Assembly: GCA_965369445.1 (NCBI GenBank)
Contig: CBDUQU010000001.1
Coordinates: forward strand, 1,614 to 65,613
Source: an uncultured bacterium
Lineage (GTDB): Bacteria; Zixibacteria; MSB-5A5; SM1-73
Direction of reading: 5' to 3'
Length of the DNA stretch: 64,000 nucleotides
Shown: one piece after another, positions 1-64,000 of the stretch
Numbering within the stretch: position 1 is the first letter of the stretch
How the letters are laid out: every line of letters starts with the position of its first letter
Made by a program: the position numbers and the translations under genes
Notes under the pieces: model-generated
Told to the model about the DNA's origin: nothing
What the model saw: only the letters and a program-made list of their open reading frames with translations
The model's database searches: none

Positions 1-657
1 AAGTCTTTCGGATTCCTTCAGAACGTCTAAGGTGGTCTTCCTCGCAGTGTTCTTGATGGCGACAAGCTCACCTATCGCCTGTACAAAAGCGTGGCAGTGG
101 TACACGCCATTACGCAGCTCGGGATCGGCATCGCCCGCGATGAACTCAACGGCTAGGGAGGGCCACCAGACCTTTAGGGGAACGTATTCTTCTTTTGCGC
201 GACGATGGCCGGCAGTTCGAACGACTGCCGACACCTTTAACCATTGATCCTCGAATTGCCCTTTACTCTCCTCGTGCGGGAGCTCTCCAAGAGCCCGTTT
301 CATATCATAGGAAGCCTTTTCCCAGAGGATCTTGTTCTTAACAGAGAAGACTTGTCTAAAATCTGCATTCGGATCCAGGATCACACATCGGGCTTTCGTT
401 CGAATGAGGATCTCCTCAACAATCCTACCCAGGAAAAACGATTTGCCAGACCCCGATTGGGCAAAAAGGACGGTGTGTGTTCCCATGGCGTTGGCTGGAA
501 CCGTAACCAAATCTTCATCGCTCTGCGCTCCTGCGGTGGGTTTCTGACCAGTGGCCTCATCTTCCGAAGCCAGCCAGTAACGAGGGTCCATCTTGCGCGT
601 CACCTGCCAGCCTAGGACCAACCTTGGGCTGTGAATTGGTGATTTCGATGGACTCAT
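1..657 (-). CDS. HerA/FtsK-like P-loop ATPase (DUF87-type), N-terminal part only; gene continues beyond window start
   Basis: Minus-strand ORF absent from the supplied track because it has no in-window stop. ATG at 657 is preceded by GGAGG (rc of 663-667). My translation reads MSPSKSPIHSPRLVLGWQVTRKMDPRYWLASEDEATGQKPTAGAQSDEDLVTVPANAMGTHTVLFAQSGSGKSFFLGRIVEEILIRTKARCVILDPNADF... This gives a Walker A GSGKS followed by a hydrophobic strand plus DPxxD/E, as in HerA/FtsK-family ATPases. The plus-strand ORF 244..615 is its antisense shadow. Confidence 0.5.
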   Translation of the reverse strand, partial: MSPSKSPIHSPRLVLGWQVTRKMDPRYWLASEDEATGQKPTAGAQSDEDLVTVPANAMGTHTVLFAQSGSGKSFFLGRIVEEILIRTKARCVILDPNADFRQVFSVKNKILWEKASYDMKRALGELPHEESKGQFEDQWLKVSAVVRTAGHRRAKEEYVPLKVWWPSLAVEFIAGDADPELRNGVYHCHAFVQAIGELVAIKNTARKTTLDVLKESERL

Positions 658-796
658 TCTGCCTCCTTCTGTAGATTTTGCATCAGTCGAGTGGTCCGGC
701 TGTCAGTTTGTAGGTCAAGCATCCCCAGGGGTGGTTGACAATGCTCTTTGCCAAGCAGTCGCCCGGATCGGGTTACAAGCCGTGTTGCGTATCATA

Positions 797-1327
797 TTAG
801 CTCTGTCCAACTCTTCCTCTGTCCTCGTTGCTGTCGCCAGATGTTTTCTCCTCCTTCACCGCATCTCTCGCTTCCTGCACTAAAGGAAGCACCAAGTGAT
901 CGAATGCCGTACGAATGTCACGAAACTCCTCGAAAGCCCACCGGAGGGCTAGGAAACATACAATGACCAATGCCAGACTCCCTCCCGTCAAAACCGCCAT
1001 GTCACGAGAAGGAAGAACAAAAAGAAGCACGGCAAAAGCAGCAAGGAAGACGACGAGCGCGATTGCCAATCGAGCAATCTTGAAGGAGAACCATGCGGAG
1101 GCTATAACCGGGTCAGGTTTGAACGCCAGATGAACTGTTATTGTGCCCGTGAGATATCCTTTGTCGAATTCTCTCTTTAGGTAAGCCTCCCTGCCACGTA
1201 CCACTAGTCTGTATACTAGCCGAAGACACCTGAGAAGCCAAAGAGCCAAGATACTTCCAACAGCACCGAGAAAAATCAGACCCGGCACAGTATTCCTCAA
1301 CCACCCCTCTATAGCAGCCAGATCCAT
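797..1327 (-). CDS. small integral membrane protein, hypothetical
   Basis: 176-aa ORF with two to three long hydrophobic segments (GLIFLGAVGSILALWLL; LAIALVVFLAAFAVLLFVL; LALVIVCFLAL). It lies directly upstream, on the same strand, of the HerA-like ATPase. Confidence 0.4.
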   Translation of the reverse strand: MDLAAIEGWLRNTVPGLIFLGAVGSILALWLLRCLRLVYRLVVRGREAYLKREFDKGYLTGTITVHLAFKPDPVIASAWFSFKIARLAIALVVFLAAFAVLLFVLPSRDMAVLTGGSLALVIVCFLALRWAFEEFRDIRTAFDHLVLPLVQEARDAVKEEKTSGDSNEDRGRVGQS

Positions 1328-1483
1328 ATCTGAACCAACCTCTCTGTAGCGTCTCTTTACTCGTTACTGTCTGCGATCATAGCTCTCACCCAACAAAACC
1401 CATCTCAAGTTAGTGGATAGGCACTGCCAATATAAGTACAAAAAAGCCGATAATCAAGCGAAATCTTGGTTCCGTGCCACCCC

Positions 1484-2389
1484 CTAGGAAATCCTGACAG
1501 TACGCAGTACACCCTGAGCGACCAACTGCGCGGCCACGCTTCCCAGATGAGCCAGTGTGGCACGGCCAACTTCTCCTTTGCTTCCGGTCGAGAATGCAAA
1601 AACCGCATCCCCGTCAAAGGGGGTGTAGGCAGGGTAAATGGTTCTGGCTATGCCGGCGCTGGCCATGCGGGCGAGAACGGTTAGCTGCACGCTGTCGAGT
1701 GGAGCGTTCGTCACCACACAAACAAGAGTGGTATTGCCTGTCCAGTCAGCGCCAATCTTGGGAGGTTGCAGGTGAGCCTTTGGGTCGCCTGCGATCCACC
1801 TTCCGGTTTCAGGGTCTCTAATCGAGCCTATAGCGTTAACGACGGCTAACGCCCCAATCACATATTCACCAGCATCCTGCGCCACACTGCCCAGGCCGCC
1901 GGGAATACGATCACCACCCCACTTGGCCACGGTCGCACCTGCTCCCGCCCCAACGCGCCCTTCCTGAACCGGCTCGTCGCTCGCAGCAACAGCGGCTAGC
2001 CGCCCTGACTCTGCATTGGGCCGGGTCTTGGCCGTAGCCAGATCGAAGATGATGGCCGCCGGAACGATCGGAACCTTGCCATGGCCGGAATCAAAGCCGA
2101 TCCCTTTTGACTCCAAAAATTCAACCACCCCGTCCGCCGCGCTCAAGCCAAAAGCCGAGCCACCAGAAAGACACATCCCGTGCACTTTCCCGGAGATATG
2201 AGCCGGATCGAAGACTCCCATCTGCCGCGCGCCCGAGGCCGATCCGAGTTGCACTGCTCCGCAGTGTGCTCCGTCAGGGAAGAGCAATACAGTCGTTCCT
2301 GTGCTCTTGGCCTTGTCGGTCCAATGGCCCACCAATACGCCGGGAACGCGAGTGAGCGTCCAGTTTTCGTCAGAAGTGTCTTTATTCAT
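1484..2389 (-). CDS. DmpA/OAT-fold L-aminopeptidase/D-esterase (peptidase S58 family)
   Basis: 301 aa. The N-terminal GVLVGHWTD...GTTVLL motif and the Gly/Ala-rich body match the DmpA family layout. Confidence 0.7.
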   Translation of the reverse strand: MNKDTSDENWTLTRVPGVLVGHWTDKAKSTGTTVLLFPDGAHCGAVQLGSASGARQMGVFDPAHISGKVHGMCLSGGSAFGLSAADGVVEFLESKGIGFDSGHGKVPIVPAAIIFDLATAKTRPNAESGRLAAVAASDEPVQEGRVGAGAGATVAKWGGDRIPGGLGSVAQDAGEYVIGALAVVNAIGSIRDPETGRWIAGDPKAHLQPPKIGADWTGNTTLVCVVTNAPLDSVQLTVLARMASAGIARTIYPAYTPFDGDAVFAFSTGSKGEVGRATLAHLGSVAAQLVAQGVLRTVRIS

Positions 2390-2520
2390 TTGCCTTCACG
2401 CTTTCGCCCTTTATGTCAAGCAGTCCTCCGGATTCATCCTGATCCCGCCTTTGGTCTTCGACCCTGAGGGCTCAGACCCGAAGGGCGGGAGAAGGACATG
2501 CTTGACCTACAACTCATCGT

Positions 2521-3342
2521 CTAGAACCCCGACACGCGTAAGTCGCCATTGCCCAGGCTCAAAGCTATCACGCCCTGCCCGTCCCCAAACGTTCCTGTCA
2601 GGGAAGTGGCAGTGCTTACGGGGTCCTTCAGGGCGAGATCGGAAATGCTAATTGTGCCATTCAGCACAGATGCCATGAACCTGGCCGAGGTGCTCTCAGG
2701 AATGTCAAGATCGACATCTCCATTCGCCGTGGCCATATCGATTGTGTCGAATGCCTCATCGGTGGGCAGAGTCACCTCAGCCTGAATGTCACCATTGATC
2801 AGGCTGACAAAAACGCCGCCGAAAATCTCATTCAGCACGACCTGGCCGTTCACATTCCCAACAGAGACAAATCTGTTGTTGGAATCTACGGTCACGCTTC
2901 CGTTGACGTTGCCAACCACCACCCACAGGTTTTGCGGCAGAGTGATGTCATAATCAACCACGTAACTCCTACCGTGCGTTTCGTCGGGTTGTATGGTTTT
3001 CACGCATACCTCGTGTGCCACCGGTGTCACGCTGACCTCTAGATCCTGCATGTGAGCCTCGGCGTCTTGGATACTCTCTGAACCAACCCGCTTTTCACCG
3101 GTGATAATAACCGAATCCGCCCCGGGCAGCCCGGTAATGGTCACGTTGCCGTTGATGCCCTCGAGCCTCAGTTTGGTGTGACTCGCAACCTCTACTTCAA
3201 AGGAGAAAGACTCACTTGCCACGAAATCCGTATTGCTCACGTTGTCATCCGAACCGGTGGACTTGTCGCTCCCACAGCCAATCCAGCAAACACATGCAGC
3301 CAACGAGACCAATACAGCAAGCTTCAAAACGATACTCTTCAT
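2521..3342 (-). CDS. lipoprotein with repetitive beta-solenoid (DUF4097-like putative adhesin) domain
   Basis: Signal peptide plus lipobox (LAACVCWIGCGSD). The body has repeated GNVNGxV/GDV beta-strand units. Its start overlaps the next gene's stop (3339-3342). Confidence 0.5.
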   Translation of the reverse strand: MKSIVLKLAVLVSLAACVCWIGCGSDKSTGSDDNVSNTDFVASESFSFEVEVASHTKLRLEGINGNVTITGLPGADSVIITGEKRVGSESIQDAEAHMQDLEVSVTPVAHEVCVKTIQPDETHGRSYVVDYDITLPQNLWVVVGNVNGSVTVDSNNRFVSVGNVNGQVVLNEIFGGVFVSLINGDIQAEVTLPTDEAFDTIDMATANGDVDLDIPESTSARFMASVLNGTISISDLALKDPVSTATSLTGTFGDGQGVIALSLGNGDLRVSGF

Positions 3343-3866
3343 TCGTGCCCTCCTTTCGAAATCGTATTTTCACGAGATTGCGAGTAAACAAAGTAATTGA
3401 TATCACCACGCGTCCACTCTTTTTCTCGCACCATTCCCATCTTCTCCGCCACCCGCATGGAGGCCGGATTGTCAGGCCGGATGAGACTGATGACCCGCTG
3501 CAGACGGAGCTGATGAAACGCATAATCGCGCACGGCGCTCGCCGCCTCGGTCGCAAGGCCGCGGCCCCAGTATGAGCTGAGGAAATCGTATCCGATCTCG
3601 ACCTCGGGCATCCCGTCAACTTCCATATGCTCCAGGCCGCAGTCACCCACCAGCTCGCCGCTCTCCTTAAGGATGACGGAGAACAGACCGTACCCGTATC
3701 GATCCTGGTGGTCAAGGTTGCGCCGTATCCATTTTTCCATCTTCGTGCGATCGAACAGACCCCCCCCGAACGATTCCATGACCTTAGGGTCGGAGAAGAT
3801 CAGAAGCAAATCGTCCAGATCGTCGATGGTCATCTTCCGCAGAATGAGTCGCTTGGTTTCGATCAT
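3339..3866 (-). CDS. GNAT family N-acetyltransferase (RimJ/RimL-like)
   Basis: 175 aa with the GNAT core (LVGDCGL...YDFLSSYWGRGLATEA, the Q/RxxGxG/A acetyl-CoA loop). 4-bp overlap with the downstream lipoprotein gene. Confidence 0.75.
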   Translation of the reverse strand: MIETKRLILRKMTIDDLDDLLLIFSDPKVMESFGGGLFDRTKMEKWIRRNLDHQDRYGYGLFSVILKESGELVGDCGLEHMEVDGMPEVEIGYDFLSSYWGRGLATEAASAVRDYAFHQLRLQRVISLIRPDNPASMRVAEKMGMVREKEWTRGDINYFVYSQSRENTISKGGHE

Positions 3867-4005
3867 GTTGTCCGCCTGATTGCTAGTTGTGTCAGGTCTT
3901 GCTTATGGTCTGCCATAAGTGTGAACTGACACTTTTGCGGGTGTCAGTTCACACCCGCTAACGCTGCGCCCGTCTGGGCGGCCAAGACCTGACAGAACGG
4001 AACAC

Positions 4006-5478
4006 CTACATCGATTCCAGCATCTGCGCAGCCTTATGCCTCATGAAGGCATAGTTGAGGCTGTTAAGAGCATTCCACCCCGCAGCCTTCTCACAAAGCT
4101 CCTTTGCTTTTTCCATGTCTTCCTTGCCCTGGAAGGCCAGCGCCATTCTATACCAGTTGTAAGGATTCTGCAGGCTGGCTTTTTGGAGTTCTTCAAGTGC
4201 CCGGCCGTACTCTTTTTCCTCCAGGGCAATCATGCCGGCCAGTTGGTGGGCCAGCTTAACCTGAAACGGGTTTCTCACCGCCTCGACCCGCTCACGATAT
4301 TCGTCGGCTTGGGCCTTGGCCGTCTCGAGATCTCCCTTCTTTAAAGCGGCGCGTGCAGCGTTGAAGAAATAGCCCCGTCTGAAATTGTCTTTCACCTCCT
4401 CAGAAAGATCAGATGCTTCGGCAACCTCCACTGCCTTCTCGTACTTAGCCTGAGCTTCATCAATCCTTTCAGCCTCAAGAAGAATGTTGCCCATCACGAT
4501 CAGATCTCCGGCCATTGCGGCAGCATCGTTGATCTTCTCTGCCAGGGCGTATGCCTTATCCTGTTCCTCTAACGCGGCATCACAATTCCCCTCGTCAACG
4601 TAAGAAACCGAGATGGCAAAGTGAGCCGCCCGGCGTTCGCCATCGTTGCGAGCCATGTCATACAACACCTGAAGCTGCTCCCTTGCCTCCTGGTGATTGT
4701 CCTTGAAGTTTGAGTTCGTGGCTATACCGATATGCGACGGAACGAAATTGGGGTCGGACGTCAGAGCTTTCTTGTACTGTTCTATGGACTCATCGTACCT
4801 ACCCATCTTCATGAGTAATTCGGCGTAGGAATCATAGGGATTGGGATCGTCCGGTATCAGTTCGATGTAGGTCCTAAAGGCTTTCTCCGCCTCGTCGAAG
4901 TTCTCCATGAATCTGTGGGCATAGCCAAGTTGATTATAGGGCTGCGAGAAGTCCGGATTGATACCGGTTGCCTTGTGGTATTCTCTTATGGCCAGTTCAT
5001 ACTCCTCCTGACCGAAGTAGTGGTTGCCCAGCAGATTGTGAGCCCGTTCGTCCTCTGGAAAAGTCTCCACCAGTTCCCTGTACAACTCTCTCTGCTTCAT
5101 CGCATAAGCATGAGCTCCCGCCTCTACCCCCAGAATCCACAATCGCTCTCCCTGGGAGACCTTGTCCGCTAATGCTCTTGCCTTATCCAGATTCGCCCAG
5201 AATCCTTTGGCGCTGGGGGTAACAAAGGACAGATTCAAATAGGCCATGGCGAAATCCGGATCTTCTGCGATGGCGTTCTCGAAGAACCGAATGGATTCCT
5301 GAAAGCGGAGCTTTTCCCAAAGATCACGCCCCTGCAAGTAGTGTTCACGCGCCTTTTCAGATTTGGTTGTGATGGGGATCTTGCCATCTTCTTTGGGTGC
5401 GGCGCAGCCGATCATCATGAGCAGAAGAGCACTCACAGCAAGCATCAAGATCCAACTCATCGCGCTATGCTTTTTCAT
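4006..5478 (-). CDS. TPR-repeat lipoprotein
   Basis: Signal peptide with lipobox (LLMMIGCAAP). The whole body is degenerate 34-aa TPR helices (Y/F..G.....A. periodicity). Confidence 0.7.
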   Translation of the reverse strand: MKKHSAMSWILMLAVSALLLMMIGCAAPKEDGKIPITTKSEKAREHYLQGRDLWEKLRFQESIRFFENAIAEDPDFAMAYLNLSFVTPSAKGFWANLDKARALADKVSQGERLWILGVEAGAHAYAMKQRELYRELVETFPEDERAHNLLGNHYFGQEEYELAIREYHKATGINPDFSQPYNQLGYAHRFMENFDEAEKAFRTYIELIPDDPNPYDSYAELLMKMGRYDESIEQYKKALTSDPNFVPSHIGIATNSNFKDNHQEAREQLQVLYDMARNDGERRAAHFAISVSYVDEGNCDAALEEQDKAYALAEKINDAAAMAGDLIVMGNILLEAERIDEAQAKYEKAVEVAEASDLSEEVKDNFRRGYFFNAARAALKKGDLETAKAQADEYRERVEAVRNPFQVKLAHQLAGMIALEEKEYGRALEELQKASLQNPYNWYRMALAFQGKEDMEKAKELCEKAAGWNALNSLNYAFMRHKAAQMLESM

Positions 5479-5513
5479 CGCCTACTCCTTTCTTGATTAA
5501 AGGGTTAAACGAA

Positions 5514-5834
5514 TCAGTCTATTCTCTCCACTTTGAAGATCACCGGCCTGAACCAGTCCGTACAACCGACGATCAGAGTGCCGCGCTGTTTCATCCCGGG
5601 CATGTTGCCACCGTATGCAAGAATCAGCAGGTCATAGCGGATATCTGCCCAGGCCCAGTTACAGAAACCCTCTGGTGCTTGGTAGTAACGATCCAGTATG
5701 AACTCCTGGCCGTCCTTGAAAAGCTCACAGGGTTTCATAGCCTTATTTTCATCGTCTAAGTACTCATCGATCAGATCCTGGTTGATGGTCCTCTTAAGTA
5801 CTGTGATCTTGCACTCAGGCATCTTGCTGGGCAT
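5514..5834 (-). CDS. small conserved hypothetical protein (possibly TIGR04076-like)
   Basis: Start trimmed to ATG at 5834, which has a strong AAGGAGGTG upstream. Product MPSKMPECKITVLKRT...CNWAWADIRYDLL...; the family name is recollection only. The track's longer N-terminus lacks an RBS. Confidence 0.4.
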   Translation of the reverse strand: MPSKMPECKITVLKRTINQDLIDEYLDDENKAMKPCELFKDGQEFILDRYYQAPEGFCNWAWADIRYDLLILAYGGNMPGMKQRGTLIVGCTDWFRPVIFKVERID

Positions 5835-6105
5835 CTCACCACCTCCTTTTTCCGGATTCTTGGAACCTACAGAGAACCTTCCTGCTGGAGGTTTATCCGG
5901 TTGATCATATATGTCCCACGGCCCAAGAGAAACTACTAACCTAAGTAACCAGCGCATAGAAGTTCGTGAGAATTATAACTCAAGAATGGAAGAAATCAAG
6001 AAAAAACGACGCGGATCAAATCACTTTTGCAGGTTAACCATCTTCCTCAAGGCCCGAGTATGCTCCGGCGTTGTCCCACAGCACCCCCCGATACCTCTGC
6101 TGCCG

Positions 6106-7389
6106 TTACTTTGCGGCTGGGGTTTCGGCAATTTGGCGTTTGCTTTGCAGTATGACATACCAATATAGACCGGCCAAGAGCAGAGAATTAGAGAATAACA
6201 GGCAGCCGTGTCGACTATAAGTTGACCAATGAGGCAACAGGTTGAAGAATACGACGCTAGATAGCACTACTGACGGCAAAAGCAGGGCAAGAAACGGCAC
6301 CCGCTTGAATGATTTGTTTCCGCCACGAAGAATAGTCCAAACTAAGACCACCTGGCAGAACGGTAAATAGACAAAATAGTGAGGCCATGCGGTGGTAACA
6401 ACAAAGGGAATTGAGAGAAAGAGAAAAGAAAAGGCGAGGTACGTCTCATTACTTATTTTCCTCTTTCTCAGCACCCACACACAAAAAAGGTTCAATAGGA
6501 ATACAACGAATCCAATTGAGCGCAACGCTTGATACCAGATCTCATGCGAGTCGAGGTTGAATAATCGAACGATGACATGGGGGAAGAATTGTGAGTTGAT
6601 AATGTGTCTGATAGAGAAGCTCACGCTGGTAATATCCTCATATACAAGTCGATGAAAGCGTATGCTTTCACCGGGGCCGATTAACACGGACGGTATCAGT
6701 ACCAGCAAGATAATCGTTGAAACGAGAAATGATGCGATTACAGGCTTGTCTTTCCTGATCACGAAGTAAAGGATGAAGATCGCCGGATAGAGTTTTATGG
6801 ATGTAGCAAGGCCCAGAAGAAAACCTGCAATTAGCTGATGATTCCTGCGGTATGAGAAGAGTGCGCACAGAATGCAGAGGGTTATAAGACTGCTCACCTG
6901 CCCCCAATTCAGATTGTGCAAGACAGGCAAAGAAGTGACGAACAGCACGATATAACTGAAATAAGACAGCTTCAGCCCAGATTCACGCCAAAGGAAATAG
7001 GCCGGGATGAAGCAGAGAAGAAGCACTGCTATCCCTTGTAGCAAACCCCAAAGCCAGACAGCAGTTTGGAACGAGAATGCTCCAAAAACAGTCATTACCA
7101 CGGCGAAGAAAGCAGAGTAGAAAAACCCGCTGACAGGAACCTTGGTTGCGAATAGAACCTCTCCCATCGGATAGTAGCGGTCTATGAAATCACCGAACAG
7201 ATACTTTGAATCATCGATGGCCGAGACAAAAGCAGGAACCGTCTTCCACGTTGCATAGTAGTAGGCGAACGTGGCAGCAAACACCGCAACGGTGAACACA
7301 ACCAGCGACGGATTTCTACCGATGACACGGGTGAATTGGCGAACCGGCTTACTGGTCAAAGCGGAGATTCTGTTTCGAATTGATGACAT
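6106..7389 (-). CDS. polytopic membrane protein, GT-C-like (DUF2029/glycosyltransferase 87-like)
   Basis: 427 aa with at least 10 hydrophobic helices and short loops; no soluble domain. The family call is by architecture only. Confidence 0.45.
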   Translation of the reverse strand: MSSIRNRISALTSKPVRQFTRVIGRNPSLVVFTVAVFAATFAYYYATWKTVPAFVSAIDDSKYLFGDFIDRYYPMGEVLFATKVPVSGFFYSAFFAVVMTVFGAFSFQTAVWLWGLLQGIAVLLLCFIPAYFLWRESGLKLSYFSYIVLFVTSLPVLHNLNWGQVSSLITLCILCALFSYRRNHQLIAGFLLGLATSIKLYPAIFILYFVIRKDKPVIASFLVSTIILLVLIPSVLIGPGESIRFHRLVYEDITSVSFSIRHIINSQFFPHVIVRLFNLDSHEIWYQALRSIGFVVFLLNLFCVWVLRKRKISNETYLAFSFLFLSIPFVVTTAWPHYFVYLPFCQVVLVWTILRGGNKSFKRVPFLALLLPSVVLSSVVFFNLLPHWSTYSRHGCLLFSNSLLLAGLYWYVILQSKRQIAETPAAK

Positions 7390-7501
7390 GACGATTGACC
7401 CACACCCCAGAGTGTCTCTCGGTCCTTTGCACAGCCTAGCTGCGCATTACGCGGCCCCGGCGCATGATCTCACGCGAATGATAGCCAAAGGATGGGGGAA
7501 A

Positions 7502-8416
7502 TCAAGATAATTCCCTGTCTTGAGGGGATCGCCTCTGCCGGTCAACAGTCCTCCTCAAAGCTCTAATATGCTCCGGAGTCGTCCCGCAGCAGCCCCCAAT
7601 GATTGACACGCCCAATGAGACAAGCTCTTTGGCTTTCTCCGCCATAAACTCAGGCGTCTCAGGCCAGGCAGGTCTATCGCCCCGCATTTCCGGAATACCT
7701 GCGTTGGATTGGATGATGATTGGGAGCTTGCTGTACTTCTTAAACTCTTTGGCAATCTCTATCATATTCTCAATGCCGTTGCCGCAATTCGAACCTATGA
7801 TATCGGCTCCTGCCTCTTCCAGCCCTCGCGCGGCCTCTTGGATGCTTGTGCCCATCACTGTGAAGAAACCTTTCGGCGTCAGGTCAAAGGTCATTGCCGC
7901 CATAACAGGAGTCGACGGTGAAACCGTCTTTGCCGCTCTGGTGGCGAGTGTTGCCTCCGTTAAATCGGTCATGGTCTCTATGGAGATAGCATCAACTCCG
8001 GCGCTGATGAGAGCCTTCATCTGCCTTTCAAAACTACTGTATATCTCCTCAGGCTCAGTGTCCCCATAGGGTTTTAAGAGCTTTCCACTCGGCCCGCAGG
8101 AAGCGGAGATGTAAGCACGATCCCCCACGACCTTTCTCACCGCCAGGACGGCATTTCTGTTTATCTTTTCTGTTTTGCCGTCCAACGAATGGAGCGCAAG
8201 CCGCAAAGGCGAAGCGCCGAAGGTATTGGTCTGGATTATGTCCGCTCCTGCTTCCAGATAGAGACGGGCGATTTCCTCGAGCACCTCGGGACGGGTGAGA
8301 TTAAAAGACTCCGGCGGCTCACCTGGCTTGAGACCGTGATCCATCAGCATAGTCCCCATGGCGCCGTCGGCGACCAGTATCTCGCCGTCTTTTAACCGCT
8401 CAAGCAGATTTTTCAT
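7502..8416 (-). CDS. homocysteine S-methyltransferase domain protein (MetH N-terminal Hcy-binding module, stand-alone)
   Basis: Starts MKNLLERLKDGEILVADGAMGTMLM. Cys ligands in ...SASCGP... and GGCCGTTPEHI are typical of the zinc site in Pfam S-methyl_trans. I took the ATG at 8416; the track's longer ORF uses an upstream GTG inside a repeat element. Confidence 0.75.
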   Translation of the reverse strand: MKNLLERLKDGEILVADGAMGTMLMDHGLKPGEPPESFNLTRPEVLEEIARLYLEAGADIIQTNTFGASPLRLALHSLDGKTEKINRNAVLAVRKVVGDRAYISASCGPSGKLLKPYGDTEPEEIYSSFERQMKALISAGVDAISIETMTDLTEATLATRAAKTVSPSTPVMAAMTFDLTPKGFFTVMGTSIQEAARGLEEAGADIIGSNCGNGIENMIEIAKEFKKYSKLPIIIQSNAGIPEMRGDRPAWPETPEFMAEKAKELVSLGVSIIGGCCGTTPEHIRALRRTVDRQRRSPQDRELS

Positions 8417-8728
8417 TTCATGTCTTCTTTGAAGGGATCTTTGAGAAACTGCGCAGGGCTGGAAACCCCGCCTACGGCGACTTCTCACCCCTCACCCCCG
8501 CCTCTGGTGGTTCGACTTCGTTTATCCTGAACGAAGTTGAAGGGCTCACCACCCTGTCTTCGACCCCGCACTTCGTCCTGAGACTCAGTGTCGAAGGAAG
8601 GTCGCTCAGACTCGAGGAGAGCTCGTCGAAGGGCGGGATTTTCAACCTGACCCTCTCCCCCAGAGGAGAGAAAACTTGGTCTTCCCTCCCTTGACGGGAG
8701 GGAATAAAAGGGAGGGTGATTATGTCAA

Positions 8729-9376
8729 TTAATCTGACTCGTTTGCCTTTGTCAGTTTCTTGACACACTCCACTGCGTTAGTGCTGTCGTAACCGTACCC
8801 GTCGGCTCCTATCTGTCGCGCGAATTCCTCCGATACGGGCGCTCCACCGATTATTGTTCTAATCTTGCCTGTCAGACCTTTTTCCTTTAATAGCTCTAAG
8901 GTTCGCTTCATAACCGGCATAGTCGTCGTGAGAAGAGCAGACATCCCGATAATGGAAGCGCCCTCTGTCCTGGCAGCCTCCACAAATTTCTCAGGCGAAA
9001 CGTCGTTGCCCAGGTCGATGACTTCAAAGCCTGCGCCTTTCAGCATGATTCCCACCAGATTCTTACCTATGTCGTGCAGATCACCCTGAACCGAGCCAAT
9101 TACCACCTTCCCTACAGTGGGTATCCCCTCCTTGAGGAACAGCGGCCTGAGCACGTCCATCCCTGCATACATCGCCTTTGCAGCAAGCAGTACCTGCGGA
9201 AGGAAGATCTCGTGAGCCTTGTACCTCTCCCCTATTATGTTCATGCCTCCAATCAGGCCCTCATCCAGTATTTCCTTCGGCGGTACTTTTTGTTCTACTG
9301 CCTGTCTGGTCAGCTCAGATACTTTTTCGCCATCGCCTTGCTGTAACCGTTCGGAAATCTCGTTTAGTATCTCCAT
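8729..9376 (-). CDS. corrinoid (cobalamin)-binding protein, B12-binding_2 cap plus Rossmann B12 domain
   Basis: The DxHxxG cobalamin-ligand motif is present (VQGDLHDIGKNLV), and the Rossmann fold follows (GFEVIDLG...). The start overlaps the upstream gene's stop as TAATG (translational coupling). Confidence 0.8.
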   Translation of the reverse strand: MEILNEISERLQQGDGEKVSELTRQAVEQKVPPKEILDEGLIGGMNIIGERYKAHEIFLPQVLLAAKAMYAGMDVLRPLFLKEGIPTVGKVVIGSVQGDLHDIGKNLVGIMLKGAGFEVIDLGNDVSPEKFVEAARTEGASIIGMSALLTTTMPVMKRTLELLKEKGLTGKIRTIIGGAPVSEEFARQIGADGYGYDSTNAVECVKKLTKANESD

Positions 9377-10119
9377 TAGACTACACCTTTCTTCCTATTG
9401 GATCTCGATTCCCCAAACAGCGCCTTTATCCTTTCCTGGCAGGAGCGTGACTTGCAGACGCTGCAGAAGGGATAGGAATCGTCGAAGAGAAAAATCTCCT
9501 TGTCTCCGGCTACCAATACACCCGATATCGATTTCAAAGGTTTCATCAGAAAACTCTCAAGCAGTGCGATTCCAATATCTTCAGGACGAAGAAACTCGAA
9601 GAGTCTCTTTTGCCCGCTCATGTGCCAGCCGCAGTAACCGGGGCTGAATCTCAATACGCCTTTTGACGGGGTGATTTCTCCTTTTTCTGAGAGCAGATCG
9701 AAATACCTGCTCTCTACCCTGCCGGCTGCCTTATCAGTCCCGGCCGAGGCAACGGAGTCCAGCATACTCCCCAGCGCAAAATCATTTGCTTTGAACAGCC
9801 GGTCTATCTTTTCCGTGACCGTCTCCCCTACTGTAACGGCGAAGAGGGCGAGGTTGTCGGCTTTCGTGATGATCTCATCCAGCGGTGTGTCCTGTTCATT
9901 TAATCCTTCGCCTTTGTAGCGAGCTTTGAATTCAGGAATGGCTATGTCCGAGATGACAGCTCTGGGTTTAGAGAATTCGAGAAAAAGGTCCATTGCCTTC
10001 CCGAGAAGCGTCTTCACGTCCCCAGTTAGCTCTTGGCCGGAAGGGATGCCCTGAGTTTCCAGGACGCTATCCTGGTCTGGCTTTGCTTCGTCGAGAGGAA
10101 TTTCGAGTATCCTTCTCAT
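9376..10119 (-). CDS. methionine synthase activation-domain-like protein (Met_synt_B12-like, stand-alone)
   Basis: LRFSPGYCGWHMS...LLESFLMKPLKSISGV resembles the RPAPGYPACPEH...LTESFAMWPGASVSG segment of the E. coli MetH activation domain. It sits between the MttB-like gene (ATGA overlap) and the corrinoid protein. Confidence 0.5.
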   Translation of the reverse strand: MRRILEIPLDEAKPDQDSVLETQGIPSGQELTGDVKTLLGKAMDLFLEFSKPRAVISDIAIPEFKARYKGEGLNEQDTPLDEIITKADNLALFAVTVGETVTEKIDRLFKANDFALGSMLDSVASAGTDKAAGRVESRYFDLLSEKGEITPSKGVLRFSPGYCGWHMSGQKRLFEFLRPEDIGIALLESFLMKPLKSISGVLVAGDKEIFLFDDSYPFCSVCKSRSCQERIKALFGESRSNRKKGVV

Positions 10120-11576
10120 AAATCTTTATGAGGCAAGCTCTCCATACCGCAGCGACGAGCCTCTCCCTCCATTAGTTTCGTCAACTCCTTCTTTGTATCG
10201 TCGGGCAGCCTGGAAGGCTCATATTTCCTGATCAGTTTTTCCACCTCGCTGTGTGCTCTCTCTAAGAGCGTCTTGCCGCCCTCCTCCAGCCATCTGGCTC
10301 TGCTCGCCCGATCAATAACCGATCCCGGCAGATGGAACTCTTGCTTGAGATATCGAAGCGTATGTTTCGATATGAGCAGGTGTTTTTCCTTGAGCAGTTC
10401 CTCGAATCTGGGGAGTGACGGAAAATCCTCTTTAGGCTCGATGCCTTTTATCATGCGAAGGGTCATCCCGCAAATTTCGTTGTCCAAGACGAGCTTCTCC
10501 AAGCTCTGGCAGCTTTCGAAATCAAGCATTCCGGGGCCGGATATGTTATTGATACCGGAGAGGGCCGCCAGCGTTGCTCCCATCGAGGATTCCAGACCGG
10601 CCTGGGCGTCAAGCTGTTTGGCATCACTGAGTGATATGTAGGCCTGCGTGGGCATACCCAGGTGTTTTCCGATCTCGTTGTACGCGCAGTCTATCATCTG
10701 CGTCTCCACCGCGCCCATGGGCGTGGTCTCGTATCGAACGTCGAATATGGCCGGCGAGCCGCCGTAAAGAACGGGCGCGCCCGGATTGGCGAGCTGGCTT
10801 ATCACCACGCCGCTTAAGGTCTCGGCGGTATGCTGTACCAAAGTTCCCACCAGGGTGACCGGCGCCATGAATCCCGATAAGGGCATGGAGACGAACTCCA
10901 CGGGGATTGAATACTGCGCGCAGTCGACAAGATTTTGAGAGGTTACATCGCTCCATTTCAAAGGGGAAGTCGGGCAGCAGGAAAATATGGTCAGCGGTTT
11001 GGCGGCAAGCTCCTCTTTGGATCCGCGGACGGCAAGCTGCAAGTCCCTCATTATGTTGAATGCCTCGATGGTAAATGCCCCGGTGACCACCGGCTTTTCA
11101 CAGAAAAGAAGCGAAAGGTAAAGCCGGTAGCTGTCTGATATCTTCTCGTGCACGTCGGCGGGTATGAAGGCCGTGCTCTGGGAGGCGATGTGATCGAGCC
11201 GGCTAACGAGCCTGGCATATCTGACATAATCAGCCGTTGTGGGTCTGCGAATCTTCCCTGTGCCAGAGTCTAAGATATTCAACGCCGCAGAACCGGGTGT
11301 GAAATAGACGTTGTACTCCGAGAAATCGTGCGTTTCCTTGCCCAGGACGTCGAAGAGTTTGAAGGACTCAGGAACCGTCTGCAAGGCTCGATCGATGATC
11401 TCATCCGTGAAAAGGACGTGGTATCCGTCCATCTCTACCTTTGCCCCATGCTCCTGCAGCATTGAGAGAATATTCTTGTTGTGAATCTCCACGCCGAGCT
11501 TGCACAGGACCTCCCTCGCTTCCGAGATTATCCTATCCCTTAGCTCATCATTTAAGAATCTCACCACCGGCCTCAT
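10116..11576 (-). CDS. MttB-superfamily (trimethylamine/quaternary-amine):corrinoid methyltransferase, non-pyrrolysine type
   Basis: 486 aa from the ATG at 11576, which has AAGGAG 6 nt upstream. The size, the hydrophobic Gly-rich C-terminal half (ISGPGMLDFES...LDNEICG) and the corrinoid neighbours fit the family. There is no in-frame amber codon. Confidence 0.6.
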   Translation of the reverse strand: MRPVVRFLNDELRDRIISEAREVLCKLGVEIHNKNILSMLQEHGAKVEMDGYHVLFTDEIIDRALQTVPESFKLFDVLGKETHDFSEYNVYFTPGSAALNILDSGTGKIRRPTTADYVRYARLVSRLDHIASQSTAFIPADVHEKISDSYRLYLSLLFCEKPVVTGAFTIEAFNIMRDLQLAVRGSKEELAAKPLTIFSCCPTSPLKWSDVTSQNLVDCAQYSIPVEFVSMPLSGFMAPVTLVGTLVQHTAETLSGVVISQLANPGAPVLYGGSPAIFDVRYETTPMGAVETQMIDCAYNEIGKHLGMPTQAYISLSDAKQLDAQAGLESSMGATLAALSGINNISGPGMLDFESCQSLEKLVLDNEICGMTLRMIKGIEPKEDFPSLPRFEELLKEKHLLISKHTLRYLKQEFHLPGSVIDRASRARWLEEGGKTLLERAHSEVEKLIRKYEPSRLPDDTKKELTKLMEGEARRCGMESLPHKDL

Positions 11577-11689
11577 CACATGCTCCTTTCGGATTCGCAA
11601 AGGTTCGCCATATCTTACATCAAAGCTTCGAGAATTGCAAGAGAATATCATGCCCGGTTCGAAGGTTCGGGAAAAATGTAACTTTTCTG

Positions 11690-11718
11690 TTGACAGTACG
11701 TAAGTACTTACGTAAATT
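11690..11718 (+). promoter_or_regulatory. sigma-70-like promoter (TTGACA-N17-TAAATT) with an embedded 16-bp perfect palindrome ACGTAAGTACTTACGT (11698-11713); putative MarR operator
   Basis: Read directly in the 185-bp divergent spacer between the MttB operon and the MarR-GNAT gene. Confidence 0.4.
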
Positions 11719-11761
11719 GAAAGAAGTTGAACACCGGTATAGAGATGATGGAGGTTCATTC

Positions 11762-12730
11762 GTGGATTTACTAAAGCAACTGGGACCCTTGGCCCTGGCC
11801 AGTCGATTCAGGCGGCTGGCCGACTGGCTGTACAAGGACGGACCCCGCATTTACCGGGAGCGGTCGGCCGATTTCGAGCCCCGCTGGTTTCCCCTCTTCT
11901 ACCTTCTCAAGGAATCGGGTTCAGTCTCGGTGACGGCTGCGGCATCGGCGCTGGGATACAGCCATCCGGCGGTCAACCAGATTGCAGGTGAGATGGCCGT
12001 GCGAGGGTTTCTCGAATCGATCAAGGATAAGAAAGACGAGCGTAAGCGTCTCTTGCGCCTGACCAGAAAAGGGAAAGCTGCCGTATCGCGGTTGGAACCG
12101 GTGTGGGCGGATATCGAAGCTGCCGCCGGCGAGCTTGTGACTGAGGCCGGTACTGATTTCTTGGCCGCCGTCGGGCGGCTGGAAGATGCCCTGGAAGAAA
12201 CCGGGGTATACGAGCGGGTGATGCGCCGGGTCAAAAAGCGCCAACTGGAGAGAGTGGAAATCATCGACTACAAGCCGCAGTTCAAACGGTATTTCAAGTC
12301 GCTCAACCTCGAATGGCTCAAGAAGTACTTCGTTGTCGAGGATGAGGACGAGCAACTGCTCTCCGATCCGTATGGGAGAATCATCAAGGCGGGAGGGTTT
12401 GTTCTATTCGCCCGCCTTGACGGCAAAATAGTGGGTACGACAGCCCTGCTCAAGCATGACAAACATACCTACGAATTGACCAAGATGGCTGTTGCCAGGC
12501 GAGCGCAGGGCCGCCAGGTGGGACGCAAACTTGCACTTGCGGCGATCGAAAGGGCAAAGAAGGCAGGCGCAAAGCGGCTGGTTTTACTTACCAGCCCCCC
12601 ATTGACCGCAGCGTGCAACCTCTATCGCTCCCTGGGTTTCGTGGAGGTATCGCTTGCACAGCCCTGGGCAACTGCCTACAAGCGTGAATCAACTGCGATG
12701 AGTCTGGATTTGAAGAGAAAAAAACCTTAA
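11762..12730 (+). CDS. MarR-family winged-helix regulator fused to a C-terminal GNAT acetyltransferase domain
   Basis: GTG start at 11762 with GGAGG 6 nt upstream; the track's longer ORF overlaps the MttB start. The N-terminus carries a wHTH (SVSVTAAASALGYSHPAVNQIAGEMAVRGFLESIKDKKDERKRLLRLTRKG). The C-terminus carries the GNAT core (LFARLDGKIVGTTAL...RRAQGRQVGRKL). Confidence 0.6.
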   Translation: MDLLKQLGPLALASRFRRLADWLYKDGPRIYRERSADFEPRWFPLFYLLKESGSVSVTAAASALGYSHPAVNQIAGEMAVRGFLESIKDKKDERKRLLRLTRKGKAAVSRLEPVWADIEAAAGELVTEAGTDFLAAVGRLEDALEETGVYERVMRRVKKRQLERVEIIDYKPQFKRYFKSLNLEWLKKYFVVEDEDEQLLSDPYGRIIKAGGFVLFARLDGKIVGTTALLKHDKHTYELTKMAVARRAQGRQVGRKLALAAIERAKKAGAKRLVLLTSPPLTAACNLYRSLGFVEVSLAQPWATAYKRESTAMSLDLKRKKP

Positions 12731-12750
12731 AACATTAACCAGGAGGCGTT

Positions 12751-14145
12751 ATGAAAAGAGTGTCGATATCCTCGACCTCACGAGCCGGACTGTTGATGAG
12801 AGCACAGTTGTGCGCATTGCTGATCCTGCTGCTGATACCGGCGGGGCTGCTCTCCACATCTGCCAGGGCACAGTCGGCCGGGCAGGAGCGCCCAGACAGG
12901 GTGATCGATGCCCGGATGCAGGCAGAGATCATCGACAGTGTAACCCGGTCATTGAACGAAATCTATGTCTTCCCCGACATGGCTAAGAAAATGGAGAAAC
13001 ACCTTCGCAAGCAGTACAAGAAGAAAGCATACAAAGACATCACCAGCTTGACCGAATTCACCCAGAAGCTGACCGAAGATTTGGGGGAGATAAGTCACGA
13101 TAGACATCTGTGGGTAAGATTCGTGCCCGATGAGATGATGTCTATGTTTGAGGGTGACACCCTCACCGATGAGCAAAAGCAGCGCGAATTGGAGGAAAAG
13201 CGCAGAGACAACTTCTGCTTCAAGGAGATTAAGTTGCTGGAAGGTAACATTGGCTATGTCGACCTTCGCTGCTTTGCCGGGGCCGCCGATGCCGGGCCCA
13301 CGGCCATTGCTACGATGAATTTCTTAGCTTATACTGATGCCATTATATTCGATTTGCGGCAGAACGGCGGCGGCTCACCCAGCATGATCCAGCTCATCTC
13401 CAGCTACTTCTTCCCCGAGCGGGTTCATTTGAACAGCTTCTATATCCGCAAATCCGATTCGACGAAACAGTTCTGGACCCAAGCCCATGTGCAGGGACCC
13501 AGAATGAGCGACGTGGATCTCTATGTGCTGACGAGCAACTATACCTTCTCCGCCGCGGAGGAGTTCACATACAACCTCAAGAGCATGGAGCGGGCCACGA
13601 TAATAGGAGATACCACTGGGGGCGGGGCTCACCCCATCGAGGTAAAGCCGTTTGCCCACCTGAGTATCGGAATGTCATTGCCGTTTGGCCGCGCCGTGAA
13701 CCCGGTCACCGGAACCAACTGGGAGGGCACGGGAATCGCTCCCCATATCGCCGTACCCCAGGAGCAGGCGCTGGACGTGGGACATCTGGAGGCTCTGAAG
13801 AAACTGTTAGAAAAGACCGAAGATGCCGACCGAAAGAACCAGCTTGAGTGGGCCATTGATGGCAAGAACGTAAAACTCAATCCGGTTACGGTCGAGGCGA
13901 GCCAGTTGCAGAAATACGCGGGCCAATTCGGCCCCAGAAAGTTTTGGGTTGAAGACGGCGCGCTGCACTATCAGCGTGAGGACAGGCCCGTATACAAGCT
14001 CATACCTATGGGCGATCACAAGTTCATGCTGGACGGCCTCGACTATTTCAGGATTCAATTCGTGGAAGCTCCCACCGGCGAGTTCAACGAGATGATCGGG
14101 CAGTATGACAACGGCCGTACTGACGGCAACAAGAGAGACAAGTAG
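12751..14145 (+). CDS. S41 family C-terminal processing peptidase, secreted
   Basis: Signal peptide. The S41 signatures are present: IIFDLRQNGGG and the nucleophile block LTSNYTFSAAEEF. Confidence 0.85.
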   Translation: MKRVSISSTSRAGLLMRAQLCALLILLLIPAGLLSTSARAQSAGQERPDRVIDARMQAEIIDSVTRSLNEIYVFPDMAKKMEKHLRKQYKKKAYKDITSLTEFTQKLTEDLGEISHDRHLWVRFVPDEMMSMFEGDTLTDEQKQRELEEKRRDNFCFKEIKLLEGNIGYVDLRCFAGAADAGPTAIATMNFLAYTDAIIFDLRQNGGGSPSMIQLISSYFFPERVHLNSFYIRKSDSTKQFWTQAHVQGPRMSDVDLYVLTSNYTFSAAEEFTYNLKSMERATIIGDTTGGGAHPIEVKPFAHLSIGMSLPFGRAVNPVTGTNWEGTGIAPHIAVPQEQALDVGHLEALKKLLEKTEDADRKNQLEWAIDGKNVKLNPVTVEASQLQKYAGQFGPRKFWVEDGALHYQREDRPVYKLIPMGDHKFMLDGLDYFRIQFVEAPTGEFNEMIGQYDNGRTDGNKRDK

Positions 14146-14194
14146 CACTCGTGGGTTGGAGGCCTCGTGCGCCCGACACCATCAAACCCTCTAA

Positions 14195-14258
14195 ACTCAC
14201 CCCCCTTAATCCCCCTCTCTTCTTAAGAGAGGGGGCACGGGGGTGAGTTCTCTGCTTA
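14195..14258 (+). terminator. nested GC-rich hairpin (ACTCACCCCC...GGGGGTGAGT around CCCTCTC/GAGAGGG) followed by TTCTCTGCTT
   Basis: Inverted repeats read in the sequence immediately after the S41 peptidase stop. Confidence 0.4.
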
Positions 14259-14391
14259 GGATAGCGGTTGCCCAGACGCCCGGACGGGCCCGTCTGGGGG
14301 CACGTCCGCGCATCCCTACCCTTTTTCTCCGGGCAAGAGTGCAACTCCTGCCCGAGCTCAGAACTTGTGTAACCCTGAAGAGGAGGAAATC

Positions 14392-15870
14392 ATGAAGTAC
14401 AGTTCTTTAATTAGGAGTTTGTTTTTGCTGCTGTTTGTACTTATGCCCTTTTCCTTATATGCATCTGTCGATTTTCCTGAAACGCCGGCAGGAAATCGGG
14501 CAAAGGAGATACTGGAGCTCTTAAACGGAACCAGTTCACATTCTCCTGAAGACTATGTCAAAAATGACTATACGCCGAGTTTTAGGGACGCTTTCCCCAT
14601 GGCATCTCATGTAGCTATTTTCTCGACCACTCAGGGAATTTTCAACAAACTGCAACTTGTCGAAATTCCGGAATCTTCGCCTCACCGAATCACTGCCATT
14701 CTCAAGTCTGCTGCCCGTGAAGCTTATTTGAAACTCGAATTAGATGTGGAGCCCGAAGAACCGCATAGAATTGCGTCAATGGGAATCTCACCTGCCGGTA
14801 AACCTGCAAATGCTGAAGAGACAGAAAAAGAAGAAAAGGCAGGAGGTGAACCTCAAAAAAGCAGAGAACCCAAAGAGGTAGATTTAGATGACTTGCACAA
14901 TCAGCTTTCTGAAAAAGCTGAAAATAATGAGTTCTCGGGCGTCGTGCTGATCGCAAAAGATGGCAACAAGATTTTCCATGAGGCTTACGGATATGCTTCA
15001 AAAGAGTTTAAGGTAAAGAACGCTTTGGATACAAAATTCAACCTTGGCTCCATCAACAAGCTATTCACCTCAATCGGCATTACTCAGCTTATGGAAAAGG
15101 GAAAATTGTCCATCGATGACCCGATCGGGAAATATCTGGATATCTTTTCGCAGGAAATTGCCGGCAAGGTTACGGTAAAGCATTTATTGCAAATGCGGGC
15201 AGGCTGGGGGGATTATTGGGGCAATGAGTATTATCTTGCCCATCGGAATGAGCTTCGGAAGGTATCGGATTATATGGAGTTCATTAAGGACATTCCCCTT
15301 GATTTTGAACCCGGGACAAACTTCCAGCATTGTAATACGTGCTTTGAGGTGCTTGGAGCTTTAATCGAAGCAATAACCGGTATAGATTACTATGATTACG
15401 TAAAAGACAATATCTATAAACCAGCGGGAATGGAAAACACCGATTGCTATGACAAAGACGGCCCTGTTGAGAATATTGCTGTGGGATACACAAATATGAA
15501 TCCCGACGCACCCGGTGAAAACGAGTACAGATGGAATAACCTGTATATGATGCCTCCAAAGGGATCACCCACAGGAGGGGGTTTTTCCACTGTCGAGGAT
15601 CTGCTCAAGCTCGATATCGCTTTGAGAAACTTCAAACTGTTGAATCGTGACTATACTCACTATTTATCCCGGCAGTTTAACGGTTCGCCAAAGGATCCTT
15701 TTGAGCCTCCCGGCAGAGTCTCGCTTAGTGCAGGAGGAGCGCCGGGGGTAAGCGCAGTTTTTGCCCGCGATCTTGATTTCGGTTATACAATAATTGTGTT
15801 GTCCAATTACGACTATCCTGTCGCAATGGATGCGGCAAGCGAGATCATAGAAATGTATGGATTAGAATAG
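14392..15870 (+). CDS. serine hydrolase of the beta-lactamase/penicillin-binding fold (class C-like), secreted, with an N-terminal extension
   Basis: Signal peptide, an E/K-rich linker, then the SxxK active-site motif (FNLGSINKLF) and a YxN-like region. Start taken at MKYSSLIR. Confidence 0.7.
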   Translation: MKYSSLIRSLFLLLFVLMPFSLYASVDFPETPAGNRAKEILELLNGTSSHSPEDYVKNDYTPSFRDAFPMASHVAIFSTTQGIFNKLQLVEIPESSPHRITAILKSAAREAYLKLELDVEPEEPHRIASMGISPAGKPANAEETEKEEKAGGEPQKSREPKEVDLDDLHNQLSEKAENNEFSGVVLIAKDGNKIFHEAYGYASKEFKVKNALDTKFNLGSINKLFTSIGITQLMEKGKLSIDDPIGKYLDIFSQEIAGKVTVKHLLQMRAGWGDYWGNEYYLAHRNELRKVSDYMEFIKDIPLDFEPGTNFQHCNTCFEVLGALIEAITGIDYYDYVKDNIYKPAGMENTDCYDKDGPVENIAVGYTNMNPDAPGENEYRWNNLYMMPPKGSPTGGGFSTVEDLLKLDIALRNFKLLNRDYTHYLSRQFNGSPKDPFEPPGRVSLSAGGAPGVSAVFARDLDFGYTIIVLSNYDYPVAMDAASEIIEMYGLE

Positions 15871-15961
15871 AAGTCGAAGAGCTTCTGTGCCTGCCAGGTT
15901 CCTTGATCTGGTCCCGCATTTTGCGGGATCGGGTCGGGGGACCCGACGGGCACGCAACATT

Positions 15962-16153
15962 TCATATAGAATCCAGTTCTACATATGCATCTTCTTTGCC
16001 TTTTTCTCTATCTTTTCGTGCTTGCTTGAGATCTTCGATGGCCTTCTTATCAAGATCTAATCCTAACAGCTCTTCTATTTCTTTATACTCCTTCCAGGGA
16101 ATAATCACTTCGGTTGGCTTGCCTTTTTCATTTACCACAATTTTCTTGTGCAC
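15962..16153 (-). CDS. small Phd/YefM-like antitoxin-type protein
   Basis: 63 aa, KPTEVIIPWKEYKEIEELLG...AIEDLKQARKDREKGK, in the Phd/YefM pattern (beta-strand then EEY..LEE). Very low GC. Confidence 0.45.
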   Translation of the reverse strand: MHKKIVVNEKGKPTEVIIPWKEYKEIEELLGLDLDKKAIEDLKQARKDREKGKEDAYVELDSI

Positions 16154-16193
16154 CGTAACCGTAGCTTCACCTCTTTTCTTTTTAATTATACCT

Positions 16194-17013
16194 AACGTTT
16201 GAACTCAGCGGTTTAAAAGCATTAGCTTTTAATCCGCTGAAGCGAATTGTTATTTGGTTTCTTTGATATTCCTAGTTTTTTGCAAATCCATTTTTCATAT
16301 TTTTTATCAATTGAAATTATACATCTATCCCAATGATCTTTTTCATCAATTTCTAAAGCTTCGTCATATTTTCTGATAAAATCTGATATAGAAATGTTGT
16401 CTGCTAGTACTTTTGCTTTAGTGCGTACCTGTGATGGCAGTTCGCTAAAGCTAATTGTTGACTTTTCAAGAATTATTCGGAAATATATTTTCTCTGCCTC
16501 AGAAACATTTTGCAGATTGGCGGATAATCTTTCCTCTACGGAATAATATCGTTTAGGAAGTTCCTTTTCTAGCTTTGATGGCAATTCATCAATGTTTTTA
16601 TATCTTATTTGTACTAGACCTGATAAATTAGACGGAAGATGTTTTTGATAGCTCCCCTTTTTGGTTTCTCGAATAAGCAATATTACATTTAATTGCTTAG
16701 CCAGGGCATACCCTAGCTCGATGTGGACATTTCGATTTTGGGATTTTGTTTCGAAGACGCAAAAAGCGCTTCTGTCCATTTGTTTTATCAACTCTTCCCA
16801 TAGCCACTTACCTGCATCAACAAATGGGGTTATTTCCATATTCTGTTTTGCTAAAAATTGTTTTACTTTCTTGTATAGTTTTTGGCCGCGAGAGTTTTTT
16901 TTAAATTCATGTCCATAGAAACATTTATGGTAATCTTTTAAATTTGTCTTTTTTGGTGAAAGCATTTCTTGTTCCTTTCAATTTTATTCTCACACAACGC
17001 TTGAACTGAGCGG
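16194..17013. repeat. 18-bp imperfect direct repeats (AACGTTTGAACTCAGCGG at 16194-16211; AACGCTTGAACTGAGCGG at 16996-17013) bracketing the TIR/NDT-like gene
   Basis: Read directly; 16/18 identical and in the same orientation. Confidence 0.6.
16222..16965 (-). CDS. TIR-like / nucleoside 2-deoxyribosyltransferase-like domain protein with an uncharacterised C-terminal half
   Basis: 247 aa at about 33% GC. The N-terminal 120 aa follow the flavodoxin-like TIR/NDT pattern (FYGHEF...FVDAGKWLWEELIKQMDRSAFCVFETKS...NVHIELGYALAKQLNVILLI, with an ELGYA motif as in the NDT family). The C-terminal 120 aa have no recognisable family. Confidence 0.45.
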   Translation of the reverse strand: MLSPKKTNLKDYHKCFYGHEFKKNSRGQKLYKKVKQFLAKQNMEITPFVDAGKWLWEELIKQMDRSAFCVFETKSQNRNVHIELGYALAKQLNVILLIRETKKGSYQKHLPSNLSGLVQIRYKNIDELPSKLEKELPKRYYSVEERLSANLQNVSEAEKIYFRIILEKSTISFSELPSQVRTKAKVLADNISISDFIRKYDEALEIDEKDHWDRCIISIDKKYEKWICKKLGISKKPNNNSLQRIKS

Positions 17014-17230
17014 CGACGGGTGGCCCGGCCTGTTCATCAGGCCGGGTTTATCATCGTCCTCACTCGACAGACCAGCGTCAGGGGCACAGGGCCCCAGATC
17101 TACCACTTCGGCCGACCCCAGGAAATGGACCGACAATCAAATCTACAGTTGACCCTCCCTAATGTCAAGTTATTTTGAGCAGGTTTAGCGTCAGTATCGA
17201 CGAACTGGCGCTGGGATATGCCGACCTCAC

Positions 17231-17395
17231 CTAAGCCCCTTTCTTCATCATTGTTAGAAATGAAGACCGGAGCGTATCGCTCATAAGGGCCTTTTTCACC
17301 GGCGGCAGTTTCAGGAATCCGCCGATGAAGCCGCGCATGAACGAGTGAGTGATGCTCTGCGGAATTCCCTTAGGTGGGAAGGGGAAGGGTTTATA
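17231..17395 (-). pseudogene. 3' relic (last ~54 codons plus stop) of a paralog of the 4Fe-4S protein gene at 32232..33488
   Basis: About 85% nucleotide identity to 32235-32360. In-frame translation gives ...PQSITHSFMRGFIGGFLKLPPVKKALMSDTLRSSFLTMMKKGA*, against ...PQSITHSFMRGFIGGFLRLAPVKKALMSDVLRSSFLGMMNKGA* in the intact gene. There is no start codon; an in-frame TGA lies immediately upstream, at the edge of an 11-bp-stem hairpin. Confidence 0.6.
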
Positions 17396-17478
17396 TCAGA
17401 AGGGAACCAGAACCCTTCCCCTTGGTTTGGGGGGCACTTTTTTAACGCGTCTACTACTCCACTTGCTCAGGGCTCAGG

Positions 17479-18654
17479 TCACGATTCGACCCGCAGAACC
17501 CTGTCGGGAATCCTGACCCTCTCGGGCTTAGAACCTTCTTCCGGATGCTCAAAGATGGGCAAATACCGCACTGCCATAGCGAAGATGAAGAATCCGGTGG
17601 CTACCAGAGCCAGGGTGACGGCGATCTCCATCCATGACGGAAAGTAGTTGACCCCGGACGAAGCCACGAAACCGGTCGTGGACACGTTTAATCTGTTCAG
17701 CAAAAACCCGACGATGGTGCACACCGCCGCTATGTAAAGTCCCCTGGTGGAGAGCCTTATCTTTCGTATCGAGAGCAGGACGATGGGAACGATTATTCCT
17801 GCTAAGATCTCCAACCAGAAGAGCCCGGTCTCCATGCGGAGGAGGAAGAGTTCCGACCAAACACCTCGCATGAAGAAATCATAAATCTTCATAAGCAGGT
17901 AAATCACCAAAACCACCAGAAGGATTCTTCCAATGTCCGCCAGCACGTCCTGCTTCAGGCGGTGACCGAAAGCTCTAAAGCTCAGGTGTGATTCAAAAAT
18001 GACCATGGCGCATCCTGCCGCAATCGCGGAGACGTAGAACAGCAGAGGCAGAGACGCCGAGTACCAGAGCGTGTATAGCCTGTGAGGCACGATCAAGAAC
18101 AACGAACCCAAAGAGGACTGGTGCATGGTGGAAAGGACGACTCCCAGTATGACCAGGGGAACCGTTATCCTGCCTATCCATCTCTTGGGCCCGCTCCAGC
18201 CCAAACGTTCGAAGAGGTTCGGACTGAATTCGAAAAACAACACCCCGGTGTATAACATGACGCACATGGCTACCTCAAACAACGGGGAATGGAAGTTGCC
18301 CATAAAGAGAGGATTGTATAGCTTGTCCGGGCGTCCCACGTCAAAGAGAAGACCTACGATCACCAGAAGGTACCCCAAAAAAGCGGTTAAGATGGCGGGT
18401 TTCAGAACGGGATAGAACCGCTTAACGTGAAACACGTAAACTGCCGCCGCCAGGGTAAACCCGCCGGCGGCCAACCCCACTCCCGATATGACGTCGAAAC
18501 CAACCCACAGCCCCCAGGGAAACCTATCACTCAAATTAGTAGCTGCCCCCAGGCCGCCGGTGAAACGGACAATGGTCGCTATAAGGCCAGCCACCCAGGT
18601 CAGAAGCAGGACTACTTTCCAGAAAGTTATCTTGAACGGTAATTTGATACTCAC
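17479..18654 (-). CDS. NrfD/PsrC-family polytopic membrane subunit of a quinone-interacting redox complex
   Basis: 391 aa with 8-10 TM helices and no cofactor motifs. It sits immediately downstream of a 4Fe-4S NrfC/HybA-type partner. Confidence 0.65.
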   Translation of the reverse strand: MSIKLPFKITFWKVVLLLTWVAGLIATIVRFTGGLGAATNLSDRFPWGLWVGFDVISGVGLAAGGFTLAAAVYVFHVKRFYPVLKPAILTAFLGYLLVIVGLLFDVGRPDKLYNPLFMGNFHSPLFEVAMCVMLYTGVLFFEFSPNLFERLGWSGPKRWIGRITVPLVILGVVLSTMHQSSLGSLFLIVPHRLYTLWYSASLPLLFYVSAIAAGCAMVIFESHLSFRAFGHRLKQDVLADIGRILLVVLVIYLLMKIYDFFMRGVWSELFLLRMETGLFWLEILAGIIVPIVLLSIRKIRLSTRGLYIAAVCTIVGFLLNRLNVSTTGFVASSGVNYFPSWMEIAVTLALVATGFFIFAMAVRYLPIFEHPEEGSKPERVRIPDRVLRVES

Positions 18655-18712
18655 CTTGATCTCCTTCTCGTTATCAGCCTTCGATCGCTTTGCAGCTGCA
18701 CGTTTGTATCTT

Positions 18713-19468
18713 CTATTTCAACTCAGAGTCCTGCTGCTTGTTTTTGTATTCGGCCAACTCCATCCTGCGGTCGATAATCCACCATACCCCGTAAAGGAAT
18801 GCACCGCCGAAGATGGCTATGCTGGGAACACTTTTGAGCGCTGCCCAGGTAAGCTCAGGCAGGGGACGATCCCCAAGGTTGCCGGGGAAGCCGAGCGTCT
18901 CAAGTGGAACGCTGGACAGGATCAAAACAGACGTTCCACCAATTTCCTTCTCGCCGTATATGTGGTCCACATACAGATCCGGATTTTCTTCTATGCGTTT
19001 CCGCGCCACCCTGATCAGCTCATCTCGATCTCCGAATATGGTGGCCTCGGTGGGACATGCTTCGGCGCAGGCGCTAATCTTTCCTTCCTTCTGCCTCTCG
19101 TAGCACATGGTGCATTTTCTCACCTTGGGCGCACGTTTGTCCCATTCATAAGTCGGGACGGTGAAGGGACAGGCCTGCATGCAGTAGCGACACCCTATGC
19201 ATTTGTGTGCGTGATATATTACCGCACCCTCCGGAGTCTTCTCGAATGCCCCTACCGGGCATACTGAGGCACAGGAGGGGTCGTTACAGTGCATGCACAG
19301 TTGACGATAATAGACGCTGTCCTTTTCCTTCACCACGGTATAGGCTGTGGAGGAGAGCTCCTTTTCTTCCTCCCCTGGAAGGCCATTGGCCTCCTTGCAG
19401 GCTAAAGCGCAAAGCTGACACCCGATACACTTGGTGATATCTATCAGAAGCGCTTTGGGTTTTGTCAT
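18713..19468 (-). CDS. 4Fe-4S ferredoxin-type iron-sulfur subunit (NrfC/HybA/DsrO-like) with a C-terminal membrane anchor
   Basis: Four CxxCxxCxxxCP-type clusters (CIGCQLCALAC; CMHCNDPSCASVCP; CIGCRYCMQACP; CTMCYER...CAEACP) and a C-terminal helix (SIAIFGGAFLYGVWWII). Confidence 0.8.
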   Translation of the reverse strand: MTKPKALLIDITKCIGCQLCALACKEANGLPGEEEKELSSTAYTVVKEKDSVYYRQLCMHCNDPSCASVCPVGAFEKTPEGAVIYHAHKCIGCRYCMQACPFTVPTYEWDKRAPKVRKCTMCYERQKEGKISACAEACPTEATIFGDRDELIRVARKRIEENPDLYVDHIYGEKEIGGTSVLILSSVPLETLGFPGNLGDRPLPELTWAALKSVPSIAIFGGAFLYGVWWIIDRRMELAEYKNKQQDSELK

Positions 19469-19573
19469 TTGATGACTCCTTGTTATTTCTCTTCTATCGT
19501 CTTCTTGTTGCTGGCTGAACCATTGGAATCCGCATGTCTTGCCTTTTGTGCTCTGTTCGCAAACACCATTGGG

Positions 19574-20185
19574 TTAGCTCGCTGCTTCCGGTGCAGCGTC
19601 CGCCGCGGCACGTTTCGATCTCGAGGCCACCGTCCCTTTTTCAACCAGCCGATCGAGCACCAGGTCTGCCGGAACGGCTTGACCCTTGGCCAGGGCTCTC
19701 ATCATGGCGTCGGATAGCTCCTCCGGGGTGAATGGCTTGGGCACGTAATCGGATACCCCGGCCCTCATGGCTTTGATCGAGGTTTCGACCGAGGGATAGC
19801 CGGTAATCAGAATGACCGCCATGTTAGGATTTTCCTTCTTTATTCTTCTGGCTACTTCAATCCCATCGATCTCCGGCATCTTCCAGTCAGCGATCAACAC
19901 GTCGAATTCACTGCTCTTGGCCTTGCTCAAGGCCTCCTCTCCGGACAAAGCCACATCCACCTTGTAGCCTTCCCGGGTCAGGATCTTCTTGCAACTGTTG
20001 CACACAGTCTGCTCGTCGTCCACCACCAGGACGCTGGCGGCCGATCTGGCGGTGGCAGCAAGCGCAACAGCAGGTCGGGCAGAAGCGGTCATCTCCACCC
20101 TCTCCTCTACCCTCTTACCTCGTCTGACCAGAACATCGATCAATATGGCCGCTATGAACGTGAACACTACCAACAAAGCTACCAT
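19574..20185 (-). CDS. membrane-anchored single-domain response-regulator receiver (REC) protein
   Basis: N-terminal TM helix, then a CheY-like REC domain (VLVVDDE...DVLIADWKMPEIDG...ITGYPSVE...KPF). Confidence 0.65.
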   Translation of the reverse strand: MVALLVVFTFIAAILIDVLVRRGKRVEERVEMTASARPAVALAATARSAASVLVVDDEQTVCNSCKKILTREGYKVDVALSGEEALSKAKSSEFDVLIADWKMPEIDGIEVARRIKKENPNMAVILITGYPSVETSIKAMRAGVSDYVPKPFTPEELSDAMMRALAKGQAVPADLVLDRLVEKGTVASRSKRAAADAAPEAAS

Positions 20186-20221
20186 TTCTCACTCCTTTTG
20201 TTTTGGCTGTCATTTGCTGAA

Positions 20222-20890
20222 TCAGTCCAGGGGTCTTTTCCCGGCAAGCGCTTTGACAATGCCAGCGAACACGGTGAAAATCACTATCGGACCCAGGGCG
20301 ATGAAGAATAGCCTGGAAAAAACCGGGGCTAAGACGGATTTGAAGACGAACTTTATCGGACCGACCTTAGGCTCTTCTGCAGGCATAGGAGCCACCGCCG
20401 GAGCGGTCACGGCTTCTTCCCTGACCACCTCTGCCACCATGGGCTTAGCCTTCGGGCTTACCACCCCTTTTTCGATCAACCGATCCAGCACCAAATCTGT
20501 CGGTACAGCCTGACCTTTGGCCAGGGCTCTGATCATGGCGTCGGACAGCTCTTCCGGGGTGAAGGGCTTCGGCACATAGTCGGATACCCCGGACCTGATG
20601 GCTTCAATCGAGGTCTCCACCGAGGGATAGCCGGTGATCAATATCACCGCAATCTCGGGATTCTCCCTCTTGATTCTTCTGGCCACCTCCATTCCATCCA
20701 TCTCCGGCATCTTCCAATCCGAGATGACCACGTCGAATCCGTTTCTTTTGATCTTGCTCAACGCCTCCTCGCCGGACAAAGCCACATCCACGTTGTAGCC
20801 TTCCCGGATCAGGATCTTCCTGCAGCTGGAGCAGACGGTCTTTTCGTCATCCACCACCAGGACATTCGGTTTACGTTTCATTTTAATCAC
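20222..20890 (-). CDS. REC-domain protein with a C-terminal membrane anchor
   Basis: Paralog of the preceding gene (VLVVDDE...VVISDWKMPEMDG...). The C-terminal hydrophobic tail is FSRLFFIALGPIVIFTVFAGIV. Confidence 0.65.
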   Translation of the reverse strand: MIKMKRKPNVLVVDDEKTVCSSCRKILIREGYNVDVALSGEEALSKIKRNGFDVVISDWKMPEMDGMEVARRIKRENPEIAVILITGYPSVETSIEAIRSGVSDYVPKPFTPEELSDAMIRALAKGQAVPTDLVLDRLIEKGVVSPKAKPMVAEVVREEAVTAPAVAPMPAEEPKVGPIKFVFKSVLAPVFSRLFFIALGPIVIFTVFAGIVKALAGKRPLD

Positions 20891-20895
20891 TCCCT

Positions 20896-21912
20896 TCAGT
20901 CAGCCCCCTGGGGGCTAACATGACAAAATAGAGGTTTCACCACCGCGCCCAGGATAATGGGCAACAAAGCCGGGAAGAAAAGCCGAGAGGCCAAAGCAGA
21001 CAGGAAGAGCTTTCCTATGGGGACCTTAGCCTGGTGATGCTCTTTCCCCAACCTTCCGGTTGGTTCCGGCTCTGGTTTTTCCTTTATCTCCAGTTCTGTT
21101 TTGACGCTTAGTCCTAAACCCGGGGGAATCACTCTATGTTCAGAATTCAGTTCATGTCTCGCCTGGTCTGACGGAATGGAGACATTGCCTGACCAGTTTT
21201 TTAGATCCTCTTCTAAGTAGAAAGGTTCCAGTTGAACGATCCATCCCTTTCCGAATGGATCTTTGTTGATCAAGTCGGTATTGAAGTTGATCTCATAGTT
21301 GATTTTGACCAGCCGGCCACGAACGGGCACGAGAAGTTTGTGCATCTGCTTGTCGGAAGCCAGTATCCTGATAAACAGTCTTCCTTGTTCGACCCTGCTC
21401 TGGTGACAGGGTAAGTCGACGTAAAGGATGTCGCCCACCGATTCCCTGAACAGGTTGTTTACCCCCACCTTGACAGTGCCGTTCTCCTCTATCTTGGCCC
21501 AGATATACTTCTGATAATGCAGCAGGTCTGTCCTTCCGCTCTTTCGCTCCTGCAGGGCCTTTCTTAGCACTTGCGTTAATTGATCAGGGCTGAGAGGCTT
21601 GGGAACGTAGTTGGAAACGCCCAATCTCATCGCCTGGACCGCGGATTCCACTGACGGATATCCGGTTATCATTATCACCACCATATCCGGATGATTCTTT
21701 TTCACGATCCTCAGGACCTCCATCCCGTCGATCTCCGGCATTTTCCAGTCGGCGATGAGCACGTCATATTTATCCTCTTCCACTTTCTTGAGGGCTTCTC
21801 GTCCGTTCAGAGCAATTTGCACATTGTGTCCTGCTCGGCTCAATATCTTCCGGCAGCTATTGCAAACTATCTCCTCATCATCCACCACTAATACATTTGC
21901 TCGGTACGGCAT
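20896..21912 (-). CDS. REC domain, GcvH-like (glycine-cleavage H / lipoyl-like) domain, then a C-terminal membrane anchor
   Basis: REC domain at the N-terminus. The central KYIWAKIEENGTVKVGVNNLFRESVGDILYVDLP...LINKDPFGKGWIVQL matches the GcvH pattern (E.G...VGITD.A...LGDIVFVELP ... DPYGEGWL). The C-terminal tail is ASRLFFPALLPIILGAVV. Confidence 0.6.
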   Translation of the reverse strand: MPYRANVLVVDDEEIVCNSCRKILSRAGHNVQIALNGREALKKVEEDKYDVLIADWKMPEIDGMEVLRIVKKNHPDMVVIMITGYPSVESAVQAMRLGVSNYVPKPLSPDQLTQVLRKALQERKSGRTDLLHYQKYIWAKIEENGTVKVGVNNLFRESVGDILYVDLPCHQSRVEQGRLFIRILASDKQMHKLLVPVRGRLVKINYEINFNTDLINKDPFGKGWIVQLEPFYLEEDLKNWSGNVSIPSDQARHELNSEHRVIPPGLGLSVKTELEIKEKPEPEPTGRLGKEHHQAKVPIGKLFLSALASRLFFPALLPIILGAVVKPLFCHVSPQGAD

Positions 21913-23048
21913 CTCCTATCACCTGCCTTTCTGTTCTTTCCGCTTCTCCTATAGCGCAAGAGATGTGCCGATTGTGACTTTTTTCACAAAGATTCGCCAA
22001 GCCTTTCAGTTAATGGCTTGAAATATAAGAGCTTATGTTTCGTGCCGAAGAACGAGGATGGGTGTATTCTGCAGATTCAGCCGAGTTGGTGCATGTCAAA
22101 GTTATGCACCGAAATCAGAGGGTTTTGTTGAGATACAAAGACTTAGGAGGAATTCGCGGTGTATAGGAAAAATATATAGTGAATACGTTTCATATACGTT
22201 TTTAGCACGTAGGTCCGAAATCCTCCGCCTCGGGCAGCGATTTCAGACATGATAAACTTCCCTCCCTCGATGGTTCGACAAGCTCACCACAAGTGGGAGG
22301 GAATAAAAGGGAGGGTGAAATGAGGTATTCTCTCGTTGGTAACGGACACCTTGTCCGTTACCCTTCAACTTCGTTCCCTTCGGGTCTGCCCAGACGGATC
22401 CGTAGGACAGCCTGCTTGACAGTTTCTCTTGTAGCCGCAGACTTCAGTCTGCGGGGGCGGATGGCGGGGGGCTCACAGGGTGATTGTCGGGCACCCCAAC
22501 GGCCCTTCGACAAGCTCAGGGCGGGATCGCCCTACAGGCCCATCCGGGCACCCCAACCCGCAAGTCTGGACTTGCTGGACATACTGGACTTGCTGGACTT
22601 TGTTTTTGGTTTTTTTTATGGTTCGAAGTCCGGGGTCGAGATAGAAGATCGTTATCCCGGAGGGGGGCGTTGGCCCCTGGCTGGGTTTTGGTGTTTGTGA
22701 ACCCGACGGCGGAGAGGGACCGACCCACCGGGTGACAAGTGAGCCGGTTTTCTTTGGAGTTGGTATGAAGCAGATGATTCATATGATTCTTATCCTCCCG
22801 AAAGTTACGGCTCATACAATAAACAATCGTCTCCTCAATAATACTGGAGCAATCTCTTTCACCATCAAAGTTCTTTTGAATTTGGTCTTTGTGGTAAGAG
22901 AGACACGCATTGGCGGTCTTTTTGTCCCCCTGAGAAGGGGTTCACCCTGAAGGGGGAAATCGAAGATCCGTAGAACAGGGGGTTATTGTATTTCTCCCCC
23001 TGATAAGGGGGACACAGGGGGTTCCATGTTGATTTCGTACCATTTTCC

Positions 23049-23077
23049 TTGACTTCTACAGGTCTGCGAGCTATAAT
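23049..23077 (+). promoter_or_regulatory. consensus sigma-70 promoter TTGACT-N17-TATAAT upstream of hsdM
   Basis: TTGACT at 23049-23054, a 17-nt spacer, TATAAT at 23072-23077; about 180 nt upstream of the hsdM ATG. Confidence 0.6.
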
Positions 23078-23257
23078 ATTCGTTGTCAAGAGAGCTTATA
23101 TCTGCAGGAGGCAGGGCTGGGCATACCGGCTCTGGGCTTGGACTACACGGGCCACAGTCATTCGTCACTCACGGCGCTCAAAGCCATGTTCAGACTGCTA
23201 TACGGATCAAAATAAACATAGTCAGCCACCAAGAGTGACGCAAACGTAGGGAAACAC

Positions 23258-24712
23258 ATGTTCGAGCAGACCTTCAAAAACATCGACGATGTGCTCTGGA
23301 AGGAGGCGGGGTGTTCGTCCGAGCTGGACTATACGGAACAATCCTCCTGGATGCTGTTCCTCAAATACCTCGATGACCTGGAGCAGGAACGGGCCATGCG
23401 CGCGAAATTGCGAGGCAAGTCCTACGAGTTCCTCCTGGAAAAACGCTTCCGGTGGTCCAGTTGGGCCGCGCCAAAAAACCGCGCCGGAGAGTTTGACCAC
23501 GACAAGGCGCTTACCGGCGACGACCTCATCGACTTCGTCAACCGTGAGCTCTTTCCCTACCTCCAGGGCTTCAAGCAGCGCGCCGCCAGCCCCGACACCA
23601 TCGAGTACAAGATTGGCGAGATCTTTGGCGAGATCAAGAGCAAATTCCAGAGCGGCTACAGCCTGCGGGACACGCTGGAACTGATGGACGCCCTGCGCTT
23701 CCGTTCGCAGAAGGAAAAGCACGAGCTGTCCCACCTTTACGAAGCCAAGATCAGGAACATGGGCAATGCCGGCCGCAACGGCGGCGAGTACTACACCCCC
23801 CGTCCGCTGATTCGCGCTATGGTCCGGGTGATCAAACCCAAGATCGGCGAGCGGATATATGACGGGGCTTGCGGTTCGGCGGGCTTCCTGTGCGAGTCCC
23901 ACGACTACCTGCGCAAGGGCAAACTGACCACCAGCCAACTCAAGAAACTCCAGACCAAGACCTTCTATGGAAAAGAGAAGAAGAGCCTGGCCTACGTCAT
24001 CGCCATCATGAACATGATCCTGCACGGCATCGACGCTCCCAACATCCTCCACACCAACACCCTGTCCGAGAACATCATGGACATCCAGGAGAAGGACCGC
24101 TTCAACGTCATCCTCGCCAATCCGCCCTTCGGCGGCAAAGAGCGCAAGGAAGTCCAGCAGAACTTTCCCATCAAGACCAGCGAAACCGCCTTCCTCTTCC
24201 TCCAGCACTTCATCAAATCGCTCAAGGCCGGCGGCCGCGCGGCGGTGGTCATCAAGAACACCTTCCTCTCCAACTCCGACAACGCCTCCCGCGCCCTGCG
24301 TCAGGAGCTGCTCGAAAACTGCAACCTCCATACTATTCTCGACTGCCCCGGCGGCACCTTCCTCGGGGCGGGCGTGAAGACCGTAGTGCTATTCTTCGAG
24401 AAGGGCGCGCCCACACGGAAAACATGGTACTACCAACTCAATCCCGGCCGGAGCCTGGGCAAGACCAACCCGCTCAACGACGACGACCTCAAGGAGTTCG
24501 TGAAACTGCAGGCCAAGTTCAAGGATTCTGAGCAGTCCTGGACCGTGAACATTGCCGACGTGGATCAGGAGACCTTCGACCTCTCCGTCAAGAACCCCAA
24601 CACGCCGGAGGAAGCCCCGCTTCGCGAACCACGGGAAATCGTCGAGGAGATGGCCGCGCTGGATGCCGAGAGCGCCAAGATCCTTGATGGGATTCGGGGG
24701 ATGCTGCGGTGA
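23258..24712 (+). CDS. hsdM: Type I restriction-modification system DNA methyltransferase subunit
   Basis: N6-adenine methyltransferase motif IV NPPFG (ILANPPFGGKERKE) and the SAM-binding region (IYDGACGSAGFL); operon position before hsdS/hsdR. Confidence 0.9.
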   Translation: MFEQTFKNIDDVLWKEAGCSSELDYTEQSSWMLFLKYLDDLEQERAMRAKLRGKSYEFLLEKRFRWSSWAAPKNRAGEFDHDKALTGDDLIDFVNRELFPYLQGFKQRAASPDTIEYKIGEIFGEIKSKFQSGYSLRDTLELMDALRFRSQKEKHELSHLYEAKIRNMGNAGRNGGEYYTPRPLIRAMVRVIKPKIGERIYDGACGSAGFLCESHDYLRKGKLTTSQLKKLQTKTFYGKEKKSLAYVIAIMNMILHGIDAPNILHTNTLSENIMDIQEKDRFNVILANPPFGGKERKEVQQNFPIKTSETAFLFLQHFIKSLKAGGRAAVVIKNTFLSNSDNASRALRQELLENCNLHTILDCPGGTFLGAGVKTVVLFFEKGAPTRKTWYYQLNPGRSLGKTNPLNDDDLKEFVKLQAKFKDSEQSWTVNIADVDQETFDLSVKNPNTPEEAPLREPREIVEEMAALDAESAKILDGIRGMLR

Positions 24713-26031
24713 ACTGTCAATTCTCTACAAAACCACTGCGCGACCTTATAAAGGAGAATCCCAAGTCTACGCTTAAGGTTCGAGACTCGCTTGATACGGG
24801 TCGCTTTATTTTCTTAACTAGCGGGACAAAGACTCGGTATTCGAATGATTACTTGTGTGAAGAAGAGAACCTCTTTCTTGCTACCGGAGGAACCGCTCAC
24901 GTTGGCTACTTCAATGGACCGGCCGCATATTCAACGGACTGCTATTCGATAACAACGAAAGAAGGGCTTTCAACAAAACTCCTGTATTACTTTCTTCTGA
25001 GTCAGTTAAATTACATCAATGAGTCGCTGTTCAGGGGAGCAGCGCTAAAGCACCTACAAAAGCGGGCCTTCAAAGAACTTCCCGTTCCTGTCCCGCCAGA
25101 GGTTCTTCAGGAGCGGATCGTGGCGATCCTCGACGAGGCGTTTGCTGGTATCGCTACGGCGGTCGCCAATGCCGAGAAGAACCTCCCCAACGCGCGGGAG
25201 TTGTGGGCAGGTGCATTGGCCTCGGCGTGCTCCGGGGCACTTACCAAGGGCTGGAGGCCCAAGAATAGCGAGATTGAACCGGCTAAAGACCTGTTGTTAC
25301 GCGCAATCGCTCGACGGCACGAGCAGCGTAGAACTTCCGGTAGGCCCAAAGAACCGCAACCCCCAATTGCTGCTACAAAGACAACTATCCCCGATACGTG
25401 GGTGTGGGCATCTCCCGAACAGCTTTCGACACATATTGTCGATTGTCCGCACAGTACTCCGAGGTGGGCCGATGAAGGGCCCATCTGTATCCGCACGACG
25501 AATTTCAGACCGGGATATCTCGACCTAGGTTCGGTGAGATACGTTTCGGAAGTCGCCTACACCGAACGGGCAAGGCGGTTAGAACCGAAACCAGGGGATG
25601 TCTTATACAGCCGTGAAGGCGGGATCCTAGGTATCGCTTGCACCTTTCCCGATGGACTGAAAGCGTGCTTGGGACAGAGGATGATGCTCTTTCGCCTTGA
25701 CAATTGCGCAGTGCATCCTCGCTATTTCGCTTGCGTACTGAACTCACCTCACATCTTGACGATAGTGAATCGGTTAACAGCGGGAGCCGCTGCACCACAC
25801 ATAAACATACGAGACATAAGGACATTTCCGATCCCGCTTCCGCCGTTCTCTGAACAGCAACAAATCGTCACAGTTCTTGACACTGTGTGGACATCGATCC
25901 AGCGCCTTGAGCGGATCCAATTGCGGAAGCTGGACTTCCTCGCCGAACTCAAGCAATCCATTCTCCAGAAAGCCTTCTCTGGCGAACTCACCGCCAAACC
26001 CGACAAAGCCCTCGCGGAGGCCGGACTATGA
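24709..26031 (+). CDS. hsdS: Type I restriction-modification specificity subunit with two target-recognition domains
   Basis: Two variable target-recognition domains separated by conserved central and C-terminal helices (the latter LKQSILQKAFSGELT). ATGA overlaps with hsdM and hsdR. Confidence 0.85.
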   Translation: MNCQFSTKPLRDLIKENPKSTLKVRDSLDTGRFIFLTSGTKTRYSNDYLCEEENLFLATGGTAHVGYFNGPAAYSTDCYSITTKEGLSTKLLYYFLLSQLNYINESLFRGAALKHLQKRAFKELPVPVPPEVLQERIVAILDEAFAGIATAVANAEKNLPNARELWAGALASACSGALTKGWRPKNSEIEPAKDLLLRAIARRHEQRRTSGRPKEPQPPIAATKTTIPDTWVWASPEQLSTHIVDCPHSTPRWADEGPICIRTTNFRPGYLDLGSVRYVSEVAYTERARRLEPKPGDVLYSREGGILGIACTFPDGLKACLGQRMMLFRLDNCAVHPRYFACVLNSPHILTIVNRLTAGAAAPHINIRDIRTFPIPLPPFSEQQQIVTVLDTVWTSIQRLERIQLRKLDFLAELKQSILQKAFSGELTAKPDKALAEAGL

Positions 26032-28421
26032 ACGAAGCCGAAACCCGCGCTGAACTCATTGATCCCGCCCTGAAGGCTGCCGGTTGGGGCGTGGTGGAAG
26101 GCAGCCGCGTATGCCGTGAAGTCATCACCCTCGGCCGCCTGCAAGGCGCAGGGAAGCGTGCTCAGCAGGACATTGCCGACTACGTGCTGGTCTACCGGAA
26201 CCAGAAGCTGGCCGTCATCGAGGCCAAGCGCCGTGATTTGCCCGACACCGAAGGCGTGGCCCAGGCCAAAAAGTACGCCGAAAAACTCCAAGCGCGTTTC
26301 GCTTACTCCACCAATGGCGACGGGATCTACCAGATCGACATGAAAACCGGAGCCGAGAGGTATATCCCGCACTACCCATCCCCCGCCCAACTCTGGGCCG
26401 ACACCTTTGCCGAGGAGAACGTGTGGCGCAACCGTTTTGCCGAGGTTCCCTTCGAGGATAAGGGCGGCGCCTGGGAAGCCCGCTACTACCAGCACAATGC
26501 CATCAACCGCACATTGGAAGCCATCGCGGCAGGTAAACCGCGCATCCTGCTCACCATGGCCACCGGCACCGGTAAGACCTTCATCGCCTTCCAACTCGCC
26601 TGGAAACTTTTCCACAGCCGCTGGACGCTCGCCCGCGACGCCAAACGTCGACCCCGTGTCCTGTTCCTTGCCGACCGCAACATCCTTGCCGACCAGGCCT
26701 ACAACGCCTTCTCCGCCTTTCCCGAAGATGCGCTGGTGCGCATTGCGCCGGACGAGATCCGCAAGAAGGGCCGCGTACCGAAGAACGCCAGTATCTTCTT
26801 CACCATCTTTCAGACCTTCATGACCGGCGCCGATGAAGAAGGCAACCCCAGCCCCAACTTCGGCGACTATCCCCCGGACTTCTTTGACTTCATCGTCATT
26901 GACGAATGTCACCGCGGCGGCGCCAACGACGAGAGCAACTGGCGCGGCATCATGGAGTACTTCTCTCCGGCCCTGCAACTCGGCCTTACCGCCACTCCCA
27001 AGCGCAAGACCAACGCCGACACCTATGCCTACTTCGGCAAACCTGTCTACATCTATTCCCTGAGAGACGGCACCAACGACGGCTACCTCACGCCTTTCAA
27101 AGTCAAACAGATCGCCACCACTATCGACGAATACGTCTACACATCTGACGACCATGTCATCGAGGGCGAGGTAGAGGTAGGCCGGCGCTATACCGAGGAC
27201 GACTTCAACCGGGTGATTGAGATACAGGCCCGCGAAAAGTACCGCGTGAAGGTCTTCATGGACGCCATCGACCAGAGCCAGAAGACCCTCGTCTTCTGTG
27301 CCACCCAGGACCACGCCCTGGCGGTACGCAACCTGGTGAACCAAATCAAGGCCAGCGCCGAACCAAACTACTGCGTGCGGGTGACCGCCAACGACGGCGC
27401 CTTAGGTGACCAGCACCTGCGCACCTTCCAGGACAACGAGAAAACCATCCCCACCATACTGACCACTTCCCAGAAACTATCCACCGGTGTGGATGCCCGG
27501 AACATCCGCAACATAGTCCTGATGCGTCCCATCAATTCCATGATTGAGTTCAAGCAGATCATCGGGCGCGGCACCCGGCTCTTCGACGGCAAGGACTACT
27601 TCACCATCTACGACTTCGTAGAGGCATACAAACACTTCAACGACCCCGAATGGGATGGCGAACCGGTAGAGCCGGAACCGTGTGAGCGCTGCGGCAACAG
27701 TCCGTGCACCTGTGAAGTAGAACCACCCGAACCTTGTCCTGTATGTGGCGAGATTCCCTGTGAATGTGAGAAAGAACCGCCTGAGCCTTGCCCTGTCTGT
27801 GGTCAACGCCCTTGTATCTGCAAGAAGCGGACCAGAGTTAAGGTCAAACTGGCAGACGGCAAAGAACGCAGCATCCAACACATGATGGCAACAACCTTCT
27901 GGAGTCCGGACGGCAAGCCCATGTCCGCCGCCGAGTTCATCGAACGCCTGTTTGGCGACCTGCCCGAGCTTTTCAAAGACGAAAACGAACTCCGAAAGCT
28001 GTGGAGCCGCCCCGATACCCGCAAGGCGCTCCTTCAGGGTCTTGCAGAAAGAGGCTACGGCGATGAGCAACTCGCCGAGGTTCGCTCCATGATCGATGCC
28101 GACAAGAGCGATCTCTACGACGTACTGGCTTACGTCGCCTTTGCCCGCGCCCCCATCACCCGCGAGGAGCGGGTGAACACTCACAGAAATCTTATCTTCT
28201 CCCACTATGCGGACAAGCAGCAGGAGTTCCTCGACTTCGTCCTGGGTCACTACATCCAACAAGGAATTGGCGAACTCGATCAGGACAAATTACCCCATCT
28301 TCTTGAACTCAAATACCACGCCATCAGCGACGCCGTCGCGGCCCTGGGGAACGTGACAGACATCCGCGAGGTTTTTATAGGTTTTCAAAAGCACTTGTAC
28401 GTGCAGCAGCCAGCGGCTTGA
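26028..28421 (+). CDS. hsdR: Type I restriction enzyme R subunit (EcoEI-like, with HsdR C-terminal domain)
   Basis: Canonical N-terminus MNEAETRAELIDPALKAAGW; Walker A MATGTGKT; DEAH-type DECHR; helicase motif VI QIIGRGTR; C-terminal EcoEI_R_C-like region. Confidence 0.9.
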   Translation: MNEAETRAELIDPALKAAGWGVVEGSRVCREVITLGRLQGAGKRAQQDIADYVLVYRNQKLAVIEAKRRDLPDTEGVAQAKKYAEKLQARFAYSTNGDGIYQIDMKTGAERYIPHYPSPAQLWADTFAEENVWRNRFAEVPFEDKGGAWEARYYQHNAINRTLEAIAAGKPRILLTMATGTGKTFIAFQLAWKLFHSRWTLARDAKRRPRVLFLADRNILADQAYNAFSAFPEDALVRIAPDEIRKKGRVPKNASIFFTIFQTFMTGADEEGNPSPNFGDYPPDFFDFIVIDECHRGGANDESNWRGIMEYFSPALQLGLTATPKRKTNADTYAYFGKPVYIYSLRDGTNDGYLTPFKVKQIATTIDEYVYTSDDHVIEGEVEVGRRYTEDDFNRVIEIQAREKYRVKVFMDAIDQSQKTLVFCATQDHALAVRNLVNQIKASAEPNYCVRVTANDGALGDQHLRTFQDNEKTIPTILTTSQKLSTGVDARNIRNIVLMRPINSMIEFKQIIGRGTRLFDGKDYFTIYDFVEAYKHFNDPEWDGEPVEPEPCERCGNSPCTCEVEPPEPCPVCGEIPCECEKEPPEPCPVCGQRPCICKKRTRVKVKLADGKERSIQHMMATTFWSPDGKPMSAAEFIERLFGDLPELFKDENELRKLWSRPDTRKALLQGLAERGYGDEQLAEVRSMIDADKSDLYDVLAYVAFARAPITREERVNTHRNLIFSHYADKQQEFLDFVLGHYIQQGIGELDQDKLPHLLELKYHAISDAVAALGNVTDIREVFIGFQKHLYVQQPAA

Positions 28422-28655
28422 CCGGATGCAACCCCTCTTCTAACTGCTTTATCCGTTCTATCCCTTTAATCCGTTGACAGCTTCGGATGCCCCACCGCTT
28501 GCCACGCCCCTTTAATACCTACCGCCTATCCTCTCTTTCCACAAAGAGCAAATATACCCTAACTTCAATGGTGAAGAAGATAGCTCCACAGTGTATGGGA
28601 GAACCAATGTCTTTTGCATGCACAGAACCCCGCCTTAACGGAGAAGAAGAATCTC

Positions 28656-28880
28656 ATGAACCATATATTTGATACCGAGGATGAAGAACAGAGCTCCACG
28701 CAGTTGAAGTTCCTAAAAACCTTGATCGACAAGCTCATTAAAGGACGAAAACACCCAACGGGTGCTCCGCCATCCTCTCGGACGACCAACTACTTTTATG
28801 GTAAGCTTACGAACTACACTCAGAATACAGATTTAAACGTACATAATTCTTTGCCTGATAACTGCTTGGAGGCAAAGTGA
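28656..28880 (+). CDS. hypothetical small protein (74 aa) in the AT-rich spacer downstream of hsdR
   Basis: ATG at 28656 with GGAGAAGAAG upstream; no recognisable domain. The coding call rests only on the RBS and an open frame. Confidence 0.2.
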   Translation: MNHIFDTEDEEQSSTQLKFLKTLIDKLIKGRKHPTGAPPSSRTTNYFYGKLTNYTQNTDLNVHNSLPDNCLEAK

Positions 28881-29069
28881 GAAAAAAATTAAAAATACCA
28901 CCAGATGCACCAGAAGCGCCAGTTCCACCAGTCAAACATCTCCGCTTGCGGTGAATCCTTCAGATGAATCCGTTGCAGAAAGGATTTAGGTGTTCCTCCC
29001 TAGTATTTCACTTGACCCCCTGAATCCTCGACCCCTAGAACCCTTCCTGTCACGCTAACAGATCTCGGC

Positions 29070-30467
29070 CTATTTCTCTATCCTGATATTGTATTTTCGC
29101 ATCAAAGCCTGGAAGTTGGGCCTCAGCATACCCACTTCTTTGGCTGACTTAGTGATGTTCCAGTCGTTTCTCGTCAGCGCGTCTAAGATGAACGACTTCT
29201 CGACATTGCCGACGGCAGATTCTCTCAGTCGTCTCTTAGCTTCCTTCAGCTCTTCTGAAGTCTTTGGGATGAAGGTGTCCGGATGAGCCACCTCCGATCT
29301 GACCACAAAAGGGAGATGTTCTGTAGTAATGGTGTCCCCTTCGGCCATGACGATAGCCCGCTCTATCACATTCTCCAACTGCCTTACATTCCCGGGCCAG
29401 GTGTGGTCAATTAGCATGTTCATCGCCTCGACCGAGATGCTCTTTATCTTTTTCTTCATCTCCTGCCCGTATTTCTTGAGAAAATGATAAGCTAAGAGGG
29501 GAATATCGTCTTTTCTCTCCTTCAGCAGCGGTACCCTTATGCTAACTACATTCAGACGGTAGAATAGGTCCTCCCGGAATTTCTCATCCTCGACCAGTTT
29601 TTCTAAGTCTTTATTGGTGGCTACGATAAATCTCAAGTCCACCTTTTTGGACTTGACCTCCCCCACCGGGGTGAACTCCCTTTCCTGAATCACCCTCAGT
29701 AGCTTAGACTGGAAATTCTGGCTCGTGTCCCCGATCTCGTCTAAGAAGATCGAACCGCCGTTGGCTACCTCGAACAGCCCTGGTTTGGTTACTATTGCCC
29801 CGGTGAAGGATCCTTTAACGTGGCCGAAAAGTTCGGATTCTAAGAGTTCCTGAGCTAAGACTCCGCAGTCGACCGTTACAAAGGGTTTTTGTTTTCTGGG
29901 GCTGTTGAAATGGAGGGCGCGGGCGATCAACTCCTTGCCTGTGCCGCTTTCTCCCCGGATCAGAACCGTGCTGTCTGTTGGAGCGACCTTGCGAATCAGC
30001 TTATAGACCTCCTGCATCTTGGGGCTGCTGCCAATGATGTTGTCGAAACCATATTTGGCCTCCAGCTCCTTGCGCAGGTAGATATTCTCAATTATCAGGC
30101 TTTTTTTTTCCAGAGCCTTTTCAACCACAATCAAGACTTCGTCCGGGGTAAAGGGCTTGGGAATGTAATCAAACGCCCCTAATTTCATCGCCTGGACGGC
30201 GGACTGGACGGTGGAGTAACCGGTAATCATAATCACCGCGATATCGGGGTACTTTTCCTTGACTTTTTCCAAAACCTGAATCCCGCCGATTCCCGGCATC
30301 TTCATGTCGGTGATTACGATGTCGATTGGCTCTTTTTCCAGGAGGTCAAAAGCTCCCTGACCGGAAAGGACGGTAAGAACATCGTGGCCGCCGCCTTCCA
30401 GTATCTTCCGGCAGCTCCTTAACACGATCTCCTCATCGTCCACCACCAGTATTCTGGCTTTAATCAT
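29070..30467 (-). CDS. sigma-54-dependent response regulator (NtrC/Fis family: REC, AAA+, HTH)
   Basis: REC domain (ILVVDDEE...DMKMPGIGG); Walker A GESGTGKE; the GAFTGA-type sigma-54 contact loop (KGSFTGA); C-terminal Fis HTH. Confidence 0.9.
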
Positions 30468-32057
30468 CTATATGTTCCCCTTCTTTCCAATTTCAGCGAC
30501 TTTCTCTTTTATGGGCAACTTCACTGTGAAGGTGGAGCCCTTTCCCACCCTGCTTTTCACCTCCAATTTTCCCCGGTGCCTTTCCACTATGCCGTAGCTC
30601 ACCGAAAGCCCCAGTCCGGTCCCGCTACCTTGCTCCTTGGTGGTATAAAAAGGGTCCAGTATCTTGGGCAAATTCTCTTTCGGGATTCCAACGCCGGTAT
30701 CGGTGAATCGGACAGCCACCATCTTATCTTCCCTGGCTGAAGACACGGTCAAATTTCCCCCCTCGGGCATGGCCTCGATAGCATTGAGTAGGATATTGAT
30801 GAATACCTGTTGAATCTGTCCCACATCCACTGATATCTTGGGCAAACCCGGAGCGATCTTCTTCTCAATCTTGACGTTCTGCAGGCTCGCCTGGTGAGCA
30901 ATCAGATTTGTCGATTTCTCCACCACCTCGTTTATGTCGGTCAACGTCTTTTGGGGGGCAGTTTGTCGGGCAAAGTCTAAGAGGCCCTTGACGATGTTCT
31001 TGCACCTGTTGGTTTCGTTTACGATAACCTCCAAATCCTCCCTGTCTGGGTCTCCATCTGGTTTGGCCTGGAGTAATAGTGAGGAGTAGGTCAGAATTCC
31101 GGTTAAGGGGCTATTGATCTCGTGAGCAACCCCGGCAGCCAATTTACCCAGGGAGGCAACCTTGTCCGACTTAATCAGTTGATCCTCGGTCTTTCTCAGC
31201 TCTTCCGTCCTCTCTGCCACCCTCTGCTCCAGGGTCTTCCCCCAGTCGACGAGTTTTTCATCTGCCTTTTTTAAATCTGAGGTCATCTGATTGAACGAAG
31301 AAGCCAGCTGTGCTATCTCGTCTTCGCCTTTAATCGGCGTGGAACAATTCAAGTCGCCTTCAGCGACTCTTCTGGTTCCTTTGACCAATTCTCTCACCGG
31401 ACGGGTAACATACCGGTTGATGGAGATGCTGATGGTCACCGCGATGATCAGGCAGGCAATCACGGCAAAGAAGATCATCTTATTCTGGGCGCCCTTGATA
31501 TCCCTGTCCACATCCGCCAAGGACATCCCGATGTCCAGTACCCCCAAGACCTTTTGGTCCGGAGGATGGGCATGGCAGTCCGGGGTATAGCAATCAGGTT
31601 CGTTATATATGGGAGAGATGACCCCCAATACTCTATGGCCTGCCTTGCCTTGGAAAATCCGGGAGCGGTCAGGCGTTGTGAGTCTTTCTAAGGGTTTTTC
31701 TGCGGAATGACAAGCATAGCAGGCTTCCGCTTTCTTGTCCACCATTTCTCCGATCTCGCTCTTATCAGTCGAGAACATTATCTTGCCATCTTTATTGAAA
31801 ACCCTGATCTTTTCCAGTCCCTCCTGCTCCCCGATGGTCTCGATGATCTCATGCACATCGTCACTCTGGTATCTCAGCATATCATATCGGGTGCTTCTTC
31901 TCACCGTCTCGCTTATCCTCAAAGCGCCCCGCATTACCTCACCGGTTAAGTGTTTCTTCTGAGAGGCGATGTTGAGGTAGGCATAGATTGCCATGGACGT
32001 TATCAGTATGAATCCAACCACTGAAATCAGCTTTGCTCCAATGCTCTTCCGCCACAT
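30468..32057 (-). CDS. sensor histidine kinase with a periplasmic domain carrying c-type heme-binding motifs
   Basis: Two TM helices (aa 10-30 and about 197-217) flank a roughly 165-aa periplasmic domain containing CYACH (CxxCH) and CYTPDCH (Cx4CH). HAMP, HisKA (HEINSPL) and HATPase_c (GTGLGLS) follow. 1-bp junction with the regulator gene. Confidence 0.85.
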   Translation of the reverse strand: MWRKSIGAKLISVVGFILITSMAIYAYLNIASQKKHLTGEVMRGALRISETVRRSTRYDMLRYQSDDVHEIIETIGEQEGLEKIRVFNKDGKIMFSTDKSEIGEMVDKKAEACYACHSAEKPLERLTTPDRSRIFQGKAGHRVLGVISPIYNEPDCYTPDCHAHPPDQKVLGVLDIGMSLADVDRDIKGAQNKMIFFAVIACLIIAVTISISINRYVTRPVRELVKGTRRVAEGDLNCSTPIKGEDEIAQLASSFNQMTSDLKKADEKLVDWGKTLEQRVAERTEELRKTEDQLIKSDKVASLGKLAAGVAHEINSPLTGILTYSSLLLQAKPDGDPDREDLEVIVNETNRCKNIVKGLLDFARQTAPQKTLTDINEVVEKSTNLIAHQASLQNVKIEKKIAPGLPKISVDVGQIQQVFINILLNAIEAMPEGGNLTVSSAREDKMVAVRFTDTGVGIPKENLPKILDPFYTTKEQGSGTGLGLSVSYGIVERHRGKLEVKSRVGKGSTFTVKLPIKEKVAEIGKKGNI

Positions 32058-32231
32058 AGGCGCTCCCTCAATTAGTGAATTATTTCACAAGCTTCCACCA
32101 GTTATACGGAAATTTGAAACCCAAAAGCTAACTCCAAAAGGCAACTGCTTTGTTAGGGGGTTCGCGCCACGGATGAACCGGGACGTGAAGACACCATTCG
32201 CATTTCATAATGCCTAACCCTGCTCTTGTTT

Positions 32232-33488
32232 CTAAGCCCCCTTGTTCATCATCCCGAGGAATGAGGAGCGAAGCACGTCACTCATAAGGGCCTTCTTCAC
32301 CGGCGCCAACCTCAGAAATCCGCCGATGAAACCACGCATGAACGAGTGGGTAATGCTCTGGGGGTTGTCAAACATTAGGTTTTGCAGCGTGCCTCTCTCC
32401 AGGCATTGGAGAATCACCCGTTCAAAGGTGTCCTCCGGATGGAACACTCTTTGCTTGCGCTTCACCAGTTTCAGCGCGCCGGTCGGACATTTCAGGGCAC
32501 ACACGCCGCAACCAATACACAGAGATGTGTCTATCCCTGGATTTCCTTCGGGAAGCATCCGGATGGCATCGATGGGGCAGGATTCCGCACACATCCCACA
32601 ATCTGTACATTTCTCCTCGTCACGTTCAGGGATGAAAGAGGAAGTGACGACCATACTTGTATAGCCGAACTTGCTTATACCTAACAGGACGTTGCAGCAA
32701 CACTCACAGCAGTGACAGATAAAAGAGATTCCTTGTTTCACATTATCAGCGCAGAACACCAGCCCCATCTCTTTAGAGCGGGCCAGGTTTTCCAGCATCT
32801 CCGCTTTGGAAACCTCTTTCCCCAGGTTGTGCCGGATCAGGTAATCAGCCGCGGCATCGAAAGAGGAGCAGGTCTCCAGCGGCACGTCGCACTTCTTCTC
32901 CCCCACGTGCATTTTCTCGTGACGACAGGAACAGATGCCGATGGAGAATTTCTTGGCCCCTTCGATGATCGCCGTCGCCTTTTCGTAATCTAAGACTTCA
33001 ACATATCCTGAAGTATCTATCGCATCCTCGTGTGGCAGCGTCCGCAAGGGAGAGATTTTTTCACCATGTTTGAAGTTTGCCGCATAAAACGTCGACTCAT
33101 CTTGTAGATAAGTGTGAAAAAGTCTGGCCCATTCTTTGGTGTTCAGGTTTTCACCTGTTCTCATCATGGTGAATTCAAATATTCCAACGACCAGCGGGGA
33201 AGGCATGTAGTGATATTCACCATGCATCCAGAGGTCCATCACCAGGCCCTTGGCACACAGGCCGTCCAGTAGCTTCTGCAGCTTGGAGCGGTCGTACTTG
33301 GTGATTTTCTCAATTCGATTTAGATTGGCCAGGCCGTAAGGCATCTTCACGATAACATCGGCTTCGTCTGTGGAATAGAGTTCCTTCAGAATGGAATGAA
33401 ACGTTTCATTCCACGGCGTCCTCATCGTCAAGTTATCGATCTTCTTACCGAGCTTTCGGTAGATGTCCTTCCCAACCATGTGTCCCAT
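32232..33488 (-). CDS. 4Fe-4S cluster-binding protein with a large uncharacterised N-terminal domain
   Basis: Cys-rich CSCRHEKMH, ICHCCECCCN and two ferredoxin CxxCxxCxxxCP motifs (CTDCGMCAESCP; CIGCGVCALKCP). First gene of the operon with the kinase and regulator. Confidence 0.65.
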   Translation of the reverse strand: MGHMVGKDIYRKLGKKIDNLTMRTPWNETFHSILKELYSTDEADVIVKMPYGLANLNRIEKITKYDRSKLQKLLDGLCAKGLVMDLWMHGEYHYMPSPLVVGIFEFTMMRTGENLNTKEWARLFHTYLQDESTFYAANFKHGEKISPLRTLPHEDAIDTSGYVEVLDYEKATAIIEGAKKFSIGICSCRHEKMHVGEKKCDVPLETCSSFDAAADYLIRHNLGKEVSKAEMLENLARSKEMGLVFCADNVKQGISFICHCCECCCNVLLGISKFGYTSMVVTSSFIPERDEEKCTDCGMCAESCPIDAIRMLPEGNPGIDTSLCIGCGVCALKCPTGALKLVKRKQRVFHPEDTFERVILQCLERGTLQNLMFDNPQSITHSFMRGFIGGFLRLAPVKKALMSDVLRSSFLGMMNKGA

Positions 33489-33673
33489 AATCAGGCCTTT
33501 CTTTTTTCGTTGGCCGCACCCCTACATCTTAAAAACATATTAAATACAATCATAGCAAAACACAAGGAGTTTAATTTAAGGTTTCAATTGGGTGACACAT
33601 GATTGGCCAAACTTTCTATCTCACATACAGTAAGCCCTTTGGCATACTTGCCAAAGGGCTTACTCGTTCAAAT

Positions 33674-33751
<78 letters not shown>

Positions 33752-33851
33752 ACGCTCTTGCCGCTCACGGTCCGCAGTCCACTGTCCGCGGCTCCATCTG
33801 TCGTCTTTCTGCCGTGAACTATCAACCGTGTACCGTGTACCAGCAAACGCT

Positions 33852-33925
33852 CGCGCCTAGAGGGACTCGAACCCCCAACCCTCTGATCCGAAGTCAGATG
33901 CTCTATCCAATTGAGCTATAGGCGC
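33852..33925 (-). tRNA. tRNA-Arg (anticodon TCG)
   Basis: The reverse complement GCGCCTATAGCTCAATTGGATAGAGCATCTGACTTCGGATCAGAGGGTTGGGGGTTCGAGTCCCTCTAGGCGCG has a 7-bp acceptor stem, a D-arm, anticodon loop CTTCGGA and a T-arm GGGGG/TTCGAGT/CCCTC. Confidence 0.7.
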
Positions 33926-34451
33926 ATAAGCTCCAATTTCGCAAAAGAATATACGAGCTTCGATCTATCGAGTCAACAGAAAACTTCCCTCCTAATACCA
34001 GTCACCCAAAAGATGTCAGCGTTTAATCTCAGGGTAACGATTCCCTATACGAGAGGGCTGACCCAGTGTTTGCCTGCTGTCGAGCTGGGGAGGGCTCGGA
34101 GTGTCTTAGTGGGGCACTGTCCCTAGCGGCACTCGCGGGGATCGCTTCCCGCACCCGCCCGGCCCGCTGAAAATCAACTCTTTCGCTCTTTTTTGGGAGA
34201 AACATACCGAATAACTGGCGTCCGGCGCGTACTGCGCCGATAACGAAATAGACGCTGCAGGGAGTGTCAACTAGAACCATTGCAGGCTCACGATGGTATA
34301 AGCAATATTGACGCCGCGTGTTGAGCGGTGATCACACTGACTCTTCTGTTGGCGGTGAGGTTATCCTGTCACCGTCCTGATCACGCGAAGAGAACTAAAA
34401 CCTTCACCTCTCAACGGACCTCCAGAGGATCTGTTCACCAGAAGGATCGGC

Positions 34452-34688
34452 ATGAACACGATTAAGAAGATACTTTTGATTATGGTGGTCAACACTCTGG
34501 TGATGCTCATATCCTGGGCAGGCTTGAGCGTGATCCTGCTGGGCGTTAGATTCCTTTCAGGGCCCCAGGCCGCCCTGGTGAAGATACTCTCTCTTCACTC
34601 GTTCGTCGTGGTGATGCTGTTCTATGCGTTTTATCTGATATTTGACATTTGTGAGTTCATTTCCACTGAAACTCAAGGCGAAAAGTGA
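34452..34688 (+). CDS. small two-TM membrane protein, hypothetical
   Basis: 78 aa with two hydrophobic helices; AAGGAT upstream; GTGA overlap with the next small gene. Confidence 0.35.
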   Translation: MNTIKKILLIMVVNTLVMLISWAGLSVILLGVRFLSGPQAALVKILSLHSFVVVMLFYAFYLIFDICEFISTETQGEK

Positions 34689-35008
34689 GAGACCAGATAT
34701 TAGAAAAGCTCGTCCAGGGACGTGCGGGCTTGGGCCAAATCACCCGCTTGATCTTCATTCGGGCAATCAGAGTCTTGGCCTTCAGCCTGATCTCTACCTT
34801 GATCGTCTGGCTTTTCTGGCTCGAGAACTACGCCTGGGGGGCTTTCCTTTTGGGAGCGGCTTTAGGGTTGTTGGCCTTTTTGGCTCTGAATTCCCTGAGG
34901 AAGCGGTTAAACCTTCGAAACCCGGATCAAAGTTCGGGTGTTTCAGATAGAGAAGGAGATCTGACCGACCCGGAGCACGTCAAACCTGAGGCTCCAGTCG
35001 AGAAATAA
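34685..35008 (+). CDS. small membrane protein, hypothetical
   Basis: 107 aa with a GTG start overlapping the previous stop; two TM helices, then an acidic tail. Confidence 0.35.
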   Translation: MRDQILEKLVQGRAGLGQITRLIFIRAIRVLAFSLISTLIVWLFWLENYAWGAFLLGAALGLLAFLALNSLRKRLNLRNPDQSSGVSDREGDLTDPEHVKPEAPVEK

Positions 35009-35609
35009 AGCTTGTCCCATCTTCACCATCACACGTTTCACCCTTCTCTCCTTAGACTAACAACAGCCAACTAAACGGCCTGCTTTTTTGGACCCGAATA
35101 AATAAGTGTCGTTTTGGGTTGTGACAAGATGCGGGTCAACAGGGCAACGCTGGTTCATTTCTTAATATTTCAGGCAGCCGAGGCTGCCCTGTCGCCAACT
35201 CGCCCCTCCTGAGGTTCAACAACTTTGCCACGCATCCCGCATCATGCCTTTTTTCGCCTCCAAGTTTGCCTTTGGATTGGCTTTTGAGGTAGAGTTTCCT
35301 GCAACCCCTGTGCCAATTTCTCGCCGGTTCCCGCGGAACGACATTAACCCATCAAGGTTTAACCGATTAAGGTTGAGCGGCGCTTTGGATAGTCATGGTG
35401 TGGTTTTACAAAAGACTTTCTTTGTGGGAATCATTCAACACTCTGCGGAACGCCCCCCACAAAAGGGCACTTTTCTTGCTTTGGCCTGATGGCTCAAATG
35501 GCAGACAATGAAAGCATAAATCCTTGCAGAGCGAATATGAGCCTCAGATATGTGGGAATGTCGATTCGGTTCTTGTCATTACACAGATTGAAGCCAGCCG
35601 GCTTGAACT

Positions 35610-37007
35610 CTACATCTTTCTCTTCCATTTGGTCCCCTCCGGGGTGTCCTCCAGGATGATCCCCTTCTCCTCCAAGTCCTTTCTTATCTGGTCGGCCAGC
35701 GCGAATTTCTTTTCCTTCCTGGCATCTACTCTCTTTTCGATCAGCGCCTTCACCTCTTGGTCTAAGATCAACTCCTCTCTCTTCAGCAGTCCGAGGACAG
35801 AGTCAAACTCGTTCACCACGGTTAGAACCTTGTCGGCATCAGAACTGGAGATCACTTTTTCATCCATCAATCGATTGACCTCTTTGATCAGGATAAACGT
35901 CACCCCCAGAGCTTCGGAGGTGTTCAGGTCGTCGTCCAACGCCTCCCCGAAAGCTTCCTTCGCCCTCTGCAGCACCTCGTCTATCCCTGGATTATCCTTA
36001 TCACCTTTGATTAGCTTCAGGTTATCCACAAAATCGTACAGTCTCTGCAGGGCATTCTTAGCTGCTCCCAGTCCGTCGAAAGTGAAATTGAGTTGCTGCC
36101 GGTGGTGAGTTGCCATCAGCAGGTACCTTATGACGATTGGGTTGTATCCTTTCTTCAAAAGATCCCGCAAGGTGTAATAATTGCCCAGCGATTTGGCCAT
36201 CCTTCTCCCCTCCACCATCAGATGTTCGTTGTGCAGCCAGAAGTTAACGAACTTCTCTCCGGTGGCCGCCTCGGACTGGGCGATCTCGTTTTCGTGGTGG
36301 GGGAAGATCAGATCCACTCCACCGGTGTGTATGTCAAAATGATTGCCCAGATATTTCATGCTCATGGCGGAGCACTCGATGTGCCATCCCGGCCGTCCCT
36401 TCCCCACTTCAGTCTCCCAGAAGACCTCGCCATCTTTCTCCTCCCATCTCTTCCACAAGGCGAAATCCGCCACCTGTTCTTTTTCGTATTGATCAGCGGC
36501 CACCCTGGCACCGGCCTTTAACCCGGACATGTCCATCCGGGAGAGCTTGCCGTATGGGGAGAAGGAGGCAATTCTGTAGTAGGAGGAGCCTTCGTTCTCG
36601 TACGCATGGCCCTTCTCATGCAGGCTCTTGACCAAAGCCACCATATCTTTGATATGAGCGGTAGCCTTGGAGTAGATGTGGGCTGGCTTGATGTTCAGGC
36701 TCTTAAGGTCCTCGAAGAATGCCTGCTGATATCTCTCGGTGTATTCCGCGAGAGGTATCCTCTCCTTACGTGACCCACGGATGGTGTTGTCGTCGACGTC
36801 GGTTATGTTGGTCACGTAGGTGACCTTATAACCTTTGTATTCCAGATAGCGCCGCAGAATGTCACCGAAGACATAAGCCCTGAAGTTTCCTATGTGGGCA
36901 AAGTCGTATACCGTGGGTCCGCAGGTGTACATCCGGACCTCCTCCGGATGAATGGTATAGAACTCCTCCTTCTGTCTGGTCAGAGTATTGTAAAATCGCA
37001 GCGCCAT
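35610..37007 (-). CDS. cysS: cysteine--tRNA ligase
   Basis: Class I HIGH motif (FAHIGNFRAY) and KMSKS-like motif (RRMAKSLGN); 465 aa, the typical size. Confidence 0.92.
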   Translation of the reverse strand: MALRFYNTLTRQKEEFYTIHPEEVRMYTCGPTVYDFAHIGNFRAYVFGDILRRYLEYKGYKVTYVTNITDVDDNTIRGSRKERIPLAEYTERYQQAFFEDLKSLNIKPAHIYSKATAHIKDMVALVKSLHEKGHAYENEGSSYYRIASFSPYGKLSRMDMSGLKAGARVAADQYEKEQVADFALWKRWEEKDGEVFWETEVGKGRPGWHIECSAMSMKYLGNHFDIHTGGVDLIFPHHENEIAQSEAATGEKFVNFWLHNEHLMVEGRRMAKSLGNYYTLRDLLKKGYNPIVIRYLLMATHHRQQLNFTFDGLGAAKNALQRLYDFVDNLKLIKGDKDNPGIDEVLQRAKEAFGEALDDDLNTSEALGVTFILIKEVNRLMDEKVISSSDADKVLTVVNEFDSVLGLLKREELILDQEVKALIEKRVDARKEKKFALADQIRKDLEEKGIILEDTPEGTKWKRKM

Positions 37008-37141
37008 CTTGATCCCTTGTTCTTGTGATTTCTATAGTGGTTTGACGATGGTAGTCACCCGACTTATCGGGCCCCAGTCGCTCAGTGAATTGAACAACCC
37101 CAAAACCCTCGTGCCCATTCGGTTCACAGGCGTATTATCGC

Positions 37142-37918
37142 CTAATTCTTGAAGAGACTTGAGACCATCTCCGGTAATTTCGTTAAGTCGTCTATCCGCG
37201 CATCCGGTTTTATCGGGGCCGAATAATCCCTCCCCTCGTGATACGCCAAGATGCCTTTCATCCCCACCTTCTGGGCTCCCCCCACGTCTTCGACCAATCT
37301 GTCTCCTACAAAAACCGCCTGCCCAGGATCGACGTTCAGGGCTTTCAGCGCCTTCGAAAATATCTGCGGGTGCGGCTTTCTGACTCCCACGCTGGACGAG
37401 AAGAAATGGGCGTCGAGGTAGGGAAATAACCCGAATCTTTTCAGCTCCGGAAGGTGAAATCTCTCCGGAAAGATGGTGTTGGAAACCAGTCCGATCTTCA
37501 GGTTCCCCTGCTTGAAGCAGCTCAAGATCTCCTCGGCACCCTCGATGGGGGTCAATTGATCGCTGATCGGCTGGTAATAAACCTCCAGGAAAGTCTCGCA
37601 AAGCCCGTCGGAGGTACTCAGATTGAGGAGGCGGAAGAAATTCCAGGCAACCGTTTCGGCTTTGAATTCGTTAAGGTTGTTCTCCACTTCCTTCCGGGCC
37701 CTGAGGAATTCATCATCGAGCAGTCCGGCGAACTCCTCAACCTCCGGCAGGCTGAGGTTCTTCTCTTTGAGAAACCCGTAACCTTTTTCTGTACAAACTC
37801 TTCCCAGAACGTCCCAGGTGGAGTTCTCGAATTCGATAAGGGTGCTTCCCATGTCAAACAAGACAGCTTTCAGTTCCGGTGGCTTCATTCTGATTCCTTG
37901 GGACTCTCTTAAGTTCAA
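37142..37918 (-). CDS. HAD-superfamily hydrolase (subfamily IA-like)
   Basis: Motif I DxG (VLFDMGSTL), motif III K and motif IV (VGDRLVEDVGGAQKVGMKGIL). Confidence 0.8.
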   Translation of the reverse strand: MNLRESQGIRMKPPELKAVLFDMGSTLIEFENSTWDVLGRVCTEKGYGFLKEKNLSLPEVEEFAGLLDDEFLRARKEVENNLNEFKAETVAWNFFRLLNLSTSDGLCETFLEVYYQPISDQLTPIEGAEEILSCFKQGNLKIGLVSNTIFPERFHLPELKRFGLFPYLDAHFFSSSVGVRKPHPQIFSKALKALNVDPGQAVFVGDRLVEDVGGAQKVGMKGILAYHEGRDYSAPIKPDARIDDLTKLPEMVSSLFKN

Positions 37919-38136
37919 GACGATTTCGGCTTAAACACCTTCGGTAAAGAATTACTTTACATACGCTCTCAGAAATGATTTGTTTATCTTTTTCAGAACG
38001 GCTGGCATAGCTTGCCAGCGTTGTGAAGCCGGATCACCTGTGTCAGGGGGAGAGCAACAAAAAACAGGCAGGCCTCTTAAGGCCTGCCCACTCAAAGCAG
38101 ATCGTTTACACAAAAAGGATTGCAGAACGTTATTAA

Positions 38137-38841
38137 CTACCGGCAGTCCTGCAACAACGTTTCGGAAATATTATAATAGAAGCGCAGTTGGGCCAGTTTC
38201 AAGCCGTGGTTGTCATAGTCCCAAAAGTAACCCTCGAGTGCGTCGTCAAAGAGACCCACCCGTTCAACGTCGCCATCGCCATCGATGTCAACACAGAGGG
38301 TCAGGAGATACTTGGTCGCATTTATGAACTTTGGCTGCCCATGCTTGCGCTTTAACTCAAGGTACTCACCTGAGCAAACGGTGTCGCCCTCTTCATCTAC
38401 AGCGCAGAGAGTAGTGTGACTCCATCCACCGGGTGTTCCCAGAGCCCGCGCGTAGACCACATATGCAGTGACCAGATCATCATTCGGGAAAGGGTCGGGC
38501 AACTGGAATTCGGCTCTTCCATCTGTCCCATTACAATCCAGGACCTCAAAACCCTCCCCTTCAGGTGCTTCCCTCAGCATTATCTTCGTATTGCCCCACA
38601 ATTTGACGAAAATACGGTGTCCCTGACCGCAATTCATATTAGGGTTCTTGTCCTTTTTAACCCCTATGATATTCAAATTGTAGTGAGGACCATGCGGGCC
38701 GCCATGCCCTTGAGCAAAAGCGAGCTGGCTCGGCGTTTCCGCCACACCTGATAAGACGGGGAGGTTTGGACTGAAAGCAATCATCGCCAACATCCCGATG
38801 AAAGCACTCACACAGGACAAAAAGGTAAGTCTATTCTTCAT
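38137..38841 (-). CDS. secreted hypothetical protein
   Basis: Signal peptide (MKNRLTFLSCVSAFIGMLAMIAF); Gly/Asp-rich body with four Cys; no family recognised. Confidence 0.45.
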   Translation of the reverse strand: MKNRLTFLSCVSAFIGMLAMIAFSPNLPVLSGVAETPSQLAFAQGHGGPHGPHYNLNIIGVKKDKNPNMNCGQGHRIFVKLWGNTKIMLREAPEGEGFEVLDCNGTDGRAEFQLPDPFPNDDLVTAYVVYARALGTPGGWSHTTLCAVDEEGDTVCSGEYLELKRKHGQPKFINATKYLLTLCVDIDGDGDVERVGLFDDALEGYFWDYDNHGLKLAQLRFYYNISETLLQDCR

Positions 38842-39490
38842 CTCAGCATCCTCCTTTTTTCTTCAATCCTTCGATCCGCTTTGCTAATTTTTCTATTTTG
38901 TAGTCTTGCCTGCAAAGCCTGGCCTGGTGTTGCCAGAAGCCTGGCACCCAAACTCAGAGATCGACCCATTGATTCCACAACCATGCCGCCGGATAGTCCA
39001 TACTCCATTCTTGTTTCAAAGACGAAACTCACCAGCTGACTCCCAGGGCAATATTTCCCTTCCCGATTTTCACCTCCTTTGGGGGAATTCTTTGCAGAAC
39101 TGATTCAGGTGATTACGCAAGAAGTACGTCTTGCCACTTCCTTCCTGCATACAGTCTTCTTTCCTGATAGGTTTATCAGTTTTCCGGAAGAGAGCGCTAA
39201 CCGTAGTAACGCCCTGATAGCGACTTTTGATAATTGGTTATGCCTTCCCTGGCTGGAGCCATCCCCTATCGGAACTCAACAAATCCTATTGTACGCGATG
39301 AGCTTGATACTCGCCTTCCTATGGGCTCCCCTCCTATGCAAGGAACAAACCAAACCTCTTGCCCCATGTCAAGACCTTTCTCTGCTCTCGGGCTCGGGAA
39401 ACGCAGATTGTGCAAATTTTGAGCAGGAGGCTCTGTTTCGACTGACTCCAGGACATCTCTACCAAGAGCGCGTCGAAACCACAGGGCAGG

Positions 39491-40012
39491 TCAGTCTTCG
39501 CCGAAGTAATAATCGTCCAAAAACAGCTTCACCCTCCCGGTGCTGCCCAGAACGTCGACTGTCAGCGAGCCCAAGTACTGCTCCCCCTCCGAGTAGGAGT
39601 AGAGCAGTACCTGACCACTGCTGGCCGCTGACCCGTTCGGTCTGAAAATAACGGCGGAACTGGGAAAGGTGTCGTATCCGAAATTGACGTTTCCAGGCAA
39701 CGTATTGGTCAACACGACGGAATCGGAGCCGGCATCATATGTAAAGGATGATGGGTTTGCCAGATCGTGAAAAAGGACGTACTGGTTCTCGGTGTAGTCG
39801 AAGTAGACCCCGAACTGGTCCCTTTGCGAGACAGCGCTGGATCTGGCCAGTCTCATGGACGAAAGCACGTCCCTTCCTGCCGTCTTTAGCTTCAGTCGCT
39901 CCATCACCTTTGCAAACTGTGGTATCGCCAGCGCAGAGATCACGGCAATTACCACCGCCACGATGGTGAGCTCCAGGAGGGTAAAACCTTTGGTGTTATG
40001 TTTCATCTTCAT
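39491..40012 (-). CDS. type IV pilin-like minor pilin / pseudopilin (FimT/GspH-like)
   Basis: Start trimmed to ATG at 40012 (AAGGAG upstream). The N-terminus has the prepilin cleavage and methylation motif KGFTLLELTIVAVVIAVI. Confidence 0.65.
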   Translation of the reverse strand: MKMKHNTKGFTLLELTIVAVVIAVISALAIPQFAKVMERLKLKTAGRDVLSSMRLARSSAVSQRDQFGVYFDYTENQYVLFHDLANPSSFTYDAGSDSVVLTNTLPGNVNFGYDTFPSSAVIFRPNGSAASSGQVLLYSYSEGEQYLGSLTVDVLGSTGRVKLFLDDYYFGED

Positions 40013-40028
40013 ATATCTCTCCTTTTCA

Positions 40029-41501
40029 TTACAGCTCACGCCATGTTCCGTTGACCACTTTGTAGGTGTAGATGTCAATCGTCTCACTTCCCGGCATGCC
40101 CGGCGGCAGGTTGTCGACAATCGAAGGAACGTGAAACAGATCCGGCACGTTATCAAGCTGGAAGTAGTTGGAGACCATTGCTCCAGCAAACTGGTTCTGC
40201 TTTTTGTTGGTGATCTGGTCACCGGCGAAAAATGCTCCCATGATATTCAGCTGCGCGTCGCCTTGCCCGGTCCCTATGCCCACATCATCGTACGCTATGA
40301 ATCCCAGCACATCGTCGGTGGGAAACGTCCCATTAGACAGAACGTGAGTGCTAACATTAATATCTTGTTCAGAAACCAGGGTTCCTTTACCGTCAAAGAT
40401 GACCGGAGTATGAGTAGCAGTTCCCTGTCCGGATTCAATGTCGATGTCTCCGGTTACGTAGACGATCCCGCTGATCTGCAGGTTTCCGCTGGCGTCCATG
40501 GAGATACTCCCAAAGCCGTTGGAGACGGAAGCCATGGCCACTCCCGGTTTCAGGGTCAGATTGCCGCTTATCACCAGGGCGTTGTTGTTCAGATAGTTCA
40601 TATAGGTCGGATAGGTAATTCCGCTGCTGGGGTCGGTGTACGGGTCGTCGAGACCCGGCAGGCTCATCGCGTCACCCAGGTCATAGCCTTCAGCGGTGCC
40701 GTTGTCCGAGTATACGCTGCTTTCACCTTTGTTACCGCCGTAGCTATCGGTCACGTAGGTGGCATCCAGGGTTTCCTTTATCGGAGTCCCACCGCCCGGT
40801 ACATCAGGAAAACCAGCGTTGGAGGTACCTGATATATCGACCCGCCCTTTCTTGACTCTTAACTCCGAGTCCAGCGTGCTCACCACCTCTCCATTGAAGC
40901 TGGTGGTATCCAGCGAAGGCAGGCGAGAGGAAAGGGTGGCAGTGATGCCGGTATAGTTGTTGTATATGTTGCCACCTCCGGTCATCTCCATAGCGATATC
41001 CCCGTCGTTCAAGTCGTCCCCCAGGATGTGCACCGAACCGTGCAGGTTGACGTTTCCGGCAATCGCCCCTCCGGCTTGTCCGGTTCCAGCAAAAACGATG
41101 TTATCCCATATGTTAAGGGGGCTTTTTTTCCTCTTCACCGTCACCTGCAGGGCTGCTTCCCCGTCCCGGTTCAGGCCGGTGGAGGTAAGGGTCTTGAAGG
41201 GAGACGTCCCGGCGACGCCCACGCTGAAGTTACCATCGCCAATAGCGGAACTGGCGTTAATCCAAGCCTCCAGGGTGTCGTTGTTTAGCTCATTGAAGTT
41301 GACTCTCAACACTCCTATGGCTAACTGAAGTCCCGCCTCGGCGGTGTAAAAGGCCATGGTTCTCTCTTTTTGGTTCCTGGCGATGTCCATGTCCGTGACC
41401 GAGGTGGTCACGGCTGCCGCAAAGATCAGGGTCAACATCAGCATGATCAAGAGCGCCATGAGCAGGGCTGAACCACGATCGTTACGTAGTCTCTCTATCA
41501 T
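40029..41501 (-). CDS. PilX-like type IV pilus minor pilin (PilX N-terminal domain protein)
   Basis: N-terminal RGSALLMALLIMLMLTLI is typical of the PilX_N domain; the body is large and Gly/Asn/Thr-rich. Confidence 0.6.
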   Translation of the reverse strand: MIERLRNDRGSALLMALLIMLMLTLIFAAAVTTSVTDMDIARNQKERTMAFYTAEAGLQLAIGVLRVNFNELNNDTLEAWINASSAIGDGNFSVGVAGTSPFKTLTSTGLNRDGEAALQVTVKRKKSPLNIWDNIVFAGTGQAGGAIAGNVNLHGSVHILGDDLNDGDIAMEMTGGGNIYNNYTGITATLSSRLPSLDTTSFNGEVVSTLDSELRVKKGRVDISGTSNAGFPDVPGGGTPIKETLDATYVTDSYGGNKGESSVYSDNGTAEGYDLGDAMSLPGLDDPYTDPSSGITYPTYMNYLNNNALVISGNLTLKPGVAMASVSNGFGSISMDASGNLQISGIVYVTGDIDIESGQGTATHTPVIFDGKGTLVSEQDINVSTHVLSNGTFPTDDVLGFIAYDDVGIGTGQGDAQLNIMGAFFAGDQITNKKQNQFAGAMVSNYFQLDNVPDLFHVPSIVDNLPPGMPGSETIDIYTYKVVNGTWREL

Positions 41502-41520
41502 TTTCTACCTCCGTAGGTAT

Positions 41521-42048
41521 TCACGATCCGTTCCTCAATTCGGCAGCGGCAATTAGCGTTCTGCGCCGATACCCGTCGCCGTACAACTCTGGATCTCTTC
41601 GTCCCTCGCGCGCCACCAGCGTTATGCTAACCAGATTGCCGGTTTGTGCGAATTGAATGGATTCGATATCCTCTGCAAAAACCTGAGGGCTATCCTGATT
41701 GATCTGCTTCACTAAGTTGGGGTGACCCTCGACTGCCGTGGAAACATAATACTGTATGGTATCTATCTTGGTTGAATCCCTTCGATAAACGGTCAGGGCG
41801 TTCGAGCTCACCAGAATCCTGGGATGGCCGGTTATGATCCCGTAGCCGGCGGACCTTATGTTTCTGGTCAGCTCATCCAGCAGCGCTCGCACGTTCTGCT
41901 GCATGTCCGATACGTCCGTCTGAGCCAGCCACTGATTATGCTGTGAAGCATAGAATTCCATGGCTGCACTGCCTATGACGAAGGTCATCAAGGCAGCGAT
42001 AAGAAGCTCCACTAACGTGATCCCCTTTTGTTCTCTGATTCGAGCCAT
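41521..42048 (-). CDS. PilW-like type IV minor pilin
   Basis: Prepilin N-terminus QKGITLVELLIAALMTFVIG. Confidence 0.6.
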   Translation of the reverse strand: MARIREQKGITLVELLIAALMTFVIGSAAMEFYASQHNQWLAQTDVSDMQQNVRALLDELTRNIRSAGYGIITGHPRILVSSNALTVYRRDSTKIDTIQYYVSTAVEGHPNLVKQINQDSPQVFAEDIESIQFAQTGNLVSITLVAREGRRDPELYGDGYRRRTLIAAAELRNGS

Positions 42049-42060
42049 TTTACACTCCCA

Positions 42061-42468
42061 TCAATACGGTTTTGCTTTGTAGCTAAAGTAGCTCACCGAT
42101 CTGGGCACCTCCTGCTGGTCTGTCCAGGTAACGGTGACCTCAATCTTGTACACCCCGGCCGGGATTGAAGCATCGGAGGAGCTGTCGTCTATCTGCGTTT
42201 GTCTGGTGAAGATGTTTTGCACAGTGTTCACCGTCTGAGTGTAAGGAATCGGACTGACCAGAGGCCAGGTCTCTATCTCCTCAAACCGATCCAGGGCGAT
42301 GGCGTCTGCCACCGTTACTTGATTTGAGTAAGAGTTACCGAACATGGAGACGACAAGCATCGGTGCCAGACCCAAAACGCCGAACCCCAGGATGAGCATT
42401 GAGATCATCACTTCCAGCAGGGTTATCCCCTTTTGGTTTCTGAGACGTCCAGATAGATTTCTTTTCAT
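42061..42468 (-). CDS. PilV-like type IV minor pilin
   Basis: Start trimmed to ATG at 42468 (AGGAGG 8 nt upstream). Prepilin N-terminus QKGITLLEVMISMLILGFGV. Confidence 0.6.
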   Translation of the reverse strand: MKRNLSGRLRNQKGITLLEVMISMLILGFGVLGLAPMLVVSMFGNSYSNQVTVADAIALDRFEEIETWPLVSPIPYTQTVNTVQNIFTRQTQIDDSSSDASIPAGVYKIEVTVTWTDQQEVPRSVSYFSYKAKPY

Positions 42469-43141
42469 CTTTTGAGCCTCCTGATTAAACTCTGATTCCA
42501 AGCGATGGAATAGCAACCTTCGTGCCCATACCCGCCCTATTTCATCTCCCCACGTGCGCTGCCCAACCTGTTGATCCTTAGTGGGTTGGCTGACCACTAA
42601 AGGCGTGGTCAAAACCCAGACACCCGGCTGGGTTTCTTTGTCACTCCGATCCTTGACCACAAGCAACAGGGTGTGGGGAATTTCCTATACGCCCCGGGAG
42701 GGTATGTTCTATTCGGGATTATGTGGAAGTTGAGCGATCCGACGTGATTCGGTCGAGACGGAGAACCATTACGAACTGGCTGCTGAACCTCCAGGAGGAG
42801 ATGAAATTCAGGGATTGAAAGACAGCCGGAAGGTTCTTCATAAAAAAGAGGATAGCCCGGTTGAGGCAAAGGAGGTGAGAACCGAAAGGTCCCTTGGCTC
42901 AGCCAGCTATCCTCAGCTAACGGCTTTTCTTCTACAATTTGTCTTATCGGCATATGGTGGTTCTCCTTAACCGGAGCGAATCCCGCAAAGAAGGAGCGTC
43001 CTAACCCGAGGCCTCTTCACAAAGGACAACCGCAACCCGTTTACGTAGGTTCAGTTTTAGCACATTCATCTCTCACCTCTAAAGATTGAACTTTTCGCGG
43101 TCGACACCTGTTCTGTGAGCCGAAAGGAGGTGAGAACCGGA

Positions 43142-43531
43142 ATGAGAAAGTTTTTCTATCTCTTGCTGGCCGTCTGTCTGCCCGTCCTTCTCCCCACCAG
43201 CCTTTACGCCTGGGACATGTGTGAGACTTCAGTGGAGACTCTCGACGTGGCCGGGGAAGTGACCTTCACTTCATCTTTCTGCGACTGCGTGGATGGGGAT
43301 GTGATCATCATCGAGCTCTGGCCGGCAGACCCGGGGGTGACGATCGACAGTGTGGCCTTCACCAAAGCAACGCCGCATTGGAAGAGCAACGAAAGCTGGG
43401 CGGAACAGGGTGGAGTTACCTTCTATGCAGTAGACGCCATACTCCACAAGGTGACGGAGAAGACGCACACAATCCACCTCTGGGTGTACCTCTCTACCGG
43501 GGAGCACATCGGGGTGAATGCCCACTTCTAA
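43142..43531 (+). CDS. small secreted Cys-containing protein, hypothetical
   Basis: ATG at 43142 with AAGGAGG upstream; signal peptide MRKFFYLLLAVCLPVLLPTSLYA; ends ...HIGVNAHF*. Confidence 0.5.
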   Translation: MRKFFYLLLAVCLPVLLPTSLYAWDMCETSVETLDVAGEVTFTSSFCDCVDGDVIIIELWPADPGVTIDSVAFTKATPHWKSNESWAEQGGVTFYAVDAILHKVTEKTHTIHLWVYLSTGEHIGVNAHF

Positions 43532-44520
43532 GGGGCTGACTCTTTCAAAACGACTCTTGTGGGCAAAGATTCAAACCGCCGGAATCGTGAGCAGCCTCAG
43601 GTTCCGGCGGTCCTTTCATGAGAAATGCGGCGGGCAAGAATGCCCGCCCCACGAATTCACACTTTGTGCAGCAGATACCGCCGTCGATGGAATGGGTCAA
43701 ACGAACTAGAGCACAGACAGAAACGTGACGGAGAGTAAAGTGAGGCGTGTGGGGCAGTCAGGCACTCCTGACCACTGCCAGAAAAATGCATAATCTTGGA
43801 ATATGCTGTTGTGGAGGCGCTGTGGCCAGAGCACTGTTTCTTTGACAAAGGCCACCACGCCAAACACCAAAACTCGAAAGGAGGTGATGCACGGCCCAGA
43901 AAGCAGATTCAGAGAAAGGAGGTGAGCAACGGAAAAAGAGGTTGAGTCAATTGCTCTAAATAAACGAAAACCTGTAAGCGCAGTCTAGGGAGGAGCCAAA
44001 GAATGAGTAAGAGAAATCTCATTGCGTTCGCCATGGTGTTTTGCCTGTTTTGTGCCGTCATCGCCCAGGTGCCCGCGCAAGATCCAATCACTTGTGGAGA
44101 ACTTCAGGCCATGGTGCAGACAGAGGTCGGGAATGAAGATGACAATCCGGACAGGTACAGGAATCATGGAAAATACGTCAGCACCGTTGCCAAGCTGGTT
44201 GACCCATACCTGGAATCAGGTGAGATTGATTCGGTGTGCGCATCGTGCATCGTGAGTCAGTTTGCCCGGGGTATACTAGTGGAGAATCAAGAGCTTTGCG
44301 AGTTCTGATCCTGCTCTTATCGTGCCCCCTGACGTCCTGGGCGCCTGCATCCAGCAACAAACACTCACCGGGCACACCAGGGTAAACGCCCACTTCTAAG
44401 GGGGCGACTCCTGGAAATGACTCTTGTTGGCAAAGATTCAAACCGCCGGAACCCTGAGCAGTCTCGGGTTCCGGCGGTCCTTTTATGAGAAATCCAGCGG
44501 GCAAGGACTTGCCCTGAGGG
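43508..44520 (+). repeat. duplicated ~145-nt 3'-end-plus-hairpin module (copy 1 at 43508-43655, copy 2 at 44375-44520)
   Basis: Both copies carry GCCCACTTCTAAGGGG...GACTCTTGT.GGCAAAGATTCAAACCGCCGGAA...TTCCGGCGGTCCTT..ATGAGAAAT.C.GCGGGCAAG. Copy 1 overlaps the stop of the gene ending at 43531. Copy 2 retains ...RVNAHF* but has no gene body. Confidence 0.6.
44003..44308 (+). CDS. small secreted Cys-containing protein, hypothetical
   Basis: GGGAGGAG upstream; signal peptide MSKRNLIAFAMVFCLFCAVIAQVPA; five Cys in the mature part. Confidence 0.5.
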   Translation: MSKRNLIAFAMVFCLFCAVIAQVPAQDPITCGELQAMVQTEVGNEDDNPDRYRNHGKYVSTVAKLVDPYLESGEIDSVCASCIVSQFARGILVENQELCEF

Positions 44521-44665
44521 GTTTAGCCCAAGGGTGCCCGCCCCACCAAGAAGGATGATCTTAGGTATGCGTAGGCGGGATTCACCCTGAAGGGCTCCCC
44601 CCCGTCCGGGGGATCTGTCTACGGCATGACCAGCCCCGCAAAATACAGCGGGCAGGATGCCCGCC

Positions 44666-45706
44666 TTACGAGGACTCGGGTTCGTCTCTCTTCAAGGCCA
44701 ATCTGGCGATTCTGTCAACCAGTTCGGGAAAATCGATGCCCAGAGCTTTGGCTGCCTTGGGCACCAGGCTGAGGGAGGTCATGCCGGGGAGCGTGTTTAC
44801 CTCCAGGCAGTAAAATCGGTGATCGTCGCCGTATCTGAAATCCACCCTGGCGTAACCTTCACATCCCAAAGCCTTGAAAGCCTTCAAGCTTATCGCCTGA
44901 ATCTCCTTCGTTTTTTCCTCAGAGATCTCAGCCGGACACACATAGCTGCTTTTTCCGTGGGTATATTTGCACTCGTAGTCATAAATCCCGTGTTCGGGGA
45001 TGATTTCCACCACCGGCAACGGCGTATCTCCCAGGACACCAACCGTCAGCTCCCGTCCCGTTATGTACCTCTCCACCAGAATACGGCTGGAGAACTCCCG
45101 GGCACACTCAAGGGCTTTCTTCAAATCCTCACTTTTCTCAACCACGGTAAGACCGACCGTGGAACCCTGGTTGTTGGGCTTGACCACGCAGGGAAAGCCG
45201 AGGCTGCTTTCGATTCTGTCTACGATGGGGGAAACATCGGAAAGATCGGGGTCGTCGACAAGAAACCACTCCGGCGTCGGTATCCCTTCCCGCTCGAATA
45301 TCTTCTTGGACATGGCCTTGTCCATAGCCAGCGCACTGGCCAGCACGCCGGATCCGGTGTAGGGTTTTCCGGTCAAATCCAAAAGCGCCTGGATGGTTCC
45401 GTCCTCCCCCTGTCCTCCATGAAGGGCCAGGAATACCACGTCCACCTCGGAGAAATCAAAGGAGTGGATGGCCTCCAGAGTTGCCTGCTTGCTTTTTCTC
45501 TCTAATTCGGCTACGTCCGGTGGTTTCTGCTTCACACCTCCGGGCAGGTATTTTCCATCGTTCGACAAGAGCTGCTGCCCCTGCGCCGCATCCAGGGCCA
45601 GCACCTGATGCCCGGCATCTTTTAAGGCCTGCACTATGGCCTCGCCGGAGGCCAAGGAAACGTCTCTTTCCGCCGAGGTTCCCCCCATCAAGACTAGTAT
45701 CTTCAA
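44666..45706 (-). CDS. ddl: D-alanine--D-alanine ligase
   Basis: MKILVLMGGTSAERDVSLASG...ALHGGQGEDGTIQALLDLTGKPYTGSG matches the ATP-grasp Ddl signature blocks. Confidence 0.92.
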   Translation of the reverse strand: MKILVLMGGTSAERDVSLASGEAIVQALKDAGHQVLALDAAQGQQLLSNDGKYLPGGVKQKPPDVAELERKSKQATLEAIHSFDFSEVDVVFLALHGGQGEDGTIQALLDLTGKPYTGSGVLASALAMDKAMSKKIFEREGIPTPEWFLVDDPDLSDVSPIVDRIESSLGFPCVVKPNNQGSTVGLTVVEKSEDLKKALECAREFSSRILVERYITGRELTVGVLGDTPLPVVEIIPEHGIYDYECKYTHGKSSYVCPAEISEEKTKEIQAISLKAFKALGCEGYARVDFRYGDDHRFYCLEVNTLPGMTSLSLVPKAAKALGIDFPELVDRIARLALKRDEPESS

Positions 45707-45736
45707 TTTTTCTCCTCGTGGTGTTTTGTCGCTTTT

Positions 45737-45990
45737 CCGAGGGTCGGATGTCCTACGGATCCGTTGGAAATCCGACCCCTACAAATCCCTCCCCGACCTT
45801 ATCCGCTTGATCCGTTCAGTCCGTTGACTGCTGCTGCAGGGGTGGAAGCCCTGCCTACGAGCCTGGCCTTAGATTTATCCGTTTCATCCGTTCCATCCGT
45901 TGACCCATCCGCTCAATCCGTCCGGACGGACGCCCCCAGACGGGCCCGTATGGGCGTCTGGGCGCTTCATCCGTTGACCGATTTACCTCT
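45737..45990 (+). repeat. intergenic repeat: conserved 9-bp-stem hairpin GGGTCGGATGTCCTACGGATCCGTTGGAAATCCGACCC followed by iterated ATCCGTT(G/C/T)A units; second copy at 47874-48010
   Basis: Roughly 50 nt are near-identical at the two loci, both in the 5' spacers of minus-strand genes (ddl, ispD). A shorter ATCCGTT array also occurs at 28443-28480. Confidence 0.6.
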
Positions 45991-46596
45991 GAATGTCTTC
46001 AACAGCCAGATCAGCGCTATCACCACAACTATTGCCAAGACTATCTTGTTATAAATCTGCAATATCTGAAGAATCTCCCGCCAGTTTTGCTGCACCTTGA
46101 AGGCTAAGAGAAGTATTATGCCGTTCCACAGGATAATGCTTATGGAAGTGTAGATCGTCATTTTCTTCAAACTCACGTTCCCCACGCCCGCGGCCAGCGC
46201 GACCACGGATCTCACCCCGGTGAGAAACCGGCTGAAGATCAGAACCTTCTCCCCGTACCTGGCGAACCACCTTTCCACCTTTCCCAGGTGAGCCCGATCG
46301 AAGACCCCTTTTCCCCTGGTGAGAAAGAGCTTTCTCCCTTTGCCCTTCCCCAGAAGGTAAAGGAACATCGCGCCGCTGAAGCATCCGAAACCAGCAGAGA
46401 GAAAGACCAAGGGGAAGTTAAGATGGCCGGTTCCCGCCAAGTATCCTCCTGCGAAGGTAATCACGTCTCCCGGATATGGAGGAAATATGTTATCGAAAAA
46501 ATTACTGAATAAAATGAAACCATAAAACCAGATGGCTCCGTGTGTCAGCGCCAGGTTCAGAACGTTTTCAACTTTAAACCAAACGAGTTCACTCAT
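45967..46596 (-). CDS. DedA/SNARE-associated family membrane protein
   Basis: 209 aa with the DedA core (VITFAGGYLAGTGHLNFPLVFLSAGFGCFSGAMFLYLLGKGKGRKLF). Confidence 0.8.
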   Translation of the reverse strand: MSELVWFKVENVLNLALTHGAIWFYGFILFSNFFDNIFPPYPGDVITFAGGYLAGTGHLNFPLVFLSAGFGCFSGAMFLYLLGKGKGRKLFLTRGKGVFDRAHLGKVERWFARYGEKVLIFSRFLTGVRSVVALAAGVGNVSLKKMTIYTSISIILWNGIILLLAFKVQQNWREILQILQIYNKIVLAIVVVIALIWLLKTFRGKSVNG

Positions 46597-46653
46597 ATCG
46601 AATTCAAGTGATTCGCATGTCCGAAAGTCCCCCTGATGGGGGACATTTCGGAC

Positions 46654-47136
46654 CTACGGTCGCTTTTTGTCTACAAGAACCACCGCGTAGGCGGCCATCC
46701 CCTCTTTTGCTCCCGCAAATCCCATCCCCTCCGTTGTGGTCGCCTTCACCGAGACACAATCTACGTCAATCTCTAAAGCGCCTGCGATGTTTTTTCTCAT
46801 TCTTGGGATATACCCGGCCAGCTTCGGCTCTTCAGCCACGATGGTCGAATCTATGTTCGTTATGCTGGCGTTTTCCTTCTCCGCCAGATCATTTATCATT
46901 GACAGGATTTTTAGACTCGAGATGTCTTTGTATCTTTGATCCGTGTCCGAAAAATGCGTTCCTAAATCGCCCAAGGCCAATGCGCCAAGGATGGCCTCGC
47001 CAACCGCGTGAGAGAGAACGTCTGCGTCCGAGTGCCCCAGAAGCCCCTTCTCATGTGGGACTTTTACTCCCCCCAGGACTAGATCTCTTCCTTCCGTCAA
47101 CCTGTGGGCATCGTAACCGAATCCAACTCTAAGCAT
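46654..47136 (-). CDS. ispF: 2-C-methyl-D-erythritol 2,4-cyclodiphosphate synthase
   Basis: MLRVGFGYDAHRL...LLGHSDADVLSHAVGEAILGALALGDLGTHF matches the IspF metal and substrate motifs. Confidence 0.92.
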   Translation of the reverse strand: MLRVGFGYDAHRLTEGRDLVLGGVKVPHEKGLLGHSDADVLSHAVGEAILGALALGDLGTHFSDTDQRYKDISSLKILSMINDLAEKENASITNIDSTIVAEEPKLAGYIPRMRKNIAGALEIDVDCVSVKATTTEGMGFAGAKEGMAAYAVVLVDKKRP

Positions 47137-47165
47137 CTCTTTTTACTCCCAACCGATGGTATGCC

Positions 47166-47855
47166 TTATTTCTCATACGTCCGAATGAACTTCTCAGCTA
47201 TGACCAAATCTTCCGCTGTCGTTATTTTTATGTTCCGGTATTCCCCTTCAACAACCGTGACCTCCTGTCCTAATCTTTCGACCAGCATGGCGTCATCCGT
47301 TCCTACAAAACCCTCCTCGATGGCTTTCTCATATGCATTCAGGATAAATGAGTATTCAAACACCTGCGGGGTCTGTACCAACCACAACTTTTTTCGATCG
47401 AGCGTGGTCACGACGGAATTCCCTTCAACCCTCTTTATGGTATCCTTCGCTGGAATGGCCAGAATCACCGCTTTCTTTTCCTCACACAACCTGATCGACT
47501 CCGAGATCTTCTGCGGGGAGACAAAGGGCCTGACCCCATCGTGGATGGCCACCACCTTGGTGCTGTTGGGACACGCTTTCAGGCCAAGGTAAACTGAGTC
47601 CTGCCTTTCCTTACCTCCACAGACGATCTTTTTCACCTTTTTGAAACCATATGGGTCCACGACGGCCTGCGAGCAGTACCCCAGGTAATCCTCCGGCACG
47701 ACCAGAACGATTTGATCGATCGTCTCGCATGCCTCGAATCTCTGCACGCAGTGCGCCAGGATGGGCTTGTCACCCAGGTTCAGGAATTGCTTGGGCAGCT
47801 TCCCCTCGATCCTGGTTCCCTGTCCACCTGCCACTATGACGGCAACTGCGTTCAA
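47166..47855 (-). CDS. ispD: 2-C-methyl-D-erythritol 4-phosphate cytidylyltransferase
   Basis: N-terminal VAVIVAGGQGTRIEGKLPKQF nucleotide-binding loop; size 229 aa. Confidence 0.9.
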   Translation of the reverse strand: MNAVAVIVAGGQGTRIEGKLPKQFLNLGDKPILAHCVQRFEACETIDQIVLVVPEDYLGYCSQAVVDPYGFKKVKKIVCGGKERQDSVYLGLKACPNSTKVVAIHDGVRPFVSPQKISESIRLCEEKKAVILAIPAKDTIKRVEGNSVVTTLDRKKLWLVQTPQVFEYSFILNAYEKAIEEGFVGTDDAMLVERLGQEVTVVEGEYRNIKITTAEDLVIAEKFIRTYEK

Positions 47856-48011
47856 GACTACCTCCAGGTCATTCGGGTCGGATGTCCTACGGATCCGTTG
47901 GAAATCCGACCCCTACAAATCCCTCTAAGATTCTATCCGTTGCATCTGTTTAATCCGTTGACCCATCCGTTGCATCCGTTTAATCCGTTGACCCATCCGG
48001 TGACCAACTTT

Positions 48012-49055
48012 CTAAATAATCACCATCGCATCCCCATAGCTGTAGAACCGATACTTCTCCTTAACCGCCTCCTGATAAGCTTTGAGAATCAACTCTCTTG
48101 AGGCAAGAGCAGAGACTAAAAGGAGCAGGGTCGACCGGGGAAGATGAAAATTGGTTATCAGGGAATCGACCACCTTGAACTCGTAGGGGGGGTAGATGAA
48201 CTTCTTTGTCCATCCCGATTGCGGTTCTATCCACTCAGTCTCACCATGCTTCGCTGCGGTCTCTAATGCTCTCACCGTGGTGGTCCCCACGGCTACGATT
48301 CTCCTTCCGCTCCTTTTGATCCGGTTGATCTTCTCAGCCGAGGACTGGTCGATCTTGAAGTGTTCGGATGCCAGGGTGTGCTCTTCAGGATGCTCCACTC
48401 GAACCGGCCTGAAGCTGTCCCAGCCCACGTGAAGGGTTATAGCGATTCTCTCCACACCCTTACCTGCGATCTTCTCCAGCAGCTCCGCGGTGAAATGAAG
48501 CCCCGCAGTCGGAGCCGCCACCGCTCCGGTTTCCTGGGCGTACACTGTCTGGTAGGTGTTCCTATCACCTGCTTCCGCTTCTCTCTTTATATACGGGGGG
48601 AGCGGTACCTTTCCGATTCTCTCGAGAACCTCGAAGAGGTCTCCGTTGAAATTGACCTTTGCCAGCCGGCTTCCCGACTCGGTCCGCCCCAATATCTCAC
48701 AGGCCAGGCCGTCCTGTTCAAAAGCGATCAGGGAACCTTCCGGAACTTTTTTGTGGGGCTTAACCAGAACCTCCCAGAGTTTGTCGTCTACTTCCTTCAG
48801 AAAGAAGACCTCCACCTTTCGGTCATTCTTCTGATTTATCCCGAAGACCCGGGCGGGAAAAACCCTGGTCTGGTTGATAACCAGCCCATCACCCTTCTCC
48901 AGATAATCAATCAGCTGATAGAAGAGCTTCTGGTCGATTCTCCCGCTTTTTCTATCCAGGACTAAAAGCCGGGAATGATCCCTCTTTTCCGCCGGATACT
49001 GCGCAATCAAACTTCTGGGAAGAGGGTAGTCGTAATCTTTCAGCGAAATGCTCAT
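48012..49055 (-). CDS. queA: S-adenosylmethionine:tRNA ribosyltransferase-isomerase
   Basis: The canonical QueA N-terminus LKDYDYPLPRSLIAQYPAEKRDHSRLLVL is present; 347 aa. Confidence 0.92.
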   Translation of the reverse strand: MSISLKDYDYPLPRSLIAQYPAEKRDHSRLLVLDRKSGRIDQKLFYQLIDYLEKGDGLVINQTRVFPARVFGINQKNDRKVEVFFLKEVDDKLWEVLVKPHKKVPEGSLIAFEQDGLACEILGRTESGSRLAKVNFNGDLFEVLERIGKVPLPPYIKREAEAGDRNTYQTVYAQETGAVAAPTAGLHFTAELLEKIAGKGVERIAITLHVGWDSFRPVRVEHPEEHTLASEHFKIDQSSAEKINRIKRSGRRIVAVGTTTVRALETAAKHGETEWIEPQSGWTKKFIYPPYEFKVVDSLITNFHLPRSTLLLLVSALASRELILKAYQEAVKEKYRFYSYGDAMVII

Positions 49056-49279
49056 TTCTTAGACCAGAGGAAAACTGCCGAGAGCAGAAGTGAAAGGATG
49101 ATGCTGGTAATGATACAGGTAACCACGGGGAAATGGAATTCGAAATTCTTCTTCTCGATATATATGTCTCCTGGCAGCTTTCCGAGCACGCCTGCTTTGC
49201 CAAGAACAAAGACGATCACGCCGACTAAGATCAGGAAAACTCCAACAGCGATTAGAATCTTGACAAAGGTATCGAACAT
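49052..49279 (-). CDS. DUF2905-like small membrane protein
   Basis: Trimmed to MFDTFVKILIAVGVFLILVGVIVFVLGK... (75 aa). The track's longer version overlaps queH. Confidence 0.45.
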   Translation of the reverse strand: MFDTFVKILIAVGVFLILVGVIVFVLGKAGVLGKLPGDIYIEKKNFEFHFPVVTCIITSIILSLLLSAVFLWSKK

Positions 49280-49355
49280 GGTCGTTGTTCGCAGGTTTGT
49301 TTCGGAAAGGTTGATCTGTATCGGATCACAGGCAACTGACATTCTCAGACTTTTT

Positions 49356-49901
49356 TCACTTTTCCACTTTGGCTTTGCGCAGGTACCGCTCCTTTTCGCT
49401 GAAGATGCAGCCGCAGTATTTTTGACTGTAAAGCTCCATACTTTTGGCTTCGTCCTTTCCCTCGTAGAAGCCCGGCCGGAAATCGTCATAGAAGAATTTG
49501 ATCCCTAGATCTCCCCCGATCTTCTCGCCTATCCGTTTTATCAATTCATGCTTCTGATGGGGACTGATCAAAAGCGTGGTGGTGAAGGCATCGAAGTTCT
49601 GCTCCTTGGCATAGCTGGCGGCTTTTATCAGCCTGATGGTATAGCAGAATCGACAGCGATTCTCCACATCCTGGATCGCCACCTTCAGGAACTTTTCCAG
49701 ATCATACGAATCGTTATAAAAAACCGGAAAGGATTTTTTCTGCTCCAGCGATTTTAGCGCATCCAGTCTCTTCTGGTATTCGGTGAATGGATGGATATTG
49801 GGGTTGTACCAATACCCGAATACCTGATGCCCGTTCACCGAGAGCATTTTGAAGGGATGGATGGCGCAATTGGCACAGCAGACGTGCAGTAGAATCCTCA
49901 T
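49356..49901 (-). CDS. queH: epoxyqueuosine reductase QueH (DUF208 family)
   Basis: MRILLHVCCANCAIHP... Cys-rich N-terminus and C-terminal YCGCIFSE, as in DUF208/QueH; adjacent to queA. Confidence 0.75.
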   Translation of the reverse strand: MRILLHVCCANCAIHPFKMLSVNGHQVFGYWYNPNIHPFTEYQKRLDALKSLEQKKSFPVFYNDSYDLEKFLKVAIQDVENRCRFCYTIRLIKAASYAKEQNFDAFTTTLLISPHQKHELIKRIGEKIGGDLGIKFFYDDFRPGFYEGKDEAKSMELYSQKYCGCIFSEKERYLRKAKVEK

Positions 49902-49977
49902 CCTCCCCACCTCCCACAAGTCCGCCGTCGGTTGTCCGCCGTCCGCCACTGTCTTGATTTACCTTCTGAAATCCGAG

Positions 49978-51003
49978 TCATAATAGGCTTTCCTGTGCCC
50001 CTTTCTCCCTGGTTATGCCCAAATGCTTGTATGCCAGCTCGGTGGCGGTTCTGCCCCGCGGGGTGCGATTCAAGAGACCCTCCTGAATCAGGAACGGCTC
50101 GTATACCTCCTCGATGGTCTCCCCCTCCTCACCTACGGCCACCGCCAGGGTGTTTATCCCCACCGGGCCGCCCTTGAACTTATGGATGATTACCTCCATT
50201 ATCTTCTTGTCCATGTCGTCTAAGCCCAGTTCGTCCACGTCCAGCATCAGCAAGGCGTCGTGGGCAACCTGCCGGTCTATCTTTCCCTTCGCCTTGACCT
50301 GGGCATAGTCTCTCACCCGGCGAAGAATTCGGTTGGCCACCCGGGGAGTGCCCCTGGATCTATTGGCGATCTCCCGGGCTCCCTCCTTGTCGATGCTGAC
50401 TTCTAATATCTTGGCCGATCTCAGAACGATCTTATACAGGTCCTCCGGCTGATAGAAATCCAGCCTCCCCACCACCCCGAATCTTGAGCGCAAAGGTGAG
50501 GTCAAAAGACCGGCCCTGGTGGTGGCTCCTACCAGGGTGAAGGGCTGCAGGTCGATTTTCACCGAGCGGGCAGATGGACCCTTCTCTATCATGATATCTA
50601 TCTTGAAGTCCTCCATGGCCGGATAGAGGTACTCCTCCACCACGTGGTTGAGCCGGTGAATCTCGTCAATGAACAAAACCTCCTTCTCACCTAAGTTGGT
50701 CAGAAGCCCGGCTAAGTCTGCCGGCCGATCCATCACCGGGCCGGAGGTAGACTTGATATTTGCATCCATCTCCCTGGCGATTATGTGGGCCAGCGTGGTC
50801 TTTCCCAACCCGGGAGGACCGCAAAATAAGACGTGATCCAAAGGCTCGCCTCTTTTCCTTGCTGCCTGGATGAAGATGCTCAGGTTCTCCTTGACCTTCT
50901 CCTGACCCACGAACTCGTCGAATTTCGTGGGTCTTAAGGTGACATCATATTCGAATTCATCTTCCAGCCTGTCCGGAACCGTGACCCTCTGTGGCAATGT
51001 CAA
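49978..51003 (-). CDS. ruvB: Holliday junction branch-migration ATPase
   Basis: Walker [12 protein letters not shown]; the AAA+ fold and a winged-helix C-terminus; conserved along the whole length. Confidence 0.95.
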
Positions 51004-51110
51004 CCTCTCCGTTTGTCAATCTAACTACGTTGAAGCTTTCCTCTCCGACAATTTCTTTTCATCGTCCCGCAGCGCAAATCAAAAAAAAGATGTCGCCTCA
51101 TCACTTCCTT

Positions 51111-51713
51111 TCACTTGGCATATTTCAACACCCTTTTTATCAACTCCTCCACAGGCAAAGTTTCCTTCGTCTCTTCAGTTACCTTGTCCAGCGCCCTCCT
51201 GGCATCAACTTTGGTGTAGCCGAGTGAGATCAGGGCCAAAGCTGCCTCGTCCACCGCCGGAGTTAATATGGCCTCTTCTTCCCTCAGATCCTTTCTCTCA
51301 CCTAAATCCACCTTGCTCAGTTTCTCCTTTAATTCCACGATCAACCGTTGGGCCTTTTTCTTGCCTACACCGGAGATGGCGGTCAAAACATCTAAATCCT
51401 CCTGAAGAACAGATCTCTGAAACTCTTGCACTGAAATGCAGGAAAGAATGCTTAAAGCCATTCTCGGTCCTACTCCATTCACCCCGATCAATAACTCAAA
51501 AAGTTCTTTTTCCGGCTTGGTGGAGAACCCATAAAGCTTAAGCTCATCCTCCCGCACGTGTTGATAGGTCAGAATCTTAACCATCTGGCCAGTCTCAACT
51601 AAACTACCGTAAGTTGAGACCGGGATGTTTACCGCGTACCCCACCCCGTTAACCTCCAAGATCAAGAGGGTAGGGTTTTTCTCAATTAGTTTCCCTTCCA
51701 GATAGGCGATCAA
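51111..51713 (-). CDS. ruvA: Holliday junction DNA-binding protein
   Basis: MIAYLEGKL...NGVGYAVNIP...LIGVNGVGPRMALSIL (tandem HhH motifs). Confidence 0.9.
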   Translation of the reverse strand: MIAYLEGKLIEKNPTLLILEVNGVGYAVNIPVSTYGSLVETGQMVKILTYQHVREDELKLYGFSTKPEKELFELLIGVNGVGPRMALSILSCISVQEFQRSVLQEDLDVLTAISGVGKKKAQRLIVELKEKLSKVDLGERKDLREEEAILTPAVDEAALALISLGYTKVDARRALDKVTEETKETLPVEELIKRVLKYAK

Positions 51714-52189
51714 TTTTCTGTCCTTAAATATCTTCTTTTCGTTTCAGAATTCCAAGATTAAGCAATTCAAACTGAAAAATTGATTTTTTGCTTACCAGAA
51801 CCTAACTTAAGTTAGGTTCTGGTACTACAACTTTAGGTTCTTCTCCAATTCAGTTGTCCGAATTTGGATCCATAGGACTAAAATTCTTTATAAGGAAAAG
51901 GTTCTTTTCGACTTAATGAAACTGACATCTCAAAGACCTCACCCCCTATCCCCCTCTCCATAAAATGGAGAGGGGGAACAAAGGGGGAGAGGTAAAAGAA
52001 AGCCTGTGGTTTTTTTAGTGGAAATAATATGACCTTGTGCATTAGCAACTCTTTTGGAGAAGACCTAAATTTTATAAACCGTTCAATGATAGCCACTTAT
52101 TTAGACACAAGTCAAAAAATCAGAAGAGTGTTGTCGCTACCGAATTCAAGATTTGACGTTTAACGGTTTTTGACCAAGCATAAAACATA

Positions 52190-52714
52190 TCAATCAGCAG
52201 ACACTCTGGTAGACATTATGTAATTACGTCTGATTCTCTGAGCATGACACAAGGCTACGGCCAGAGCGTCCGCGGCATCCAGCGGCTGGGGCAGCTCTTT
52301 CAATCTTAAGAGCTTCTTCACCATGAACTGCACCTGGAACTTGGATGCATTTCCGGTACCCACGACGGCGGACTTAACCTCCTTGGGAGAATACTCACCT
52401 ATGGGAAGGCCGGATTTGGAAGCGGCCAGAATGGCCACGCCCCGCGCCTGTCCCATTATCAATGCCGACCTTGCATTCTTGCTGTAGAAGGCCTGCTCGA
52501 TGGCAAACTGTTGGGGGCAATGGTCCTCTATTACTTTGAGCAGCCCTTCGAAAATCTCCTTTAGCTTCTCCGGGAGCGTGCTGTGAGTACCAGGCTCGAT
52601 GACCCCGCTTTCTATCAGGTCATTCTTGTCGCCATTCGAATTTATCAAACCGTACCCGGTGACTTTGCTGCCCGGATCCACGCCCAAGATTGTCACTCCG
52701 TCTTCTCTTCTCAT
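52190..52714 (-). CDS. ruvC: crossover junction endodeoxyribonuclease
   Basis: ILGVDPGSKVTGYGL N-terminus and the RNase H-like fold of RuvC. Confidence 0.9.
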   Translation of the reverse strand: MRREDGVTILGVDPGSKVTGYGLINSNGDKNDLIESGVIEPGTHSTLPEKLKEIFEGLLKVIEDHCPQQFAIEQAFYSKNARSALIMGQARGVAILAASKSGLPIGEYSPKEVKSAVVGTGNASKFQVQFMVKKLLRLKELPQPLDAADALAVALCHAQRIRRNYIMSTRVSAD

Positions 52715-52751
52715 TCTTCCTGTCGACTGAGAACTGCCAACTTCAAACTGA

Positions 52752-53501
52752 CTACGCGCTCATCTGCTCCATTATCTCGATGGCGATATCGAAGTTGGCA
52801 TACACCTTCTGCACGTCGTCGTGATCCTCCAGTTCCTCCATCAGCTTGAGCATCTGCTCTGCCTGTCTGCCTTCCAGTTTGATGGTGGTCTGGGGGATCA
52901 TGGTCAACTCCGCCTGGTTCATGGGTATGTTCTTTCCATCCAATGCTTTCCTGACTGCATCGAATTTCTCGAAGGGGGTTACCACCTCGAAGTAATCTTC
53001 CTCGGACGACATGTCGGAAGCGCCCGCCTCCAGCGCTATCTCCAACAGTTGATCTTCGTCCACCTTTCCCCTGTCCACCTGAATGACGCCTCTCCTCTCG
53101 AACATCCACCCCACGCATCCCACCTCTCCTAAGTTCCCCCCGTGTCTGGCGAAGATGTTCCTGACGTCGGAGACGGCGCGGTTCTTGTTGTCAGTCAAGG
53201 TCTCCACCAATACCGCCACACCGCCGGGACCGTAACCCTCGTAACTGACCTGGTCGTAGGATACACCGGGAAGTTCGCCGGTTCCCTTCTTTATGGCCTT
53301 CTCGATGTTCGTTGCCGGCATGTTTGCCGCCTTGGCGGCCTGAACGGCGCTTCTCAGGCGGGCATTCGCGTCGCGATCTCCTCCTCCTTCTCTCGCGGCC
53401 ACGGTAAGCTCCTTGATCAGCTTGGTGAATATCTTACCCCGCGCCGCGTCTGCCTTGCCTTTCTTACGTTTTATCGTGCTCCATTTAGAGTGTCCGGACA
53501 T
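52752..53501 (-). CDS. yebC: YebC/PmpR family DNA-binding transcriptional regulator
   Basis: [28 protein letters not shown] is the invariant N-terminus of this family; it sits upstream of ruvCAB as usual. Confidence 0.9.
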
Positions 53502-53877
53502 ACTGACCTCCTCATCTCTTCTGAGTTTTCTTCTCTTAGCATCCCATCAGCCCCCTCTCTTTTCACTCAAAACCGAATCCGCCTGAAGAGGGCGACTCAC
53601 AGCAGCGGACTGGTTTGTTCGTCCATTAAGTTAATACGCTCTCCGGCAAAAGGCAACACAAATCTAATCGCCTAAAAGTCGCTTGCTTGCGGGAGATTGG
53701 CATATCAGGAGGGAATATCGAGAAAACAGGTCACTCTACCAAGCAAAGCCAGAAGACAGTTGTACAAGTATTGACAAATTGGGTTTTTTACCTGATATTC
53801 AAGAGACCGGGTCGTAAGATCGAAAGTTGAAACAACTTAATCAGCAAGAGAAGTATTATGATATGGAGGAAGGCCAA

Positions 53878-54654
53878 ATGAAATCAAAAACCTATATCAT
53901 TTTCGCCCTTTTGTTTGGATGCTTATGCGCACAGACTGCATCCGCCCAGACCGACATAATTACTGCAGACTCCATCATCCACAGGGTTACCCGGACCATG
54001 AATCCGGCGCAATCTGAGGGCAAGATGCAGATGACCATAATGACCACCTCTAAAAAGACGCGCACGTTCGTTTATCTGACATACTCCAAGAATCACGGCG
54101 AGAAAACGCTGATGAAGTACTTGGAGCCCAGCCGGGTAAAGGGGCAGGCGATTCTGATGCTGAACAATGCGGACGATATCTGGGTCTACTTCCCCCGCAC
54201 GCGCAGGGTAAGGAAGCTGGCCACTCACGCCAAGAAGCAGAAGATGGAGGGGAGCGACTTCTCCTACGAAGACATGGGAGCGGGAGATGCCTTCATCGAG
54301 GAGTTTAACTCCCGCCTTGTGGGGGAAGAGAAAAAGGAGGGACGGCGCTGCTATAAGCTTGAGCTGAAGCGCAAGCCAAAAAGCACCTCCGGTTATTCGA
54401 GACTGCTGATGTGGGTGGATAAGGAGAACTTCGTCCCGCTGGTAATGGATTACTATCACGATGACGATTCCACCCTGTTGGAGAAAGAGCTGGTGCTGAG
54501 CGACATCAAGTCAATCGACGGAATACCAACACCCATGCGGATGGTGATGTTCAACAAACTGGATAGAACCCAAACCAGCATGGAGTTTCTTGAGGTAACC
54601 TACGACGTGGATTTAGAGGACGATCTCTTCTCAGAAAGGGGAATGAAGAAATGA
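53878..54654 (+). CDS. outer-membrane lipoprotein-sorting (LolA-like, PF17131-type) protein, secreted
   Basis: Signal peptide MKSKTYIIFALLFGCLCAQTASA; about 250 aa. It pairs with the MMPL exporter gene 1.4 kb downstream (separated by the DUF1302-like gene), as this family commonly does. Confidence 0.6.
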   Translation: MKSKTYIIFALLFGCLCAQTASAQTDIITADSIIHRVTRTMNPAQSEGKMQMTIMTTSKKTRTFVYLTYSKNHGEKTLMKYLEPSRVKGQAILMLNNADDIWVYFPRTRRVRKLATHAKKQKMEGSDFSYEDMGAGDAFIEEFNSRLVGEEKKEGRRCYKLELKRKPKSTSGYSRLLMWVDKENFVPLVMDYYHDDDSTLLEKELVLSDIKSIDGIPTPMRMVMFNKLDRTQTSMEFLEVTYDVDLEDDLFSERGMKK

Positions 54655-55826
54655 AAAAGTTCCTCTGCGCAACTGTTCTTTCTTTTTTGCTGATCCCCCG
54701 AGCGACTGCTCAGGACCTGGACATCTATGGATATTTTGAGCCGCAATTCAATCTGATATCTATAGACGATGACTCCTATCAGCTTCAGTCCAACAAGCTG
54801 CGGGTGGATCTGAAAAGCTATCCCGGCGAGGACATAGAGTTCGGAGCGAACTTTGACTGGATAGTCTACCACGGAAAGCGCGACTGGAATTACTGGGATT
54901 TCATTCCGGAAAGGGTCACTTCTCTGTATCATCCTCTGAGGAGGTATCGTTACCAATTCAGCTTTGACGACCGCACCTTTCTGGACAACGCTTACCTGCG
55001 CCTTTCTTTTCCTTCTTTTGATTTGATGATCGGAAAACAACAGATATCGCTGGGCACCGGTTATGCCTGGAATCCCACCGACGTTTTTAACGTCAAGGAC
55101 CTGACCGATCCGACGTACGAGCAGCCCGGTCACAATGCTATCCGCGTTGACTGGCCGTTAAGAAACGGCTTCGGCATTCTGGCATTGTATTCGCCGGAAT
55201 CTACCTGGGAAAATTCGGGAAAGCTTCTGCGTCTTAAAGGACGCCGGGGACACTTCGACTTCTCAGTCATCGGGGCGGAAACAGAATGGGGCGTGACTGA
55301 CTATGAATACCCTTCCTTCAACCTTTTCACCTCTCACAAGCGCCGGTTGCTTGGCGGCGACTTCGCCGGAGAGCTTCTCGGACTGGGCGCGTGGGGAGAG
55401 GCTGCCTATAATTTTGTTGGAGATTTCGAGGATTTTTGGGAGTTGTTGATTGGTGGTGATTATACGTTTGATTCGCAAGCTTACCTGATGCTCGAGTTTT
55501 ACCACCACTCACTCGGCAAATCTAATTACCGGGATTACGATCTAAATGATTGGCTCCGCTTTTTCTATCAGGAGCAGAAGAGCCTCACCCGGGATCAAGT
55601 CTACTGCCTGATCCAGTATCCACTAACTGACTTAATCAAAATTGGCGGATCAACGCTCCTCAGCCTCTCGGACGGCAGCATTGCTCTGGTTCCCACAGTG
55701 CTCTACAGCTTTCAGGAAAATATCGAATTCACCTTGATCGGCAACGTCAACGTCGGCCAGGAGGGCAAAGCTTACGGTAGCAGCCAGGGACATAGCCTGC
55801 TTCTGCGGGGCCGGGTCTATTTCTGA
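54651..55826 (+). CDS. outer-membrane beta-barrel protein (DUF1302-like)
   Basis: Signal peptide; alternating amphipathic beta-strand composition; C-terminal aromatic residue (YF). 4-bp overlap with the LolA-like gene. Confidence 0.5.
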   Translation: MKKFLCATVLSFLLIPRATAQDLDIYGYFEPQFNLISIDDDSYQLQSNKLRVDLKSYPGEDIEFGANFDWIVYHGKRDWNYWDFIPERVTSLYHPLRRYRYQFSFDDRTFLDNAYLRLSFPSFDLMIGKQQISLGTGYAWNPTDVFNVKDLTDPTYEQPGHNAIRVDWPLRNGFGILALYSPESTWENSGKLLRLKGRRGHFDFSVIGAETEWGVTDYEYPSFNLFTSHKRRLLGGDFAGELLGLGAWGEAAYNFVGDFEDFWELLIGGDYTFDSQAYLMLEFYHHSLGKSNYRDYDLNDWLRFFYQEQKSLTRDQVYCLIQYPLTDLIKIGGSTLLSLSDGSIALVPTVLYSFQENIEFTLIGNVNVGQEGKAYGSSQGHSLLLRGRVYF

Positions 55827-56076
55827 TACCTCACCCCCTTTTCTTCCCCCTCTGTTTTATGGAGAGGGGTTCACCCTGCCCTTCGGTCCTGCCCTTCGGT
55901 CCTGCCCTTCGGTCCTGAGACCTCAGGGTCGAAGGAAGACCTCAGGGTCGAAGGAAAGGGATTTCCCTCGATCCTGCACTTCGTCCTGAGACTCAGTGTC
56001 GAAGGAAGATCTTCGGGATCGAAGGACACCCTGAAGGGGGAACAGGGGGAGAGGTTGACGAAAGGATGAATCAAAA

Positions 56077-58770
56077 ATGAGAGACAAACTCCTTGCATCA
56101 TGGGGAAGGTTTGCGGCGACCAAACCAGGATGGGTGGTGGTCGCAATGCTTGTCCTGGCCGTTCTTGCCGCAATTTCAGCGAGCAGGCTGACGGTGACCA
56201 TGCGCTGGTCGGACCTGCTTCCCCTCGAAGACCCCATGGTGCAGGAATTCGACAGGATCATCCAGGAATACACCAACGCCTCCAACTCCATCATTGTTGT
56301 GCAGGGACCAGAACACCGGATCAAGGAGTTTGCAGAGACCATCGTGCCGGAGGTGGAAAGCCTCACCGAATATGTTGAGCGGGTGCACTACAAGATCGAC
56401 GAGGAGTTCCTGAGGCGCCACGCTTTCATGCTGGCCAAGGCAAAGGACTTGAAGAAGACAGTTAGAGTCTTCTCCGACGTGAATCTGATTCCCCTGTTGA
56501 CTCACATCAACGATAATTTCGAAGAGACTTATATCGCGGACGAGGAGGCGCTCTCCACCAAGCAGAAGGAGGATGAGGCCGTTCGCTACCTCGACGGGTT
56601 GCAGTTCTGGTTGCAAGTAATGGAGAGATATTTGAGCAACCCGGGCGGAGCAACGAGTGTGCTGGCTGATTCTGCGGTGGATCGTTTCCTGCTTGGTGAC
56701 CCCTATTTCATCTCCCAGGACAAGAACATCCTCCTGATCATGGTGGAACCCACCTTCTCCATAATGGACATCGAAGTGGCGGTAGCCTCTACGGATTCGA
56801 TACAGGCCATCCTGGACAGAACGCTATCGGAGTTTCCGGAGGTCCAAGCCGGGCTCACCGGCAACATCCCCCTGCAGCGGGACGAGATGGTCTACTCCAT
56901 GAAAGACCTGAAGATGACCTCTGTGGTGGCGCTGGTCCTGGTATTGCTGTTTTTCATCCTCTCCTTTCGGATGTGGACCGCTCCCCTGCTGGCCGGTGTC
57001 AACCTCATCCTCGCCATCATCATAGCCGCCGGCGTCGGCGCGCTTTTCCTGGAGAGTCTCAACATGATGACCTCGATGTTCGCGGTGATCCTCATCGGCC
57101 TGGGCATCGATTACTCTATTCACATCATCTCCGTCTATAACGAGCGCCGGGTCATGGGGGAGGACCCGCCAATGGCAGTGCAGCAGACCCTGCTTCGTTC
57201 AGGTGCAGGCATTATCACGGGGGGCATCACCACCTCGGCGGCATTTTTTACCCTGATGATCGCCAGTTCCCGCGGCATCAAGGAGATGGGTCTGATACTG
57301 GGCCTGGGCATCCTCAGCGCCATGATCACCACCTTAGCCGCCCTGCCCGCGTTCCTGGTCTTAAGAGAGAGGATCGTGGGACGAATCCGCCGGAGACCGC
57401 CGCGTCCGGTAAGTGTTGAGTTCAAGGTGCTGGAGAGATTTGGCGAGCTACAGGTTCGCAAGCCCGTATTGTTCTTAATCGTCGGAATACTGCTGACAGG
57501 ATTCTTCGTCTACCAGGCGCTGCATTCGAAGTATGATTACAATTATCTGAACATGGAACCTAAAGGGCTGGCTTCCGTCGAGCTGCAGGACGTCATGATC
57601 GAGGCTTTCGATCTTAGCCCCGACTTCGCCATGATGACAACCTCATCCATAGAGGAGTCAAGGGAAATCGCCGAGAAGGCCAAGAAGGTTGCGTCCATCA
57701 GCTTGGTGGAGAGCATATCCGAATACGTCCCCTCGGAGTCCCAGCAGCAGAAACGCCGCGTGCACCTAAAAAAGATTCGTCATTATCTTGAGACCAACAC
57801 CGGCAACGTCAGTCTATCGGAAGACAATCTCCCTGCGCTATTAGAACAGCTGGAACGACTCGACATGAACATCTACGAACTGGCCCAGTTGTCCTTCACA
57901 GGCGGCCAGGACAAGGTTGACGCGAAATGCAAGCAGATAATCGGCGATCCCGAGAATCCGGATGATGAGAGCTCGATTCTCCAACTGGTGGACAAGCTCA
58001 GAGATGAGCCTGAGTCTGCCATCAGCGGGTTGAACCTATTTCAAGAGCAGTACAGACAGCCCTTGAGAGAGAAGGCTTACCAGATGGCGAATCCTGAAGC
58101 CATCGCTCTGGAGACGCTGCCCCAGACGATCAAGCAGCGATTTATGAACGAGGCCGGTGACAGGTTCTTAGTCACCATGTATCCCAAAGAGATGGTGTGG
58201 GATTTCGAATTTCTGCGCGTCTTCACCACACAACTGGAACGTATCGATCCAAGGATTTCCGGAACGCCTCCCCTCATGCTGCGCTTAATCGACTACGTGG
58301 CAAGGGACGGACTCCGCGCTACCCTGCTGACCATTCTGGTAGTCCTCTTGTTTCTGTGGCTCGATTTTCGCAGCCTGAAGTTGGCACTCATGGCGATGAT
58401 ACCTCTCGTCGCCGGCGGCTTCTGGATGGTCGGCCTGATGAAGACCTTCGGCATGATGTTCACCATGGTCAACCTGATGGGCATTCCCATGATCGTAGGC
58501 ATCGGCATCGATGACGGGGTGCACCTTCTGCACCGCTACCGGATTGAAGGATTCACCAAAACCCCTATAGTTCTGAAAAGCACCGGAAAAGCCATAATGA
58601 TCACCTCGTTGACCACCATGGCGGGGTTCGGCTCCCTTATGCTGGCTGAATACCGCGGTTTTGTTAGCCTGGGTGCTCTTTTGGTGCTGGGGGTTTTCGC
58701 CTGCTTTATCACCACCGTGCTATTGCTGCCCGCAATAATCGGAATCATGACCCGTCGCGGCAAGTCGTGA
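56077..58770 (+). CDS. MMPL/RND-superfamily exporter (12 TM helices, two-halves architecture)
   Basis: 897 aa with two bundles of roughly six TM helices, each preceded by a large periplasmic loop; GLGIDYSIH and GIGIDDGVH occur at equivalent positions in the two halves. Confidence 0.85.
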   Translation: MRDKLLASWGRFAATKPGWVVVAMLVLAVLAAISASRLTVTMRWSDLLPLEDPMVQEFDRIIQEYTNASNSIIVVQGPEHRIKEFAETIVPEVESLTEYVERVHYKIDEEFLRRHAFMLAKAKDLKKTVRVFSDVNLIPLLTHINDNFEETYIADEEALSTKQKEDEAVRYLDGLQFWLQVMERYLSNPGGATSVLADSAVDRFLLGDPYFISQDKNILLIMVEPTFSIMDIEVAVASTDSIQAILDRTLSEFPEVQAGLTGNIPLQRDEMVYSMKDLKMTSVVALVLVLLFFILSFRMWTAPLLAGVNLILAIIIAAGVGALFLESLNMMTSMFAVILIGLGIDYSIHIISVYNERRVMGEDPPMAVQQTLLRSGAGIITGGITTSAAFFTLMIASSRGIKEMGLILGLGILSAMITTLAALPAFLVLRERIVGRIRRRPPRPVSVEFKVLERFGELQVRKPVLFLIVGILLTGFFVYQALHSKYDYNYLNMEPKGLASVELQDVMIEAFDLSPDFAMMTTSSIEESREIAEKAKKVASISLVESISEYVPSESQQQKRRVHLKKIRHYLETNTGNVSLSEDNLPALLEQLERLDMNIYELAQLSFTGGQDKVDAKCKQIIGDPENPDDESSILQLVDKLRDEPESAISGLNLFQEQYRQPLREKAYQMANPEAIALETLPQTIKQRFMNEAGDRFLVTMYPKEMVWDFEFLRVFTTQLERIDPRISGTPPLMLRLIDYVARDGLRATLLTILVVLLFLWLDFRSLKLALMAMIPLVAGGFWMVGLMKTFGMMFTMVNLMGIPMIVGIGIDDGVHLLHRYRIEGFTKTPIVLKSTGKAIMITSLTTMAGFGSLMLAEYRGFVSLGALLVLGVFACFITTVLLLPAIIGIMTRRGKS

Positions 58771-58949
58771 ATTGCTGTCGGGCGTCGTAGGGGCGATTCA
58801 TGAATCGCCCCTACAGCTCTGATCTTCTTTCCAACAAAAGGACGCAAACATCGAGCAAAAAACGCTTGCCTGGCAGAAGGAAACATGGTTATTTAAGGCC
58901 ATACAAAAGGGCATGACAGAATAGTCGTCCGATCATGGGGGAGGGTAAG

Positions 58950-59924
58950 ATGAACGTCTTCATTACCGGAGCTACCGGCTTCATCGGAAGTCACCTGGTG
59001 AAACGGCTGGCCGACACAGAGCACAAACTTGTCTGTTTGGCCAGACCAACCAGTGACGTTAATGAACTTGAAAAGCAGGGCGTCACTCTAATCAAAGGCG
59101 ACGTGACCGACAAAGATTCCCTGCTCGAGGGTATGACAGGCTGCCAGTGGGTGATAAACCTGGCCAATCTCTATTCTTTCTGGGAACCTGACAAACAGAT
59201 CTTTTCGGACATTAACATTGCGGGCACCCGTAACGTGATGGAGTGCGCGCTGGAAACGGGCGTTGCCAAGGTAGTGCACATAAGCACAGCCGGAATTTAC
59301 GGCAAGCCGGCGGAATGTCCTTTCTGCGAGGATAGCCCGGTCGGCCGGGTGCGGTTCAGTGAGTATTTCCGAACCAAGTATGAGGGTGATCTGATCGCCT
59401 GGGAGCTGCACGAGAAAAAGGGACTGCCCTTGCTCATGATATATCCTACGGCGGTCTTGGGTCCGGGTGATCCCAAGGCCTCCGGCCGGTATATCCAGGA
59501 TCTAATTCATCGTCGTTTGCCGGCCAGGGTTCTGGAGAATTCCGTCTTCACCTTCGTACACGTGCGGGACGTTGCCGAGGCTATTGTCAGGGCGGCGGAG
59601 AAGGAAAACAACATCGGTGAGAAATACCTCGTGGGCAAACACCAACTGCCCTGGAGAGAGATCAACCGGATGGTCAGCGAAATCTCCGGAGTCCGACTGC
59701 CGAAGATGCGTCTTCCCGACTTTCTGACCATGTTCAACGCCAGGTTTCTGACACTGGTGGCTAACGTAATAAAGAAGCCCCCCTTGTGGGGCATGGCCAT
59801 TGACCAGATCAGGACCATGAAAGAGGGTTTTGTGATCGATGGCAGCAAGGCGGAAAGGGAACTGGGTATAAGCTACACACCCGTCCGCGTTGCCCTCGAG
59901 GAAGCCATAGCGTCCTATCGGTAG
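58950..59924 (+). CDS. NAD-dependent epimerase/dehydratase (extended SDR family)
   Basis: MNVFITGATGFIGSHLV Rossmann motif and a YxxxK-type region; GGGGAGGG RBS. Confidence 0.85.
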   Translation: MNVFITGATGFIGSHLVKRLADTEHKLVCLARPTSDVNELEKQGVTLIKGDVTDKDSLLEGMTGCQWVINLANLYSFWEPDKQIFSDINIAGTRNVMECALETGVAKVVHISTAGIYGKPAECPFCEDSPVGRVRFSEYFRTKYEGDLIAWELHEKKGLPLLMIYPTAVLGPGDPKASGRYIQDLIHRRLPARVLENSVFTFVHVRDVAEAIVRAAEKENNIGEKYLVGKHQLPWREINRMVSEISGVRLPKMRLPDFLTMFNARFLTLVANVIKKPPLWGMAIDQIRTMKEGFVIDGSKAERELGISYTPVRVALEEAIASYR

Positions 59925-59973
59925 TAAAAAGGGGATTTTGAAGGCGTCAGAACATCTGCCTGGGGAAGCGAAA

Positions 59974-61854
59974 ATGGACAAGCTCACAGACCTCCACTCT
60001 CTTTACAAGCACTTAGAGAAATGTGCGACAGACTACAGGTCTTCTCACGAGATCGGAGGCTTGTTCCAAAAGCTGAGAGACCTGAAGCATAAGGAAAAGG
60101 ACTCTGACCAGACTGAAAAAGCTCAATGGGAGGTGGATTTCTTCAATTTCGTGCTGACTGACGGAGGTCTTAAGCCCACATTTACCTGGACCGATGAAAA
60201 GGGTGGAATCGTTGAATATCCAACCCTCCGCGAATTCGACGAAAGAAAATACGAATATCTGATCGGCAGGTTTCGTGCTACGTCTAACCCCTTGCTCAAG
60301 GCGCACTACGCACAGATAATCTGGTGCAGCCCCGTAAAGCACAGGAAGTACGCGAGCGCGGCTGTGGAGTCGCACCTCAAGCTTGTACAAGTGTACGAAC
60401 GAAAGGACAGGACGGACCCCCAGGGACATCACGGCCTGGACATTCTCAGCGCGATTCGGAACTCCTACTTCATCTCTCGCAAGGCAAAATGCAAACTCGC
60501 CAAGGTCAGATCGGAGGCAAAGAGACTGGTGCTCAAATTCAATTTCAAAAGTGGCTCTTCCTTTGCCATTCGAGCCAATCTCATCAGCTTGATGCTGGAA
60601 AATAGGAAGGACTTCAGCGAAAAGAGCTTCACTGGATTCGAGGAAATCTGTTGGCGAGTGGCAAATACTTTGAGAAAATCCGGAAATGTCCACGCCGCAA
60701 TAGATTTGCTTGAACTCGGCGATAGAATCGACCGGAGAAGGAGCAAGACAACGCACAATTGGCGACGGCGGATCGCTGAATTGTGGGAGGCCTTAGTCGA
60801 CGAGGCGGACAAAAACCCAATTCTAGCTGGCACCAGTTACCTGGAACGCGCGATAGAAAGCTACAAGTCCCTTGGCCACAAGAACAAAGTTGCCCTTCTG
60901 GAGAAGAAATACAGTGAGCTGAAGGCTTCCATGCATTTGACTCAGATAAGGACACCGGTGGATCTGACGGAACACGTTAAAAGATGCAGAGAGATTGCTA
61001 CGAAGATAGTAAGAAAGGAATCCGCACAGAGTTTGATAAAACTGCTGATGCTAGATAAAGGACTCTTGCCCGACCACAAGTCCGTAAAGAAGCGGAACGA
61101 GGAGAGTCGGAAGTACTCCGTGATTCCGCACCTTTTCCAGACTGAGGTCCTCGACCAATCCGGGCATGCCGCCCAGCATTTCACAGACGCAGACGAAAGG
61201 GAGTATTACGGGATTCTTGTGGAATATGGTCGGGAACTCAAATTCAAAAAGATGCATTTAATAAACGAGATATTTCTAACCGCTATTCGCAAGAACAAGT
61301 TGTCATCGCGAAGTCTCCTCACATTCCTCAAGAGACATTCCTGGCTAGGCAAGAAGATCACCAAGAAAGTGGCAAATAGAAAAGTAGAATACACGTGGTT
61401 AGGTGTGATTGCCCCCGCCATCCATGAATACTTTTTACAGATGCAGTACTATTTCGCCTATCCGGACTACTTGCCCCATTTAGTGTTGTGCATTGATTCT
61501 CTCACTCTGAAGTTTGAGGGTTTGTTCAGAGATATTTGCGAGTTCTCGGGCACACCGACCTCTTACGTTGTCAAGGACAAGAAGGGTAGGCCCGTGAGAA
61601 GAGAAAAACCTATCCATATGCTTCTATACGAAGAAGCAGTCGAGTCGCTTTTCGACGCGGACGATCTGCTGTTCTTTCGCTTCCTGTTGGTGGAGAAAGC
61701 AGGCTATAATCTTAGGCACAGAGTCGCCCACTCTCTGATGTTCTTCCAAGACTATGCGGTCCCATATATACACCTTTTGATACTGGCACTCCTTAAGCTA
61801 GGCAGGTACGATTTCGCCCGAGGACAAAACGCTAATCCTCCCGAGGCCAGATAA
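59974..61854 (+). CDS. large hypothetical protein with a C-terminal Rx4H (HEPN-like) motif
   Basis: 626 aa from MDKLTDLHSLYKHLEK. GC is about 47% against about 55% for its neighbours. It is alpha-helical and Lys/Arg-rich, and the C-terminus carries FRFLLVEKAGYNLRHRVAHSLM, i.e. an NLR...H / Rx4H motif. Confidence 0.5.
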   Translation: MDKLTDLHSLYKHLEKCATDYRSSHEIGGLFQKLRDLKHKEKDSDQTEKAQWEVDFFNFVLTDGGLKPTFTWTDEKGGIVEYPTLREFDERKYEYLIGRFRATSNPLLKAHYAQIIWCSPVKHRKYASAAVESHLKLVQVYERKDRTDPQGHHGLDILSAIRNSYFISRKAKCKLAKVRSEAKRLVLKFNFKSGSSFAIRANLISLMLENRKDFSEKSFTGFEEICWRVANTLRKSGNVHAAIDLLELGDRIDRRRSKTTHNWRRRIAELWEALVDEADKNPILAGTSYLERAIESYKSLGHKNKVALLEKKYSELKASMHLTQIRTPVDLTEHVKRCREIATKIVRKESAQSLIKLLMLDKGLLPDHKSVKKRNEESRKYSVIPHLFQTEVLDQSGHAAQHFTDADEREYYGILVEYGRELKFKKMHLINEIFLTAIRKNKLSSRSLLTFLKRHSWLGKKITKKVANRKVEYTWLGVIAPAIHEYFLQMQYYFAYPDYLPHLVLCIDSLTLKFEGLFRDICEFSGTPTSYVVKDKKGRPVRREKPIHMLLYEEAVESLFDADDLLFFRFLLVEKAGYNLRHRVAHSLMFFQDYAVPYIHLLILALLKLGRYDFARGQNANPPEAR

Positions 61855-61997
61855 AGGGACTATTCCTGGGGTGTTCTTCTGTTCAGGCAAGGGTGGTTTC
61901 GGTCCCAGGTGAAAAATTTCACAAAATCCCCTTGCGAAAGGTTCTGGGTTTTGCTATATTCTGAACGTCGCAGAATTTTCTGAAAAGGAACATCAAT

Positions 61998-63263
61998 ATG
62001 GAAATCGATTTAAAATACGGCCGGTCGCACAAGCAACTGAAGCTAAATGATAAGAACCTGATCGGCGTGTTGAAATTGAAGGAGTCTTCCGGCATCCCTG
62101 ACGTCATCGCAGCGGAAAAGGAGGCTCTTACTAATCCCATCGGATCGAAAAAGCTCTCCGAGATCGCCAAAGGCAAAAAGACCGCTTGTATCGTTGTCTC
62201 CGACTACACGCGTGGCTGTCCCTACAGCCGACTGGGCTTCAATCTTCTCCTCCCCCTCATCGACGAACTGCATGCCGGGGGAATCAAGGACGAGGATATC
62301 AAATTCCTGGTTGGAACCGGAGCACATCGAGTTCACACCAAGCAGGAGGACATCGACAACTTCGGCCAGGAGATTGTGAACAAGTACGAGGTCATCAGTC
62401 ACGACTGCGATAAGAACAACGTCTCGTTAGGGAATCTCTCCACCGGAAACGAGCTTCTCGTCGACAAGGTCTGGGTGGACGCGGAGGTGAAGGTGATGAC
62501 CGGATTGATCACCACCCATTATTTCGGCGGCTTCTCCGGCGGAAGAAAGGGAATACTTCCCGGAATCGTCGCCCGCGAGACCATCCGCAAGAACCACGCC
62601 ATGATCGTCGATCCCGAAGTGGACATCGCCAAGACCAAAGGGAATCCCATCTCCGATGAGATGGACGAAGCTGCCCGGAAGGCCGGAGTGGATTTCCTGC
62701 TGAACGTGGTGATAAACGACAAGAAGGAGATCGTGACGATCGTGGCAGGCGATTTAGACCAAGCTTATGAGGAAGGCTGGAAAGCGTGCCGGGAACTGTA
62801 TTTAGTTCCGTTCAAGGAGAAAGCCGACGTGGTCTTTGCTTGCGCCGGAGGATATCCCAAGGACGTGAGCCTGTACCAGTCGCAGAAGACCATAAACAAC
62901 GGCAAGCTGGTGCTGAAAGATGGAGGCACCATCGTCTTAATCTCCCAATGCAGCGAGGGAATCGGATCGGACACCTTTGCCAAATGGCTTGCGGAAGCCT
63001 CGTCATTGGATGAGCTATTGAATGCCGATCCGGCCAAGATCGTGGTGGGTGGGCATACTGCAGTCGGAAATGCCAAGGTGCTGAAGCGATTCAACATCCT
63101 GGTGGTCTCCAGCATCCCCAGGGAGCAGTTGGAGATGAGATTCTACGAACACGCGGAAGGAATAGACCAGGCCATAGAGTGGGTCAAGAAAGAGCATGGA
63201 GAAGATTTCAGATCATACGTGATGCCACAGGGGGGATTGATTTATCCCTGCCCGGAAGGATAG
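61998..63263 (+). CDS. LarA-family (nickel-pincer) alpha-hydroxyacid racemase/epimerase-like protein (DUF2088 N-domain)
   Basis: 421 aa: a DUF2088-like N-domain (TACIVVSDYTRG...FLVGTGAHRVHT) followed by a LarA-type C-domain; a Lys is at the expected region. Confidence 0.65.
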   Translation: MEIDLKYGRSHKQLKLNDKNLIGVLKLKESSGIPDVIAAEKEALTNPIGSKKLSEIAKGKKTACIVVSDYTRGCPYSRLGFNLLLPLIDELHAGGIKDEDIKFLVGTGAHRVHTKQEDIDNFGQEIVNKYEVISHDCDKNNVSLGNLSTGNELLVDKVWVDAEVKVMTGLITTHYFGGFSGGRKGILPGIVARETIRKNHAMIVDPEVDIAKTKGNPISDEMDEAARKAGVDFLLNVVINDKKEIVTIVAGDLDQAYEEGWKACRELYLVPFKEKADVVFACAGGYPKDVSLYQSQKTINNGKLVLKDGGTIVLISQCSEGIGSDTFAKWLAEASSLDELLNADPAKIVVGGHTAVGNAKVLKRFNILVVSSIPREQLEMRFYEHAEGIDQAIEWVKKEHGEDFRSYVMPQGGLIYPCPEG

Positions 63264-63372
63264 ATTTGCTCTGCCTGAACTCAGGGATGAGCCGGGCCGG
63301 TTTGGCCCTTATCCTGTCCATGTAAGAGAATCCAATTAACCTTTAACCTACTTTCAATGAAGGAGTGACACG

Positions 63373-64000
63373 ATGGCAGACACTTACGTAGACGACGTAA
63401 AGCTGGCCAAGTTCTGCACCGAGGTCTTTGTGAGATTGGGCGTGCCCCGCAAGGATGCCCAGGTTACCTCGGACGTTTTGGTGGCTTCGGACCTGAGGGG
63501 AATTCCCTCTCACGGCGTTGCCCGGCTGATGAGATACGTTGACGGTATCCGCAAGGGGACCATCCTTCCCAAGGTGAAGCCGAAAATCATAAAGGAGACC
63601 TCCTCCACGGCTGCGATCGATGCCAGGCACGGACTGGGTCAGCCGGCCAGCTACTTCGGAATGAATCTGGCCATAAAGAAAGCCAAGAGAGGCGGGGTGG
63701 GATTCGTGACGGTGAGAAACAGCAACCATTATGGGATCGCCGGTTACTATTCCATGATGGCGCTGAAGAATAACCTGATAGGCATCTCCATGACCAACTC
63801 GGCTCCCTTAGCCGTTCCCACGTTTGGCCGCGCCAGCATGATCGGAACCAATCCCATAAGCGTGGTAGCTCCGGCCAGTAAAACCAGGCCCTACGTGCTG
63901 GACATGGCCACCACCGTGGTCCCGCGGGGAAAGCTGGAGGTGCTGAATCGTCTGGGCAAGCCGCTGCCTTTGGGCTGGGCAGTGGATGAAAAGGGAGTCC
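63373..64000 (+). CDS. Ldh_2 family (malate / L-lactate / sulfolactate) dehydrogenase, N-terminal part; gene runs off the window end
   Basis: Not in the track because it has no in-window stop. AAGGAG precedes the ATG at 63373. The product MADTYVDDVKLAKFCTEVFVRLGVPRKDAQVTSDVLVASDLRGIPSHGVARL...SNHYGIAGYY matches Ldh_2 signature blocks. Confidence 0.7.
   Translation, partial: MADTYVDDVKLAKFCTEVFVRLGVPRKDAQVTSDVLVASDLRGIPSHGVARLMRYVDGIRKGTILPKVKPKIIKETSSTAAIDARHGLGQPASYFGMNLAIKKAKRGGVGFVTVRNSNHYGIAGYYSMMALKNNLIGISMTNSAPLAVPTFGRASMIGTNPISVVAPASKTRPYVLDMATTVVPRGKLEVLNRLGKPLPLGWAVDEKGV

Follow-up and report, generated by a model that had tools for sequence, protein, structure and literature searches.

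Organization of the locus

The gene of interest encodes a sensor histidine kinase on the minus strand of a 64-kb stretch of DNA, referred to here as the window, and is abutted by the gene of a response regulator (RR); the features of the locus are listed in Table 1. In the kinase, Pfam locates a HAMP domain at residues 213-262, a HisKA domain at 303-367 and a HATPase_c domain at 412-517, and His312 is the H-box histidine by motif position. The RR is composed of a REC domain with Asp54, an AAA+ domain with the Walker A motif at residue 172 and GSFTGA at 219, and an HTH_8 domain; both Pfam and NCBIfam bear out the view of an earlier note on this DNA that the partner of the kinase is an NtrC-type sigma-54 activator. 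With a HisKA and HATPase_c kinase, a regulator built of REC, sigma-54 AAA+ and HTH_8 domains, and adjacent genes, the two proteins have the makeup of an NtrB/NtrC-type pair.

Upstream of the kinase lies a gene for a Cys-rich Fe-S protein, whose PDB matches are confined to its ferredoxin domain. The Fe-S gene, the kinase gene and the RR gene are colinear in the window, with a 174-nt gap. A second copy of the Fe-S gene survives as a relic beside the NrfCD-type genes, where the earlier note had reported it; blastn aligns 132 nt at 81% identity, and the alignment closes precisely with the stop codon. Further upstream, a second, perfect sigma-54 promoter match occurs at 35300-35315; an Rfam search of 28300-35700 returned two tRNAs only, and nothing that would explain the transcript expected from this site. 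A scan for sigma-70 promoters and terminators around the locus gave hits at chance level. In the window, no other c-type or multiheme cytochromes were found, and no cytochrome c maturation genes were seen in its 64 kb.

On the other side of the RR gene, an inserted island with type I restriction-modification genes parts the RR from the putative target operon, whereas in relatives the operon directly follows the RR. Alignment to the related locus L002 sets the bounds of the island, with position 8900 of L002 corresponding to window position 29070 and position 8906 to 22201. The junction sequences also point to an insertion, as does the GC content of the island, which is 55% compared to 50-53% in the flanks.

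Table 1. Features of the kinase locus, with positions in the window.
Feature	Position	Strand	Basis or remark
Cys-rich protein, 418 aa, 2x[4Fe-4S] ferredoxin domain	32232..33488	minus	Pfam Fer4 at 286-345 only
Sensor histidine kinase, 529 aa	30468..32057	minus	ORF; TM1, sCache sensor, TM2, HAMP, HisKA, HATPase_c
TM1, about aa 9-29	31971..32033	minus	Hydropathy and positive-inside count; N-terminus cytoplasmic
Periplasmic single-Cache sensor domain, aa 30-193	31479..31970	minus	
Met60 codon	31878..31880	minus	Invariant; predicted distal (redox-switchable) ligand of the Cx4CH heme
CYACH (C113, C116, H117), aa 113-117	31707..31721	minus	"Additional" heme-c motif, in insert between beta2 and beta3
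CYTPDCH (C156, C161, H162), aa 156-162	31572..31592	minus	Cx4CH at the proven heme position of GSU0935
His164 codon (CHAHP)	31566..31568	minus	Speculative candidate distal ligand of the CYACH heme
TM2, about aa 194-216, leads into HAMP	31410..31478	minus	Hydropathy; HAMP starts at aa 213
NtrC-type sigma-54 activator, 465 aa	29070..30467	minus	Pfam, NCBIfam; gene abuts the kinase gene
Inserted island, about 6.9 kb, type I R-M	22202..29069		Between the RR gene and the target promoter
hsdR	26028-28421		Pfam HsdR, in island
hsdS	24709-26031		Pfam HsdS, in island
hsdM	23258-24712		Pfam HsdM, in island
Perfect palindrome GTGCAT-N9-ATGCAC, candidate enhancer (UAS)	22089..22109		About 137 nt upstream of the promoter
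Sigma-54 -24/-12 promoter cGGCAC-N5-TTGCg	21955..21970	minus	Pattern match; ends 42 nt before the ATG at 21912
REC + GcvH-like protein, hydrophobic tail, 338 aa	20896..21912	minus	Pfam Response_reg, GCV_H; operon gene 1
REC-only paralog, C-terminal hydrophobic segment, 222 aa	20222..20890	minus	Pfam, translation
REC paralog, N-terminal TM, 203 aa	19574..20185	minus	Pfam, translation, alignment
HmcB/HybA/NrfC-like 4x[4Fe-4S] protein, C-terminal TM	18713..19468	minus	Pfam Fer4_11; NCBIfam HmcB, E 2e-81
HmcC/HybB/NrfD-like integral membrane quinone-interacting subunit	17479..18654	minus	Pfam NrfD; NCBIfam HmcC, E 2e-99
Relic of second Fe-S gene copy, last 43 codons and stop	17231..17362	minus	tblastn, 88% aa identity

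Topology and fold of the sensor domain

Only two hydrophobic 19-mers occur in the kinase, at about residues 9-29 and 194-216. Three K/R residues are found at the N-terminus, and six K/R residues and the HAMP domain follow TM2; thus, the loop between the two TM helices (residues 30-193) is extracytoplasmic. Its length of 164 aa agrees with the roughly 165 aa given in the earlier note, and the topology check, with two TM helices followed by HAMP and a Cache fold, places it on the periplasmic side, as that note had supposed.

Modeling predicts that the loop folds as a single Cache (PAS-like) domain. In the cofactor-free AF2 model of the kinase, a helix spanning residues 6-61 runs unbroken from TM1 into the sensor, and fold comparison of the sensor domain points to a Cache fold, not to a multiheme cytochrome c fold of the c3 or NrfA type. 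The isolated domain matches PF21563 (Mcp40H-20_sensor) over profile positions 11-111 of 112 with an E value of 3.8e-6 and a score of 27.6 bits, just above the cutoff of 27, whereas the full-length protein scores 24.4 bits, below the cutoff; 22 of 24 relatives also match this family. A sensor profile reaches PDB entry 3b42 (the Geobacter protein GSU0935) with an E value of 1.3e-5, its two aligned stretches being individually weak (i-E 0.11 and 1.9). This entry was reached by profiles alone, and a single-sequence search of the PDB with the sensor yielded nothing useful. No Pfam match to PF11845/DUF3365 was obtained for the sensor domain.

Two heme-binding motifs in the sensor domain

The motifs CYACH and CYTPDCH can be read directly off the DNA, and both fall within 31570-31725, the segment to which the earlier note had assigned c-type heme binding. 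Even one CxxCH in a loop of such size has an expected chance occurrence of about 5e-4. The loop contains four cysteines in all, every one of them within CYACH or CYTPDCH. None of the 111 homologs whose sequence extends across the region lacks either motif. In an alignment of 64 sequences with identities of 37-88%, C113, C116, H117, C156, C161 and H162 are invariant, and Met60, R85 and R133 are likewise invariant. The family comprises about 2,300 clusters at 50% identity; among 145 further representatives of such clusters, 139 carry both motifs, and the spacer of the second motif in these 139 is x4 in 131, x3 in four, x2 in three and x5 in one. The distance from CYACH to the second motif is typically 37-39 residues. 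Because they are conserved across homologs, it can be taken as settled that the motifs are real; the earlier note had made its reading depend on conservation in orthologs, and the motifs proved essentially invariant, even in distant relatives from many phyla.

In the profile alignment, the NEPDCxxxxCH segment of the family pairs with NEQRCQ--SCH of 3b42, that is, with the heme site Cys140/Cys143/His144 in the numbering of GSU0935 (PMC8396549). Similarly, Met60 of the kinase pairs with chain residue 26 of 3b42; in GSU0935 numbering this residue is also Met60, and it serves there as the distal heme ligand (PMC8396549). The earlier comparison with the heme-c periplasmic sensors of Geobacter is supported as homology by the 3b42 profile and, close to the cutoff, by PF21563: the Cx4CH motif lies on a proven heme site, and the distal methionine of GSU0935 is kept at the aligned position. 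By analogy, Met60 is predicted to be the distal ligand of the Cx4CH heme.

From the sequence, we predict that the periplasmic domain of the kinase carries two covalently attached c-type hemes. It is hardly credible that the domain binds no heme and is an otherwise ordinary ligand-binding Cache domain whose four cysteines serve as a thiol/disulfide redox switch or coordinate Zn/Fe. Periplasmic Cys pairs are able to form regulatory disulfides, and small molecules are the usual ligands of Cache domains; however, the obligatory His is kept in both motifs, the loop is without other cysteines, and the family has a crystallographically proven heme c at the aligned site, together with the distal Met.

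The CYACH motif is carried on a separate insert of about 35 aa in the Cache domain, and its region is modeled by AF2 at a low pLDDT of 57-73. A low pLDDT is expected of a heme or cofactor loop modeled without the cofactor. Its flanks, AEACYACHA, resemble cytochrome heme sites, and in a profile search, a short segment around CYACH is weakly similar to a heme segment of NrfA (E 0.0075). The possibility that only the ancestral Cx4CH site holds a heme, with CYACH serving, for example, as a disulfide or structural metal site, would fit with this low model confidence and with the fact that the proven homologous heme occupies the Cx4CH site only. We nevertheless consider it quite improbable: His117 is invariant along with both cysteines, a pattern specific to heme c and not to disulfides, the flanks are cytochrome-like, the low pLDDT has the explanation just given, and published surveys count two heme-binding motifs in such proteins (PMC3831638, PMC8396549). 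For the second predicted heme, the sixth ligand may possibly be His164, a guess from conservation: the position is at least 90% conserved in the 64-sequence alignment and holds His in 126 of the 139 representatives.

Neighborhoods of the family and the putative target operon

A genome search with a 24-sequence, sensor-only alignment detected the family in many phyla, with relatives in the genomes of at least 588 GTDB species. The neighborhood counts refer to the best 80 of these at least 588 loci or to a set of 13 close loci; none of the best 80 is a Geobacter locus. In each of the 13 close loci, the kinase gene is directly followed by that of a full-length homolog of the activator. Among the best 80, a sigma-54 RR occurs near the kinase in 33, a GcvH-like partner in 32, NrfD in 20, a multiheme cytochrome in 18 and NrfC in 15. 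The neighborhoods of the family thus hold quinone modules, tetraheme c3-like cytochromes and larger multiheme cytochromes, including, in locus L028, cytochrome b561 with a 13-heme multiheme cytochrome.

The search for -24/-12 promoters as a route to targets, which the earlier note had proposed for the genome, found in the window the match at 21955-21970, ahead of the NrfCD-type operon. It has two mismatches to the consensus, and GGCA(C/T)-N5-TTGC is kept at the same place in three related loci (L002, L005 and L010). A conserved TGTGAAAAA-GTTCACA palindrome precedes the -24/-12 promoter in related loci. In the window, the perfect GTGCAT-N9-ATGCAC palindrome is the sole match to this pattern, a single match at two or fewer mismatches being no rarer than chance; it is kept in L002 and L006, and partly in L005.

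The operon begins with three receiver proteins, which are 43-50% identical to the REC domain of the RR and have the alpha1 motif V-x-x-S-C-(R/K)-K-I-L in common; the REC domain of the 222-aa paralog, which shares this motif, is 45% identical to that of the RR. In the HmcB-like protein that follows, the HmcB profile is matched from position 37, and no Tat signal is found in the translation. Homologs of the REC-GcvH protein follow the RR gene in L002 and L005, where the order HK, RR, REC-GcvH, REC, NrfC, NrfD is colinear. The order in L010 is the same with the first of these partners split, the gene after the RR matching only the REC part and a separate GcvH-like gene coming next.

Based on these results, the likely target of the kinase-RR pair is the REC/GcvH-like and NrfCD-type operon and not the upstream Fe-S gene. 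The earlier note had envisaged an operon starting with the 4Fe-4S gene and, from this, a dedicated redox-sensing regulon. The NrfCD-type cluster fits such a regulon, as it follows the RR in relatives behind a conserved -24/-12 promoter, but the Fe-S-led unit does not hold as a conserved one: the Fe-S gene stands beside the pair in just 2 of the 13 close loci (L001 and L005). We rejected it as a conserved partner and regard it as a lineage-specific neighbor; no sigma-54 promoter with two or fewer mismatches precedes the Fe-S gene or the kinase gene.

That the pair controls the Fe-S gene or an unlinked regulon, with the NrfCD-type operon under another activator, is unlikely. The colinearity of Fe-S gene, kinase and RR here, the present distance of 6.9 kb between the RR gene and the operon, and the perfect promoter match at 35300-35315 would agree with it. 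Against this stand the rarity of the Fe-S gene in close loci, its lack of a -24/-12 match, and the adjacency of RR and REC-GcvH/NrfCD genes, with conserved promoter and palindrome, in L002, L005 and L010; moreover, the palindrome has no second copy near 35300.

Proposed mechanism of signaling

We infer heme attachment, the identities of the ligands, the signal, the direction of kinase control and the pairing of regulator and promoter from the above, and it is fairly probable that a two-heme periplasmic sensor kinase acts through the sigma-54 activator on the NrfCD-type quinone-module operon. Heme B would be bound to C156 and C161 of the Cx4CH motif, with His162 as the proximal and Met60 as the distal ligand, in a site of the GSU0935 type. 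By analogy, Met60 would bind the reduced iron of heme B and let go of it when the iron is oxidized or when NO or CO takes its place. In the AF2 model, the helix that extends from TM1 without a break has Met60 at its end; thus, if the ligand changed, the TM1/TM2 pair could move, and this movement could pass through HAMP and alter autophosphorylation at His312. Heme A would be attached to C113 and C116 with His117 as the proximal ligand, in the insert that defines the subfamily, and its sixth ligand is possibly His164, two residues past the proximal His of heme B. Heme A may relay electrons and thereby set heme B to the potential of the redox pool in the periplasm; contact between the two predicted hemes is a guess.

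The phosphoryl group would be transferred from the kinase to Asp54 of the adjacent activator, and the activator, bound at the GTGCAT-N9-ATGCAC palindrome, would then open the sigma-54 promoter. This would drive the expression of the three receiver proteins, one of them a GcvH-like fusion, and of the HmcB/HmcC-like quinone-interacting module. Since the three extra receivers are close to the receiver of the activator, they could be further phospho-acceptors of the same kinase.

The signal itself deserves separate consideration. In GSU0935 and GSU0582, the heme is His/Met-ligated when reduced and high-spin when oxidized, with Em values of -156 and -251 mV; NO binds to both proteins in either redox state and CO to their reduced form, with displacement of the distal ligand (PMC8396549). 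A preprint by Deshpande et al. (2026), which names this type of domain sCache_heme, describes signaling-fused heme-Cache domains as behaving like NO sensors and not like redox or O2 sensors (PMC12889525). It is therefore conceivable, if somewhat doubtful, that what the same two-heme sensor detects is a diatomic gas, NO or perhaps CO, taking the place of Met60, and not redox potential or electron flux. On the other hand, the extra heme and the conserved neighborhood of quinone modules and cytochromes point to electron-transfer status and not to nitrosative stress, no NO-detoxifying genes were found among the annotated neighbors of the family, and the precedent of BccR (discussed below) answers falling redox potential. 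The gas and redox readings are mutually compatible.

Comparison with known systems

As in the kinase, the sensor of GSU0935 and GSU0582 (3B42 and 3B47) is an extracytoplasmic single domain of Cache/PAS-like fold flanked by two TM helices, with the heme-c motif in a short helix before the last strand and the distal Met at the aligned position of the N-terminal helix. The output is different, a histidine kinase here and an MCP in the Geobacter proteins; the aligned motif is Cx4CH here and CxxCH there, and the insert of about 35 aa with a second, canonical CxxCH is found here, unlike in GSU0935 and GSU0582. The two-motif form has already been noted in the literature, and the kinase appears to belong to a large, known branch of Geobacter-type heme sensors. 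Londer et al., in 2006, reportedly mentioned such two-motif members as well. [quoted passage not shown] (2013) and in a 2021 review of chemotaxis sensing in Geobacter (PMC8396549), the latter describing sensor homologs of GSU0935/0582 that have one more heme-binding motif and CX2-4CH as their signature. Among the four, GSU0599 is a two-component kinase (PMC3831638, PMC8396549). By their published descriptions, these four proteins share with the kinase a second heme motif. A literature search for a two-heme kinase with NrfCD or GcvH-like partners returned nothing relevant.

DcrA of Desulfovibrio vulgaris, a transducer with a periplasmic c-type heme, has been proposed as a sensor of redox potential or oxygen (PMC8396549). 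Like the kinase, in which the heme is predicted, it is a transmembrane signal transducer; unlike the two-motif kinase, it is an MCP with a single heme. The DUF3365 heme-c Cache proteins, such as Tll0287, differ in that the kinase has no Pfam match to DUF3365. Tll0287 is a stand-alone protein with one heme, and its structure paper is said to describe axial ligation of the heme by Cys.

The closest regulatory precedent is BccR (GSU0598), a sigma-54 RR encoded beside GSU0599, which induces cbcBA, the operon of a low-potential quinone oxidoreductase, as the redox potential falls, in a paper that does not treat the kinase or sensor (bioRxiv 10.1101/2021.04.15.440034). On a wider but tentative reading, the two-heme Cache kinase may be the BccR-type sensor and input of an undescribed, conserved, cross-phylum respiratory control module with dual control. 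Such a module would combine the diheme kinase with a quinone-interacting membrane part of the NrfCD/HmcBC-like or CbcBA-like kind and with a GcvH-like protein, in many cases joined to a receiver domain and a membrane anchor; a sigma-54 activator would often belong to it too. Through a relay heme and a His/Met switch heme, the kinase would read how reduced or oxidized the periplasmic electron pool is, and the quinone module would be controlled twice, by sigma-54 transcription and by phosphorylated REC-GcvH-like membrane adaptors. If this is true, the kinase family is the missing sensor behind BccR-type switching of respiratory pathways in Geobacter. Little is known of how anaerobes living by respiration of minerals, electrodes or syntrophic partners gauge the redox potential beyond their cytoplasm, and the family offers a concrete candidate for a periplasmic redox-potential sensor, with defined residues (C113/C116/H117, C156/C161/H162, M60 and H164), promoter and enhancer. 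In genome annotation, a role in heme-based sensing is also probable for proteins now labeled "sensor kinase regulating citrate/malate metabolism".

In both the BccR-cbcBA system and the locus described here, a sigma-54 RR gene lies beside the gene of a kinase with two heme motifs, and a -24/-12 promoter precedes an operon that holds a receiver and a membrane quinone oxidoreductase or module; the BccR-cbcBA operon also holds hypothetical proteins. Within the family, locus L028 has a BccR-cbcBA-like layout with its cytochrome b561 and multiheme cytochrome. In contrast, the target here is an HmcB/HmcC-like (NrfCD-type) pair and not CbcB (a dihaem cytochrome b) and CbcA (a multiheme cytochrome c), the operon is colinear and not divergent as in BccR-cbcBA, and three receiver paralogs, one of them fused to a GcvH-like domain, are present here, unlike in BccR-cbcBA.

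Topology and fold of the predicted heme-binding sensor

Reading the DNA directly places C-Y-A-C-H at nt 31721-31707 (aa 113-117) and C-Y-T-P-D-C-H at nt 31592-31572 (aa 156-162) of the kinase, both inside the stretch 31570-31725 singled out by the earlier note. Hydropathy gives exactly two membrane spans, at approximately aa 9-29 and 194-216. The short N-terminus carries 3 Lys/Arg residues versus 6 in the stretch past the second span, where a HAMP domain (aa 213-262) is followed by HisKA and then HATPase_c; the 164-residue loop is therefore periplasmic, which agrees with the extracytoplasmic location claimed earlier. The only four cysteines of this loop all lie within CYACH and CYTPDCH. In an AlphaFold2 model of the sensor, built with the family alignment and without cofactors (mean pLDDT 86.6), a single long helix (aa 6-61) carries TM1 into the periplasm and leads to a five-stranded sheet; confidence is low only at approximately aa 111-130, the CYACH region. 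CYACH is located within an insert of approximately 35 residues between strands beta2 and beta3.

The isolated sensor domain matches Pfam PF21563 (Mcp40H-20_sensor), a model built on Geobacter heme-c sensors, at 27.6 bits, barely over the cutoff of 27; the full-length kinase scores 24.4, slightly under it, and 22 of 24 relatives are matched. A sensor-only profile finds 3B42, the sensor domain structure of the G. sulfurreducens chemoreceptor GSU0935, with E 1.3e-5. In this profile alignment, NEPDC-xxxx-CH of the family falls on NEQRCQ--SCH of GSU0935, and the invariant Met of the family falls on chain residue 26 of 3B42. Since the cysteines fix an offset of +34, the aligned residues are Cys140, Cys143, His144 and Met60; in the GSU0935 crystal structure, Cys140 and Cys143 attach the heme, His144 is proximal and Met60 is distal (PMC8396549). 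Judged by this alignment, the unusual Cx4CH corresponds to the ancestral heme site proven in GSU0935, its loop being two residues longer, and the canonical CYACH is the extra one. The segment leading into CYACH (aa 85-121, window ~31695-31805) has weak profile similarity to a heme-binding segment of Wolinella NrfA, a cytochrome c nitrite reductase (PDB 1FS7/3BNG, residues 280-312; E 0.0075-0.02). It has been suggested that heme motifs of Cache domains were recruited from cytochrome fragments (PMC12889525), and the similarity is compatible with such a recruitment into the Cache scaffold. It is very likely that the sensor binds at least one heme, and quite probable that it binds two.

Conservation and spread of the two-motif family

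Searching the database with aa 1-216 of the kinase gave 221 significant relatives; of the 120 matches listed, 111 cover the region, and every one of these carries both CxxCH and Cx4CH. The invariant columns of a 64-sequence alignment of relatives (identity 37-88%) include M60, R85, G91, E111, C113, C116, H117, R133, C156, C161 and H162, and H164 is kept in at least 90% of the sequences. When 1.84 billion cluster representatives were searched exhaustively with a profile, 2,269 members of the family were recovered at the cut-off of E<=1e-3, 414 of these at E<=1e-30. Both motifs are found in 139 of 145 new top representatives. A lack of conservation in orthologs, which the earlier note would have taken as a refutation, was not seen. 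The second-motif spacer is mostly of four residues in these 139 (131 sequences), with lengths of three (4 sequences), two (3) and five (1) also present, and a His stands two residues past the His of the second motif in 126.

With one genome scanned per species, relatives turned up in at least 588 species, in phyla including Zixibacteria, Ignavibacteria, Desulfobacterota, Acidobacteriota, NC10, Gemmatimonadota, KSB1 and Bacteroidota. The closest is from a Zixibacteria MAG (99% identity in the sensor), which assigns the window to the same phylum. Heme-c sensor domains of this type are known, GSU0582 and GSU0935 having structures and spectroscopy (PMC8396549), and two-motif members have been noted only computationally, no functional or structural work on any of them being found in the literature searched. 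The kinase thus belongs to a subfamily already recognised but uncharacterised, and is a solid, well-conserved case of an established sensor type.

The activator and its putative target operon

The NtrC-type sigma-54 partner recognised earlier is complete in all its domains, and a full-length homolog lies behind the kinase in 13 of 13 close loci. A sigma-54 response regulator (RR) is present in 33 of the best 80 of at least 588 loci (L001 to L080).

Features of the window
Feature	Position	Strand	Remarks
Sensor histidine kinase, 529 aa	30468..32057	minus	ORF
NtrC-type activator	29070-30467		REC (Asp54), sigma-54 AAA+ (Walker A, GSFTGA), HTH_8; complete; abuts kinase gene
Island, ~6.9 kb	22202-29069		complete type I restriction-modification system: hsdM 23258-24712, hsdS 24709-26031, hsdR 26028-28421
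REC + GcvH-like	20896-21912	minus	counterpart of conserved downstream genes
REC	20222-20890	minus	counterpart of conserved downstream genes
REC	19574-20185	minus	counterpart of conserved downstream genes
HmcB/HybA-like	18713-19468	minus	counterpart of conserved downstream genes; E 2e-81
HmcC/HybB-like	17479-18654		counterpart of conserved downstream genes; E 2e-99
Fe-S gene relic	17231-17362	minus	last 43 codons and stop of a second copy; 117 nt downstream of NrfD-like gene
247-aa protein	16222-16965	minus	just beyond the relic; sub-threshold TIR-like (CAP12/Pycsar effector) match
MttB-family trimethylamine methyltransferase homolog	10116-11759	minus
Two tRNA genes	33677-33751, 33852-33925	minus	upstream of Fe-S gene; tRNA-Glu, tRNA-Arg read by eye
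Hairpin, strong	~33625-33660		between tRNA genes and Fe-S gene
Two small membrane ORFs	34452-34688, 34685-35008	plus
Sigma-54 consensus, perfect	35300-35315	minus	TGGCACAGGGGTTGCA; in the gap between the cysS 3' end and the small ORFs
cysS	35610-37007	minus

Behind the RR gene, L002 (a complete Zixibacteria chromosome) and L005 carry, on the same strand, REC-GcvH-like, one or two REC, NrfC-like and NrfD-like genes; L010 has the same order with separate REC and GcvH-like genes. In L002, flank alignment puts the counterparts of window positions 29070 and 22201 at a distance of six bases; therefore, the window genome acquired an island between the RR gene and the downstream operon. The island (GC 55% versus 50-53% in the flanks) is absent from L002, L005 and L010 and is inserted precisely between the RR stop codon and the candidate enhancer/promoter of the operon.

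The element cGGCAC-N5-TTGCg ends 42 bases ahead of the ATG at 21912, and GGCA(C/T)-N5-TTGC is conserved at the same position in L002, L005 and L010, with a conserved TGTGAAAAA-GTTCACA palindrome in front of it. Approximately 137 bases upstream of the promoter, the window has its single match to GTGCAT-N9-ATGCAC, a perfect palindrome that L002 and L006 also keep. The predicted promoter and the upstream palindrome have the anatomy expected of an enhancer-binding-protein-driven promoter, and this is the best candidate for the target that the earlier note proposed to look for. It is reasonably likely that the REC/HmcBC-like operon is the target of the kinase/RR pair. The 418-aa Fe-S protein encoded upstream of the kinase is recognisable only by its ferredoxin domain (2x[4Fe-4S]). 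Of the 13 close loci, just 2 have it alongside the pair, and no sigma-54 promoter was found ahead of its gene. The reading of the earlier note is supported with one correction: the dedicated regulon would be the NrfCD-type cluster, not the Fe-S gene.

The Fe-S paralog relic that the earlier note had placed next to the NrfCD cluster was recovered; it is 81% identical in nucleotides and 88% in amino acids to 32232-32363, and the similarity stops exactly at the stop codon. Upstream of the tRNA genes, approximately 350 nt (~33930-34300) contain no ORF and no Rfam match. Downstream of the sigma-54 consensus near cysS, no minus-strand ORF >45 aa and no Rfam match were found, and the GTGCAT-N9-ATGCAC palindrome is not nearby; the transcript made from this promoter may be a small RNA or an antisense RNA, or may carry a micro-ORF.

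The four-cluster HmcB/HybA/NrfC-like Fe-S protein begins MTKPKALLIDITKCIGC, with the profile match starting at position 37; it has no Tat signal peptide and keeps the C-terminal TM helix. Homologs in other phyla (e.g. that of L070) have a twin-arginine signal. The HmcBC-like module may face the cytoplasm in Zixibacteria.

Receiver and GcvH-like partners

The receiver alpha1 region usually determines kinase specificity. With the receiver of the activator, the three REC paralogs share 43-50% identity and the alpha1 segment V-x-x-S-C-(R/K)-K-I-L; on this basis, they are probably additional substrates of the kinase. All three have hydrophobic, membrane-anchor-like segments, and the first is fused to a GcvH-like domain (lipoyl-carrier fold).

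GcvH-like domain proteins are the most frequent partner after the RR (32 of the best 80 loci, across phyla), and fusion to a receiver domain and an N-terminal TM helix is common. The gene lies directly past the kinase and ahead of NrfC-NrfD in NC10, Gemmatimonadota, Acidobacteriota and Bacteroidota. By eye, the lipoyl-lysine position is not conserved. No description of the association of such a kinase with REC-GcvH-like or GcvH-like proteins was found in the literature searched.

Proposed mechanism

The analysis establishes the motifs, topology logic, predicted fold, homology, ligand alignment, conservation, synteny and promoter conservation; the scheme below goes beyond these and is inferred. 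Two hemes would be attached to the sensor by the cytochrome c maturation system, genes for which, like rpoN, were not found in the 64-kb window. The Cx4CH heme would be held by His162 and Met60 when reduced and would lose Met60 on oxidation or NO/CO binding, as in GSU0935. Since Met60 would stand at the end of the helix continuing from TM1, ligand exchange would move the TM pair and HAMP, altering autophosphorylation at His312. The CYACH heme (His117, perhaps with His164) may be an electron relay to periplasmic carriers. The phosphorylated activator would bind the palindrome and open the sigma-54 promoter of the REC/HmcBC-like operon, and the REC paralogs would also accept phosphoryl groups.

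Comparison with known heme-c sensors and BccR

In GSU0582 and GSU0935, oxidised heme is high-spin and reduced heme is low-spin with His/Met ligation; NO and CO bind to both proteins in place of Met60, and the midpoint potentials are -156 and -251 mV (PMC8396549). For the kinase, redox poise seems a somewhat better guess than gas as the signal.

Among the best 80 of at least 588 loci, NrfD homologs occur in 20, NrfC in 15 and multiheme cytochromes in 18; in Desulfobacterota, the order NrfC, NrfD, tetraheme c3-like cytochrome, kinase, sigma-54 RR recurs. An archaemetzincin-like M54-type gene (HExxHxxGxxH, ~180 aa) occurs in 13 of the 80 (L028, L029, L034, L037, L040, L050, L061, L062, L064, L072, L073, L075 and L080) and has no copy in the window; in several (L034, L037, L061, L080) it adjoins or separates the two-heme kinase and sigma-54 RR genes.

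In L028, cytochrome b561 and 13-heme cytochrome genes diverge from the GcvH-like, kinase and sigma-54 RR genes, an arrangement that Geobacter shows for cbcBA and the activator of this operon, BccR (GSU0598). Induction of cbcBA by BccR accompanies a fall in redox potential (bioRxiv 10.1101/2021.04.15.440034). The neighbour of BccR, GSU0599, is a published two-heme-motif kinase (PMC3831638, PMC8396549), linked to the present family by these published descriptions. The kinase points to an uncharacterised two-heme variant of the heme-c sensor, and the conserved association of kinase, GcvH-like protein and quinone module may explain redox-potential sensing of the BccR type.

Follow-up and report, generated by a model that had tools for sequence, protein, structure and literature searches.

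What produces a patch of small secreted-protein genes in which a gene tail with its hairpins, and a motif resembling an RBS, recur with no gene attached to them: the ongoing shuffling of cassettes, or ordinary turnover of a gene family whose leaders carry a function of their own? We examined this question in a stretch of 64 kb (hereinafter the window) from an uncultured member of the Zixibacteria, which contains two such genes, gene 1 and gene 2, by comparing it with approximately 40 related loci of Candidatus Zixiibacteriota (labeled L0xx). An earlier note on this DNA had interpreted the patch as the outcome of repeated gene conversion or cassette shuffling, an interpretation that our results support in part. 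The explanation that we prefer, to which we give slightly better than even credence, is a Zixiibacteriota-specific secreted-protein locus assembled from leader–gene–terminator units, featuring a relic gene tail, a gene 2 lodged in a copy of gene 1 and putative 30S-binding boxes in the leaders.

Genes, relic tail and locus architecture

The two ORFs with signal peptides picked out in the earlier note are real: gene 1 (43142-43531, plus strand) and gene 2 (44003-44308, plus strand) belong to conserved, lineage-specific families, and the pair recurs across the loci. The former encodes a secreted protein of 129 aa with a predicted Ig-like beta-sandwich and the latter a secreted helical protein of 101 aa with four invariant cysteines in its mature part; the structure predictions for both are confident yet generic. 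A third gene, gene 3 (38137-38841, minus strand), codes for a 234-aa secreted protein and directly follows gene 2 in L045 and L046. Searches of Pfam and NCBIfam matched no family to any of the three. The proposed link to pili comes down to adjacency: N_methyl, the prepilin N-terminal methylation motif, is matched by neighboring genes and by neither gene 1 nor gene 2, and the contexts of two gene-1 units (L007 and L045) have no pilin genes, such that neither the prepilin motif nor the obligatory pilus synteny of a type IV pilus-associated protein is found.

The repeated module, which is slightly larger than the roughly 145 nt originally described, consists of the last codons of gene 1, a terminator-type hairpin and a local palindrome that is also present behind ddl. 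Copy 1 (43504-43655, plus strand) starts in gene 1, of which it includes the final 9 codons, and continues with the hairpin at 43575-43611 and the palindrome GCGGGCA..TGCCCGC at 43630-43647; copy 2 (44372-44549, plus strand) is made up of a relic of the gene-1 3' end (..VNAHF*, stop codon at 44397-44399), the hairpin at 44442-44478 and the palindrome at 44497-44541 with a nested insertion. Both hairpins reported for each copy are thus confirmed. The copies align in ungapped blocks of 46 nt (80% identity) and 91 nt (90%), with BLAST giving approximately 86% over 135 nt (E = 1e-38), and the insertion of about 25 nt in copy 2 falls in the loop of the second hairpin, which is consequently larger. 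Hairpin 1, ACCGCCGGAA..TTCCGGCGGT, has stem energies of -26.7 and -30.6 kcal/mol in the two copies (z = -6.0 and -7.6, respectively). Its tail in the window is CCTTTCAT or CCTTTTAT, and the terminator scan passed over it because a good U-tract is absent (CCTTTCAT); a U-run (TTTTCTT or TTTTTTT) does follow it in L005, L008 and L009. A third instance of the palindrome (44648-44664) forms a terminator-like hairpin on the minus strand directly behind ddl (44647-44665), with a T-rich tail after it. The three copies are confined to this locus within the window, and related copies occur in the relatives; a genome-wide repeat of the REP or MITE type was rejected for the palindrome on account of its absence elsewhere in the window.

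An in-frame TGA at 44328, upstream of the second ..VNAHF*, separates that tail from any gene body, bearing out the description of copy 2 as detached. Seven loci (the window, L010, L016, L018, L041, L042 and L043) have this relic behind gene 2, and several lineages retain it at 75-86% identity. The detached module is the surviving 3' end of a second copy of gene 1, together with its probable terminator, and the gene-2 cassette would occupy the position of the body. The cassette, comprising leader and gene, may sit at about codon 112 of that copy, since gene 1 of L043 matches residues 1-112 only and has its tail relic behind gene 2, and the L041 relic begins at residue 112 and covers residues 112-129. 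The nesting of gene 2 in a gene-1 copy draws on L041 and L043, because the body of a further pseudo-unit in L042 has no detectable similarity to gene 1. Module copy 2 is probably the 3' UTR and terminator of gene 2, and the relic might have been retained since it supplies that terminator. In having a gene tail and terminator duplicated at 86-90%, the locus is akin to relic gene ends derived from tandem duplication or insertion and to local repetitive extragenic palindromes. It differs from ordinary relic ends in that the relic has been kept across several lineages, probably as the terminator of gene 2, and from repetitive extragenic palindromes in the restriction of its palindrome to one locus in 64 kb.

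Unit number varies by lineage, from one unit up to two units plus gene 2. Loci of the L005 type have gene 1 alone; the window, L010 and L018 have gene 1, gene 2 and the relic; L016 has gene 1a, gene 2, the relic and gene 1b; and L042 has the additional pseudo-unit. The window's spacer (43656-43841, plus strand) shows homology with the final part of a decayed second unit present in L042 (local alignment of window 43657-43881 with L042 4655-4879), relative to which it is missing about 800 nt. A candidate remnant of gene 1b at 43722-43734 was rejected, as shuffled sequences score equally well against this match of 13 nt.

RBS-like boxes in three leaders

The motif AAAGGAGGTGA occurs five times in the 64 kb as against an expectation of 0.06, a count that none of 100 shuffles attained. 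The same five sites are the only ones in the window that match the complement of the canonical 16S 3' tail (AGAAAGGAGGTGATC) over at least 11 nt. The matches extend over 11-13 nt, the tail (including UCACCUCCUUUC) being the canonical sequence, from which that of the host may differ. One site is the true RBS of gene 1: box 2 (43122-43139, plus strand; GAAAGGAGGTGAGAACCG), with the ATG 8 nt past GGAGGTGA. At the other four, no ORF of 60 aa or longer begins at an ATG, GTG or TTG within 15 nt. Box 1 (42868-42884, plus strand; AAAGGAGGTGAGAACCG), approximately 270 nt upstream of the gene-1 start, is a copy of the gene-1 RBS region, with AAAGGAGGTGAGAACCG recurring at 43123-43139 within box 2; no start codon follows box 1, and a leader peptide behind it was rejected, as no clade has a start codon in range. 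Boxes 3 (43876-43888, plus strand; GAAAGGAGGTGAT) and 4 (43913-43925, plus strand; AGAAAGGAGGTGA) lie in the gene-2 leader (43842-44002, plus strand), between a -35-like TTGACA (43842-43847) and the true RBS GGGAGGAG (43988-43995). They are placed at -125 and -87 of the ATG in every gene-2 start examined (the window, L010, L016, L018, L042, L043, L045 and L046), and neither offers a usable start codon, the ATG overlapping box 3 being missing in L016, L010 and L018. This leader is less structured than its own shuffles (z = +1.56). Box 5 (39070-39080, minus strand; AAAGGAGGTGA) is about 230 nt upstream of gene 3 and is conserved in L006. Promoter-like hexamers at fixed spacing precede boxes 3 and 5.

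The repetition of the motif described in the earlier note is thereby borne out, the related boxes that it placed near 43873 and 43912 being found 2-4 nt away, at 43877 and 43915. Its view of them as orphaned fragments of gene starts is not, however, tenable: they belong to the leaders of genes 1, 2 and 3 as fixed components, conserved in position in every related locus.

A comparable element is the STAB-SD of Bacillus thuringiensis, which PMC12970973 (citing Agaisse and Lereclus 1996) describes as an SD-like mRNA stabilizer, GAAAGGAGG, in the cry3Aa 5' UTR. The same paper places it at about -125 of cry3Aa or cry3Ca, where it is proposed that the 30S subunit binds and thereby keeps ribonucleases out, and PMC5737220 reports that RNase J1 is blocked by ribosomes occupying a strong SD. 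A STAB-SD is further expected at or close to the mature mRNA's 5' end and would lengthen the half-life through 30S binding; on this point the leaders here show promoter-like hexamers only. Boxes 1, 3, 4 and 5 likewise present, far from the start codon, a leader sequence complementary to the 16S 3' end (assuming the canonical tail) that, by the start-codon count above, is not used for initiation, and the -125 and -87 positions ahead of gene 2 compare with the ~-125 of cry3. The differences are a host from another phylum, the presence of two tandem boxes before gene 2, and the location of one box in a conserved hairpin where it co-varies with a real RBS. By analogy, the boxes may base-pair with the 3' tail of 16S rRNA yet start no translation, as putative 30S-binding elements of the STAB-SD or standby type.

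The hairpin and downstream part of the gene-1 leader

Box 1 is partly paired within Element A (42840-42914), which has an A-run (42842-42847) and then a 67-nt hairpin (42848-42914) with stems GAGGATAGC/GCTATCCTC. Its minimum free energy is -35.1 kcal/mol on the plus strand and -33.7 on the minus strand (z about -5.1 for each). In the minus-strand reading, UUUUUU comes directly after the hairpin, giving a predicted Rho-independent terminator; the limits of the terminator scan were below the size of this 67-nt stem-loop. A covariance model of Element A gave one plus-strand match per gene-1 unit, amounting to 26 matches, one of which is a second unit lacking the gene-1 body; the remainder of the 218 kb gave none. 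A genome-wide repeat (REP or MITE) was here too rejected, there being no further copy in the window. Its nucleotide identity is 78-91% as against 67-74% for the CDS, making it the better conserved of the two. Rfam at the gathering score returned only two tRNAs in the whole window, and with E-values up to 10 the sole match in 42600-44700 was a spurious PVT1_7. In a MAFFT alignment, 84.0% of the Element A cells assigned to pairs are paired, as compared to 83.2% in the shuffle control (matched by 58 of 500 shuffles) and to 30-47%, far lower, in slid-partner controls. The strand tests yielded 34 G.U cells on the plus strand vs 57 on the minus strand and equal mean folding energies.

Beyond the 10-nt core, boxes 1 and 2 remain identical for a further 5-9 nt in all 22 of 22 units, and the variants of this extension (GAACCGA, TAACCAG and GAACCAAAA) switch jointly in both. 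Binding of 30S subunits leaves the shared extension past the SD core unexplained. Box 1 in Element A could be linked in function with the true RBS, by acting as a decoy that draws off an anti-SD segment or through a minus-strand antisense RNA with its own terminator.

An alignment of 18 leaders reveals further conserved plus-strand blocks at 42943-42952 (CTTATCGGCA) and 42956-42974 (GGTGGTTCTCCTTAACCGG, anti-SD-like), as well as 43079-43112 (CTAAAGATTGAACTTTTCGCGGTCGACACCTG), which is ungapped in 18/18 leaders, including that of L045, and is a candidate promoter, operator or 5' UTR. An anti-box whose sequence complements box 2 together with the start codon (43063-43080, plus strand; CATTCATCTCTCACCTCT) is specific to the window clade, other clades having a T-run in its place. 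Its duplex with box 2 is predicted at -22.5 kcal/mol and with box 1 at -18.5, and the minimum-energy fold of 43060-43150 sequesters the gene-1 RBS (z = -2.3). Three other candidate structures were discarded: an anti-box on the plus strand common to all clades, since box 2 finds its best partner in a different place from clade to clade; a long-range helix CTTATCGGC/GCCGAAAGGA proposed by RNAalifold, which lacks covariation and has no 3' partner in distant loci; and a mini-hairpin AGGT-CGAY-ACCT, all four pairs of which are complete in only 9 of 16 sequences, a weak and inconsistent support. A sigma-70 promoter scan found none in the leaders, and hand-picked candidates are weak on either strand.

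Competing readings and their implications

How the gene-1 leader might act depends on which strand of Element A is transcribed to effect. Were it the minus strand, Element A would form the hairpin that terminates a divergent sRNA of about 200 nt, the 3' arm of which (CGGUUCUCACCUCCUUU) would pair over 15-21 nt with the gene-1 RBS and block translation. Such an arrangement recalls IstR-1/tisB, OhsC/shoB and OrzO/zorO, in which divergent sRNAs beside their targets have short complementarity to the target's 5' UTR: here too the candidate RNA lies just upstream of the gene, and it would be complementary to the initiation region over 15-21 nt and would have a terminator-like 3' end. The target differs, being a secreted protein of 129 aa with a signal peptide and a beta-sandwich fold rather than the small hydrophobic toxin (under ~60 aa) of a type I toxin–antitoxin system, and the minus-strand RNA is a prediction. 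In most of the 23 distinct units 6-8 U directly follow the hairpin; the exact complement of box 2 is carried by construction, with boxes 1 and 2 co-varying; the wobble cells are commoner on this strand; L006, L025, L027 and L032 fold 9-14 kcal/mol better on it; and the L042 pseudo-unit keeps Element A intact despite the decay of its box 2 and gene body. On the other hand, the plus strand gives far better folds in L013, L014 and L035, the complementary segment is mostly paired inside the hairpin, and no convincing minus-strand promoter was found. Boxes 3, 4 and 5 share the core but have neither hairpin nor U-run, and the sRNA would therefore need a separate explanation for them. We hold it to be unlikely. 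A plus-strand counterpart, a three-part switch in a long gene-1 leader, would have box 1 as an anti-anti-SD that competes with box 2 for an anti-SD segment, with the folding of Element A or a bound factor setting access to the RBS. RBS-sequestering leaders with anti-SD and anti-anti-SD segments are familiar from riboswitch expression platforms and RNA thermometers, and the leader resembles them in the window clade, where the pyrimidine-rich anti-box pairs with the SD and start codon (with the duplex energies given above) and the upstream SD copy could compete. The switch likewise accords with the co-varying identity of boxes 1 and 2 over 15-21 nt, with the G.U pairs that the AAGG of box 1 shows on the plus strand only, and with a hairpin and U-run ahead of the CTAAAGA block in several clades, which is strong and attenuator-like in L027 and L030. 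Yet the clades do not all share a conserved or co-varying anti-SD segment, no conserved promoter precedes the A-run, and there is neither a known aptamer or Rfam match nor a ligand or factor to propose. We give the switch slightly less credence than the sRNA.

The least probable alternative, and one that we regard as improbable, is that surface or pilus-associated proteins are still being diversified by gene conversion or by the shuffling of cassettes, with the boxes and module as the debris or substrates of recombination. In its favor, the lineages differ in unit number, strains at 99% identity have contigs that break at 43654/43708, a little beyond module 1, and the flanks common to genes 1 and 2 could support recombination. 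These flanks are nonetheless short, about 20 nt for the boxes and about 150 nt at 86-90% for the module; the boxes and Element A are conserved and fixed in position in all loci; and pilin genes do not accompany every gene-1 unit. Lineages that are only 75-86% identical have the relic in common; it is old, and ongoing conversion would not give this pattern. No pool of silent variant cassettes was found, gene-1 copies numbering at most two per locus, and no recombinase is among the genes called to a distance of about 6 kb in L005 and L042, the two relatives checked (pilins, an HAD hydrolase, ddl, DedA/VTT, IspF, IspD, QueA and QueH). By this gene content in L005 and L042 and by the copy number, the locus shows none of the makings of a recombinase-driven cassette system, be it an integron, a shufflon or pilin-type antigenic variation.

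Returning to the leader–gene–terminator units that we prefer, the locus probably reflects ordinary gene-family turnover, together with a possibly new regulatory leader, rather than active cassette shuffling. The repeated gene tail belongs to that routine turnover and calls for no special mechanism. The point of interest is the leaders, in which a hairpin containing a copy of the downstream RBS changes in step with it and surpasses the encoded protein in conservation. We offer only tentatively, as something rather less than probable, the broader idea that a new kind of cis-regulatory RNA system is common to the leaders of all three genes, absent from Rfam and possibly acting from both strands, in which super-SD boxes do not initiate translation and the gene-1 hairpin serves as an RBS decoy or as an antisense RNA mimicking the 16S tail.

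To our knowledge, this phylum has no cultured members and no described regulatory RNAs, and our literature search found no paper linking Zixibacteria with an RNA motif. Near-perfect anti-SD complements at fixed positions before three co-occurring secreted-protein genes are a testable candidate for post-transcriptional control in these bacteria. If confirmed, they would extend the logic of STAB-SD or RBS mimicry beyond the Firmicutes and would define a co-regulated set of uncharacterized secreted proteins.

Secreted proteins and their surroundings

The two small secreted proteins of the earlier note, gene 1 (129 aa, 43142-43531, plus strand) and gene 2 (101 aa, 44003-44308, plus strand), were both found as ORFs in a locus flanked by a minus-strand minor-pilin cluster (N_methyl and PilX_N matches), whose last gene ends near 42468, and by a minus-strand D-Ala-D-Ala ligase gene (ddl, 44666-45706). 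The longest ORF of the pilin-like gene at 42061-42666 (minus strand) opens at a TTG that precedes the N_methyl motif by 75 codons; the true start is probably the ATG near 42468 (MKRNLSG...), which would leave about 670 nt of intergenic sequence ahead of gene 1. A further conserved secreted protein of 234 aa, gene 3, is encoded at 38137-38841 on the minus strand. Searches of Pfam and NCBIfam with genes 1, 2 and 3 returned no match. For gene 2, 36 homologues were recovered, in which four cysteines of the mature protein are invariant; the gene-2 structure model predicts a small helical bundle with no informative structural neighbour.

Nearly all related loci are labelled Candidatus Zixiibacteriota. 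Gene-1 homologues also occur in MAGs with other bin labels (L011, L012 and L013, Ignavibacteria; L017, Bathyarchaeia), probably reflecting mis-binning or outdated taxonomy; L011-L013 also carry the leader hairpin, Element A, discussed below. The sole Rfam matches in the window at the gathering score are two tRNA genes (33677-33751 and 33852-33925, minus strand), and no Rfam family matches the locus.

Unit turnover and the detached 3' module

The duplicated 3' module reported earlier is a true repeat (43504-43655 against 44372-44549), aligning in ungapped blocks of 46 nt (80%) and 91 nt (90%), or at about 86% over 135 nt by BLAST (E=1e-38), with an insertion of about 25 nt within the second hairpin of copy 2. 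Both copies of the first hairpin and the short GCGGGCA..TGCCCGC palindromes fold well beyond shuffled controls (z -3.3 to -7.6). These palindromes, with a short loop and often followed by CCTAC, lie at 43630-43647, 44497-44541 (with a nested palindrome, GGGCAAGGACTTGCCC, at 44499-44514) and 44648-44664, the third forming a terminator-like hairpin directly behind ddl; the 64-kb window holds no further copies outside this intergenic space, within which copy number differs among lineages (L042, 3840-4050; L016, 3330-3345 and 4175-4350). The terminator-type stem ACCGCCGGAA..TTCCGGCGGT (43575-43611, and downstream of gene 1 in L005-L009) is kept in sequence down to 62% protein identity, which is unusual for a simple terminator, and shows no covariation out to homologues at that identity. 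Part of the gene-1 3' end (43499-43522) recurs inverted over 24 nt at 44577-44600 (83% complementary), in the gap separating module 2 from ddl; this could be coincidence or another relic, and L010 has a tandem duplication of the matching segment.

Comparison across lineages reveals that the number of units and their arrangement differ between related loci. In L005, L011, L012, L019 and L020 the order is pilins, gene 1, module and ddl, without gene 2. In the window, L010 and L018, gene 1 and its module are followed by gene 2 and then by a gene-1 tail relic with the second module; the module described as detached is an orphan gene-1 tail behind gene 2. L016, an 85%-identical MAG, extends this order by another complete unit, whose gene 1 is a paralogue of 66% identity, and so has three modules. 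In the complete genome L042 (CP070839.1), genes 1 and 2 are separated by an Element A that is intact and a leader that has decayed, with no gene-1 body. In L043 and L044 the sole gene 1 diverges after matching over residues 1-112; gene 2 comes next, and behind it stands GEHIGVNAHF* with the hairpin. The relic behind gene 2 in L041 starts at residue 112. Mainly from L041 and L043, we infer that the gene-2 cassette (leader and gene) sits within a copy of gene 1, at about its codon 112; the orphan gene-1 tail and putative terminator would then persist as the 3' end of gene 2, and unit number would subsequently have been altered by tandem duplication and deletion.

The end of the L042 pseudo-unit aligns with window 43657-43881, and therefore about 800 nt were lost from the window there. 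Similarity to gene 1 was not detectable in the L042 pseudo-body, and the 13 nt matching at 43722, considered as a gene-1 remnant, are at chance level. Among contigs of 99%-identical strains, retrieved by exact-protein look-ups (L001, L002 and L004), two independent assemblies end at 43708 and a third contig begins at 43654, a 55-nt overlap at the very junction where L042 has its extra 800 nt or so; strain variants may thus coexist at 43654-43708, the breaks being compatible with this rather than proof of it.

The repeats are real, and the duplicated module is a relic such as ordinary gene-family turnover leaves. A recombinase-driven cassette system is rejected for this locus: the genes called up to about 6 kb away in L005 and L042 include no recombinase, no locus has more than two gene-1 copies, and the relic is old and common to several lineages. 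The proposed pilus association of the secreted proteins is a matter of adjacency only, and in L045 and L046 a gene-1-like gene, gene 2 and gene 3 stand consecutively in a non-pilin context.

Leader boxes and Element A

The recurrent RBS-like motif is confirmed, with positions shifted by 2-4 nt: AAAGGAGGTGA has five occurrences in 64 kb, where 0.06 would be expected, and four of them lie on the plus strand within 1.06 kb. Box 2 (43122-43139, plus strand) is the true gene-1 RBS. Box 1 (42868-42884, plus strand) lies in Element A, a 67-nt hairpin (42848-42914) with an A-run upstream, which folds at -35 kcal/mol (z = -5.1). A covariance model built on 19 copies gave 26 matches in 218 kb of window and loci, one on the plus strand per gene-1 unit (one such unit being a second one that lacks a gene-1 body) and none outside gene-1 units. 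Element A retains 78-91% identity in loci where the gene-1 CDS is at 67-74%. In 22/22 units having both boxes, box 1 equals box 2 for 5-9 nt past the 10-nt core, and the extensions vary together: GAACCGA in most units, TAACCAG in L007, L029 and L014, and GAACCAAAA in L024. The second Element A of L042 (4082-4385) is intact and differs little from that of the window; box 2 downstream of it is decayed (AAGAAGGGGTGAGAACCG) and no gene-1 body follows, and therefore Element A may be maintained independently of the gene.

Boxes 3 and 4 keep their places, -125 and -87 relative to the start of gene 2, wherever the upstream sequence is readable, even where gene-2 protein identity is just 63-68%; the real gene-2 RBS is GGGAGGAG, 7 nt before the ATG. 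Hence, the "orphan RBS fragments", earlier taken for gene-start debris, are conserved leader elements at fixed positions, one Element A per gene-1 unit and -125/-87 of gene 2.

Possible roles of the leaders

A usable start codon is absent at four of the five box sites. AGAAAGGAGGTGATC complements the canonical 16S 3' tail, assumed to apply to this organism; in the window only those five sites match AGAAAGGAGGTGATC over 11 nt or more, and the constant part of the boxes complements that tail for up to 13 nt. Shuffled versions of the gene-2 leader are more structured than the leader itself (z = +1.56). Together, this complementarity and the unstructured leader fit exposed 30S-binding sites that would not initiate translation. 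As a precedent, STAB-SD in the cry3Aa leader comes closest: it lies at about -125 and is proposed to bind 30S and block ribonucleases (PMC12970973); the boxes share its sequence-level features. Related to it is the finding that ribosomes positioned at a strong SD block RNase J1 (PMC5737220). That the boxes amount to a new regulatory RNA mimicking an RBS or the 16S tail is a tentative and rather doubtful proposal.

The gene-1 leader also suggests a switch of decoy, anti-SD and RBS: in the window clade, the calculated duplex energies of an anti-box (43063-43080) are -22.5 kcal/mol against box 2 plus the start codon and -18.5 kcal/mol against box 1, although the anti-box is not conserved in other clades. 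A divergent antisense RNA from the minus strand of Element A is a serious rival, since that strand forms a strong hairpin, directly followed in most units by 6-8 U, and carries a perfect complement to the RBS of gene 1. The plus- and minus-strand readings are not separated by the strand tests: mean folding energies are equal (13 units better on plus, 8 on minus), and wobble cells number 34 on the plus strand against 57 on the minus, with 33 mismatches. Promoters sought on both strands yielded no convincing one.

Beyond genes 1 and 2, gene 3 has its own AAAGGAGGTGA box (box 5, 39070-39080, minus strand) about 230 nt upstream, conserved in L006, and its homologue directly follows gene 2 in L045 and L046. 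Thus, genes 1-3 look like one functional set, flanking the pilin cluster in the window. The leader elements may be a new regulatory motif.

Follow-up and report, generated by a model that had tools for sequence, protein, structure and literature searches.

Within the window, that is, the whole 64,000-nt stretch of DNA analysed here, the gene under study encodes a 626-aa protein and lies, as a preceding sequence-only reading had placed it, between a gene for an SDR epimerase, with which it is co-oriented, and a LarA-family gene (Table 1). An MMPL transporter gene is located further upstream of the epimerase, and an Ldh_2 gene is also found in the neighbourhood; with these four as its surroundings in the window, the gene is adjoined by no defence gene and flanked by no nucleotidyltransferase gene. 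The predicted protein is identical to a 626-aa product present on public contigs, and its C-terminus contains FRFLLVEKAGYNLRHRVAHSLM, both the ORF and its NLRHRVAH-type ending being present as initially described. The ATG at 59974 is backed as start codon by the N-termini of homologs, while an in-frame TTG upstream of it, at 59938, offers an alternative start that would yield a product of 638 aa, extended by 12 residues. Upstream of this ATG, a scan of the spacer that follows the epimerase gene revealed neither a sigma-70-like promoter nor a terminator, so that the gene may be transcribed by read-through from the epimerase gene. The downstream spacer, which carries a promoter-like site for LarA, is kept also in relatives that do not harbour the gene, as observed by blastn and by alignment of occupied and empty sites.

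Table 1. Coordinates in the window of the gene encoding the DUF7380–DUF4209 (HEPN) protein, its parts and surroundings, and other features observed.
Feature	Position	Strand	Basis or remark
SDR epimerase gene	58935-59924	+	5' neighbour; PF01370, E 2e-41
Upstream spacer, 49 bp	59925..59973	+	Epimerase stop to ATG; promoter/terminator scan; sequence
CDS of the DUF7380-DUF4209 (HEPN) protein, 626 aa	59974..61854	+	ATG start, stop included; ORF list
N-terminal region, residues 1-171	59974..60486	+	AF2-model secondary structure, pLDDT 90; Pfam; conservation
Central helical-repeat region, TPR/alpha-solenoid-like, residues 172-440	60487..61293	+	
HEPN domain, ~residues 475-612	61396..61809	+	Overlaps Pfam DUF4209 (539-608)
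E515-G-L-F-R519, second long HEPN helix	61516..61530	+	E515 and R519 invariant in 125/125
Rx4H motif R581-H-R-V-A-H586, preceded by N579-L580	61714..61731	+	Invariance of R581 and H586
Downstream spacer	61855..61997	+	LarA promoter-like site at 61932-61960; scan, occupied/empty alignment, blastn
LarA-family gene	61998-63263		3' neighbour; Lar_N, E 3e-58
Perfect 12-nt inverted repeat, left and right arms	59929-59940 and 61922-61933		Brackets the HEPN gene
Beta-lactamase-family ORF, 501 aa	14365-15870	+	PF00144, E 4e-50
TIR-like ORF, 247 aa	16222-16965	-	PF10137, E 4.9e-5
tRNA-Glu(TTC) and tRNA-Arg(TCG) genes, adjacent	33674-33926	-	
Low-GC stretch	50900-52400		GC 0.40-0.47
ORF in low-GC stretch, 204 aa	50927-51541	+	GC3 0.38

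The lower GC content attributed to the gene by the sequence-only reading was borne out weakly: at 48.5%, rather than 47%, it is below that of the flanking genes (54.5% and 53.2%), but it lies within one standard deviation of the window mean of 52.0 ± 4.2% (47 long ORFs), as does its GC3 (0.60, with a mean of 0.62 ± 0.10). This slight deficit is accounted for by the amino-acid composition of the protein, which is enriched in K, Y, L and H and depleted in G and P. The codon choice, previously described as distinct, turned out to be among the most typical, the gene ranking 35th out of 44 when genes are ordered by how far their synonymous-codon usage departs from that of the remaining window. With GC and GC3 within one standard deviation and typical codon usage, the idea of a foreign-DNA signature pointing to recent transfer was rejected.

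The strongest compositional and codon outlier of the window by far (rank 1 of 44) is a 247-aa ORF, with GC of 32.8% and GC3 of 27.8% against 52% and 62% for the window, respectively. It matches the CAP12/Pycsar TIR effector family with a score slightly below the cut-off (23.7 against 24.7 bits) and, weakly, the PADLOC models for TIR effector, PDC-S35, and PycTIR. Its features suggest recent acquisition as a stand-alone TIR-like gene, and it is arguably a better candidate for a foreign defence gene than the HEPN gene. Together with the adjoining beta-lactamase-family ORF (GC 44.2%, GC3 0.46), it constitutes a low-GC patch spanning approximately 14.3–17 kb. A further low-GC stretch encompasses a 204-aa ORF with no Pfam or PADLOC match, and a pair of adjacent tRNA genes was also located (Table 1).

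The gene order MMPL, epimerase, HEPN gene, LarA, and Ldh_2 is common to the loci of the orthologs with 80–100% identity (L001–L004, L013, and L070), which diverge at a rate similar to that of the flanking genes. An ortholog with 80% identity occurs in a MAG of an uncultured Ignavibacteria bacterium. The gene is absent from two other loci, namely L069, the sister of the window on the LarA tree, with flanking genes 93–95% identical to those of the window, and L075, with flanking genes 82–86% identical. In both, the epimerase gene directly adjoins LarA, with 220–300 bp between them, and no gene remnant was found in either empty site. The lack of the gene in two such close relatives indicates that it is dispensable and stands outside the metabolic operon. 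The LarA tree places the occupied sites in three branches, between which the empty sites are nested; in the simplest history, the gene was present in the ancestor and was then lost cleanly twice. A 620-aa ORF lying upstream of LarA in L076 proved unrelated to the HEPN protein.

No target-site duplication, integrase, or transposase was found at the locus. The HEPN gene is bracketed by a perfect 12-nt inverted repeat (AAGGGGATTTTG / CAAAATCCCCTT), approximately 0.2 such repeats being expected by chance according to our estimate. As the right arm sits in the LarA promoter region, which is kept at empty sites too, and given this chance expectation, the repeat is probably fortuitous or an old intergenic feature rather than the mark of a mobile element.

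The protein is organised in an N-terminal region, a central helical-repeat region, and a C-terminal HEPN domain (Table 1). In the AF2 model, the first 171 residues comprise three helices, a small beta-meander (residues 59–82), and a DUF7380-like segment (residues 86–171), in which R99, Y112, and W117 are nearly invariant among homologs; this region is presumed to act as a sensor or regulatory module. The C-terminal ~140 residues present the four-helix up-and-down arrangement of the HEPN fold, with a beta-hairpin insert at residues 530–544. Pfam recognised DUF7380 (PF24098) on residues 86–171 with E 5e-6 (26.8 bits, cut-off 27) and DUF4209 (PF13910) on residues 539–608 with E 3e-4 (21.2 bits, 1.1 below the cut-off of 22.3). 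Precomputed annotations place PF24098 on nearly all of 108 close relatives and PF13910 on almost every full-length homolog with ≤61% identity, some being annotated as 'DUF4209 domain-containing protein', and the membership of the query in the DUF4209 family thus rests on transitive full-length homology. The link to DUF4209, which the sequence-only reading had raised, holds on this basis, and the protein is almost certainly a HEPN-domain member of a DUF7380–DUF4209 family. Both PADLOC models of the candidate defence system PDC-S39 were matched as well, PDLC05011 with E 6.1e-32 (109 bits) and PDLC05012 with E 9.3e-25.

Searching PDB sequences with a profile for a solved-structure relative returned only designed helical proteins with E > 0.3; the sole NCBIfam match, to XopF, was spurious (E 0.011, scoring 14.5 bits where 500 are required), and no secretion-related domain was seen by Pfam. 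Our literature searches found no papers on DUF7380, nor on ERMARD combined with HEPN.

The putative active site was first pointed out on the basis of the Rx4H spacing in the C-terminal motif. The pattern by itself does not exceed chance, three occurrences being found in the protein against 1.9 expected, and it is conservation that upholds its reading as a HEPN signature: R581 and H586 form the sole Rx4–6H pattern of the protein conserved across 125 homologs, both residues being invariant in 125/125. In this independent set of 125 cluster representatives, sharing 20–47% identity, the HEPN region is the best-conserved stretch of the protein and only four residues, E515, R519, R581, and H586, are invariant. 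A set of 50 homologs with 20–86% identity gave E515, G516, R519, E574, G577, N579, R581, A585, and H586 as invariant positions. Position 582, immediately after the arginine, is occupied by N in 76 and by H in 45 of the 125 homologs, corresponding to the canonical R[N/H]xxxH form of HEPN domains. E515 and R519, located on the second long helix of the domain, are presumed to be auxiliary active-site residues.

Far from being an orphan, as it had been regarded, the protein belongs to a large family. A word-indexed search retrieved 108 close relatives, almost all of ~620 aa, while a profile search across 1.84 billion cluster representatives yielded 4,225 matching clusters (50% identity) at E ≤ 0.001, including 695 at E ≤ 1e-30, nearly all of 600–630 aa and aligned end to end. 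Distant homologs were located at 56 reference-genome loci, patchily scattered over many bacterial phyla (Ignavibacteria, Marinimicrobia, WOR-3, Poribacteria, Planctomycetota, Bacteroidota, Spirochaetota, and Bacillota) and archaeal groups (Bathyarchaeia, Nanohalarchaeota, Methanophagaceae, and Methanomicrobiales), which is indicative of horizontal spread. Distant homologs also reside on five Hymenobacter plasmids, whereas none was found in phage genomes.

The flanks of distant homologs are mutually unrelated and frequently contain defence genes. Copies were observed beside SIR2-STAND, a type I restriction-modification (R-M) system plus Vsr/Dcm, MjaI R-M, a PLD-family gene plus a transposase fragment (L008/L009), DUF4007/BrxC-like/DndB-like genes, a type ISP R-M enzyme of 1,606 aa (in Poribacteria), and, for a plasmid-borne homolog, BREX plus an integrase. 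Over 207 neighbouring ORFs, upstream and downstream together, R-M and BREX families were the most frequent upstream in raw counts; downstream, again in raw counts, they recurred, and TPR families headed the Pfam list. Conversely, 3 of the 8 distant contexts sampled had no obvious defence neighbour. Adjacency to BREX, DISARM, or R-M is hence a trait of the family and not of every copy, being seen for several distant homologs and not in the window, while the epimerase/LarA setting was encountered only among the 80–100% orthologs.

All-vs-all clustering of the 207 neighbouring ORFs from 39 loci revealed no conserved partner gene, and the recurring neighbour cluster consisted merely of TPR proteins. 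With regard to the MNT or antitoxin partner that the sequence-only reading had proposed to look for, none is conserved in the homolog neighbourhoods: NTP_transf_2/Polbeta domains occurred in just 2 of 98 downstream ORFs, and nucleotidyltransferase families were absent from the 25 commonest upstream families. The gene is a single-gene unit with no obligatory partner.

Two local arrangements were recorded alongside. In two Poribacteria genomes (L031, 4015–8832; L037, 5058–9878), the homolog lies directly downstream of the gene for a ~1,606-aa type ISP R-M enzyme with domain order Mrr_cat_2–ResIII–ISP_coupler–N6_Mtase–Type_ISP_C, which could represent a two-gene association local to that sub-branch. 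In L008/L009, four tandem ORFs of 47–61 aa without Pfam matches (10044–10667) directly follow the homolog P0053, and beyond them are several ORFans, a PLD-family gene, and a transposase HTH fragment.

DUF4209 corresponds to the C6orf70-type HEPN family, predicted to be active, with a conserved Rx4–6H motif, and characterised by a 'Bacteria > Eukaryotes' distribution, fusions to TPRs, and R-M related operons (PMC3710099; Anantharaman et al., 2013). The protein shares with C6orf70/ERMARD the C-terminal DUF4209 match, the conserved Rx4H motif, TPR-like repeats, and the R-M contexts of homologs; it differs in that the eukaryotic members are described as core genes whose products have a transmembrane segment (PMC3710099), whereas the gene of the window is accessory. 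PDC-S39 is one of the PADLOC PDCs, 145 candidates collected through 'guilt-by-embedding' in BREX, DISARM, and type I R-M loci (bioRxiv 10.1101/2024.01.29.577857), and the papers naming it merely provide PADLOC calls for P. aeruginosa PAO1 and E. coli O157:H7. The resemblance to PDC-S39 extends to the match with both models, the ~600-aa single gene, and homologs beside R-M and BREX, although the match is distant (109 bits, over two stretches) and the window copy is neither in nor next to a defence system. The idea of a single-gene defence candidate advanced by the sequence-only reading is therefore already embodied in PADLOC, with a putative defence role in either case.

Comparison with other HEPN proteins places it apart from the HEPN–MNT toxins (SO_3166, HI0074, 7ae2, 8xdj), which have ~130 aa and are kept in check by an MNT nucleotidyltransferase encoded next to them, whereas the present protein has 626 aa, carries HEPN as its tail, and shares 6–9% identity with them. 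Since the search for an MNT partner failed, the protein is not a HEPN–MNT toxin. RnlA/LsoA, AbiA HEPN, ApeA, and HEC-08/DUF3644 carry N-terminal domains unrelated to the DUF7380 segment and TPR-like solenoid, RnlA and LsoA also being provided with antitoxins (RnlB and Dmd), and no sequence-level relationship to any of these was detected. By analogy, the protein may nevertheless resemble single-chain HEPN defence proteins such as RnlA/LsoA, HEC-08, and ApeA in its mode of action.

Taken together, we consider the protein, with a probability of roughly 0.6, a self-contained RNase in which a sensor is joined to a HEPN domain and which takes part in abortive infection or another form of defence, both the RNase activity and the defence role being putative. 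Paired RNase sites are established HEPN biology, as in HEPN toxins, RnlA, Csm6, and Cas13. By analogy with these enzymes, two HEPN copies would pair, with their Rx4H motifs forming a metal-independent RNase site. The DUF7380 segment and the TPR-like solenoid may hold the nuclease off until an infection cue is detected, or autoinhibit it in some other way; once activated, the enzyme would cut cellular and/or phage RNA, arresting growth and thus resulting in abortive infection. That the family constitutes a true partner-less abortive-infection system, where the sensor module directly gates the HEPN RNase, is proposed more tentatively, at somewhat short of even odds. The HEPN/defence interpretation of the sequence-only reading is supported on the three points on which it had been staked: the C-terminus has a HEPN fold, R and H are conserved in both homolog sets, and distant homologs occur in contexts unrelated to the epimerase/LarA setting.

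Other explanations were weighed against this one. The protein might be a cellular HEPN RNase or RNA-binding factor operating outside defence, in RNA processing, quality control, or stress response. Such a role would be in keeping with the housekeeping flanks, the co-oriented position 49 bp behind the epimerase without a detected promoter, the fully host-like codon usage, and the retention of the 80–100% orthologs at one site, where they diverge like the flanks; some distant homologs occur in housekeeping settings too, and the eukaryotic relative C6orf70/ERMARD, presumed to have a cellular role, belongs to a family traced as a core gene to the last eukaryotic common ancestor (PMC3710099). It sits poorly with the dispensability of the gene, which left no remnant in the closest relative or in L075, with its patchy occurrence across bacterial and archaeal phyla amid unrelated flanks, and with the recurrence of R-M, BREX, SIR2-STAND, and Dnd-like neighbours, including plasmid copies near an integrase, and we regard it as unlikely.

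A selfish or conflict toxin not aimed at phages, either of the addiction type with a built-in antidote or directed against other bacteria, appears quite improbable, as clustering and the 2 of 98 downstream ORFs left no recurring MNT, antitoxin, or immunity gene, no secretion-related Pfam domain was seen, and no copy was found in phage genomes. Since inactive binders make up several HEPN families (PMC3710099), a non-catalytic HEPN is conceivable, acting like MtlR or the inactive Swt1-type proteins as a regulator that binds a ligand or RNA; however, inactive families have lost the motif, whereas here R581 and H586 are retained in 125/125 homologs, with the canonical N or H after the arginine, and are among just four invariant residues, so that this explanation is very hard to sustain. 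A self-contained RNase of abortive infection or defence is thus the reading we prefer.

Neither the domain assignment, published in 2013, nor the label of defence candidate, given in PADLOC v2, is new, and for this window itself little is added beyond them. The HEPN domain described here corresponds, on the bacterial side, to that of eukaryotic C6orf70/ERMARD. If the proposed function holds true, the family would represent one more widespread single-gene anti-phage RNase, distributed in at least 4,225 clusters across bacteria and archaea; if it is indeed a partner-less system, it would provide, as the prokaryotic sister of C6orf70/ERMARD, the first biochemical handle on that protein family.
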